Source of the DNA: Candidatus Saccharimonadota bacterium
Lineage (GTDB): Bacteria > Patescibacteriota > Gracilibacteria > UBA4473
Assembly (NCBI GenBank): GCA_963677105.1
Contig: OY781871.1
Span: 600,001 to 632,000, forward strand
DNA: 32,000 nt
Reading direction: 5' to 3'
Both the position numbers and the translations under genes were made by a program. Numbering within the stretch: the stretch's first letter is position 1; each line of letters starts with the position of its first letter. Under the pieces are notes generated by a model. That model did no database searches. It was given only the letters and a program-made list of their open reading frames with translations, and was not told the DNA's origin. Shown here piece by piece: positions 1-32,000 of this stretch.

Positions 1-1
1 T

Positions 2-652
2 CGACCACGTCGCGGAGGAGGAAGAGGAGGGAGAAAGCCAAGAGAAGCGAAAGAATTTGAAGAAGCAATTTTACAAATTGATCGTGTTACTCGTGTGGTA
101 AAAGGAGGGCGACGTCTTCGTTTTCGATTAACAGTAGTTATCGGAGATAAAAAAGGACGAGTTGGATTTGGAATTGGAAAATCTGCCGAGGTTATGACAG
201 CTATTCAAAAAGCTGTTGTACAAGCAAAACGGAACATGATTACTGTTCCAATGAATAAAGGAACGTTGCCACACGCTGCAAATGCACAATTTAAAGCGTC
301 TCGGGTTTTATTATTTCCTGCACCAGAAGGTAAGGGAGTTATTGCTGGAGGAGCCGTTCGTAAAATTTTAGAACTTGCTGGAGTGAGAGATGTTTTATCT
401 AAATCTCATGGTTCACGAAATAAATTAAATGTAGCATGCGCAACATTTAACGCATTACAATCACTTGAGACAGCAAAGAATCCTGGAGCAAAAATTACAA
501 AAGAAGATGTAGCAATGGAAGAAAAGGTTGAAGAGAAAAAAGAACAGACAACAAAAGAAACTCCAAAGAAAGTGGCAGAAACAAAAAATCCTGCCAAAAA
601 ACCAGCAGCGAAAAAACCAGCTGCAAAGAAAACTGATTCAGAGAAAAAATGA
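2..652 (+). CDS. rpsE: 30S ribosomal protein uS5, 5'-truncated by the window edge, with a K/A/P/E-rich C-terminal tail
   Basis: The frame of the listed 95..652 ORF stays open to nt 2 (RPRRGGGRGGRKPREAKEFEEAILQIDRVTRVVKGGRRLRF...), so the gene starts upstream of the window rather than at GTG 95. The core GRVGFGIGKSAEV...GKGVIAGGAVRKILELAGVRD is the uS5 signature. The TGA stop overlaps the rplO ATG (ATGA). Confidence 0.93.
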   Translation, partial: RPRRGGGRGGRKPREAKEFEEAILQIDRVTRVVKGGRRLRFRLTVVIGDKKGRVGFGIGKSAEVMTAIQKAVVQAKRNMITVPMNKGTLPHAANAQFKASRVLLFPAPEGKGVIAGGAVRKILELAGVRDVLSKSHGSRNKLNVACATFNALQSLETAKNPGAKITKEDVAMEEKVEEKKEQTTKETPKKVAETKNPAKKPAAKKPAAKKTDSEKK

Positions 653-1086
653 ATTTATTAAGTAAATTGGCTCCGAAGGTCGCTAAAAAAGCGAAAATGC
701 GAAAAGGTCAGGGAAATGGGACAAAAGGAACATTTGCTGGTCGAGGGAAAAACGGACAAAATTGCCGAGCAGGTGGGGGAGTTCGTCCTGGATTTGAAGG
801 AGGACAAAGTGGACTTCTTATGCGTATGCCAAAATTGCGAGGCTTCAAAAATCCTAATCGAGTTGAAGCACAAGTCGTCAATCTTGATAAGATTGAACTT
901 ACATTCAAAGATGGCGCAGATGTAAATGTAGTGTCTCTGGCCGAAGCAGGATTAATTCGTAAGAATAATGCTAAAATTAAAATTTTGGGAGATGGAGAAA
1001 TTACAAAAAAAATAAATGTAGAAGGAGTGCTTGTGTCAAAAAGTGCGAAAGCAGCTATTGAAAAAGCAGGAGGAACGGTAAAATAA
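649..1086 (+). CDS. rplO: 50S ribosomal protein uL15
   Basis: KGQGNGTKGTFAGRGKNGQ...GGVRPGFEGGQSGLLMRMPKLRGF is the glycine/basic uL15 N-terminal signature. It is translationally coupled to rpsE by the ATGA overlap. Confidence 0.93.
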   Translation: MNLLSKLAPKVAKKAKMRKGQGNGTKGTFAGRGKNGQNCRAGGGVRPGFEGGQSGLLMRMPKLRGFKNPNRVEAQVVNLDKIELTFKDGADVNVVSLAEAGLIRKNNAKIKILGDGEITKKINVEGVLVSKSAKAAIEKAGGTVK

Positions 1087-1108
1087 ATTTTCAGTAAAAT
1101 GAAAACGG

Positions 1109-1136
1109 AGAGCTTCATCACGTGAGGCTCTTTTTT
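1109..1136 (+). terminator. Rho-independent terminator after rplO
   Basis: The stem AGAGCTTCA (1109-1117) pairs with TGAGGCTCT (1123-1131), giving 9 bp with one G.U and the loop TCACG. A T5 run (1132-1136) follows. Confidence 0.7.
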
Positions 1137-1197
1137 GTTACTGGAATTTATTTGAGAAAAAAAGGGTTTAGTTGTTCGGTTCGATACAGAGGAAAAC

Positions 1198-1226
1198 TTG
1201 ACTTTTAAGTGCTTCGTCGCTACATT
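1198..1226 (+). promoter_or_regulatory. Putative sigma70-type promoter of guaB
   Basis: TTGACT (1198-1203), a 17-nt spacer, then TACATT (1221-1226). A TATAAA alternative lies at 1228-1233. Confidence 0.4.
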
Positions 1227-1258
1227 TTATAAAATTTTTCTGACAAACTTTGAAAATC

Positions 1259-2728
1259 ATGAAAACAATTCGTACAGCGCTCACATTTGATGACGTATTA
1301 CTCGTTCCTCAGTATTCTGAAATATTACCGAATCAGGTAGATCCTAGTACGAAGTTTACACGAAATATTGATATAAAAATCCCACTTGTTTCTTCTGCGA
1401 TGGACACAGTGACAGAATCAGACATGGCGATTACAATGGCTCTTTTGGGAGGAATTGGAGTAATTCATAAAAATTGTACGCCAGATGAACAAGCGTCAAT
1501 GGTACGAAAAGTGAAACGTTTTGAAAACGGATTTATTCATGAGCCACTTGTCCTTTCTCCAACACATAAAATTACAGATGTGATTAATATTCGAAAAGAG
1601 AAACACTTCAAATCGATTCCTATAACAGTGGACGGAACATTAGCTACAAAAGTAATTGGAATGGTTTCTCGAAATGATTACCTGGAAAAGAAACATTCAA
1701 CTTGTACGTGTGAAGAACGAATGACACCAATTGAAGATTTACTTACAGCCAAAACTCCGTTAACCCTTTCAAAAGCCAATGATGTATTAGAAGAATCAAA
1801 ACATTCAAAGCTTTTGATTTTAAATAACGATGGGACGCTACATGCGTTGATTACTCGTCGAGATTTGGAGCAAAATGAAATGTTTCCATTAGCGACAAAA
1901 GATTCTCGAAAACGATTACGTGTTGCAGCAGCATGTGGACCAGCTCACAATCGAGACGAACGAGTAAAAAAATTGGTAACGGCAGGAGTTGATGTTTTAG
2001 TTGTAGACACAGCTCATGGACACTCAAAAGGAGTGCTTGATACAGTAAAATATATAAAAGACAATTATCCAGATGTAGATGTTATCGGAGGAAATATCGC
2101 AACAGCAAAAGCAGCAGAAGCACTTATTAAGGCTGGAGTAGATGGAGTAAAAGTAGGAATTGGACCAGGATCAATTTGTACCACTCGTGTTGTCGCTGGA
2201 ATTGGAGTTCCTCAATTATCAGCCATTATGGACGTAGCAGAAGTTTGTAAAAAATCAGGAATTACACTTATTGCAGATGGAGGAGTTCGTTATTCTGGAG
2301 ACGTAGCAAAAGCACTTGCTGCAGGAGCGAGTTCAGTCATGATTGGATCATTACTTGCAGGAACAACACAAGCACCAGGAGAGCTTATTTACTCAGGAGG
2401 AAAAACATATAAATATTATCGAGGAATGGGATCAATGGCAGCAATGACTTGTGGAGGAAAAGAACGATACGCACAAGCAAATGTTGCAAATGACAAACTT
2501 GTTCCAGAGGGAATTGAAGGAAAAGTATTATTCAAGGGAGATGCTTCTGGAGAAATTTTCCAACTGACTGGAGGAGTTCGAAGTTCAATGGGATATACAG
2601 GAGCAGGAACAATTGAAGATTTTCAGAAACTGTCTGAATTTGTTCAAATTACAGCCGCTTCATTAAAAGAATCTCATCCACACGATATTTCTATTCTCAA
2701 AGAAGCACCGAATTATCGAGGACAATAG
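1259..2728 (+). CDS. guaB: IMP dehydrogenase with a CBS-pair insert
   Basis: Diagnostic motifs are [15 protein letters not shown] at the N-terminus, the catalytic loop [11 protein letters not shown], and [18 protein letters not shown] chose ATG 1259; the listed ORF begins at TTG 1250, three codons upstream. Confidence 0.93.
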
Positions 2729-2731
2729 ATT

Positions 2732-2799
2732 CAAATTACAAAGTTCAAATTACAAATTGCAAAAGTTTTGCTCTCTGATTTTTGTACTTTGTACATTGG
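2732..2799. repeat. Heptad-phased inverted-repeat element between convergent genes, copy A
   Basis: Five phased heptads CAAATTA CAAAGTT CAAATTA CAAATTG CAAAAGT occupy 2732-2766. A spacer TTTGCTCTCTGA follows, then the inverted heptads TTTTTGT ACTTTGT ACATTGG (2779-2799). The arms pair imperfectly, at about 15 of 20 positions by hand alignment. Confidence 0.6.
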
Positions 2800-2801
2800 C
2801 T

Positions 2802-5450
2802 TTATGTTGCGATATTTCTTCGTTCTCCGTTTGCCCAAGTTGCAGCTTTTGTTCCTGCAGTTGAGAGATTGAGTACTACAAATTGTGCATCTGGTTGAGT
2901 ATGTGGAACACGGATTACCGCATTTCGATTATTTCGTACGTTTTCCGGTTTTTCCCAACTTTCTGCGATAACACGTCCTTCTTTTTCACGAATTAATACA
3001 ATGTGCGTATCGTTATGGAAGATCATATTTGCGCTAATACACTTTTCGTTTTTCATTTGTGGAGTAGATCGATAGAGCGTTAGATTTTCGAAAACTTCAC
3101 GATTTCCCAAAGAATCAGGAAAGCATAATTCACCATCGGTATTTGTGACATCAGCAACATCTAACTTATTTAAGACCATTCCTGATTCAGGAGCATGTTC
3201 AATTATCATGTCGCCATCTTCATCTTTTTTACGAGAGAGCAGAGTGTTCATCTGATGAGACATATTCGCTGACAGTGCTTTTTCAAATTTAGATTCTCTT
3301 TCAGCCTGAAGGCTTTGTTGCATTCGTTGTTGCATGAGACCATTGAAGTCATGAACAATGATTCCTGCATCAATATCGTCTCGTTCAGGAATAGCATCTA
3401 ATGCAGCTTGTAATTCTCGTCCGATATTTAACATTCCAGCGAATCCTTCAGCGGTTCCCGGAAGATCAAAGTGTCTATTTGTTAAGTCTTGTTTTGCATT
3501 ATCCCAGTCTTGTACTCGTTTAAAAATTTCTGAACGAGCGGCTTCTAGTGCTGCAAAATCCTCTTTGCTAAAATTGAATCCAGCACCGCCACTTGCTCCC
3601 ACCATTTCGCTCAAACGGTCAGCAATGCTTTGTGCTCGAGTTCTTTCTGATTCCAATAATTCATCACTTGGTGGTAAGTTTTTCAGCACTTCATCAACAT
3701 ACACTCTTCGTTGTTCCTGAAGAGAGGCAATAATTTCTTTCATTTTCGTAGAAAGTCCTTTGAAGTCTTGTAATCCTTTTATTAAATCTTGCTCATCTTG
3801 TGGCATTTTTGTAATAATTTCTGACAGGGAACCAGACACGCCATCTTCTCCGAAAAATTCTTCAAAAGTAGACGTAAAAGTAGTCATCGTTTGAAGCTTT
3901 TCATTGATTTCATTTGGATTTTCACTTCGCATAGCATTGTCTATATTTGCAAGCGCGGCGATTGCTCCATGAGCAGCATTTCGAACAATATTTGCATTAT
4001 TTAAAATATAACGTCGTTGAGCAGGAGTTCCATCTTCTGCTTGAGATCCTTGCGCTAATTGTTCTACTTCTCGTGCGTGTGTGTCTTGTATCCACGTGTA
4101 TACTGTTCGTTTAAAATTCATTGAACATCGTGGATCATTCAAAATTTCTTGATTGTTTGCCAAAAATTGAAGCAAAAGCGTCAATCGTTCTGACATCGTG
4201 AGGCCCACTGGAGCGTCTCGAAAAATATCGCGTCTTGTATCGATACCAAGTCGACGAAGGCCAGTCATAAATATCTTTAACACTTCTTTCTCTTCTTTTT
4301 TTTCATCTCCTTCAAATGTTTGTACTCGATAACGTTCCAATATTCGATATAATCCTTCAAAATCAGTATTTTCAAGTGCATTACTTGTTAACGTTTCTCG
4401 TCGATCCATATTTGAAATCAATATTTCTTGATCAAATGTTAATTGCTGAGATCGCTCTAATTCAACAACCTTCTTTGAAAACTTAGATTTAATGGCATCC
4501 AGAATTCGCACTCGATTAGTCGTTCCAAATGCATCATTTAGATTCACAGCTCCTATCCATCGATTCGATAAAAATCCGTCCGGATCTTTAATTACACTTT
4601 GAACAAATCCCCAAAATCGTCCTTCAGCACTAGAATCATTCTTATTTCGCATTCTTTCTTGATACATATCAATAGCGTTTGTAGTGTCCTGTAATTGCTT
4701 CGTTAGTTGCTCTTCAACACGTTTCATATTTGCACAGACTTCTTTTCGTGCATCTTCAAGATTCTTTATAATTCTTTCTGATCGTTTTAAATATCTTTCT
4801 TCTCGTCCAAGACTAATATCTGTAAATTTACGAAATGGTTCACGTGTATTTAAAGCATTTATTCCCAATTCTTTTGCAATATTTACATCGTTTAATATTC
4901 GCTCAAAAAGTTGGTCAATTGCAGGACCTAATAAACAAAACGTGTCCCAAGACGTCTTTTTTATACTTGATTCTTTTCCACTTGAAATAGCGGATAAAGT
5001 TGCTTTTTGAGTATGATTTAATAGTGCAGATTTCACTCCAGTAGAAAGCAAAATAGAATCATCTAACATATTTCCTAGTTGTGGAGCAGCATTTTTAATA
5101 TTTCCAAGAATAGAGCCTTTTGTAAACAATGTTATATTCGCCAAAAGAACAGGATTAATTGCCTGTCTTTCAAATTGTGCACCAAATAAAACTCCCATAG
5201 GGTTTCCTGGAGTTCGTAAATTTCTTTGTCGTTCTTCAGCCAATCCTGTTCTGGTTGCAGAACCACTAATAACTTCATCAACATCATCGGAAACTTGTTC
5301 TGTTTCAAAAGCAACAGAACCAGCTGTTTCGAATGGATCAAAAGAAAATTCTTCATGAGAATTTTGTTCTAAATCAAGTGCTGGTTCAGCTTCCCATACG
5401 TACCGAGAAGAGAGATTTTCTGTCCGAGGGTGTTGCCATAGATTTTTCAT
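2802..5450 (-). CDS. Hypothetical 882-aa protein, mostly alpha-helical, with no signal peptide or TM segment
   Basis: The ORF is long and uninterrupted with native codon usage. I recognise no P-loop, HExxH or other catalytic motif. The composition shifts to beta-type in the last ~120 aa. Confidence 0.8.
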   Translation of the reverse strand: MKNLWQHPRTENLSSRYVWEAEPALDLEQNSHEEFSFDPFETAGSVAFETEQVSDDVDEVISGSATRTGLAEERQRNLRTPGNPMGVLFGAQFERQAINPVLLANITLFTKGSILGNIKNAAPQLGNMLDDSILLSTGVKSALLNHTQKATLSAISSGKESSIKKTSWDTFCLLGPAIDQLFERILNDVNIAKELGINALNTREPFRKFTDISLGREERYLKRSERIIKNLEDARKEVCANMKRVEEQLTKQLQDTTNAIDMYQERMRNKNDSSAEGRFWGFVQSVIKDPDGFLSNRWIGAVNLNDAFGTTNRVRILDAIKSKFSKKVVELERSQQLTFDQEILISNMDRRETLTSNALENTDFEGLYRILERYRVQTFEGDEKKEEKEVLKIFMTGLRRLGIDTRRDIFRDAPVGLTMSERLTLLLQFLANNQEILNDPRCSMNFKRTVYTWIQDTHAREVEQLAQGSQAEDGTPAQRRYILNNANIVRNAAHGAIAALANIDNAMRSENPNEINEKLQTMTTFTSTFEEFFGEDGVSGSLSEIITKMPQDEQDLIKGLQDFKGLSTKMKEIIASLQEQRRVYVDEVLKNLPPSDELLESERTRAQSIADRLSEMVGASGGAGFNFSKEDFAALEAARSEIFKRVQDWDNAKQDLTNRHFDLPGTAEGFAGMLNIGRELQAALDAIPERDDIDAGIIVHDFNGLMQQRMQQSLQAERESKFEKALSANMSHQMNTLLSRKKDEDGDMIIEHAPESGMVLNKLDVADVTNTDGELCFPDSLGNREVFENLTLYRSTPQMKNEKCISANMIFHNDTHIVLIREKEGRVIAESWEKPENVRNNRNAVIRVPHTQPDAQFVVLNLSTAGTKAATWANGERRNIAT

Positions 5451-5486
5451 CTACATCTTAATACAACACTTTTAAACAAAAGTCAA
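5451..5486 (-). promoter_or_regulatory. Internal promoter with leaderless geometry for the 882-aa gene
   Basis: On the minus strand: TTGACT (5486-5481), 17 nt, TATTAA (5463-5458), 7 nt (GATGTAG), then ATG at 5450. The element fills the whole 36-nt gap after the 135-aa gene's stop codon. Confidence 0.6.
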
Positions 5487-5894
5487 TTAAATATCTGATC
5501 GAGCTTGTTCTGCAATAGCTTTTGCTAATTCTTGTTCGTTTGATTCTTCGTCTAGATTCTCTTTTTGTTTTGCTGCACGGAATTCATTACAGAATTTATC
5601 TGCGATTCGCTGCATTTCTTCTTCAGCATTTTTTACATCTTGTTCTTCCATTTTTGGAATATCGTCTTCAAGGGACCGAATCGTTTTATTTACACGATCA
5701 AATTCTACAAGATGACGTTTTTGATTGTCTTCTAAATGTGCCAGTGTTTCATCAATAAATTTTGCTGCTTTTTCATCAATTCCTCCAACTTCAATCACAT
5801 GAGCTATAAAATCTCGTCGTGTGTAAATAGAAATTTCCTCTAGGTTTGTGAACCAATCAAGAAATGTTTCGAATTCAGCTGAAATATTTGTCAT
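5487..5894 (-). CDS. Hypothetical small acidic helical protein (135 aa)
   Basis: The ORF sits between the two giant genes, 11 nt after the 794-aa stop. It is rich in E/D with no TM segment, and I recognise no family. Confidence 0.7.
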   Translation of the reverse strand: MTNISAEFETFLDWFTNLEEISIYTRRDFIAHVIEVGGIDEKAAKFIDETLAHLEDNQKRHLVEFDRVNKTIRSLEDDIPKMEEQDVKNAEEEMQRIADKFCNEFRAAKQKENLDEESNEQELAKAIAEQARSDI

Positions 5895-5905
5895 TTTTAA
5901 TAAAG

Positions 5906-8290
5906 TTACACTCCGATTTTGTAGTTAAGAGCAATTGCGCTATCCCACGCACCTGAAACAGTTGGATCAGGAATTGTGTGACTTCCACTCGTTTTGGAAA
6001 CTTTTGCGTTCTTATACGCAGCTCCATTTTTTGCTATTGGACCGAGAATAGTAATAACTTTTCCAGGATTCGCTCCTGCTGCTTTTTTCTCAAGTATTAC
6101 TCCTTTTTCATTTGATTGAATTACAATAAATTCTTCTGTGTCAGTATTATTTAATTGATCTGGAAATCGTAGACTTGATGCCGCTGTTTTTTTATACGTT
6201 ATTTCTACTTTTGTTCCTTTTGATACGCTTTTCAATTGTTCAAATTGATCATTTTTTTCTAGCTGTTCTACGAATTTTTTATCGAGTTCATCACCAAATG
6301 ATTCAGCACGCATTTTTTGCATAATTCGTTCATCAAGTGTTCCTAGTGATGGATTTATTTCACTTGAAATAGAAAGCGCTTTAGCGGTAAGTGCACTTAA
6401 CTGTCCTTGAATTCGGATAAATTCAGAAGAAAAATCGTGTAAATCACTGTGTTTATTTTTACTTTCGAGATAGCTTTTGTTCGCAAGGTCTCTTTCCGCC
6501 TGCAATCCTTGAATAATTCTTTGGAAAACTTGTGCAGCATATGAGCTCGTTGGAGTTGGCTTTGCCAGTTCAGTATTGAGGCGCGCTGTTGCATCGTCTA
6601 ATACGGTTTTTAAATTTGTTGTAGTTTTATTGTGATCTAGTTTTTCGTGCTTGTCTTTCTTCCACTGGCTAGCAATTTTTACCAGTTTTTCTCGAATAGG
6701 TTCTATTTGTGCAAACCCTTCTTCAAGAGACTTTTTATCTTTTTCAGGGAAATTTTCTAAGGACTGCACTAAATTTTCAAACTTTTGTTTTTGGGTGAAG
6801 ATTTTATTCGACAAATCTATCACCATATTTTGTGTTGCTTCAAAGTCAGAGATCGCGTCTCCAATTTTTCTTTTAGAAAGTTCCTTGAAACAATCAGAAG
6901 CTTCTTTTGTTAGAGATCCAGCATTTCCATCGAATAGTTTTTCAAAATTTTCTACAGCTGATTTATTAGCACTTTCCCATCGGATAATATTTCCTCCTGT
7001 TTGAGAGTCCATGTCATTAATCCATGCAAGCAATGATTGTCGAGTACTTACTTGCAACTTTTTATCGGCATCAATTGTGTGAATTTTTTTCACTAACAAA
7101 ATTAATTTTACTGAATCAGTCAATAAATTCGCTTTATTAATATTCAGTGTTCCTGATGAATAAATATCCTCCAAATTTATGGTGCTATCACTGGCTAATT
7201 CGTTTTCGATTTTTTGCACTAAATCTGAAATAGAGGGAACAGTCGCTCCTTCTGTTAGTAAATCTTTAAATCCAGGTCGAGATTTAATGTTTTCAAATTC
7301 AAAGTCCGTAGTATCTTTCAAAATATCTTGCTGTTCTCGTGCAGACGCAATCATTTCATCTTGCTGCATCTGTTTTGCTCGTGATATTCCCACAATTCCC
7401 AGATCTTTTTTCACAAAATCAAGTCCTTGTGCGGCCTCAAGAAAATTAATTTTTTCCTGCGGATCAGTAATTCCCCAATGAACACTGAGATCAACACTTG
7501 CAAGATTTCCAGAGTCTTTTCGCAAAGCGGTAATTAAATCGGATTGAAGTGCGGCTTTCTCGTCAGGATCTGCAGCAGCAGCTAGTGTACGACGAATGTG
7601 AGCTTGCGTTGGTGCAATTCGTTTTCCAACACGACTCTCTAGTCGTTCAATATTTTTATTTATCCGATCAAATCGTTTTGTCATTGATTTCTCGAGCGCA
7701 CTATTAAACCATTCTTGTCGTTTTTCAGTTCGAACCAAATGATATGCACCAAGCGTTCCAATAGTGAGAGCTTTGTGTCCAGCTTTTGACCACCATCCTC
7801 GATTTTTAATAGTTTCAGCTTGTCGACGAACCATTTCTTCTCGTTGTGCATTTGCCTCTTCCATTGCACTCACAGTGAATCCTTTCAGAGTTTCTAATGT
7901 TTGTAGAGAATGAATTCCTCCTGCACGAATATTTTGGATTTGTGCTAAAACATCGTTTGCCGTGTACGAAAGAATTTGACTTTCCAAAATGGCAGCAGAA
8001 GAACTTCTTGAACTTGATTGATATTCTGCAGCAGATCTATCAACAACATCAAAAACTCGTCGAGTAACCAATCGTGACCATCCCCACGGATCGATGCTTC
8101 TTGAGCTGAGGTTTTCATTAAAAAATTCATCTAATCCACCGGTAGAAGCATTTACAGAAATCTCTTTAATTCGTCCTTCGGCTATTTCTGATTGCATTTG
8201 CAAGCGTTCCTCTCCGTGTTTCTCGGAAAGATGGAGATCATCAGGGCTAATTGCCTGTTCTGAGTGATCATAACTTTTTAAATCAGTCAT
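5906..8290 (-). CDS. Hypothetical 794-aa protein, mostly alpha-helical, with no signal peptide or TM segment
   Basis: The ORF is long with native codon usage and no recognisable catalytic motif. The last ~100 aa are beta-type and resemble the C-terminus of the 882-aa protein. Confidence 0.8.
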   Translation of the reverse strand: MTDLKSYDHSEQAISPDDLHLSEKHGEERLQMQSEIAEGRIKEISVNASTGGLDEFFNENLSSRSIDPWGWSRLVTRRVFDVVDRSAAEYQSSSRSSSAAILESQILSYTANDVLAQIQNIRAGGIHSLQTLETLKGFTVSAMEEANAQREEMVRRQAETIKNRGWWSKAGHKALTIGTLGAYHLVRTEKRQEWFNSALEKSMTKRFDRINKNIERLESRVGKRIAPTQAHIRRTLAAAADPDEKAALQSDLITALRKDSGNLASVDLSVHWGITDPQEKINFLEAAQGLDFVKKDLGIVGISRAKQMQQDEMIASAREQQDILKDTTDFEFENIKSRPGFKDLLTEGATVPSISDLVQKIENELASDSTINLEDIYSSGTLNINKANLLTDSVKLILLVKKIHTIDADKKLQVSTRQSLLAWINDMDSQTGGNIIRWESANKSAVENFEKLFDGNAGSLTKEASDCFKELSKRKIGDAISDFEATQNMVIDLSNKIFTQKQKFENLVQSLENFPEKDKKSLEEGFAQIEPIREKLVKIASQWKKDKHEKLDHNKTTTNLKTVLDDATARLNTELAKPTPTSSYAAQVFQRIIQGLQAERDLANKSYLESKNKHSDLHDFSSEFIRIQGQLSALTAKALSISSEINPSLGTLDERIMQKMRAESFGDELDKKFVEQLEKNDQFEQLKSVSKGTKVEITYKKTAASSLRFPDQLNNTDTEEFIVIQSNEKGVILEKKAAGANPGKVITILGPIAKNGAAYKNAKVSKTSGSHTIPDPTVSGAWDSAIALNYKIGV

Positions 8291-8311
8291 TTTATTTAAA
8301 TAAATCAGGTA

Positions 8312-8340
8312 ATTTTACCCTATTTCATCAAATAAATCAA
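8312..8340 (-). promoter_or_regulatory. Promoter of the 794-aa/135-aa(/882-aa) cluster
   Basis: On the minus strand: TTGATT (8340-8335), 17 nt, TAAAAT (8317-8312). An AT-rich 21-nt leader without a Shine-Dalgarno site precedes ATG 8290. Confidence 0.6.
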
Positions 8341-8354
8341 GAGTTCGCGTTGCT

Positions 8355-8433
8355 CAAAAGTACAAATTACAAATATCAAAGTTCAAAAACTTTTTTGCTT
8401 TTAAATTTGTACTTTGCACTTTGTTATTTTAAG
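8355..8433. repeat. Heptad-phased inverted-repeat element, copy B
   Basis: CAAAAGTA CAAATTA CAAATAT CAAAGTT CAAAAAC occupy 8355-8390. The spacer is TTTTTTGCTTTTAAA, followed by TTTGTAC TTTGCAC TTTGTTA TTTTAAG (8406-8433). It shares the ...TTTTGCT...TTTGTACTTTG[T/C]AC... core with copy A. Confidence 0.6.
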
Positions 8434-8465
8434 CGAAGCGCCTTTGTAATTTGGAGTATTCGTGA

Positions 8466-9971
8466 TTAGCGAATACGATCTATGATGGTGTATTCTTTGT
8501 CAGAAATCTCATTCTTAGAAACGTCAGTAAGTCCTTTTAGCTGAATAGAAAATCGTTCATTTGGTTGTACGGAATTTTGCCAAAATCCAATCAGTGCCGT
8601 TTGTTCCCCTTTCCACAAAAGCAATTCTTCAAAAACAGGATTATCAGTGATTTCCGCATTTTCGAAATCTTTATCACGAAGTGTTATTTTTAATTTACTT
8701 GTAACCAAGACTGGTTCAGAAAAATGTAATTCAGCAACGCTAAAACGTGCACTTGAACGAGCAAAATTATCAGCCCAACGATTTCGTGCAGATTCTGGAA
8801 CTTGATCAATGTTTAACCATTCGTGAAGCGTGACAAATGGTTTTACTGAATCTTCAACAATTGCCCAATGAAATTCTTTTCTTTCAGTGCGTAGTTTTCC
8901 ATTCCATGTTCCAATATTTTCATGCGTCTTGAAATTAGAAGATTCAAACGCTTGTTGTCCAAAAAGAGAAAGTCTCCAATCGGTATTCCACGTTTGTCCA
9001 CGAGGAGCGAATACACCAAGTGAATTTACAATTCCTTTTACTTCAAAAGTCCATTCATGCCACCACTTTTCTCCCGGAGCAAGGGTTAATGATAAAAATT
9101 CATTTGGAGAATTCCAAGCATCAGGCCATCTCATTTCGATTCCACCTTTCCATGTTTGAGAAAGTGGCTCATCGGCTTGTCCCAAATGTTCGAGTCGTGC
9201 CTTTACTTTAATTTCCCAATTATTTGGCGATGTTTCTCGTGCAGAAATATCAATATTTCGTTCCAATGAACGAGATGATTTTCCTCCACCAAGATTCCAT
9301 TCAATTGCCGCAATATCACTGGAAAGAGGTTTTAGGTTTGGCGAAACGTTCGGAACAAAAAGCTCTCCTGATTGCACAGCTTTTCCAATTTCTTTCGTAA
9401 GCGATGGCCATGTCCATGGTTTTATGAGAATTTTTAGAATCATTTTTTTCCCAAAATGAGAAAGCGGAGATTTTCTTTCTGCAAGTGCTTGTTCATCGTG
9501 ACGATCTGTGTTTGCGACAGATCGAGTCATTTCTGCAAAAAAAGTAGGATCTTTAATAAGTTTTTCTACCGTTTCAGTATTTATTAAAATAATATGAGAA
9601 TGAGAAATTCCTGCCATATTTGCGGCACCATGAAAAGAATCTGCACATTTCTTTAAATCAGGAGAAGTTCCGAGATCCCAAAATTTTACGTCTTGCGCAA
9701 CCATTGTAAGCGGTGCTTGAGCTGTTCCAAAACTTTTATCAGCAAGTGTATATACATTTTTTAATTCCATTTTCAATGGAAGAATTCGAACTTCTCCAAT
9801 CGCTGTTACAAATCCTCCACAAGGACGAGCTTCTGCTTCGTTCATCAAAAGGACAAGATGGGTTTGCGTAAGGAATTTCAGAGTGAATGCCCAGCGAATT
9901 GGCCACACACAAACACACAAAAATAGGACAAGTAATCCAAGCCAGAACCATGTTTTCTTGAGGAATTTCAT
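8466..9971 (-). CDS. DUF4012-like membrane-anchored protein with a Trp-rich C-terminal domain
   Basis: An N-terminal TM segment (WFWLGLLVLFLCVCVW) is followed by LVLLMNEAEARPCGGFVTAIGEV. This matches my memory of the DUF4012 signature (L.LFQNNAE.R.TGGF.G). I chose ATG 9971 (MKFLKKTWFW...); the listed ORF starts at TTG 10016. Confidence 0.55.
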   Translation of the reverse strand: MKFLKKTWFWLGLLVLFLCVCVWPIRWAFTLKFLTQTHLVLLMNEAEARPCGGFVTAIGEVRILPLKMELKNVYTLADKSFGTAQAPLTMVAQDVKFWDLGTSPDLKKCADSFHGAANMAGISHSHIILINTETVEKLIKDPTFFAEMTRSVANTDRHDEQALAERKSPLSHFGKKMILKILIKPWTWPSLTKEIGKAVQSGELFVPNVSPNLKPLSSDIAAIEWNLGGGKSSRSLERNIDISARETSPNNWEIKVKARLEHLGQADEPLSQTWKGGIEMRWPDAWNSPNEFLSLTLAPGEKWWHEWTFEVKGIVNSLGVFAPRGQTWNTDWRLSLFGQQAFESSNFKTHENIGTWNGKLRTERKEFHWAIVEDSVKPFVTLHEWLNIDQVPESARNRWADNFARSSARFSVAELHFSEPVLVTSKLKITLRDKDFENAEITDNPVFEELLLWKGEQTALIGFWQNSVQPNERFSIQLKGLTDVSKNEISDKEYTIIDRIR

Positions 9972-10048
9972 CAGATGAAGTGTGTCAAAAATTGTAGTAT
10001 TTTGCAACTTATTCAAAGCTCATGAGTATTTGTTTTGATATATATTAC

Positions 10049-10077
10049 TTGACAATAATAAAAAAACATCCTAAAGT
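10049..10077 (+). promoter_or_regulatory. Near-consensus promoter of the 237-aa cassette
   Basis: TTGACA (10049-10054), 17 nt, TAAAGT (10072-10077). This implies a leader of about 145 nt that contains the hairpin CTCGTGAT (10146-10153) / ATCGCGAG (10176-10183). Confidence 0.5.
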
Positions 10078-10227
10078 GTTTTCGTAAATTTTATGCAAAT
10101 TTTGTCATAAAGTTTCGATCTTTTACATGTTAGAGAAAAAATTGCCTCGTGATTTTGTGCGTATGTGCGCATAGTATCGCGAGACAATTGATACTGATTG
10201 TCCATAAAAAAAATCAGGAGGTTCCAA

Positions 10228-10911
10228 ATGGAACAACAAACAAAAAGGGAAGTTGCACAAAAACTACAGAAGTTGATGAGAGAGATTCATGACCCAATGA
10301 CTTCGATTGGAAAACAAAGGGCTTTGAGGAGACAGATAAATATGCTTGCAGAGGCAGGCATTAGTGGAGATTTAGAGATATTGATTCAGAAAAAAACAAG
10401 AAACACGCATAAATTGCGTCAGGAGTTGCAGGCATGTCGCGTTAAGAGAATTCAAGCATTTTTAGCAGAAGACTTACAGCAGCTTTCGACACTGAGAAAC
10501 CTGAAATTGAAGATTACGCAAATTCTCGGTCAACCAAAATTGGAAAAATTATTAAGGGCTGAACTGGGAAGAGTTTTAGATCAAGTTTTAATTCATGTAT
10601 CACAAATTGAGAAAGAAAAGAAGACTACTAGGAAAAAAAGAATGGTTGTTCTTCCTCAGCAACAGCAACAGAAAGATCAAACCAATGCTGATTTAAAATG
10701 GGCTTATAGAACAAGGGGGGATGCTGAAGCCTTGTTTTTGCTTTCGCCTAAAACACAAGAACACTTATTGATAGAGGACGATTATGTTCTTTATAACCGT
10801 GCAAATACGAATTCAAATGGAGGGAAACGGCCTTTATTGGATTCGGAGATACTTGAAATTAATCAGAAAATGGAAAAGTATTGTGAAGATTGTGATAAAC
10901 TAATTCTCTAA
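10228..10911 (+). CDS. Hypothetical coiled-coil protein (227 aa from ATG 10228), foreign-looking
   Basis: A perfect AGGAGG site (10216-10221) lies 6 nt before ATG 10228; the listed TTG 10198 start has no such site. By hand count 14 of 18 Arg codons are AGA/AGG, against 0 of 20 in guaB. It contains a Q5 run. Confidence 0.75.
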   Translation: MEQQTKREVAQKLQKLMREIHDPMTSIGKQRALRRQINMLAEAGISGDLEILIQKKTRNTHKLRQELQACRVKRIQAFLAEDLQQLSTLRNLKLKITQILGQPKLEKLLRAELGRVLDQVLIHVSQIEKEKKTTRKKRMVVLPQQQQQKDQTNADLKWAYRTRGDAEALFLLSPKTQEHLLIEDDYVLYNRANTNSNGGKRPLLDSEILEINQKMEKYCEDCDKLIL

Positions 10912-10927
10912 CAGTCGTAGAAGAACT

Positions 10928-10969
10928 CCCTTTCTTGTTCCTTGTGAATGAGAAAGGGTTTCTTTTTTT
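10928..10969 (+). terminator. Rho-independent terminator of the 237-aa cassette
   Basis: CCCTTTCT (10928-10935) pairs with AGAAAGGG (10951-10958) over a 15-nt loop, followed by TTTCTTTTTTT. Confidence 0.65.
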
Positions 10970-11023
10970 GTATTTCTAAATATATTCACGTACACTTTCG
11001 ATACATTTCTAAAACATAAACAA

Positions 11024-11785
11024 ATGGAAAAAATTCTTCCAATTGCGATTCCGGTCGGAATAATCCTTCTTTCAAGTCTTCGGCAGATTAATCAGTATGA
11101 ACGCGGAGTGATGTTTACGATGGGGCGTTTTACTGGACTAAAAAATGCAGGATGGCGTCTCGTTATTCCTATTTTTCAGAAAATGGTAAAAGTTGATACG
11201 CGAACGAAAGCGGTTGATGTACCAGACCAAGAAGCTATTACAAAAGATAATATTCCCGTACGAATTAATGCGGTTATCTATTACCGTGTTTCTGATGCAG
11301 GAAAGGCGATTCTTGAAGTTGAAAATTTCTTTTGGGCGATGAGCCAAATGGCGCAAACAACAATGCGAAATGCTGTTGGAGAAGTAACGCTTGATGAGCT
11401 ATTGCAAAACCGAGATAAGATTTCGAATAAAATTCAAATTGTAATTGATGCAGCATCTGATCCATGGGGAATTAAAGTTGAGTCTGTTGAGTTAAAAGAT
11501 GTGATTATTCCGGAAGATTTAAAACGAACTATTTCAAAAGAGGCTGAAGCAGAAAGGGAAAAAAGAGCTGTTATTATTAAAGCAGAAGGGGATAAAATTG
11601 CGGCAGTAAATTTGGCAGCAGCAGCAAAAATGCTGGCTACTGAACCAGGAGCAATGCACTTACGAACACTTCAGACAGTAAATGATCTTTCTTCTGATCA
11701 GTCAAATACAACGATTTGGATGCTGCCAGTTGAAATGATGGAAGCAGTGAAAGGATTTGGGCAAGTTATGGGACAGAAGAAATAA
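11024..11785 (+). CDS. SPFH/band-7 (stomatin/slipin-like) membrane protein
   Basis: An N-terminal TM segment is followed by INQYERGVMFTMGRF...VDTRTKAVDVPDQEAITKDNIPVRINAVIYYRV and the coiled EAEAEREKRAVIIKAEGD segment. These are typical of the SPFH family. Confidence 0.88.
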   Translation: MEKILPIAIPVGIILLSSLRQINQYERGVMFTMGRFTGLKNAGWRLVIPIFQKMVKVDTRTKAVDVPDQEAITKDNIPVRINAVIYYRVSDAGKAILEVENFFWAMSQMAQTTMRNAVGEVTLDELLQNRDKISNKIQIVIDAASDPWGIKVESVELKDVIIPEDLKRTISKEAEAEREKRAVIIKAEGDKIAAVNLAAAAKMLATEPGAMHLRTLQTVNDLSSDQSNTTIWMLPVEMMEAVKGFGQVMGQKK

Positions 11786-11865
11786 ATCTTATCCGTAATT
11801 TGACATATACAAAAAACAATGTAAACTAGAATTAGTTTAAGAATAGTAATTTAAAATTACTTAAG

Positions 11866-11912
11866 AAAGTTGCCGATTTAGTCCTCTGTAAGGGATTTGA
11901 TCGCAGCTTTTT
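11866..11912 (+). terminator. Possible terminator after the SPFH gene
   Basis: The outer stem AAGTTGC (11866-11872) pairs with GCAGCTT (11902-11908), giving 7 bp with one G.U. A T6 run follows, but the interior is large and loosely structured. Confidence 0.3.
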
Positions 11913-11992
11913 TAAATGTTTCAAATTTTCTTAGAAATCCTCTTTCAAGATAAAATTTCTTGAAAATGAAATTGTGCTACACTTCTTGAGAC

Positions 11993-14446
11993 ATGAACCA
12001 AACAATTTTAATTGCGGTTGGAATTGGCGCAGGAGTGCTTCTGGGAATGTTTTTTCTTATACGATGGCTGCGCAGACAAAATGATTTTCAACGATCGCTA
12101 GATTTTGTATTTCTTCAAGTACTTATCCCGAAAAAGGAATCAAAAGAAGACCATGAAAGAGAGCGTGATCAGACGAGTGATATGCATAAAGTAGTATCTA
12201 TTGCAGATCATTTTTTTCAATCATTATACGGAATTCATTCTAAAGACATTAACCGGATCTGGAAAAATCAAGATTTCCTTTCTCTTGAATATGTAGCTAA
12301 GAATGGAGAAATCGGACTTTATATTGGTTGTCCACGAGAACTACAGGAAGTCATTGAAAAACAAATTACGAGTTTTTATCCAGAAGCCGTTATCGAGCGA
12401 ACAGAATCGCCAAAAACCTTTCATGAAAAAACATATCAAGTAACGGGATTTTTAACCGGAACTAAAAAATATTTATACCCAATTAAAACATTTAAAAAAT
12501 TCGAATCAGCAGATCCAATCAACAATATATTGAATTCACTTTCCAATGCGTCAGACGATCATGGAAATTCTGCGGCTGTTCAAATTATGATTCGTCCAGC
12601 AAAAGATGTGTGGCAAAAGTCAGCGCGAAAACTATCGAAACAATTAAGTGCTGGGAAAAATCATGCAGCATGGTGGAATCCAATTACATTACTTGGAAAA
12701 ATGTTTGGTTTGTTGGTCAGTGGAGTTGATGATTCTTCAGATGGAGCCGAAGGAGAAAAAGACACGGAATCACAACAAACAACGCAAGCAATAGATGAAA
12801 AAGCAGAACGACACGGATTTGAGACAATTATCCGATGTATAACGAGTTCTCCTCAAAAAAGAATAGCACAAGTGAATATGACTTCGTTATTGAACTCTTT
12901 TAGTCAATATGGAGCACCAGCACTCAATTCTTTATTTCAGCGAAAATGGCACAGTCGTCGCGATTTAGTTGCAAATTTCTTGCTTCGATCTTCTCGTCGT
13001 TCGTGGACAACACGAAACCCACTTTTACTTTCAACAGAAGAATTAGCATCCCTCTTTCATTTTCCACATACGAAATACAATAATATTCCAGGACTGAAAT
13101 GGCAGAATTTTAAAATTGCACCCGTTCCGAAAAATATTCCTCAAAAGGGATTGTATCTCGGAGACAATGTGTATCGTGGTGTGACTCGGCCAGTGTTCTT
13201 GTCGCCAGAAGATCGATTCCGACATTTCTACGTAATTGGACAAACAGGAACTGGTAAATCATCTATTTTTCAAACAATGATTCGTCAGGATTTTCAAGAA
13301 AACAGAGGAGTGTGTGTAATTGATCCACATGGTTCTTTGATTGAATCATTATTACCATTTGTTCCCAAAGAACGAGTAGATGATGTGATAATTTTTGATC
13401 CTTCTGATTTAGAGCGACCGATGGGACTGAATTTGTTGGAAGCAGAGACGGATGAAGAGCGCGATATGGTAGCATTAGATGCTATGAATATTATGATCAA
13501 AATGTTCGACGAAGAAACATTTGGACCACGAATTCAGGATTATTTTCGAAATGGAGTTTTAACATTAATGGCGGATCCTGCGGGAGGAGCTTTGACAGAT
13601 ATTGTTCGCTTGTTTACAGATGACGCGTTTCAGCGAGCGAAAGTTCAACATGTAAAGAATCCGGTGGTAAAAAGCTTCTGGACGAAACAAATGGCGCAAA
13701 CAGGACAACGTGAAAAGCAAGAGATGATACCGTATTTTGCGGCGAAATTTGGAGCGTTTGTGACTAACGCAATGATGCGAAATATTATTGGCCAAACCAA
13801 ATCAGCGTTTGATTTTGCTAAAGTTATGGATGAAGGAAAAATTCTTCTTATGAATCTTTCGAAAGGAATGACCGGAGAAATTAATTCGAAATTGCTCGGA
13901 CTTATTATCGTTTCAAAATTGCAAATGGCAGCGTTGCGACGGCAAAAAAAATTAACGGCGGGACAAAAACCAACAGACTTCTTCCTCTTTATCGATGAGT
14001 TCCAAAACTACGTAACCGATTCGATTGAATCAATTCTCTCTGAAGCACGAAAATACCGATTATCATTAAATATTGCGCATCAATATTTAGGACAAATTGA
14101 TACATCCGGACAAAAGAAGGGATTAAATTTGAAAGAAGCGGTTTTTGGAAATGTGGGAACGATGATGTGTTACAAAATTGGAGCGCAAGATTCAGAAGAA
14201 ATGGCAAAGGAAATGGCACCCGTTTTCTCCGATCAAGATTTATTAAATATTGATGCGTTCAAAGCAGCGATCAAATTAGCAGTTGATGGACAGCCGAGTC
14301 GACCGTTTTCTTTAAACGTTCAGAAGCCGTGGTTTGAGAAAGGAAACGAAAAAATGCCAGACGCATTGAAACAAATTTCTCGATTAACACACGCTCGAAG
14401 TCGGAAGTTTGTGGAGAAAGAGATTTTTACAAGACTTGATGTGTAG
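11993..14446 (+). CDS. TraD/VirD4-like (type IV coupling protein family) membrane ATPase with a long non-ATPase N-terminal domain
   Basis: There is an N-terminal TM segment (IAVGIGAGVLLGMFFLI). The ATPase motifs are Walker A VIGQTGTGKSS, CVIDPHGS, Walker B FLFIDEFQNY and NIAHQYLGQ. Confidence 0.75.
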   Translation: MNQTILIAVGIGAGVLLGMFFLIRWLRRQNDFQRSLDFVFLQVLIPKKESKEDHERERDQTSDMHKVVSIADHFFQSLYGIHSKDINRIWKNQDFLSLEYVAKNGEIGLYIGCPRELQEVIEKQITSFYPEAVIERTESPKTFHEKTYQVTGFLTGTKKYLYPIKTFKKFESADPINNILNSLSNASDDHGNSAAVQIMIRPAKDVWQKSARKLSKQLSAGKNHAAWWNPITLLGKMFGLLVSGVDDSSDGAEGEKDTESQQTTQAIDEKAERHGFETIIRCITSSPQKRIAQVNMTSLLNSFSQYGAPALNSLFQRKWHSRRDLVANFLLRSSRRSWTTRNPLLLSTEELASLFHFPHTKYNNIPGLKWQNFKIAPVPKNIPQKGLYLGDNVYRGVTRPVFLSPEDRFRHFYVIGQTGTGKSSIFQTMIRQDFQENRGVCVIDPHGSLIESLLPFVPKERVDDVIIFDPSDLERPMGLNLLEAETDEERDMVALDAMNIMIKMFDEETFGPRIQDYFRNGVLTLMADPAGGALTDIVRLFTDDAFQRAKVQHVKNPVVKSFWTKQMAQTGQREKQEMIPYFAAKFGAFVTNAMMRNIIGQTKSAFDFAKVMDEGKILLMNLSKGMTGEINSKLLGLIIVSKLQMAALRRQKKLTAGQKPTDFFLFIDEFQNYVTDSIESILSEARKYRLSLNIAHQYLGQIDTSGQKKGLNLKEAVFGNVGTMMCYKIGAQDSEEMAKEMAPVFSDQDLLNIDAFKAAIKLAVDGQPSRPFSLNVQKPWFEKGNEKMPDALKQISRLTHARSRKFVEKEIFTRLDV

Positions 14447-14516
14447 GTTAGATTAAAACCCTAGAAAGGTTTAGTTGAAATATCTTTTAAAAAGAATACA
14501 AAGTCTATACTAAAAA

Positions 14517-15689
14517 ATGCCTACAAAAAATGTCGTTTCTGTAACTCCAGAGGTACTCGTGTGGGCACGAGAAACTGCACATTTATCTATTGTAGGGGCA
14601 TCAAAGAATATTATTCCTCATGAAAAATTATTAAAAATAGAACGGGGAGAAGACTTTCCGACACTTATTCAACTTAGAAATTTAGCTCATAGGTATGATC
14701 GTTCTCTTTCGACTTTAATGGGGAATAAAATCCCGGAAGATGATTACAAAAAGATTCCTTTTTTTAGAAAAGAGAATAAAACGGAGTACGATTCACCATT
14801 AGCATTATTTATTCGTGATATTCAAAAAAAACAAGATTGGGCAAGAAATTATCTGCTAGATGAAGGGATTCCTGCATTGGAATTTATTGGATCAGTTAAA
14901 ATTAAAGATAATCACAAACAGGTTGCCTCCAAAATAAAGGAGCGGTTGGGGCTGCCGTCATTTACGGAATATGGGAGAAGAGAAAGCTATTTTCACGACT
15001 TAAGAACATCCCTAGAAAAAAATAATATATTTGTTTCAGTTACAGGCAGTGATCAGTCTAGTAGAGCTATTTCTCCTGAGCAGGCTCAGGGATTTGCAAT
15101 CCCCGATTCTGTTGCTCCATTTTTATTCGTAAATACTCGAAGTACAATAAATTCAAAAATTTTCACGCTTATTCATGAAGTCGTACATCTTTTTTTGGAT
15201 GAAATGGGAATATCAGAAGACCCTATAAAGTTTCGAAAACCAGATTGTAATGAGGATGAGATAGAAAACTTTTGTAATTTGGTCGCAGCAGAAATCTTGA
15301 TGCCTGAAGATGAATTTAGAGAGCAGTGGGATAAAACAAAAGGGACAATAGAAGAAAGAATTGAGAAAGTAGGACAAAATTTCTTAGTTAGTAGTCTTTC
15401 TGTGTGCGTAAAGGCTTGGCATTTGGGCATAATTTCTGGTCATGATTTTTCAGTTATATTTCCTCACATAAAAGAAAAGATAAATGAGTGGTTACGCATG
15501 AGGGATGAAAAAAGAAAAGAGGCAAATGGTGGTGGAGATTATTATTTAAATATGAGATCTCAAAATGGAATATTGCTGTCTCAATTAGCATTTTATGCAT
15601 ACAAGGGAGGAAATGTAATGGCAACAGAAATTTCAAAAGTATTAACGGTAAAGGTGAGTAATTTTGATAATTATTTTTCGAAAATATAA
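14517..15689 (+). CDS. XRE-type HTH fused to an ImmA/IrrE (COG2856/DUF955) zinc metallopeptidase
   Basis: The N-terminus is HTH-like (LIQLRNLAHRYDRSLSTLMG). The HExxH motif lies in FTLIHEVVHLFLDE. The stop overlaps the next start (TAATG). About 60% of Arg codons are AGR. Confidence 0.8.
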   Translation: MPTKNVVSVTPEVLVWARETAHLSIVGASKNIIPHEKLLKIERGEDFPTLIQLRNLAHRYDRSLSTLMGNKIPEDDYKKIPFFRKENKTEYDSPLALFIRDIQKKQDWARNYLLDEGIPALEFIGSVKIKDNHKQVASKIKERLGLPSFTEYGRRESYFHDLRTSLEKNNIFVSVTGSDQSSRAISPEQAQGFAIPDSVAPFLFVNTRSTINSKIFTLIHEVVHLFLDEMGISEDPIKFRKPDCNEDEIENFCNLVAAEILMPEDEFREQWDKTKGTIEERIEKVGQNFLVSSLSVCVKAWHLGIISGHDFSVIFPHIKEKINEWLRMRDEKRKEANGGGDYYLNMRSQNGILLSQLAFYAYKGGNVMATEISKVLTVKVSNFDNYFSKI

Positions 15690-16246
15690 TGAAATACATA
15701 TTAGATACGAACGTTTATATTGCAGCGTTTCGTGGGTATTATAATCCAGAAATTTGTTCTACATATTGGGAGGTATTACGAGAACTCGGAGAAAAAGAAT
15801 CTATAAAATCCCCAAAGGAAGTAAAAGATGAGATAGAGAGAATAGATGACGACTTATCAGGTTGGGCTAAGAATAAAAATCCTTGTTTTCTGTCAGATGA
15901 TTTAACCGGGATAATGGTTTTTTTTATGAAGGTAAGGGCTTCTTATGATGTTATAAAACAGAATGCAATTTCTCACTGGACGACAGAATTCGCTAAAAAA
16001 GGGCAAAAATATCATTTAAGAGAGGAGCCCATTTCGGATGAGGATATATTTGTCGTTGCAACAGCACTATTTTATCGAAAACATTTTCCTGATCAGGAAG
16101 TCGTGGTCGTAACAAAAGAGATACTAAAAAACAATCCATATAAACCAGTAAGAATCCCTCATTTATGTGATGCAGTTAAGGTTCGATGGATTAATGATTT
16201 TGAGTTCATTAAAGAAATTGGCATTACTCTTGAAGCAAAACTTTGA
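15689..16246 (+). CDS. DUF4411 family protein (PIN-like nuclease fold)
   Basis: The N-terminus MKYILDTNVYIAAFRGYYNPEICSTYWEVL...DDDLSGWAK matches my memory of the DUF4411 pattern (yllDaNvfI.A...YY..icp.FW). It overlaps the ImmA gene by 1 nt. Confidence 0.8.
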   Translation: MKYILDTNVYIAAFRGYYNPEICSTYWEVLRELGEKESIKSPKEVKDEIERIDDDLSGWAKNKNPCFLSDDLTGIMVFFMKVRASYDVIKQNAISHWTTEFAKKGQKYHLREEPISDEDIFVVATALFYRKHFPDQEVVVVTKEILKNNPYKPVRIPHLCDAVKVRWINDFEFIKEIGITLEAKL

Positions 16247-16314
16247 TTAAAAAAACACTTTACCACTCTCCACTTTCGCTTTTAATATAGATATTTATCG
16301 AGCGTAATATCTTT
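16247..16314 (-). pseudogene. Decayed copy of the recG 3' end (last ~22 codons plus stop)
   Basis: Nt 16248-16313 align with 17055-17121 at 56 of 61 positions by hand, outside a substituted 5-vs-6-nt block. Read on the minus strand it gives KDITLDKYLY* and then, one frame over, KAKVESGKVFF*. The recG C-terminus is KEDITLNKYPRLKAKVERGDVFF*. Confidence 0.8.
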
Positions 16315-16968
16315 CTATTTCCCGAAATTTCGTTGAATTCCCTTGAAGTATTTCACAGCGTCTTCTAAATCTTTCTCATTGAATTCTGGCCAATATTTAT
16401 CGAGAAATAAAAGATCAGTATATGTTCCTTGCCACGGAAGAAAATTAGACAATCGTTTGTGTCCACCAGTTCGAATAATCAAATCTGGTTCGAGACTCGA
16501 ATATAAATTCTGCGAGATAGTTTCTTCAGAAAATTCTTCCCCATTTTCCTGAATTTTTTTACACGCAGAAACGATTTCCGCTCGTCCTCCATAACTCAAG
16601 CAAACCTGAAATAAAAGTCCCGTACATTCTTGTGTAGCACGTTCCAATTCTTCGAGAGATTTAGCTGTTTCTGGACGAATGAGATCCAAGTTTCCCATAA
16701 GGTGTACTTTGATATTTTTCTGTACAAATTCTTCTTTTGGTTTTGCAAACTTCTCAATCAAATCAAACAAATCATCGAGTTCCTTTTGTTCTCGTTTCAA
16801 ATTTTCTGTTGAAAGCGCGTAGATTGTAAAAACATCAACATTGTATTTTGGACACCAATCCAAAACAGATTTTAAAACATCGATTCCTGTTTTATGTCCG
16901 AGCACTTTTTTCCATCCTTTTATTTTCGCCCATCTGCGATTTCCGTCCATGATTGCCGCTATGTGCAT
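16315..16968 (-). CDS. uppS: Undecaprenyl-diphosphate synthase (cis-isoprenyl transferase)
   Basis: HIAAIMDGNRRWA, FTIYALSTENLKR, DLIIRTGGHKRLSNFLPWQ and the C-terminal RNFGK are UPPS family motifs. The N-terminus is short. Confidence 0.9.
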   Translation of the reverse strand: MHIAAIMDGNRRWAKIKGWKKVLGHKTGIDVLKSVLDWCPKYNVDVFTIYALSTENLKREQKELDDLFDLIEKFAKPKEEFVQKNIKVHLMGNLDLIRPETAKSLEELERATQECTGLLFQVCLSYGGRAEIVSACKKIQENGEEFSEETISQNLYSSLEPDLIIRTGGHKRLSNFLPWQGTYTDLLFLDKYWPEFNEKDLEDAVKYFKGIQRNFGK

Positions 16969-17053
16969 GTGAGTGATTTAGTTACAACTGGTACGAACAT
17001 ACACAAAAAAAGAAAGAGGTGAAATTTTTATATATAAAAATGAAATATGTTCA

Positions 17054-19069
17054 CTAAAAAAACACATCACCACGTTCCACTTTCGCTTTTAGTCGTGGAT
17101 ATTTATTGAGCGTAATATCTTCTTTTAATATTTGAATAGCCCAATCACGAGCATCCTGAAGCATTTGCAAATCGGATAAATCGGCACATTTAAATTCAGG
17201 AAGTCCCGATTGTTTTGTTCCATAGAGTTCCCCCATTCCGCGAAGTTCGAGATCGATTTCCGCTAACTTTTGTCCAGAATTATGTTTCTCCATTGCGCGC
17301 AGTCGAGCAGTGTTTTTATTGTCTTCATTTGTCATGAGGAAACAATATGACTGCATTGAGTTTCGTCCAATTCTTCCACGGAACTGATGCAATTGTGCGA
17401 GTCCAAAACGTTCCGCATTTTCAATCACCATGACAGTTGCATCTGGAATATCAACACCAACTTCGATTACACTGGTAGAGACGAGAATATCGAATTCTTT
17501 CTTTTTAAATCGTGCCATAATTGAGTCTTTTTCGCGCGCCTTCATCTTCCCATGCAAAAATTCTACTTTTCTGTTTGAAAATACTTGTCGAATTCGCTCA
17601 TATTCACTGAGAACACTTTTGGCTTCTATTTTGTCTGATTCATCAATAAGCGGACATACCCAGAAAATCTGACGTTTCTTTTCAATTTGAGAGTCCATGA
17701 AAATCTCCATTTTCTGTTTTTCTTTTTCAGCGGAAACAACACGCGTAATAATTGGCTGACGTCCGGGAGGAAGTTCATCAATAATTGATAAATCTTGATC
17801 ACCGTACACTGTTAACGCGAGCGTTCGTGGAATTGGCGTTGCTGTCATGGCGACGATATGACAATTATTTTCCGCTAAAATGGCGCGCTGCCGAACACCA
17901 AATCGATGTTGTTCGTCTATAATGGCAAGTCCAAGATTTTTAAATACCGTGTCTTCGGTCAAAATTGCGTGCGTTCCAATCAACACATCTATTTGTCCGG
18001 TACGAAGTTTTGTTTTAATTTTTTCCTTATTTCCTGCAGTAGTTGCTCCAATCAATAATTCACAACGAACATTTGTTCCAAAAAATTTTAATGCATTTGC
18101 AAAATGTTGTTGTGCTAGAATCGCCGTTGGAGCCAAAAACGCCACTTGATTTCCTGATCGCACAAGTGCTGCTGCTGCCAGAATTGCCACAATTGTTTTT
18201 CCACTTCCAACATCTCCTTGCACAAGTCTGTGCGCCGTTCGATCGAGTTCGAAATCTTTTAAAATAGAGAAGAGAACTTTCTTTTGTGCGGTGGTAAGTT
18301 CAAAAGGAACTTTTTTCAAATCTTTTTTTACTGGTTCTGCATCAAACGAAATCTTGTATGGATTTTTTGCAGATTGCTCACGAATAAATTTTTGACGAAG
18401 TACACGAATTTGAATTTCAAAAATTTCTTCAAATGCTAATCTTGCTCGGGCAGCACTCCATTGTTCCACACTTTCTGGTGTATGAATTTGTTTTACAGCC
18501 TCAGATTTTCCCAGCAGATTCCTGTTTTCTAATATTTCTTTTGGTAAAATTTCTTGAAACTCTTTTCTAAAAATAAGACAGCCTGCAATTTTTTCTCGCA
18601 ACCACTTACTTGTGATAGGCGGAGATTCTGGATAAATTGCTCGCAATCTGCCGACATGTACATTTCTTTCAAAATGTATTTCAGGATTGGAAATCTGTAT
18701 TTTTCCGTAATTTCTCGTAACTTTTCCAACAAGCCATACTCGGGATTCTCCCTGAAAGTTTTTTAATTTATAAGGAACCACAAACCATACGACATCAATA
18801 GTTGATCTATCTCGTAAAACAAGAGCGGCGCGTCCAAGTTTTTTTCCACGAGCGGTTTTCTCCACTCGAAAATCACATAAATTTCCCACAAGTGTGTTTT
18901 TTTCTCCTAATTTTATTTCAGAAAAAAGAGAAATTTCATTTGTGGATTCTAATGCACGAGGAAAAAATTCTAATAAGTTTAATACGGTTTTAATGCCGAT
19001 TTGATCGAGTTTTTTAATATGTGCAGATGTGGTTTTTAGCACAGATTTTAATGACAAATTGAGATTCAT
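17054..19069 (-). CDS. recG: ATP-dependent DNA helicase RecG
   Basis: There is a wedge/OB N-terminal region, then helicase motifs GDVGSGKT, DEQHRFG and MTATPIPRTL, and the C-terminal QLHQFRGRIGR. I chose ATG 19069 (MNLNLSL...); the listed ORF starts at TTG 19108. Confidence 0.92.
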   Translation of the reverse strand: MNLNLSLKSVLKTTSAHIKKLDQIGIKTVLNLLEFFPRALESTNEISLFSEIKLGEKNTLVGNLCDFRVEKTARGKKLGRAALVLRDRSTIDVVWFVVPYKLKNFQGESRVWLVGKVTRNYGKIQISNPEIHFERNVHVGRLRAIYPESPPITSKWLREKIAGCLIFRKEFQEILPKEILENRNLLGKSEAVKQIHTPESVEQWSAARARLAFEEIFEIQIRVLRQKFIREQSAKNPYKISFDAEPVKKDLKKVPFELTTAQKKVLFSILKDFELDRTAHRLVQGDVGSGKTIVAILAAAALVRSGNQVAFLAPTAILAQQHFANALKFFGTNVRCELLIGATTAGNKEKIKTKLRTGQIDVLIGTHAILTEDTVFKNLGLAIIDEQHRFGVRQRAILAENNCHIVAMTATPIPRTLALTVYGDQDLSIIDELPPGRQPIITRVVSAEKEKQKMEIFMDSQIEKKRQIFWVCPLIDESDKIEAKSVLSEYERIRQVFSNRKVEFLHGKMKAREKDSIMARFKKKEFDILVSTSVIEVGVDIPDATVMVIENAERFGLAQLHQFRGRIGRNSMQSYCFLMTNEDNKNTARLRAMEKHNSGQKLAEIDLELRGMGELYGTKQSGLPEFKCADLSDLQMLQDARDWAIQILKEDITLNKYPRLKAKVERGDVFF

Positions 19070-19082
19070 TACGATAATTGTA
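19070..19082 (-). promoter_or_regulatory. -10 box with leaderless spacing for recG
   Basis: On the minus strand TACAAT (19082-19077) lies 7 nt before ATG 19069. The only TTGCAA upstream (19108-19103) is 20 nt away, across T9-C-T8. Confidence 0.4.
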
Positions 19083-19102
19083 CAAAAAAAAGAAAAAAAA
19101 AC

Positions 19103-19131
19103 TTGCAAAAAGATTTAAGTTGCCGGAAAAT
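19103..19131 (+). promoter_or_regulatory. Putative promoter of the 135-aa pilin-like gene
   Basis: TTGCAA (19103-19108), 17 nt, GAAAAT (19126-19131). The leader of about 55 nt contains the hairpin CTCGC-AAAA-GCGAG (19145-19158). Confidence 0.35.
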
Positions 19132-19190
19132 TCGTAACGAAGACCTCGCAAAAGCGAGTCAACACACAATTTCTCTTACTCCATTAAAAA

Positions 19191-19598
19191 ATGAAAATAA
19201 AAAAATTTATAGCTCCATTATTTGGATTACTTCTTGCTGTTGGAGTGTTTACTCTTGGAGGAGATGTTTCAGCACAACTTATTAGTGATTTGGATAATCC
19301 AGAAAATATCGCATTAGCGACAGGAGGAGAAGGATCATTCAGAGTTATTTTACGAACAATCATTAATTTCGTACTCTACTTCCTTGGATTGATTGCTACA
19401 ATTATGGTGATCTATGGGGGATTTCTTTATATTACTTCTCAAGGAGAGGATACAGAGAAAGCAAAAAAAGTACTTTTGTATGCAGCAATTGGTATTGTTA
19501 TCATTTTGATCTCATTCGCACTGGTAAATACATTGTTGGGAGCAGCAGCAAAGAATGGAAGTGAGTCTACAATACAAAGTAGCGGACAGTCCTTTTAG
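19191..19598 (+). CDS. TrbC/VirB2-like 'T4SS pilin' family small membrane protein
   Basis: It has a signal peptide (MKIKKFIAPLFGLLLAVGVFTLGGDVSA). A two-TM hairpin follows with a charged loop: IATIMVIYGGFLYITSQGEDTEKAKKVLLYAAIGIVIILISFALV. Confidence 0.7.
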   Translation: MKIKKFIAPLFGLLLAVGVFTLGGDVSAQLISDLDNPENIALATGGEGSFRVILRTIINFVLYFLGLIATIMVIYGGFLYITSQGEDTEKAKKVLLYAAIGIVIILISFALVNTLLGAAAKNGSESTIQSSGQSF

Positions 19599-19620
19599 TA
19601 AGGAAAAAAGAAAACTTAAA

Positions 19621-19645
19621 AAATCCCGCATTGCGGGATTTTTTT
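19621..19645 (+). terminator. Rho-independent terminator after the pilin-like gene
   Basis: A perfect 9-bp stem AAATCCCGC (19621-19629) / GCGGGATTT (19633-19641) has the loop ATT and runs into T7. Confidence 0.8.
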
Positions 19646-19726
19646 ATATAAAAAGTTATTTATTTTTTCTGTTCGAATGTGGGTTTGAAAAAATGTATTT
19701 ACCAGTGGATTGGAGGAGATCTTTTT

Positions 19727-19755
19727 TTGTATTTCATGTAATTATCCGATACAAT
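19727..19755 (+). promoter_or_regulatory. Promoter with leaderless geometry for ftsK
   Basis: TTGTAT (19727-19732), 17 nt, TACAAT (19750-19755), 8 nt, then ATG 19764. No Shine-Dalgarno site. Confidence 0.6.
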
Positions 19756-19763
19756 AATGACTG

Positions 19764-22049
19764 ATGGCAAGATCTCGTAAATCGACTCCCAGCGTAAAAA
19801 TTCCAGCATCAGTTCTTCGACGTGAAGCACAAAAAGCTGCGAAAAAAATGATTATGGCAGAAAAGAAAAAAGAACGACTTCGTGAAACACGTGAGAAAGC
19901 AAAAAAAAGAGCAAAATTACAGATAGAAAAAAAGAAAACACAGAAGAATAAGACAGAAGAAGTTTTTGATTTATCTTTTCAGAGAGAACTATGGGCAAGT
20001 GGATGGATTTTATTAGGAATATTATTCATTACGTTATTTGTGAGCAAGGCGACTATTTCACAAACAATAACGAGAGAACTATTTCAATTATTTGGAATTG
20101 GAGTATGGGGACTTCCGATTATCACAACATTCGTGGGAATTGTTTTATTGGTAAAACGAGAATACGAATTTCTCACGGTACGGATTGCGGCACTCATTGG
20201 AGTATTAGTCTCTGTGTTGGGAGTAATAAATTTGTTTGTGGCACAAGAAGAATCTCTTGCATTGGCCCATAAATACGGAGGAGTACTGGGGTTTACAGTC
20301 GGATTTTTTCCTCGTGAATTTTTCGGAACAGGAGTTACGGCAGTTTTATTGTCTGGATTGACTTGGTTTTGTGTAACGGTTGGATTTAATATTCGTTGGT
20401 CTCAGTTTTTATTAAATGCTCCTGAGGAAATTAAAATCAAAAAAAGCTCAGATGAAACAGAAAAAGGAAGTGCAAAACCTGAGAAACAAGAATCTATTCC
20501 GAAATCTCGATTTGCTAACGAATTAGAGATTGTTGATACGACACGAGCAAAAGAAGCGAGAAAAACAGAAATAAAATTAGAACAAAAAGACGAATTAACG
20601 GAAGCAAAAAATCGTGCGATTGAAGGACAATGGGAGCCACCATCAATTGATTTATTAAAAAAACAGACTTCTACTATTACAGTAAACGAGAAAAAACTCC
20701 GTGATAATGCAGAAAAAATTCGTGAAAAATTAGAACAATTTGGCATTGAAGTGACCATGAAGTCAGTTCATGTAGGACCGACAGTAACACAATTTACGTT
20801 TACTCCTGCGCCAGGAGTAAAATTGACAAAAATTACTGGATTAAAGAATGATTTAGCGCTTACTTTAGCTGCGGAATCTATTCGTTTAGAAGCACCAATT
20901 CGAGGAAAAAGTCTTGTTGGACTTGAAATTCCAAATGAAAAAAGAGCAAATGTTGGAATGAGAGAAATTATCGAATCAGATGCTTGGGAAGACCATACGT
21001 CTCTTTTAAAACTTGCTGTAGGACGAGATGTGGCCGGAAAACCAATTGTGATTGATTTAGCGAAAATGCCACATCTTCTCATTGCGGGAAAAACGGGATC
21101 TGGAAAATCAGTCGGAATGAATGCCTTTTTGTGTAGTTTACTCTGGAATAATTCTCCTTCAAACTTACGTCTTATTTTGATTGATCCGAAACGAGTAGAA
21201 TTAAAACGATACGATAAATTACCACATCTTTTGACACCGGTAATTGTTGAGCCGGAAAAATCAGTATCTGCCCTCGCTTGGGCGGTTGCGGAAATGAATC
21301 GTCGATATAAAATGTTGTCGGAAGCGAGTGTGGTAAATTTAGATCAATACAACGAAAAATTCCCAGAAAAAAAGGAGCCGAAAATTGTAATTGTGATTGA
21401 TGAGTTGGCAGATTTAATGATGGTTGCTGGGAAAGATGTGGAAGCAGCGGTAGTTCGAATTGCTCAACTCGCTCGAGCAGTTGGAATGCATTTGATTATT
21501 GCAACGCAGAGACCCTCAGTAGATGTAGTAACAGGATTGATTAAGGCGAATTTACCTGCAAGAATTGCCTTTCGCGTATCATCACAGATTGATTCACGAA
21601 CAATTATTGATGGGATGGGAGCAGAAAGTTTACTTGGATTAGGAGACATGCTTTCTCTCGATGGGAATTCTGGAGCGCTTACTCGAGTGCAAGGAATTTA
21701 TATTTCTAATGAAGAAGTTTCTCGCATTGTAAATCACATTAAATTACAGTTTCCTGAGATGATTGCGAATGATGAAGTAACGACTCAATCAATTGAAGGA
21801 ATGGCAAAAGGCGGGGTTTTAACAGCCGGAACACAAAGAGATGTGGCGGATGACGATTTAGACTCTCTTTTTGAAGATGCAGTGAATTTAGTTATTGAAA
21901 CGGGAAAAGCATCTGCAAGTTTTTTCCAGCGTCGATTAGAAGTAGGATATGCTCGTGCGGCTCGAATACTTGATCAAATGGAAGGTCGAGGAATTGTTGG
22001 TCCAGCACGTGGAGCAAAACCGCGTGAAGTTTTTGGTCGACAAGAATGA
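19764..22049 (+). CDS. ftsK: DNA translocase FtsK/SpoIIIE
   Basis: A K-rich N-terminal tail and TM segments precede GKTGSGKS and VIVIDELADLM. The C-terminal winged-helix gamma domain reads FFQRRLEVGYARAARILDQMEGRGIVG. Confidence 0.92.
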   Translation: MARSRKSTPSVKIPASVLRREAQKAAKKMIMAEKKKERLRETREKAKKRAKLQIEKKKTQKNKTEEVFDLSFQRELWASGWILLGILFITLFVSKATISQTITRELFQLFGIGVWGLPIITTFVGIVLLVKREYEFLTVRIAALIGVLVSVLGVINLFVAQEESLALAHKYGGVLGFTVGFFPREFFGTGVTAVLLSGLTWFCVTVGFNIRWSQFLLNAPEEIKIKKSSDETEKGSAKPEKQESIPKSRFANELEIVDTTRAKEARKTEIKLEQKDELTEAKNRAIEGQWEPPSIDLLKKQTSTITVNEKKLRDNAEKIREKLEQFGIEVTMKSVHVGPTVTQFTFTPAPGVKLTKITGLKNDLALTLAAESIRLEAPIRGKSLVGLEIPNEKRANVGMREIIESDAWEDHTSLLKLAVGRDVAGKPIVIDLAKMPHLLIAGKTGSGKSVGMNAFLCSLLWNNSPSNLRLILIDPKRVELKRYDKLPHLLTPVIVEPEKSVSALAWAVAEMNRRYKMLSEASVVNLDQYNEKFPEKKEPKIVIVIDELADLMMVAGKDVEAAVVRIAQLARAVGMHLIIATQRPSVDVVTGLIKANLPARIAFRVSSQIDSRTIIDGMGAESLLGLGDMLSLDGNSGALTRVQGIYISNEEVSRIVNHIKLQFPEMIANDEVTTQSIEGMAKGGVLTAGTQRDVADDDLDSLFEDAVNLVIETGKASASFFQRRLEVGYARAARILDQMEGRGIVGPARGAKPREVFGRQE

Positions 22050-22993
22050 ACAAACAATTTGATGTACTCGCTTTCGGATCACTAACGCTCGATACGTTTG
22101 TTGCGTTAGATGAAATGGAGATAGAAAAACATAAACGCGAAGATTTATTGACAATTCCCGTTGGGGCAAAAATTTCAATGCATACAAAATCAAAACATGC
22201 AGGAGGAAGTGCTGCAAATATTACAACAGGATTAGCAAAATTAGGATTTCATGTTGGTATTTATGGAACGGTTGGAGATGATCAATCGGGGCGAGTTATT
22301 CGTCATTTATTAGAAAATAAACACGTTGATACGACAGGAATATTAGTACAAAAAAATACTCCGAGTTCAAGTTCCATCATTATTATGACATCAGATGGAC
22401 AACGAACCGTTTTACATGAACGCTCTACTTACGCACATTTTGAAAACTTTCCAGCTGGAATTCCTGATACTCGAGCACTTTACATTGGGCATTTAGAAAA
22501 GCGAGAAGATCCATTGTTTCAGCATTTGTCTGAGTGGAAAAAGAAAAAACCAGACGGATTGATTATTTGGAATCCAGGGAAAACACAGTTTTCCAGAGGA
22601 TTTGACGCATTTCTATCTGTTTTTCCAGAAGTTGATTGTTTAATTCTCAACAAAGAAGAGTTAGAATTATTTGCTGGAGAACAAGGTGAAATTAAACTCT
22701 TGGTTCAAAAATTTCTTTCTGCAGAAGTAAAATCGCTTATCGTAACAGATGGAAAAAATGGCGCGTATTATTTTTCTCATGAACAAGAACTGCATCAACC
22801 AATTACAGATATAAATCCACCGATTTGTTCTCTTGGAGCAGGAGATGCGTTTGCAGTTGGAGTTGTTGCTTCACTACTAGGCGGAAAATCCGCAGAAACA
22901 CAATTACTCTGGGGAACAAAAAGTTCTGAATCAGTAATTCGTGAATTTGGAGCACAGGTTGGACAGATTACGAGAGAGGAATTTGAAGCATAA
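22046..22993 (+). CDS. PfkB-family carbohydrate/nucleoside kinase (ribokinase-like)
   Basis: It has the GGSAANIT motif and the C-terminal anion-hole motif GAGDAFAVGVVASLL. An ATGA overlap couples it to ftsK. Confidence 0.8.
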   Translation: MNKQFDVLAFGSLTLDTFVALDEMEIEKHKREDLLTIPVGAKISMHTKSKHAGGSAANITTGLAKLGFHVGIYGTVGDDQSGRVIRHLLENKHVDTTGILVQKNTPSSSSIIIMTSDGQRTVLHERSTYAHFENFPAGIPDTRALYIGHLEKREDPLFQHLSEWKKKKPDGLIIWNPGKTQFSRGFDAFLSVFPEVDCLILNKEELELFAGEQGEIKLLVQKFLSAEVKSLIVTDGKNGAYYFSHEQELHQPITDINPPICSLGAGDAFAVGVVASLLGGKSAETQLLWGTKSSESVIREFGAQVGQITREEFEA

Positions 22994-23019
22994 AAAAAGG
23001 TCCCGCGAAAAGCAGGACC
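22992..23019 (-). terminator. Terminator of the LRR gene between convergent genes
   Basis: GGTCCCGC (22999-23006) pairs with GCAGGACC (23012-23019), giving 8 bp with one mismatch and the loop GAAAA. On the minus strand it is followed by T7, the complement of A7 at 22992-22998. Confidence 0.55.
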
Positions 23020-23030
23020 AAAACAGATCT

Positions 23031-24734
23031 TTATTTCAACAACAACATTTTTCGTACTTCAGCAAAAGACTCTGTTTGAAGTTTATAGAAATATGTTCCA
23101 GAGCTTACAGAAGCTCCAGAATCATTTTTTCCACTCCATTTAACTTCGTGATTTCCGCCATGAAAGGCTGGAAAACTTTTTACTAGTTGACCTTTGATAT
23201 TGAAAATTTCAAACCTTGCTACTTCACCTTCCTTTACGGAAAACGAAATAGTAGTAGAAGGATTAAATGGATTTGGGTAAGCTGGATTCAATTGATTTTC
23301 AATTGTACCAGGGACTCCTTCTTCATCTTCTTCAGCCTTAATTTCAATAGAAATTGGGCCAAAGAGCTCAGAAGATCCATCAATCTCAACACTCTCCAAC
23401 CAATAGAAATACTGGTTGTCCGTTTCCACATCTTCATCTGTGAAAGAATAAAATTCTCCACAGGATGAGTTTGATGCAGAAATAGAAGACATCTGCAATG
23501 AGGAGTTAATATTTTCAGAATTGTTTCTGAGAATATTGAATCCCATCAGAGATGTTTCTGATTGAGTTGTCCAATTAATTTTTGCAAAATTTTCTGCTGT
23601 TTGAACGGCAGAGAATGATGACAATTCGACAGGAAGGGTTTGATCTTCGAAATTAAAATAAAATGAATCAATTTCTCTGGTTTCAAGGACTTCAATTACT
23701 TGAAGATTTTCTTGTCCAGTAAGTGGTCCAGATTTTTGATTTGATACATCTAAATAATATGCATCATTAGTTAATCCAAAATTTTCGAGAGGAACGATAT
23801 TACGGACTAGGTTCCCCCAAAGATTTAAATATCTAAAATTTGTTAATCCAGAAATAGGACTCAAATCACTCACTTGATTATTATAAAAGGCTAGCGACTC
23901 AAGATTTGTTAATCCAGAAATAGGACTCAAATCACTCACTTGATTATTAGAAAAACTTAGCGACTCAAGATTTGTTAATCCAAAAACAGGACTCAAATCA
24001 CTTACTTGATTATTAGAAAAACTTAGCGACTCAAGATTTGTTAACCCAGAAATAGGATTCAAATCATTCACTTGATTATAATACAAACCTGTATTATTAT
24101 AAAAGGCTAGCGACTCAAGATTTGTTAATCCAGAAATAGGACTCAAATCACTCACTTGATTATTAGAAAAAATTAGATACTCAAGACTTATTAATCCAGA
24201 AATAGGGCTCAAATCACTTACTTGATTATTAGAAAAACTTAGCGACTCAAGATTTGTTAATCCAGAAATAGGATTCAAGTCACTCACTAAATTATTAGCA
24301 AAACGTATCTTCTTAAGACTTATTAATCCAGAAATAGGGCTCAAATCACTCACTTGATTGCTGCCAAAAGTTAGAGTCTCAAGATTTGTTAATCCAGAAA
24401 TAGGATTCAAATCACTTATTTGACTTTTGATCAAATGTATCTGCTTAAGATTTGTTAATCCAGAGATAGGGCTCAAATCACTCACTTGATTATAATAAAA
24501 ACTTATCGTTTCAAGATTTGTTAAATATTGTGCACCTTCCATTGATATAATGTCTATGTTGAAACTATAGATATCAGTTATTGTCCCTAATTCCGCAACG
24601 TTTGGCTCATGATCAGCTGCCTGACCAAGTTCTTCATTGATTACCATTTTGAAGTTATTGTCTGGAATCAATGTTCCGAACAGACTTCCTAAACTTACTA
24701 CTAAAATTATTGCTATGATTATTATGTTTTTCAT
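23031..24734 (-). CDS. Secreted leucine-rich-repeat protein with a T9SS type-A (Por_Secre_tail/FlgD-Ig-like) C-terminal domain
   Basis: It begins with a signal/anchor (MKNIIIIAIILVVSLGSLFG). About 11 22-aa LRRs follow (LTNLESLSFSNNQVSDLSPISG), then an LPVELSSF...W beta domain. The C-terminus is YPNPFNPSTTISF...GTYFYKLQTESFAEVRKMLLLK. AGGAGG lies 5 nt before the ATG. Confidence 0.85.
   Translation of the reverse strand: MKNIIIIAIILVVSLGSLFGTLIPDNNFKMVINEELGQAADHEPNVAELGTITDIYSFNIDIISMEGAQYLTNLETISFYYNQVSDLSPISGLTNLKQIHLIKSQISDLNPISGLTNLETLTFGSNQVSDLSPISGLISLKKIRFANNLVSDLNPISGLTNLESLSFSNNQVSDLSPISGLISLEYLIFSNNQVSDLSPISGLTNLESLAFYNNTGLYYNQVNDLNPISGLTNLESLSFSNNQVSDLSPVFGLTNLESLSFSNNQVSDLSPISGLTNLESLAFYNNQVSDLSPISGLTNFRYLNLWGNLVRNIVPLENFGLTNDAYYLDVSNQKSGPLTGQENLQVIEVLETREIDSFYFNFEDQTLPVELSSFSAVQTAENFAKINWTTQSETSLMGFNILRNNSENINSSLQMSSISASNSSCGEFYSFTDEDVETDNQYFYWLESVEIDGSSELFGPISIEIKAEEDEEGVPGTIENQLNPAYPNPFNPSTTISFSVKEGEVARFEIFNIKGQLVKSFPAFHGGNHEVKWSGKNDSGASVSSGTYFYKLQTESFAEVRKMLLLK
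23775..24524 (-). repeat. Tandem 66-bp coding repeats (LRR array)
   Basis: Units such as CCAGAAATAGGACTCAAATCACTCACTTGATTATTAGAAAAACTTAGCGACTCAAGATTTGTTAAT recur head-to-tail and in frame with few substitutions. One unit carries an 18-nt insertion. Confidence 0.9.
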
Positions 24735-25033
24735 TTTTTCCTCCTATGGAAAAATTTCTTGTATCGACGTTTACTGCTCAAGAGTCGAGTAATGATTTCC
24801 ACCAAAACTTTTAGTGATGAATCTAACTAAAGTATTTATACTCAAATATATTTATTCTTTTCCCTTTATTAAAAAAGAAAAGAAAATGGATTGTTGTTAA
24901 AACGATCTGTGAAAGAACGAACCTTTTCACTATGAAATATTGAAAGCCAATATTGTCATAACAGAAAAATGTTGTATTTATTTTAATACAAAATAAAAAA
25001 AAGTCAAGTAATTTTTGTTGTTTTGTTTTTACT

Positions 25034-26089
25034 CTAAACACGCATCTTTTTCAGCTTTTCTAAACACGGACCATTTGTGTCCAAAAATGCATATCCATCA
25101 AATTTGTGTGGAGGAACCCAACGAATTTCTTGTCCCTCCTTTGCAACAGGTTTTCCTTTTTGAATTTGGCACCGATGAAATCGAAGTAACAATTCCGTGC
25201 GCTCGAATTCCAGCAAAATCTCACAAAAATGCGGACGAACAGAGACTTCGATTCCAAGTTCTTCTCGGATTTCTCGTTTTACGCAATCTCGAAAAGATTC
25301 ACCTTTTTCTCTTTTTCCACCAGGAAATTCCCATTGTCCAACAAAAGATTTTCCCATTGGACGTGTTTGAACGAGATATTTTCCATTTCGTAAAATGCAT
25401 GCTGCTCCAACTTCTATGCGGAACTTATGAGATTTTTTTTTTGTTTTTTTAGTGCGTTTCTTTTTTTCTGGCTTAAAAGCCTCTAGTGTTTTTTCTGTGA
25501 AAAAATTTCCGAGTTCTCCGTCAATTTTTATTCCGGCACGAATTGCACTTGCAAGATCCATCATTGCATTATTCCACATTCTTCCAGAAGAAGCCTTTTC
25601 TACTAATTGTTTTGCGGTGTTTTCTATATTTTCTCCTGGACAAAGAACTTCGATAATTTTTTGAATATTGGTGTCGATAGCTGCAACTTTTTCATCCCAA
25701 GCAAACGCACGAATTGCGTGTGCTGTATATGTTCCAACTCCTGATAATGATTCCAGATCACGTTGTGTTTGGGGAAACTTTCCATCAAATTCATTTACAA
25801 TTTTTTGAGCTGCACGCAGCATGTTTTTTCCACGAGAATAAAATCCCAATCCTCTCCATACAGGAAAAACATCTTTCCATTTCGCCGCAGCGAGATCTTG
25901 CACTGTTGGAAATCTTTTTAAAAAATTTGGATAAAAATCCTTTTTTACGCGTGGTACTTGTGTTTGCTGGAGCATTACTTCTGAAACCCAAATATGATAT
26001 GGATCAGTAGTTTCACGCCATGGTAATTTTCGTCCGTGAACGATATACCATTGTTCAAGTGCCGTCGAAAATTTCGCCGGATCAATCAT
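25034..26089 (-). CDS. mutY: MutY-like HhH-GPD adenine glycosylase lacking the Fe-S cysteine loop, fused to an intact Nudix (MutT-like) domain
   Basis: The N-terminal half has WVSEVMLQQTQV (catalytic Glu context), GVGTYTAHAI (HhH) and IDTNIQK (Asp). After MDLASAI there is no C-x6-C-x2-C-x5-C. A K-rich linker precedes the Nudix box GGKREKGESFRDCVKREIREELGI. Confidence 0.8.
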   Translation of the reverse strand: MIDPAKFSTALEQWYIVHGRKLPWRETTDPYHIWVSEVMLQQTQVPRVKKDFYPNFLKRFPTVQDLAAAKWKDVFPVWRGLGFYSRGKNMLRAAQKIVNEFDGKFPQTQRDLESLSGVGTYTAHAIRAFAWDEKVAAIDTNIQKIIEVLCPGENIENTAKQLVEKASSGRMWNNAMMDLASAIRAGIKIDGELGNFFTEKTLEAFKPEKKKRTKKTKKKSHKFRIEVGAACILRNGKYLVQTRPMGKSFVGQWEFPGGKREKGESFRDCVKREIREELGIEVSVRPHFCEILLEFERTELLLRFHRCQIQKGKPVAKEGQEIRWVPPHKFDGYAFLDTNGPCLEKLKKMRV

Positions 26090-26132
26090 GTCGTTTGAAG
26101 TTTCTCTGAAAACGATTATTCACGCAAATTTT

Positions 26133-27671
26133 TTACGCAGCGCCAGCGAAGACAAAGTAGTAAACAAGTGTCCAAGAAGAAAGTGCGAGGATAAGACCAA
26201 TCGCAGCGCTTTTGATAATTTTTTTTGCATCCTCCACTTGTGTGTCATCACCAAAATGAACAATCATTTTTATTCCTGCATAAATCATCGCAATAACGGC
26301 AAGAATTCCAATAAAACTTAAAAGGAAATTTAGCCATTTTGCTACAATCAAAATCATTCCTTTTATATTCGGCATCACTAGTTGATTATTATCTGTAAAT
26401 GTATCAATAATTGGTCGAATTGAAATAATGAGAATAAGTCCCATCATAGAGAGGAAAATTCGTCTTTTAATATCAGTTTTTTTCCCATCCTCTCCTGCAG
26501 AAATAATTAATAAAATTGCGTTATATACAATAAAAGCAATAGCGATAATTGCGAGGAAAGATGTAAACATATCGAATACTCCACTTACTTCTTCGAGTCC
26601 TCGTTGAGCAAAATCTGCCGTATCAGCAGTTCTTAATATTTCACCATTGCGACCAAAAATAACCCAATCAACAATCGTCACAGCGAATGTCATCGTTAAA
26701 AATCCTAAAAGAATTCCAATCAAATTATGAACTTTTTTATTCAGTTTTTCTTCGTCTTGAAATAGTACAAAAATTTCAATTCCACTATAAGCGAGCAGCA
26801 TAATAGCAATTGGAATCATTACCTTTTTCATAACACCAATAACTCTTTCTACTATAGATCGAAACTGACTTGTTCCTTCAGAATTTGTTCCAGTGTAATC
26901 AAAAAGATCAGTTTCTTTTCCAAGAAATGTTCCTTTAGAAGCGTCTTGACCATTGAATCGTTGAAATAGTACAGAAGAATCTGGCACAGTAAATCCCATT
27001 TCTTGCCAAGTTCCAGTAAACCAAGCAACTCTATATGCAATAGCTTTTCCAAGAACTGCATATGCGGCTTTCATTTTCTTCTCTTTCCGACTTTCATCTC
27101 CATTAACAACAACAATTGGACCTGTTAATTTTCGGCCATTAATGCCAATAATTGCACGAATATGAGTTATTCCATCGAATTCTCGGTTTTTACTTATAAT
27201 TTGAACTTCATCGGCAATATTTATCGATTCAAAATAAATAGCAACAGTACTTACATCAATTGCGTTTAATTTCATTGCAGCATATTCCGGTTCTAAATCT
27301 TTTGGAACCCAAAAATCTGTAATAAGAGGTTTATCATGTTCATTTAATTTCACATTAATTGCTCCAATTGCAGCATTTCCAAGGATTATTTTTTGTCGTA
27401 ACTCAGTGTCATTCACAGAATCAAAAAATAATAATTTAATGTCTATAGTGGGAATAAGATCAGAATCACCAGTTGAAACAGTTGCTTCAGTCGCATTGGT
27501 AATAGAATATGGTTGTGGTTCGGGGAGAGGATTTACAGTTGCAGTCGTTATCGTTAAAGTTCGATATGGTTCTTTTTCAGATACGACATTATCTGGAACA
27601 ACATCATTTGCAAAAGTTACTCCCGTTAGAAACGGAATCGCAATAAGAAGAAGCCAGAATAATTTTTTCAT
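26133..27671 (-). CDS. Membrane protein with a signal peptide, a ~270-aa extracellular domain and three tandem VirB2/TrbC-like pilin hairpin modules
   Basis: The three hairpins are ...AYSGIEIFVLFQDEEKLNKKVHNLIGILLGF..., ...YNAILLIISAGEDGKKTDIKRRIFLSMMGLIL... and ...YAGIKMIVHFGDDTQVEDAKKIIKSAAIGLILALSS.... The start abuts the upstream stop with a 0-nt gap. Confidence 0.7.
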   Translation of the reverse strand: MKKLFWLLLIAIPFLTGVTFANDVVPDNVVSEKEPYRTLTITTATVNPLPEPQPYSITNATEATVSTGDSDLIPTIDIKLLFFDSVNDTELRQKIILGNAAIGAINVKLNEHDKPLITDFWVPKDLEPEYAAMKLNAIDVSTVAIYFESINIADEVQIISKNREFDGITHIRAIIGINGRKLTGPIVVVNGDESRKEKKMKAAYAVLGKAIAYRVAWFTGTWQEMGFTVPDSSVLFQRFNGQDASKGTFLGKETDLFDYTGTNSEGTSQFRSIVERVIGVMKKVMIPIAIMLLAYSGIEIFVLFQDEEKLNKKVHNLIGILLGFLTMTFAVTIVDWVIFGRNGEILRTADTADFAQRGLEEVSGVFDMFTSFLAIIAIAFIVYNAILLIISAGEDGKKTDIKRRIFLSMMGLILIISIRPIIDTFTDNNQLVMPNIKGMILIVAKWLNFLLSFIGILAVIAMIYAGIKMIVHFGDDTQVEDAKKIIKSAAIGLILALSSWTLVYYFVFAGAA

Positions 27672-28811
27672 TTAACGAATAAGAAAACGAACGAGAACGT
27701 AACTTGCAGAAGCAATAATAATTCCCAAAATACTAGTTTTAATCATTCCTTTTGCTTTTGTTGTTTGCTCCTCGTTTCCAAAGCTAATTACAAAATACAG
27801 ACTTGAAAGAACAAGCATTGCCATTGCTGCAATAGCGACTAATGAAAGCACGAAATTTATAAGTCCAGCAACTTCTGTTACAACCATTTCAGTTGTTTTG
27901 TCTGCGGAATCTTGGAACGAGAAAATACGTATAATAATTTCTGACATCAATATCATAATTGATCCCATTATCATCGACTTGAAGAAAGTTTTAATAAAAG
28001 TAGAAGATTCTTCTCCTTCACCATTCATAACCAATTTGTATCCTGTGATAAGGGCACTGACAAGGAAAAATGCCCCTGCTGAATATTCAAAGAATCGGAC
28101 AATGGCACTGACCTTTTCAGATAATTTAATTTGAGTAGAAGTAGACAAAACCTCATTTCCAGACGGATTAAAGAGCTCGAACCCAATAAATTCTGCAAGA
28201 GAAATAATTGTTAACCCCAGAACGGTCCAAGCGAGCTGTTGTTTATATTGAGTGATTTTTTCTTCGTCTCCCATTGCCATTATATATTTCAGTCCCAATA
28301 TAACTATAAAAAGAATGGCAAGTGCTCCAAGAATACGATTAACGGTTCGTAATAATTCTCCAGTAAAAATAGAGCGTAATTTATCTTGAGTTGTTTTAGT
28401 TAAGCCGTCTCCGATACGCATTACAATATTTTTCGTAAAAGCAGAATCATAATTCTCATCAGACAAAACGAGTTGGTTTGTACTAGAACAAAGATCAATT
28501 GCGGAATCAGAAGCTTTTACAACGGCTTTATATTTTTCTTTGGCAAGATTATGATCGTTACTATTAAATGCGATGTTTCCCGCAAGAAATTCGTCATTTG
28601 ATTCTATTTGATAGGAGAGAGATTCTTTATAAGAAGTAGAACTTTTTGTCGCTGCTTCACATGTAGATACCATTGTTTCATGAATTGCTTCTGCCTGCAA
28701 TTTTGCATGATTTGCTTCCTGGAGAAGGAGATCAGCTTCAGAATTATCTGCCTGAGCAATGTTGCCGAGACAAAGTATCGAGAAAGTAAGTACGAGAAAG
28801 AGTTTCTTCAT
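27672..28811 (-). CDS. Membrane protein with a signal peptide, a ~150-aa extracellular domain and three tandem VirB2/TrbC-like pilin hairpin modules
   Basis: I chose ATG 28811 (MKKLFLVLTFSILCLGNIAQA) on signal-peptide and promoter geometry; the listed ORF extends to 28874. The hairpins are LKYIMAMGDEEKITQYKQQLAWTVLGL, YKLVMNGEGEESSTFIKTFFKSMIMGS and LYFVISFGNEEQTTKAKGMIKTSILGIIIASAS. Confidence 0.7.
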   Translation of the reverse strand: MKKLFLVLTFSILCLGNIAQADNSEADLLLQEANHAKLQAEAIHETMVSTCEAATKSSTSYKESLSYQIESNDEFLAGNIAFNSNDHNLAKEKYKAVVKASDSAIDLCSSTNQLVLSDENYDSAFTKNIVMRIGDGLTKTTQDKLRSIFTGELLRTVNRILGALAILFIVILGLKYIMAMGDEEKITQYKQQLAWTVLGLTIISLAEFIGFELFNPSGNEVLSTSTQIKLSEKVSAIVRFFEYSAGAFFLVSALITGYKLVMNGEGEESSTFIKTFFKSMIMGSIMILMSEIIIRIFSFQDSADKTTEMVVTEVAGLINFVLSLVAIAAMAMLVLSSLYFVISFGNEEQTTKAKGMIKTSILGIIIASASYVLVRFLIR

Positions 28812-28818
28812 TCCAGAC

Positions 28819-28847
28819 ATTATACATAAAAAAGTCTTTTTCTTCAA
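28819..28847 (-). promoter_or_regulatory. Strong promoter with leaderless geometry for the pilin-module operon
   Basis: On the minus strand: TTGAAG (28847-28842), 17 nt, TG-extended TATAAT (28824-28819), 7 nt (GTCTGGA), then ATG 28811. Confidence 0.7.
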
Positions 28848-28909
28848 ATAATTTTGACAAAAGGGACGGAGCAATTAAACTCTCGTCGGTTTGATCTTTT
28901 GAAACACAG

Positions 28910-29146
28910 ATGTTAATAGCGTTACTACTGGTTCCCGTGGGAATACTCGTGATTGTTAAATCTGCTCGAATAGGGGACTTTTTTGGAGAAATTTCTTTTG
29001 CTGAAAAAGTTTTTGGGAGCGGAGGAACATATACATTCATAAAATTGTTTGGCGTTATTATAACAATTCTCTCCATTATGTGGTTGACCGGTGGTCCGCA
29101 AGAGTTCTTGCGAAATCATCTTAACATATTTTTTGGAGGTTCCTGA
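28910..29146 (+). CDS. Hypothetical small membrane protein (78 aa, two predicted TM helices)
   Basis: The hydrophobic helices are LIALLLVPVGILVIV and LFGVIITILSIMWL. An in-frame TGA at 28892 blocks any upstream extension. A possible promoter is TTGACA (28854-28859), 16 nt, TAAACT. Confidence 0.55.
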   Translation: MLIALLLVPVGILVIVKSARIGDFFGEISFAEKVFGSGGTYTFIKLFGVIITILSIMWLTGGPQEFLRNHLNIFFGGS

Positions 29147-29151
29147 TATTC

Positions 29152-29228
29152 GGGGCTGTAGCTCAGCTGGCTAGAGCACCTGCTTTGCAAGCAGGGGGTC
29201 CAGGGTTCGAGTCCCTGTAGCTCCACCA
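29152..29228 (+). tRNA. tRNA-Ala (anticodon UGC), CCA encoded
   Basis: A cloverleaf can be folded by hand. The acceptor pairs GGGGCTG with TAGCTCC and includes the G3:U70 alanine identity pair. The anticodon loop is TTTGCAA and the T-loop is TTCGAGT. The 3' end is ACCA. Confidence 0.93.
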
Positions 29229-29305
29229 TTTTATTCTAGGAAACAGAATTCTTTTTTCCACGCAAAAAACGCTCTGCGAATTTTGCCAGAGATCAAACCT
29301 ACTTC

Positions 29306-29380
29306 GGGCGAGTAGCTCAGCGGTAGAGCAGTGGCCTTTTAAGCCATTGGCCGAGAGTTCGAATCTCTCCTCGCCCACCA
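29306..29380 (+). tRNA. tRNA-Lys (anticodon UUU), CCA encoded
   Basis: The acceptor pairs GGGCGAG with CTCGCCC. The anticodon stem pairs GTGGC with GCCAT around the loop CTTTTAA. The T-arm is GAGAG-TTCGAAT-CTCTC. The 3' end is ACCA. Confidence 0.92.
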
Positions 29381-29513
29381 GTTGTCCCGTTTTACGAGAC
29401 TTAAAATATTAAATTTCAAACTTCAATCTTGAGAGAAAGAAGTTTTTTGTTCTATGAAAAATTTCGTTCTCTAGATTTTATTATTTAAACTTTATAAATT
29501 TAAGTGAAGTGCC

Positions 29514-29542
29514 TTGAGTTCATCTGTTTTTCATGCTACAAA
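29514..29542 (+). promoter_or_regulatory. Promoter with leaderless geometry for dnaG
   Basis: TTGAGT (29514-29519), 17 nt, TACAAA (29537-29542), 8 nt, then ATG 29551. The listed ATG 29533 lies inside the spacer. Confidence 0.55.
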
Positions 29543-29550
29543 TCAAACAC

Positions 29551-31218
29551 ATGAAAGAAAGATTTGTTGAAGATTTAAAAACGCGTTTGGACATTGTTGA
29601 AATTGTTCGGCGATATGCGCAGTTGAAAAAATCTGGGAAAAATTGGATGTGTCGGTCGCCATTTCGAAACGAACGAACACCAAGTTTCTGCGTGTCGCCA
29701 GACAAACAGTTTTGGTATGATTTTGGAAATGCCGAAGGAGGAGACGCAATTTCATTTATTGAAAAAATGGAAAATTTGTCCTTTCAGGAAGCAGTACAAT
29801 TTTTGGCAGATATAGCAGGAATAGAAGTTCCTAAAAATTTTGGAGACGGAGCCGTTTCTCGTGAACAAAAACAAGATTTATTTGGCTTGCATGCCGCTGC
29901 TGCAGAGTATTTTTCACTCCAATTGGAAAAAAATTCTGAAGCAAAAAAATACTTAGAAGATCGTGGCATTTCGAGTGAAATAAGGAAAGAATGGAATATT
30001 GGATATGGTGGAGAAAAAGAAGACGGAATGACACAATTCCTTTTAGAAAAAGGATTTAACGCAGATCAAATAGAAAAATCAGGTGTTTCCTTTGTGCGAG
30101 AATTTGGAAACAAAAAAATGAGAGACAGATTTGATCGTCGAGTGCTTTTACCGATTTGTGAGCCACGAAATGGAGAAATAATAGCCTTTTCTGGGCGTAA
30201 AATTTTCGAAGAACAAGGAGGAGGAAAATACATTAATTCTCCAGAAAATCCGGTGTATCATAAAAGTGCGACGTTGTTTGGTCTCCATCGTGCACGAAAA
30301 AAAATTCAAATGCGTGATGCCGTATTATTAGTGGAAGGAAATTTTGATGTAATTTCTGCTCATTCAGCGGGATTCGAACATTGTGTTGCGACCTGCGGAA
30401 CAGCATTAACAGATGATCATTTGCGTATTTTGAAAAGGTTAACGAATACCGTTTTACTCGCATTTGATTCTGATAAAGCAGGAAAAAAAGCAACTTTGCG
30501 TGGTGTAGAAATGTGTCTTCGAGAAGAAATGACACCAAGAATTGTGGAAATTTCAGGGGGGAAAGATTTAGATGAAATGTTTCAAAAAACACCTGAGGAA
30601 GCGAAAAAATCAATTGAAGGAGCACGAGAAGCACTAGATTTTCTGTTTGAAAAATTTGCAATAAAAAATCTTGATGGCTCAGTAAAAGGTGAGACGAAAT
30701 TTTTAGATTCATTTTTCTTTTTCTTACGTCTGGTCTCTCGTCCAATTGAAGTGGATGAATGGTTGAGTCGCATTGCAAAAAAAACAAAGAGATCTCGGCA
30801 AGTTATTGATCAAGAATTCAAGCGGTTCGTTGCAGGAAACGCAAAAGAGCAGGGATATCAGAAAGAGAAAACAACGGAATCAAGTATTTCTAAATTTACT
30901 CGTGAAGAATCTTTTGTTGGTTTTTTATCAGTTTTCTGGGACTTTTTCGGTCCAAAATTAGAAGGAAAAGAAGAGCTTTCAGAGCTTTTACTAGAAGAAT
31001 TACCAAGAACATTATTAAAAAAGAAGATTTTGAAACAGGAAATTTCTACGGAAGAAAATTTACAAATATCTGCATGGGAATTACATGAAGCCAACAAATA
31101 CGATGAAGATTTTTCTGATGAAAATAAGAAAAAAGAATTCGATCGGTTTGTGAAATTATTTAAAATAGGAAAAGAGAAACGCGGTCGATTAGAACAGGCT
31201 CGTAATTTAAAATTTTAA
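29551..31218 (+). CDS. dnaG: DNA primase DnaG with a degenerate zinc-ribbon
   Basis: DIVEIVRRYAQLKKSGKNW...PFRNERTPSF is the primase N-terminal pattern. The TOPRIM motifs are LVEGNFDVIS and AFDSDKAGKKA. I chose ATG 29551; the alternative is 29533. Confidence 0.9.
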   Translation: MKERFVEDLKTRLDIVEIVRRYAQLKKSGKNWMCRSPFRNERTPSFCVSPDKQFWYDFGNAEGGDAISFIEKMENLSFQEAVQFLADIAGIEVPKNFGDGAVSREQKQDLFGLHAAAAEYFSLQLEKNSEAKKYLEDRGISSEIRKEWNIGYGGEKEDGMTQFLLEKGFNADQIEKSGVSFVREFGNKKMRDRFDRRVLLPICEPRNGEIIAFSGRKIFEEQGGGKYINSPENPVYHKSATLFGLHRARKKIQMRDAVLLVEGNFDVISAHSAGFEHCVATCGTALTDDHLRILKRLTNTVLLAFDSDKAGKKATLRGVEMCLREEMTPRIVEISGGKDLDEMFQKTPEEAKKSIEGAREALDFLFEKFAIKNLDGSVKGETKFLDSFFFFLRLVSRPIEVDEWLSRIAKKTKRSRQVIDQEFKRFVAGNAKEQGYQKEKTTESSISKFTREESFVGFLSVFWDFFGPKLEGKEELSELLLEELPRTLLKKKILKQEISTEENLQISAWELHEANKYDEDFSDENKKKEFDRFVKLFKIGKEKRGRLEQARNLKF

Positions 31219-31221
31219 AAA

Positions 31222-31737
31222 ATGAGAACAGAATCAGAACCAAAGATTACACAGAGTACGCACAAAGAACTGTCTTCTTTGCAACAAGAAATCGTTGCAG
31301 AATTAACAAAAGCTGAAAATTCAGAAGCGCGAGTTCGGATGTATGGAGAATTAGTTGATACATACGGAGTAGACGCGTTAGTTGGATTTTTGTTGCCAGA
31401 AATGGGCGACGCAACATCTTCAATTATTTCCGGTTTATATCTTTTATTCGAAGCAAAGGCAGCAGGATTATCGAAAACGGAATATTTAAAAATAGTTGGT
31501 CTACAAACAGCAGATATGTTTGTCGGAGCGATTCCTATAGTTGGAGATATTGCCGACTATTTTTTCCAAGCGAATAAATGGAGTACTGGGTTTTTTGAAA
31601 AACGCGCAGAGGAATTGGAGAAAAAAGCTCGTGAATTAGGAATTGATGAATCTCAAATTGCTCAAATTCGAACAAAAGCTGAAATTTTGCCACAAATTGT
31701 GGGAGAAGTGGTAAAAACAAAACAAGAGTTAGCATAG
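31222..31737 (+). CDS. DUF4112-like membrane-associated protein
   Basis: GVDALVGFLLPEMGDATSSIISGLYLLFEAKAAGL...ADMFVGAIPIVGDIADYFFQANKWS matches my memory of the two-GD-motif DUF4112 pattern. It starts 3 nt after the dnaG stop. Confidence 0.6.
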   Translation: MRTESEPKITQSTHKELSSLQQEIVAELTKAENSEARVRMYGELVDTYGVDALVGFLLPEMGDATSSIISGLYLLFEAKAAGLSKTEYLKIVGLQTADMFVGAIPIVGDIADYFFQANKWSTGFFEKRAEELEKKARELGIDESQIAQIRTKAEILPQIVGEVVKTKQELA

Positions 31738-31769
31738 AAATAGGTATAAAATTTATCTGGGGAAAAGTT

Positions 31770-31798
31770 TTGACAGAAATTTTTTTAAGAAAGATATT
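31770..31798 (+). promoter_or_regulatory. Promoter with leaderless geometry for the permease gene
   Basis: TTGACA (31770-31775), 17 nt, GATATT (31793-31798), 7 nt, then ATG 31806. Confidence 0.55.
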
Positions 31799-31805
31799 GT
31801 GAGCA

Positions 31806-32000
31806 ATGTTTGATTTATTAGGAAATTGGATAGCGATTGATGTATTTGCTCTTTCAGGGAAATGGGCAGAGATGACAGAATTTTTTATTGCCGATACGAC
31901 AAAAATTCTTGTGTTACTTTTTCTTATTACACATGTAATGGGGTTTGTGCGTGCATATTTACCAATGGCAAAAGTACAAAATTTTCTTAATTCTCGTCGT
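31806..32000 (+). CDS. Predicted permease (COG0701/ArsP-like family), 3'-truncated by the window
   Basis: This ORF is not in the supplied track because it runs off the window. MFDLLGNWIAIDVFALSGKWAEMTEFFIADTTKILVLLFLITHVMGFVRAYLPMAKVQNFLNSRR resembles the N-terminus of this permease family. Confidence 0.55.
   Translation, partial: MFDLLGNWIAIDVFALSGKWAEMTEFFIADTTKILVLLFLITHVMGFVRAYLPMAKVQNFLNSRR

Follow-up and report, generated by a model that had tools for sequence, protein, structure and literature searches.

Gene organisation of the locus

The window analysed here, a stretch of 32,000 nucleotides, carries three co-oriented genes on its minus strand, on which all features given with coordinates below are located. 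Gene A, the first of the operon (5906..8290), encodes a 794-residue protein that is all-helical with a small C-terminal β domain; gene B (5487..5894) encodes an acidic, helical protein of 135 residues; and gene C (2802..5450) encodes a second giant of 882 residues. The open reading frames are separated by 11 nt (A/B) and 36 nt (B/C), and the trio takes up 5.5 kb, ~0.6% of the 962-kb contig. This layout is the one described in an earlier reading of the DNA made from its letters alone (the sequence-only reading), and the acidity which that reading ascribed to the small helical middle protein is confirmed by a pI of 4.5 and a net charge of -16. Arginine codons are mainly CGA or CGT and the GC3 of the trio equals that of the remaining window, in agreement with the native codon type noted before. 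Since TGA serves as a stop and the reading frames are intact, genetic code 25 is excluded for the window, which agrees with the standard code of the GTDB class Gracilibacteria (PMC11393006).

Of two promoters proposed for the trio, the one in the 175-nt gap upstream of A (TTGATT-17-TAAAAT; 8312..8340) was recovered in a consensus scan with 9/12 matches, although promoter-like sites are not enriched in the region (11, fewer than the 17.5 in its shuffles), whereas the other (5486-5458) fails the same scan. By its position, 8312..8340 is a plausible candidate promoter of A.

Sequence properties and predicted structures

None of the three proteins contains a segment of transmembrane grade (maximum 19-residue Kyte-Doolittle hydropathy 0.98–1.27), and a motif scan of the trio found no P-loop ([AG]xxxxGK[ST]), HExxH motif or signal-like segment, as had been reported for the giants with respect to transmembrane segments, P-loop and HExxH. 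The pI of A and C (5.2–6.2) lies in the acidic to neutral range, and neither has a nucleic-acid-binding motif. The nearly invariant columns of the family are occupied mainly by hydrophobic or structural residues, and no catalytic-type residue is conserved family-wide. Judged by these sequence properties, the giants are non-enzymatic and signal-less, and probably cytoplasmic.

AF2 models of the giants are all-helical to around residue 690 in A (helices 16–688, pLDDT 59) and 738 in C (helices 51–738, pLDDT 68.6). Strands follow at residues 721–749 of A and 740–833 of C (2952..3233), the latter including a four-strand sheet at 788–833, in line with the switch to β-type composition near both C-termini that had been noticed before. 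The pTM values of these models are modest (0.31 and 0.39), and the giants are modelled with ~20–30 helices of 4–60 residues each, which are separated by loops and form no single rod.

An orphan family of narrow distribution

We found nine close homologs of A and 12 homologs of C. The family is very small, as an exhaustive search of 1.84 billion representatives retrieved 33 clusters, which carry the label "Candidatus Gracilibacteria" wherever they have a name. A second homolog search with the C alignment as query added no members, a metagenome scan returned two loci only, and no relatives were found among the viral contigs of IMG/VR. At the curated thresholds of Pfam, NCBIfam, PHROG and PADLOC, no protein of the trio had a match; A gave no hit at all and C only a sub-threshold one to Fic_N (16.6 bits, against a cut-off of 26.7). 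In Pfam, all 35 members of the A family and all 13 of the C family likewise lacked a credible match. When profiles A4, A6, A3 and A8 were searched against PDB sequences, nothing fell below E = 0.01, and Foldseek gave no match at E ≤ 1e-3 for the A and C models against the PDB or for the C model against BFVD. No structural neighbour from Foldseek backs a scaffold or cytoskeletal role. A literature search found no description of the giant/B family. The description of the cluster as an orphan is thus upheld across Pfam, NCBIfam, PHROG, PADLOC, the PDB and Foldseek and, because the trio matches no known protein family or fold, its function remains a matter of inference.

Profile comparison of A and C

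Alignment of the A and C profiles with hhalign (A4 vs A6) gave E = 3.1e-17, a probability of 98.9% and a score of 149.7 over 628 collinear columns, relating residues 49–716 of A (6143..8146) to residues 83–783 of C (3102..5204) and stopping at the RFPDQL/FPDSL motif. Reversed and block-shuffled controls scored 23–38 and off-diagonal self-comparisons 18–26, with the controls lying 5–6 times below the real A/C score. The collinear stretch is also seen in HMMER cross-hits between the families, the A4 profile matching one C protein at 3e-15, and a bridging sequence (P0053) scores 71 bits with the C profile and 68 bits with the A profile; P0048, P0049 and P0051 likewise fall between the two. To reveal this relationship, a deeper A profile drawing on the exhaustive search was needed: a pairwise BLASTP comparison of the two giants found no significant match, and hhalign with shallow profiles reached only E = 0.016. 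Internal repeats were not detectable in either giant by off-diagonal self-comparison. Taken together, these profile comparisons show that A and C are distant, anciently diverged paralogs of one family, collinear over their full length.

This bears directly on the tails of the two proteins, as the sequence-only reading had envisaged otherwise unrelated giants with a common C-terminal recognition module and had proposed an HMM-HMM comparison of the C-terminal pieces as a check. In that comparison (A 655–794 with C 735–882, and A 705–794 with C 774–882), the tails by themselves did not hold up, with E = 0.14 for shallow profiles and E = 0.006 at 6% probability for deeper ones, and what lined up from tail to tail was limited to the FPDxL motif and a KNA/RNA..LN pattern. 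What stands of the shared module is the FPDxL motif, which is conserved in both families (FPDQL within the RFPDQL motif of A, 6152..6166; FPDSL in C, nearly invariant, 3108..3122) and is aligned by hhalign in the full-length comparison. The real similarity between A and C runs over nearly the whole protein length and is not confined to the tail, and the picture of otherwise unrelated giants is not supported.

The C-terminal module of A (residues 655–794; 5909..6328; alignments A1, A4 and A8) is the best conserved part of the entire family, and has no match in the PDB or Pfam. It contains an invariant peptide, DKKFVEQLEKNDQFEQLK (6230..6283). Synonymous sites under this peptide change freely while the peptide itself is kept, so we rejected an RNA or DNA element beneath it.

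Conservation of the operon and of protein B

The conserved core of the locus is a giant of ~800 residues followed by B, which we found at every readable locus. A second giant is present in ten lineages, counting the window, and three lineages have a single one. The window, L001–L005 and L007/8 all show the order A-B-C, as do L014/15 and L020/21, which are distant. The L010 contig terminates within the third gene, in L013 gene C is adjacent but inverted, and L011/12, L016/17 and L018/19 have a giant and B only. The genes are co-conserved, a point that the sequence-only reading had proposed to check: their order is the same in all close relatives and in several of the distant lineages.

B measures ~135–140 residues across the family, has a conserved N-terminal half and lies directly 3' of the giant in every locus read; its profile matches the gene downstream of the giant at all loci, with E-values of 1e-10 to 3e-30 at the distant ones. 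This constant company fits the suggestion that the small acidic protein is a dedicated partner. Comparison showed B to be neither a fragment nor a paralog of either giant. A PerC-like regulator was also rejected, its repeated matches being always sub-threshold (19.1 bits vs 22.6) and missing in distant members.

The trio is flanked by housekeeping genes, and its place beside IMPDH-L15-S5 is shared by one single-giant lineage. No phage or integrase genes were seen near it. These flanks, the native codon usage and the absence of matches in IMG/VR, PHROG and PADLOC agree with the ownership by the lineage that had been claimed: the trio is a vertically inherited, lineage-owned operon of 'Candidatus Gracilibacteria'-type Patescibacteria. 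Two further neighbourhoods recur, SecY-(Map)-DprA-p143-...-giant-B in the relatives of the window and in L016/17, and giant-B-x-SecA in L011/12 and L018/19; these hint at a reading in terms of export.

All three are genuine genes under purifying selection, with dN/dS values of 0.23 (A), 0.11 (B) and 0.09 (C), compared with 0.03–0.16 for the flanking IMPDH, L15 and S5. In one hypervariable stretch of A, dN/dS rises to 0.65. The trio retains 45–62% identity where IMPDH retains 77–90%, diverging much faster than its housekeeping flanks, which would also fit proteins facing a host or partner organism. In pairwise comparisons, the divergence of A shows no obvious correlation with that of C.

Interpretation

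In our best reading, to which we assign a probability of about 0.45, the operon encodes a lineage-specific, non-enzymatic helical scaffold of the cytoplasm that has become heteromeric by duplication and has B as its obligate partner. A and C would be equivalent subunits of this scaffold, forming a homomer in lineages with one giant and, following duplication, a heteromer. B would bind the giant or giants as a putative obligate stoichiometric partner, assembly factor or chaperone, and the main interaction surface may be the nearly invariant C-terminal module of A (EKKFL..LEKNDQFE.LK..FPxQL..β hairpin..KNA..NxKI). Candidate roles for such a scaffold include support of the membrane, envelope or division, or an interface for protein export. 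Paralogy predicts the transition from homomer to heteromer, and singles out the invariant C-terminal module as the target for mutation.

Among the alternatives, a serious contender, albeit one that we doubt, would have the giants as exported effectors of host or prey interaction, or as translocator-like proteins, using a non-Sec route such as a T4SS-like system of Patescibacteria, with B as secretion chaperone or adaptor; in essence, this is what the sequence-only reading had proposed. The size, charge and strict adjacency of B are typical of a dedicated chaperone; proteins with T4SS-pilin domains and a T4CP-like ATPase are encoded in the window; the core genes at the flanks evolve far more slowly than the trio; A has its hypervariable stretch; and ClyA-family α-pore-forming toxins are among the top Foldseek neighbours of A, none of which is significant (E at least 0.07, TM ~0.1–0.2). 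An envelope protein and a coupling ATPase nearby had already been pointed out from the sequence, and both are present in the window, as a sub-cut-off Pfam match to DUF4012 adjoining the trio and a TrwB/TraG-like ATPase 3.7 kb from it. However, neither of these nor the pilin neighbours occur in any related locus across 13 related lineages, where other neighbours are found and where no T4SS gene is conserved next to the trio, so that the suggested link to the two neighbours is not supported and neither is the idea of a T4SS cargo. T4CP homologues are in any case abundant and scattered in Patescibacteria generally, with no known substrates (PMC12102498). Also at odds with export are the single-copy, syntenic, housekeeping-flanked locus, its overall dN/dS of 0.09–0.23, and a conserved C-terminus that resembles a folded β domain and has no recognisable charged signal.

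Rather unlikely, in our estimation, is the more ambitious proposal that the giant and B are the core of an unrecognised, Gracilibacteria-specific machine, either a new type of helical scaffold for the cytoskeleton or envelope or an apparatus linked to export. If true, this machine would serve the episymbiotic or predatory life of these ultra-small cells, and nothing in characterised biology would be homologous or structurally analogous to it.

Alternatively, the pair could serve protein export or translation as a housekeeping accessory particular to this lineage, for instance as a Sec-associated scaffold or chaperone in place of a factor that these reduced genomes lack. Two distinct Sec neighbourhoods (SecY-..-giant-B and giant-B-x-SecA), a position adjoining the ribosomal-protein operon and a dN/dS for C as low as that of ribosomal proteins speak for such a role, but the window, L013, L014 and L020 have no adjacent Sec gene, and the SecY linkage may merely reflect the ribosomal superoperon. 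The pair resembles neither SecB, Syd and trigger factor nor any other export factor, the family is limited to a very narrow clade, and we judge this role improbable. A tie to DNA uptake or recombination, suggested by DprA, p143 (a small protein with a weak Ada_Zn_binding match) and a basic protein of ~284–294 residues that precede the giant in L001–L005, L007 and L017 (the basic protein not being in L017), is highly improbable, as the DprA/p143 block is missing from the window, L011, L013, L014, L018 and L020, and neither the pI of A and C nor their motif content points to nucleic-acid binding. A mobile-element remnant, a phage tape measure with its chaperone, or an anti-phage defence system is already close to refuted: tape-measure and minor tail proteins are the best BFVD neighbours of C (E = 7e-3, TM ~0.1), and the size pattern of the locus, a short acidic gene next to a long helical one, recalls that of a tape measure and its chaperone, but PHROG and PADLOC gave no match, IMG/VR holds no relatives, phage and integrase genes are absent nearby, codon usage is native and the chromosomal position is kept across genomes.

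Genomes of Gracilibacteria-type Patescibacteria measure ~1 Mb, and orphan families are common in candidate phyla. A costly, clade-conserved family that is invisible to sequence and fold libraries is a good candidate for lineage-defining biology, for instance in cell architecture, host contact or export. As it stands, the trio is a well-characterised orphan and no demonstrated new system.

Comparison with known systems

ClyA-family toxins (MakA, XaxA/YaxA, AhlB/SmhB) resemble A and C in being long helical bundles with paralogous components in one operon. Their match to the A model is not significant (Foldseek E 0.12–0.8, TM 0.07–0.22), and they are proteins of 320–400 residues with a hydrophobic head or β-tongue, several with export signals, whereas A and C have 800–900 residues, lie among housekeeping genes and, given their low maximum hydropathy, have no membrane-insertion segment. 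For effector-chaperone pairs of T3SS, T4SS or T7SS style, the difference lies in linkage to a secretion apparatus, which is not conserved across the 13 related lineages.

A phage tape measure with its small acidic chaperone likewise places a very long α-helical protein beside a small acidic helper. The structural match is poor (TM 0.09 for the best BFVD E-value, 7e-3), and the trio, with no PHROG match, tail genes or viral contig, is chromosomal, vertically inherited and duplicated. MukF-MukE-MukB and Wadjet-type condensin operons share the gene order of large, small acidic, large; MukBEF and Smc5/6 rank low among the Foldseek neighbours. A and C, however, have no Walker A/B ATPase head and no SMC or AAA match in Pfam, B matches no MukE/KITE model, and the two giants are mutual paralogs, which a kleisin and an SMC protein are not.

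BAR/F-BAR and BAR-PH scaffolds and spectrin-repeat rods are elongated helical bundles, to which BAR-PH adds a small β domain. BAR-type and spectrin rods recur among the weak Foldseek and PDB-profile matches, none with E < 0.01, and the likeness is one of general helical content, A and C having no detectable internal repeats. Finally, intermediate-filament-like cytoskeletal proteins such as crescentin, FilP and Scy are marked by a long, uninterrupted heptad/hendecad coiled-coil rod; the A and C models, in which the packing is tentative at a pTM of 0.31–0.39, show ~20–30 loop-separated helices.

Gene organisation and conservation of the trio

An ORF listing places the three genes, co-oriented as the sequence-only reading had described, on the minus strand at precisely 5906..8290 (A, 794 aa), 5487..5894 (B, 135 aa) and 2802..5450 (C, 882 aa). 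Gaps of 11 nt separate A from B and 36 nt B from C, with 175 nt upstream of A, and the genes most likely form a single operon. Of the two promoters proposed earlier, the site at 8340-8312 was recovered, while that at 5486-5458 fails the scan; promoter-like sites are rarer around 8340-8312 than in shuffled versions of the region. Because TGA is read as a stop, the genetic code is the standard one, in agreement with the GTDB class Gracilibacteria (PMC11393006). GC3 is 0.22 in the trio and 0.24 in the remaining window, and the arginine codons are of the native type noted before, CGA and CGT dominating in both. The composition check likewise bore out the missing P-loop and HExxH motifs and the acidic middle protein (B, pI 4.5, net charge -16). 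No TM-grade hydrophobic window occurs in A, B or C (maximum 19-residue hydropathy 0.98-1.27), and no enzymatic or membrane motifs were found in the trio.

The order A-B-C is unchanged in close relatives (loci L001-L005 and L007/8), whose layout is SecY-Map-DprA-p143-p290-A-B-C, converging on IMPDH-L15-S5. In the window, C also converges on IMPDH, which comes after ribosomal proteins S5 and L15; the upstream block is swapped for a protein of 516 aa whose DUF4012 match is below threshold, and neither DprA nor the proteins p143 and p290 lie near the trio. This replacement argues that the conserved unit is A-B-C itself. Among distant loci, read by profile searches, A-B-C is present in L014/15 and L020/21, L013 has A-B plus an adjoining, inverted C, and the L010 contig stops within the third gene; L011/12, L016/17 and L018/19 have a giant and B only. 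B directly follows a giant in every locus read, with E-values of 1e-10 to 3e-30 at the distant ones. The trio genes are real and co-inherited, and we define giant plus B as their conserved core.

The single giant and B of L016/17 stand on the chromosome where the window has its trio: the layout is DprA-p142-giant-B, which converges on IMPDH-L15-S5, and in L016 SecY lies upstream of DprA. Either, therefore, the second giant originated here by duplication, or this locus has lost it. A rough neighbour-joining tree, in which rooting and order of events are unsettled, has three clades: C, A and single giants.

Relationship between the two giants

BLASTP of A against C was not significant, and shallow profiles gave E=0.016. 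With an A profile deepened to 35 sequences by exhaustive HMMER search, hhalign against the C family returned a collinear alignment of 628 columns (probability 98.9%, E=3.1e-17) that pairs A 49-716 with C 83-783 and stops exactly at the FPDxL motif near both C-terminal ends (RFPDQL in A, FPDSL in C). Helical composition was excluded as the source of this similarity: reversed-profile controls score 24-26, block-shuffled profiles 23-38 and self off-diagonal alignments 18-26, against 149.7 for the real comparison. In HMMER searches, the A-like protein P0053 scores 71 bits with the C profile and 68 bits with the A-family profile A1, three further family proteins (P0048, P0049 and P0051) likewise fall between the A and C profiles, and a C protein is matched by another A-family profile, A4, at 3e-15. 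These profile comparisons indicate that A and C are full-length paralogs rather than proteins with a common tail.

The earlier hand alignment of the tails was right at FPDxL, since the whole-length alignment ends there; the motif marks the end of that similarity and not a separate shared module. The C-terminal pieces alone gave E=0.14 with shallow profiles and E=0.006 at 6% probability with deeper ones, a weak similarity past the motif. In its model, C appears to have an additional β hairpin in this part.

Selection, family membership and predicted structure

For the pair L001 and L002, dN/dS values are 0.23 (A), 0.11 (B) and 0.09 (C), and in the flanking genes 0.03 (IMPDH), 0.08 (L15) and 0.16 (S5). 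Across genomes in which IMPDH is 77-90% identical, identity is 45-62% for A, 45-71% for B and 46-54% for C; the trio is constrained yet fast-evolving. The A-family linker before the C-terminal module (window 6300..6660, A residues ~545-650) is hypervariable and indel-rich, with dN/dS 0.65, and in two lineages (L004 6987..9887; L007 2677..5583) ~150 additional coiled-coil residues are inserted in it, giving A versions of 966-968 aa. Within A's C-terminal module, an 18-residue peptide, DKKFVEQLEKNDQFEQLK, is invariant while synonymous sites vary freely, so the constraint acts at the protein level; most simply, the peptide is a putative binding surface.

Neither Pfam, NCBIfam, PHROGs and PADLOC, nor PDB sequences queried with single proteins or family profiles, gave an above-threshold match for A, B or C, and a credible Pfam domain is found in 0/35 A-family and 0/13 C-family members. 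B and two close orthologs repeatedly match Pfam PerC over the same region at 15-19 bits (cut-off 22.6); the match is missing in distant B proteins and is probably helical-composition noise. The A family is very narrow, with 33 cluster representatives among 1.84 billion in the exhaustive HMMER search (all E<=1e-10, identity down to 17%), and relatives, where named, are called 'hypothetical protein [Candidatus Gracilibacteria bacterium]'. AF2 models resting on shallow alignments (A, pLDDT 59, pTM 0.31; C, pLDDT 68.6, pTM 0.39) predict all-α proteins of ~20-30 helices, each 4-60 residues long, followed by a short β region (A 721-749, C 740-833). No membership test against a named family came out positive, and the trio is new and uncharacterised at the protein-family level, with neither family nor fold assignable. 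Orphan operons are common in candidate phyla.

Surroundings of the trio

In the window (95..1086 and 1250..2728), S5 directly overlaps L15 without an L30 gene between them; ribosomes of the candidate phyla radiation are reported to lack L30. IMPDH, rather than SecY, comes after L15; in relatives the SecY-Map-DprA block lies beyond the trio in inverted orientation, which means that the end of the spc operon has been rearranged. In L020, one of the distant lineages, another orphan protein of 1072 aa (9219..12437), with no relationship to A, B or C, comes after the trio, and trio and orphan together are inserted among V/A-type ATPase subunit genes.

Elsewhere in the window, a Q/K/E/R-rich helical orphan of 237 aa (10198..10911), divergent from the DUF4012-like gene, has no match in any family library. 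An IrrE/M78-peptidase-like gene (390 aa) and a DUF4411/PIN-domain gene (185 aa), whose start and stop share one base (14517..16246), have capP- and RmrA-like PADLOC matches and look like a toxin-antitoxin or defence-type pair. A leucine-rich-repeat protein of 567 aa (23031..24734) has at its end a Por_Secre_tail/CHU_C sorting domain for type-IX secretion, unexpected for a Patescibacterium; its gene adjoins the window's most AT-rich kilobase (24001..25000, GC 0.30), and horizontal acquisition is therefore possible. Three T4SS_pilin (PF18895) genes lie at 19191..19598, 26133..27671 and 27672..28874, the latter two long (512 and 400 aa), mutually adjacent and with two matched stretches each. The coupling-protein-like ATPase (11993..14446, 817 aa; TrwB_AAD_bind, TraG-D_C and HerA/DUF87 matches, PADLOC 'mad8') is solitary, with no adjoining VirB4, and is not conserved beside the trio.

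Possible roles of the trio

The properties of B and the fast divergence of the trio would suit exported effectors or translocators with a chaperone, the main rival to the reading we prefer. We consider it unlikely: T4SS genes have no conserved link to the trio in related loci, which removes the neighbourhood argument made from the sequence alone, and T4CP homologues are numerous and scattered across Patescibacteria (PMC12102498). Less probable again is a role linked to Sec or to translation; giant and B lie downstream of SecY-DprA in some lineages (e.g. L016 5782..12903) and just upstream of SecA in two single-giant lineages (L011/L012 12479..16272; L018 2611..6294), and these two separate neighbourhoods are a lead, not a result. 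The link to DprA is weak and such a role very improbable, and a phage or defence link, also weak, is the most doubtful, with no viral, mobile-element or defence signature found for the trio.

We tentatively prefer, at a probability of roughly 45%, a reading in which the giants serve as subunits of a helical scaffold in the cytoplasm. Such a scaffold would have turned heteromeric following duplication, B would be an obligate partner of it, and the invariant C-terminal module may provide an interaction surface. Duplicated self-assembling proteins usually end up heteromeric.

Follow-up and report, generated by a model that had tools for sequence, protein, structure and literature searches.

Tandem genes encoding triple VirB2-like pilin hairpins behind variable ectodomains in a Peribacteria/Gracilibacteria-class bacterium

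Main finding

Two adjacent genes, A379 and B512, each encode a signal peptide, a large ectodomain, and three consecutive hairpins related to T4SS pilins of the VirB2 type (Table 1). In what we regard as the best explanation, to which we give about an even chance when taken as a whole, the two products are Sec-exported paralogues in the membrane of an ultra-small CPR bacterium from the Peribacteria/Gracilibacteria class. They would represent the VirB2-like pilin arrays of Patescibacterial T4SS in fused form, assembled into a hairpin unit of fixed hetero-oligomeric make-up that carries the variable domains at the surface. The preliminary description had left the function open between a membrane base, a display scaffold, and a polyprotein; the surface-displaying hetero-oligomeric unit is now favored, not settled. 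The concatenated triple-hairpin form is apparently an undescribed, conserved variant of these arrays: within the papers that could be searched, the literature on Patescibacterial pilin arrays contained no mention of intragenic hairpin concatenation.

A T4SS with its VirB2-like pilin array is essential for epibiotic growth in the one Patescibacterium tested genetically.

Table 1. Features of the gene pair and of related loci in the 32-kb window, i.e., the whole stretch of DNA that was analyzed.
Feature	Position	Strand	Description
Gene A379	27672..28811	-	ORF; signal peptide, ~130-aa ectodomain, three VirB2-like hairpins (A1-A2-A3)
A379 signal peptide	28749..28811	-	aa 1-21, from hydropathy; inferred cleavage between NIAQA and DN
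A379 ectodomain	28356..28748	-	three-helix bundle (aa 25-109) in AF2 model, then conserved juxtamembrane segment
Hairpin A1	28167..28355	-	aa 153-215; PF18895 42.2 bits, independent HMM 67.6 bits; TrbC E 1.1e-3
Hairpin A2	27915..28115	-	aa 233-299, divergent; no Pfam match; independent HMM 40.3 bits, shuffle maximum 12.1
Hairpin A3	27675..27875	-	aa 313-379; PF18895 29.7 bits, independent HMM 71.0 bits
Gene B512	26133..27671	-	ORF; signal peptide, ~250-aa ectodomain, three VirB2-like hairpins (B1-B2-B3)
B512 ectodomain	26856..27608	-	aa 22-272; alpha/beta in AF2 model
Hairpin B1	26652..26855	-	aa 273-340, divergent; no Pfam pilin match; independent HMM 42.2 bits, shuffle maximum 9.6
Hairpin B2	26394..26591	-	aa 361-426; PF18895 26.0 bits (just below cut-off 26.6), independent HMM 61.7 bits
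Hairpin B3	26136..26360	-	aa 438-512; PF18895 44.3 bits, independent HMM 80.4 bits
C135	19191..19598	+	stand-alone single-hairpin pilin, class S; PF18895 41.8 bits, PF04956 25.8 bits
78-aa two-TM protein	28910..29146	+	divergently transcribed, always adjoins gene A
VirD4-like (T4CP-type) membrane ATPase	11993..14446	+	DUF87, TrwB_AAD_bind, TraG-D_C; 11.7 kb from the pair
Promoter-like site TTGAAG-17-TATAAT	28819..28847	-	consensus scan, 10/12

Six hairpin modules in two genes

The stop codon of A379 (TAA) abuts the ATG of B512 in one frame (TAAATG). Elsewhere in the window TGA acts as a stop codon, which rules out a code-25 fusion of the two, and the pair is therefore read as two genes under code 11. 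The ATG of A379 is codon 22 within a 400-aa ORF opening with TTG, and the same MKK start is found in orthologues; 19 homologues of A379 are 37% to 56% identical to it.

The pilin-family match on which the preliminary description depended was found. Whole-protein scores against PF18895 (T4SS_pilin; gathering cut-off 26.6 bits) were 56.6 bits for A379, 53.1 for B512, and 41.8 for C135, the last of which had been rightly singled out as a single-copy relative. At the level of individual modules, PF18895 matches four of the six, with A1, A3, and B3 passing the cut-off and B2 falling marginally below it. The six modules and the C135 hairpin align nearly gap-free over a common G-[DE]-[DE]...K...G pattern, in agreement with the recurring motif noticed at first reading.

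The repeated appearance could in principle reflect a merely similar make-up of hydrophobic helices, given that two of the six modules (A2 and B1) lack a Pfam pilin match and pairwise identity among the window modules is just 16% to 36%. We therefore rely on an independent HMM, trained on 533 modules drawn from 146 unrelated proteins, with A2 and B1 kept out of the seed. Both modules were placed in the family at 40 to 42 bits, against a maximum of 12 bits (mean near 0) in 200 shuffles of each and less than 5 bits for the reversed sequences, so that all six modules are real and not a product of transmembrane composition. With the null hhalign controls and the retention of every module class in 13 loci described below, the probability of a chance resemblance becomes negligible, and we reject it. 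The original claim of tandem genes with three pilin hairpins each is thus confirmed by profile matches, independent HMM, and shuffle controls alike.

Relationship to VirB2/TrbC pilins and to VirB6

The modules are homologous to T4SS pilins, with a link to canonical VirB2/TrbC that profile comparisons suggest is real but distant. PF04956 (TrbC/VirB2; gathering score 27.9 bits) stays below its cut-off in the window (C135, 25.8 bits, E 1.2e-5; A1, E 1.1e-3; B3, E 0.018) and clears it in three related proteins with several hairpins (P0071, 41.5 bits; P0074, 41.9; P0144, 28.5). In hhalign, the 533-module profile aligned to six real VirB2 proteins over 66 columns (probability 77.8%, P 1.9e-5), whereas the reversed and 20 column-shuffled controls reached at most 0.5%; together with PF18895, this supports the VirB2/TrbC-type identity proposed at the outset. 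NF045849 (pilin-like conjugal transfer protein) scored 40.5 bits with B512 (cut-off 40), 30.9 with C135, and 27.0 with A379.

The hairpins share with the VirB2/TrbC/TraA pilins (PF04956; T-pilus, RP4, and F pili) the two-helix form with a short charged loop, signal-peptide-dependent insertion, and significant but distant profile similarity. Classical pilins, by contrast, consist of one hairpin in ~70 to 120 aa and carry no ectodomain; A379 and B512, with three hairpins and a 130- to 250-aa ectodomain each, depart from the rule of one hairpin per small polypeptide. Classical conjugative pilins are homopolymers, in many cases cyclised or acetylated, with their genes located in the T4SS operon of diderm bacteria. 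The Mbov_0395 family of Mycoplasma ICEs (NF045849), whose 80-aa hairpin profile matches B512, belongs to a T4SS of wall-less monoderms; its members differ in being single small, unconcatenated proteins without an ectodomain, encoded on an ICE next to a VirB4-like ATPase.

A different relationship would link the pair to VirB6. A379 and B512 would then be 6-TM proteins that never polymerise, remain in the cytoplasmic membrane as a VirB6-type translocon or assembly platform, and replace the VirB6/PrgH homologue undetected in Gracilibacteria, with ectodomains acting like the hydrophilic domains of "extended" VirB6. VirB6/TrbL/CedA/TedA proteins are likewise polytopic (at least 5 helices), some with large hydrophilic domains, and the combination of six TM helices with a hydrophilic domain resembles extended VirB6 (PMC12857230); the N-terminal region of VirB6-type channel proteins has been reported as homologous to the cognate pilin (PMC9905601); and VirB6 homologues are reportedly missing from Gracilibacteria and rare in Microgenomatia (PMC12102498). 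Both VirB2 (P 0.016) and the module profile (P 0.0043) align weakly to VirB6 residues ~19 to 70, but a control 2-TM family aligned about as weakly to VirB2 and to the module profile. Neither protein matched PF04610 (TrbL/VirB6) or PrgH even when E values up to 1 were admitted, six real VirB6 proteins gave no significant match in hhalign (probability at most 7.9%), VirB6 lacks three recognisable pilin repeats, and proteins with 8 to 17 hairpins are unlike VirB6. Furthermore, a pilin array and VirB6 coexist in Ca. Southlakia epibionticum, which speaks against a general replacement (PMC12857230). The invariant module order and conserved linkers (see below) would suit a defined polytopic fold; on balance, we consider the VirB6-type reading rather unlikely.

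Membrane topology and variable ectodomains

Kyte-Doolittle hydropathy called an N-terminal signal-like segment in both proteins, followed by six TM segments in B512 and five above threshold in A379; the sixth of A379 (helix 1 of hairpin 2, ~residues 233 to 262) is sub-threshold and was placed via the module alignment. Orthologues of A379 keep the MKK, the hydrophobic stretch, and AxA. Because the signal peptide looks cleavable and the number of TM segments is even, both termini would lie outside and the hairpin loops (G-D/E-D/E...K) in the cytoplasm, as in VirB2 before assembly; K/R counts do not discriminate between topologies.

After the signal peptide, the ectodomains span ~130 and ~250 aa, near the ~150 and ~270 aa first claimed, and their unrelatedness is borne out by BLASTP (E = 17). 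No Pfam family matched either ectodomain, and a Foldseek search with that of B512 gave no match. AF2 pLDDT was 86 to 90 across aa 30 to 110 of A379 and 65 to 88 across aa 80 to 220 of B512, whereas whole models of the two proteins were of low confidence (pLDDT 67 and 59, pTM 0.31 to 0.39), and Foldseek and PDB sequence searches with them found no pilin structure. Two conserved cysteines in the A379 ectodomain, C51 and C108, fit an extracellular location.

The ectodomains are the variable, fast-evolving part of both proteins. Across orthologues, their N-terminal regions are 22% to 24% identical versus 50% to 74% for the hairpins, and housekeeping genes flanking the pair are 67% to 84% identical in the four closest loci. 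Mean identity to orthologues is only 24% for the A379 ectodomain; that of B512 grades from a hypervariable N-terminal part (22%, aa 22 to 95) through aa 96 to 194 (38%) to a conserved membrane-proximal part (59%, aa 195 to 272). The residues preceding the first hairpin range from ~50 to 797 aa across the A and B families. Such fast-evolving ectodomains are candidate host-recognition determinants.

Six ancient module classes in fixed order

The A-B pair was present at every Gracilibacteria/Peribacteria locus examined. Both genes carry three modules each in the window and in all 13 related loci holding both in full; three truncated contigs agree with the three-plus-three layout, and there was no counter-example. 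Module identity across loci was 39% to 57% within classes and 17% to 32% between classes, and, of 78 A/B-class modules, 76 had a nearest neighbor from their own class. The six positions thus represent six distinct, anciently diverged orthologous classes in the fixed order A1-A2-A3 / B1-B2-B3. A and B are paralogues: the two families aligned collinearly in hhalign (probability 98.8%, E 6.9e-17).

Natural fusions constitute "Rosetta stone" evidence, and the retention of six classes at 1:1 stoichiometry and in unchanging order throughout a class of CPR bacteria favors co-assembly of the paralogues into one defined hetero-oligomer over a role as interchangeable antigenic variants. With the order fixed and the linkers short, the possible neighbors of each hairpin are restricted, which could guide modeling of the complex.

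Fusion would equally ensure stoichiometry if A379 and B512 were polyproteins, with signal peptidase I or a dedicated protease cleaving behind every hairpin on the outside to give equimolar single pilins and ectodomains that are free or anchored by the first hairpin. Classical VirB2/TrbC pilins do undergo heavy processing. The second helix of each hairpin would cross the membrane outward, resembles a signal peptide with a basic loop ahead, and bears, as read from the sequence, a small-x-small motif (SLA, LMS, SAS, TFA, LSS), so that cleavage is topologically possible. However, the small-residue motifs lie mid-helix, would serve helix packing equally well, and are missing from B2. The linkers between hairpins are short (11 to 20 aa) and 39% to 59% identical, which is unexpected for mere spacers, and a polyprotein would have no need of a module order that is unchanged over ~35% to 55% protein divergence. 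We therefore judge processing into single pilins to be improbable.

Pilin arrays and multi-hairpin proteins elsewhere

VirB2-like pilins have been described in 1,948 Patescibacteria assemblies, and arrays of 2 to 11 pilin genes in 383 (PMC12102498). Ca. S. epibionticum ML1 encodes six sequence-divergent, essential VirB2-like pilins in its T4SS cluster (PMC10633639, PMC12857230). The pair resembles these arrays in its PF18895 hairpins, its phylum, and the side-by-side arrangement of divergent paralogous hairpins: two adjacent genes hold six modules, the same total as in ML1, at 16% to 36% identity (reported array average ~25%). It differs in that each of the two genes encodes three hairpins in one polypeptide, following a large variable ectodomain, and in lying among housekeeping genes and not in a virB4 cluster.

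Proteins with at least 3 hairpins recur in metagenomes, forming at least 228 clusters, with 3 to 16 modules per protein by HMMER count and 17 by the domain HMM built here. The triple hairpins are thus atypical, as had been stated, relative to classical T4SS pilins, but less singular than supposed, since multi-hairpin proteins recur and arrays of single genes had already been described (PMC12102498). Array sizes in other lineages vary and are not always six: L017 has five single-hairpin genes, whereas L028 (1+3+1+4+1 hairpins per gene) and L018 (8+1+1) are mixed. Some multi-hairpin proteins sit on archaeal-looking contigs; proteins of 3 to 17 hairpins, these included, suggest an unrecognised poly-pilin family, whose recurrence is relevant to the proposal that VirB2 pilins and VirB6 channels are evolutionarily connected. 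A far-reaching extrapolation, which we regard as speculative and unlikely to hold, is that the VirB2 hairpin is a modular unit which CPR bacteria and some archaea chain 3 to 17 times, making hetero-oligomeric assemblies of fixed composition, in the membrane or as filaments, that bear enzymes and adhesins, that such chains supply the "missing" VirB6-type translocon or assembly platform of Gracilibacteria-class T4SS, and that they represent a living intermediate in the origin of VirB6/CedA channels from concatenated VirB2-type hairpins.

The same survey bears on whether the hairpin was co-opted in CPR bacteria and some archaea as a generic multi-pass anchor or oligomerisation module with no role in secretion. 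Ectodomains found in related proteins are typical of surface proteins (subtilase or CarboxypepD_reg-like in some multi-hairpin proteins, and PKD on a single-hairpin gene beside an 8-hairpin protein), L021 has seven consecutive genes with one hairpin and a 250- to 450-aa extra region each, and no T4SS genes were found beside the A-B pair or the other multi-hairpin genes examined. Against this, most Patescibacteria with VirB4 have their pilin genes close to virB4 (1,135 of 1,948 assemblies), T4SS genes are dispersed in Gracilibacteria (PMC12102498), the pilins are essential in Ca. S. epibionticum, and six strictly conserved hairpin classes exceed the needs of an anchor. A generic anchor accordingly receives a small share of our confidence.

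In the hetero-oligomeric reading that we favor, the A-B pair would be the fused counterpart of the multi-gene arrays, its six linked hairpins forming a helical bundle of fixed stoichiometry in the membrane. This bundle would nucleate, cap, or anchor a pilus-like polymer of the stand-alone pilin, and the unit would expose its variable ectodomains at the surface of the cell or pilus, where they would contact the host cell. By analogy only, the GspI-J-K and PilVWX/PilY1 minor-pilin complexes also consist of distinct paralogues in fixed stoichiometry that prime or cap a filament of major pilin and can carry an adhesin; their fold and machinery are unrelated and their subunits separate polypeptides, and homology is not claimed. 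The bulky N-terminal domains and covalent linkage may be incompatible with the five-start lattice of T4SS pili, and the A/B unit might never leave the membrane. We know of no pilus seen in the Peribacteria/Gracilibacteria lineage, which counts against this reading.

Genomic neighborhood

The candidate polymerising subunit is C135, which is 81% identical to its L001 orthologue; in 8 loci it is retained at a distance of 5 to 6 kb from A-B. The 78-aa two-TM protein, a possible partner of A/B, matched no Pfam or NCBIfam family and is conserved (48% to 77% identity) beside A in 15 related loci.

The neighbors of the pair are housekeeping genes (dnaG, mutY, ftsK, and recG). Neither the 32-kb window nor the 10 kb on either side in related loci contained VirB4, VirB3, VirB6, or VirB8, so that it is hairpin homology, by itself, that ties A/B to a T4SS apparatus; given the reported dispersal of T4SS genes in Gracilibacteria, the lack of these core genes nearby is weak negative evidence. 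Besides the pilin-family genes, the only T4SS-related gene in the window encodes the VirD4-like ATPase, which scored 48 bits against NF045973, far under the cut-off of that family, and is syntenic with the pair in L001 and L004.

The preliminary description had placed the strongest promoter of the window ahead of the pair. A promoter-like site does exist there, its -10 element ending 8 nt ahead of the A379 ATG, such that it would, if used, give a near-leaderless A379 mRNA; it is no better than three other 10/12 sites in the same 5 kb, and the overall number of sites (20) falls within chance expectation (15.1 ± 4.8). As for the proposed continuation of the operon into mutY, no terminator-like site was detected in the 43-bp gap before mutY, and co-transcription is therefore possible, but mutY is the neighbor of A-B in 8 of 13 related loci, an adjacency that looks like general synteny, not functional coupling.

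A tandem pair of genes, each encoding three pilin hairpins

The window (G+C content 36%) uses the standard code 11, with TGA acting as a stop in ATGA overlaps. Two adjoining genes, A379 and B512, each encode an ectodomain followed by three hairpin modules (A1 to A3 and B1 to B3), a module being one TM helix, a short charged loop and a second TM helix. Read-through under code 25, which would fuse both into a product of 892 aa, was considered and rejected: the stop between them is TAA, TGA terminates genes in the ATGA overlaps, and B512 begins with a signal-peptide-like segment of its own, so that A379 and B512 are two genes. Hydropathy analysis revealed a signal-like N-terminus in both proteins, with six TM segments in B512 and five in A379; the sixth of A379 (helix 1 of hairpin 2) lies under the hydropathy threshold and was positioned from the module alignment, giving six helices, or three hairpin pairs, per protein. 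With a signal peptide and an even number of helices, both proteins are predicted to have the N-terminus outside, the loops inside and the C-terminus outside.

The preliminary description of this region claimed three hairpins per protein, a shared motif, a single-copy relative (C135, a stand-alone pilin of 135 aa) and non-homologous ectodomains, and these claims hold up. The six modules and the C135 hairpin align nearly gap-free, with G-[DE]-[DE]...K...G common to all, and BLASTP between the two ectodomains yielded E = 17.

Features of the window discussed in the text
Feature	Position	Strand	Remarks
Three consecutive genes (794, 135 and 882 aa)	2802..8290	minus	No TM segment; no Pfam family
516-aa single-TM protein	8466..10016		After the 794/135/882-aa genes; weak DUF4012 match
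VirD4-like membrane ATPase, 817 aa	11993..14446	plus	DUF87, TrwB_AAD_bind, TraG-D_C; weakly VirD4/TraD/CedD-like
Peptidase_M78 (ImmA/IrrE-like, 390 aa) and DUF4411/PIN-like (185 aa)	14517..16246	plus	Overlapping pair
C135, single-hairpin pilin	19191..19598	plus	
Leucine-rich-repeat protein, 567 aa	23031..24734	minus	C-terminal FlgD_ig / Por_Secre_tail-like domain; between pfkB and mutY
B512	26133..27671	minus	Adjoins A379
TAAATG junction	27669..27674	minus	B512 ATG abuts A379 TAA, same frame
A379	27672..28811	minus	
A379 ATG with the TATAAT (-10-like) element ahead of it	28809..28824	minus	
Promoter-like site	28847..28819	minus	10/12 consensus match
78-aa two-TM protein	28910..29146	plus	Divergent from A379

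The hairpins are homologous to T4SS pilins

A379, B512 and C135 are homologous to T4SS pilins: as whole proteins they scored 56.6, 53.1 and 41.8 bits, respectively, against PF18895 (T4SS_pilin; cut-off 26.6). When modules were submitted singly, A1, A3 and B3 exceeded the cut-off and B2 fell just under it (26.0 bits); A2 and B1 gave no match to this profile. An independent HMM was seeded with the five Pfam-positive modules only, A2 and B1 being left out to avoid circularity, and was rebuilt after pulling 533 modules from 146 unrelated proteins. It assigned 40.3 bits to A2 and 42.2 bits to B1; 200 composition-preserving shuffles of each averaged close to 0 and reached 12 bits at most, and reversed sequences stayed at <5 bits. 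Since the pilin-family match is significant for both proteins and generic TM composition does not account for the scores of A2 and B1, the triple-hairpin observation is confirmed and the core of the preliminary description supported; a chance origin of the repeats is refuted.

The affinity extends to classical pilins. PF04956 (TrbC/VirB2) scored 25.8 bits on C135 (E 1.2e-5), just under its threshold of 27.9, and exceeded that threshold in three related multi-hairpin proteins, while B512 reached the cut-off of NCBIfam NF045849 (Mycoplasma ICE pilin-like conjugal transfer protein). With six genuine plasmid-borne virB2 and virB6 genes of the MPF_T class as references, hhalign matched the 533-module profile to VirB2 with a probability of 77.8% (P 1.9e-5) over 66 columns, the full extent of the hairpin; neither the reversed profile nor any of 20 column-shuffled ones rose above 0.5%. 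The profile matches and the controlled hhalign comparison together point to a distant but real relationship of the module to VirB2/TrbC. That the hairpins are instead a generic anchor with no T4SS relation is, in our estimate, quite unlikely. Homology to the cognate pilin has been reported for the N-terminal portion of CedA/VirB6 (PMC9905601). VirB6 homology of the modules was rejected, as the match of the module profile to VirB6 was weak (probability at most 7.9%). We consider it unlikely that A and B form a VirB6-like platform or channel. A sequence-profile search of PDB chains with the module returned GPCR noise only (E >= 0.3), and tblastn of P0074, a TrbC-positive multi-hairpin protein from metagenome clusters, against plasmids yielded nothing useful.

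Conserved hairpins and variable ectodomains

Word-indexed searches recovered 9 B and 18 A homologues (37-60% identity), and a scan of species-representative genomes located the A family in MAGs of Candidatus Gracilibacteria and Candidatus Peribacteria. A three-module A is followed directly by a three-module B in the window and in all 13 related loci with both genes complete; three truncated contigs agree with this order, and the loci examined include no counter-example. The six module positions constitute six orthologous classes in fixed order and 1:1 ratio, with 39-57% identity within and 17-32% between classes, and 76 of the 78 A/B-class modules have their nearest neighbour in the same class. 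The two families are themselves collinear (hairpins 1-1, 2-2 and 3-3, linkers included; probability 98.8%, E 6.9e-17). The likely history is a triple-hairpin ancestor, its tandem duplication and then the gain of ectodomains. We regard it as very unlikely that A and B are polyproteins cut after each hairpin.

The ectodomains are the variable part of these proteins. Their N-terminal regions are 22-24% identical among orthologues, whereas the hairpins are 50-74% identical; flanking housekeeping genes share 67-84% identity in the four closest loci. In both families the first hairpin is preceded by a stretch of very different length, between about 50 and 797 aa. Neither the A379 nor the B512 ectodomain matched a Pfam family. 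The AF2 models of the proteins are of low confidence (pLDDT 67 and 59), with the A379 ectodomain modelled as a three-helix bundle (pLDDT 86-90) and that of B512 as an alpha/beta domain (pLDDT 65-88); Foldseek searches of PDB with both models turned up generic helical repeats and nothing that reached E <= 1e-3.

Multi-hairpin proteins are a recurrent minority architecture

When the module profile was run exhaustively with HMMER against 1.84 billion cluster representatives, 53,691 matched at E <= 1e-3, of which 228 also passed E <= 1e-30. Each of the best 150 carries at least three modules, and the largest number occurs in a protein of 1,775 aa (16 by HMMER, 17 by the domain HMM built here). Among the 146 of these 150 that lie outside the A and B homologue sets of the word-indexed searches, 26 are B-type and 17 A-type, the rest representing other multi-hairpin families. 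Known ectodomains include a subtilase in P0107 (B-type) and a CarboxypepD_reg-like domain in P0071 (A-type). A word-indexed search with the module profile returned single-hairpin proteins only and did not reveal the taxonomy of multi-hairpin ones.

Mixed arrays were found at two comparison loci, with 1+3+1+4+1 hairpins in L028 (4333..7556) and 8+1+1 in L018 (9925..16481); a PKD domain is present on a single-hairpin gene beside an 8-hairpin gene. These arrays, probably from CPR lineages, adjoin a 718-aa PKD-repeat protein. These families, arrays and large metagenome matches show that multi-hairpin pilin proteins are a recurrent minority architecture not peculiar to the window. Poly-pilin proteins may even extend to archaea, as proteins with 17 (L020, 10001..15328) and 10 hairpins (L021) are encoded on contigs with archaeal markers. 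The markers on these contigs are ribosomal protein L39e, Trm1, AF_0843 and Cas4, and L021 (10001..12901 and 12997..20973) also includes seven genes in a row, each encoding one hairpin plus an extra region of 250-450 aa. A Paceibacteria locus has five consecutive single-hairpin genes; one-to-one mapping of their products to the six classes was rejected, as all of them look generic or similar to the class of C135.

Relationship to pilin arrays and T4SS gene context

VirB2-like pilins (PF04956/PF18895) have been described in 1,948 Patescibacteria assemblies, in arrays of 2-11 genes with an average identity of 25%; in Gracilibacteria, VirB6 was undetected and T4SS genes are dispersed (PMC12102498). 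The T4SS cluster of Ca. Southlakia epibionticum includes a series of essential pilins (PMC10633639), six by the count of a review (PMC12857230). Within the literature searched, we found no mention of multiple pilin hairpins fused into one polypeptide. The A-B pair is best read as a variant of the Patescibacteria arrays, from which it differs in being fused 3+3 and bearing ectodomains. A and B would assemble into a hairpin bundle of fixed hetero-oligomeric make-up, corresponding to a pilin array in fused form. The bundle might nucleate, cap or anchor a polymer built from the stand-alone pilin, or it might just remain in the membrane; either way, it would display the variable ectodomains for host contact. 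We favour this proposal over the alternatives, at about even odds.

The main weakness of the T4SS pilin-array reading is gene context, VirB4, VirB3, VirB6 and VirB8 being absent from the vicinity of the pair in the window and in related loci. The sole T4SS-related gene in the vicinity, at a distance of 11.7 kb, encodes the VirD4-like ATPase. This protein shares 95% identity with its L004 orthologue, compared with 68-83% for neighbouring housekeeping genes of that locus, and its gene remains loosely syntenic with those of the pilins.

Promoter and neighbouring genes

The preliminary description placed the strongest promoter in the window ahead of A379, a claim that is weak: comparable matches are as frequent as chance expects. 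The TATAAT element ends 8 nt before the A379 ATG, which suggests a leaderless or near-leaderless transcript. The operon was also described as apparently running on into mutY. The adjacency is real, mutY directly following B in 8 of 13 loci, but a functional operon partnership was rejected and, at only this frequency, the arrangement is taken as synteny. In many loci the pair is followed by the block mutY-ftsK-pfkB-single pilin-recG, which keeps a conserved stand-alone pilin nearby.

The 78-aa gene lies beside A in 15 related loci (48-77% identity, invariant GGTY.F.K), and its product is a possible dedicated partner for the pair. It was rejected as a pilin or VirB3, having no Pfam or NCBIfam family and aligning to VirB2 or the pilin module at background level in hhalign. 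The pfkB-mutY slot looks like a variable surface-protein site, since in locus L001 the position of the leucine-rich-repeat gene is taken by an unrelated 263-aa gene. The Peptidase_M78 and DUF4411/PIN-like pair resembles toxin-antitoxin or defence-type modules; other genes occupy the matching interval of L001.
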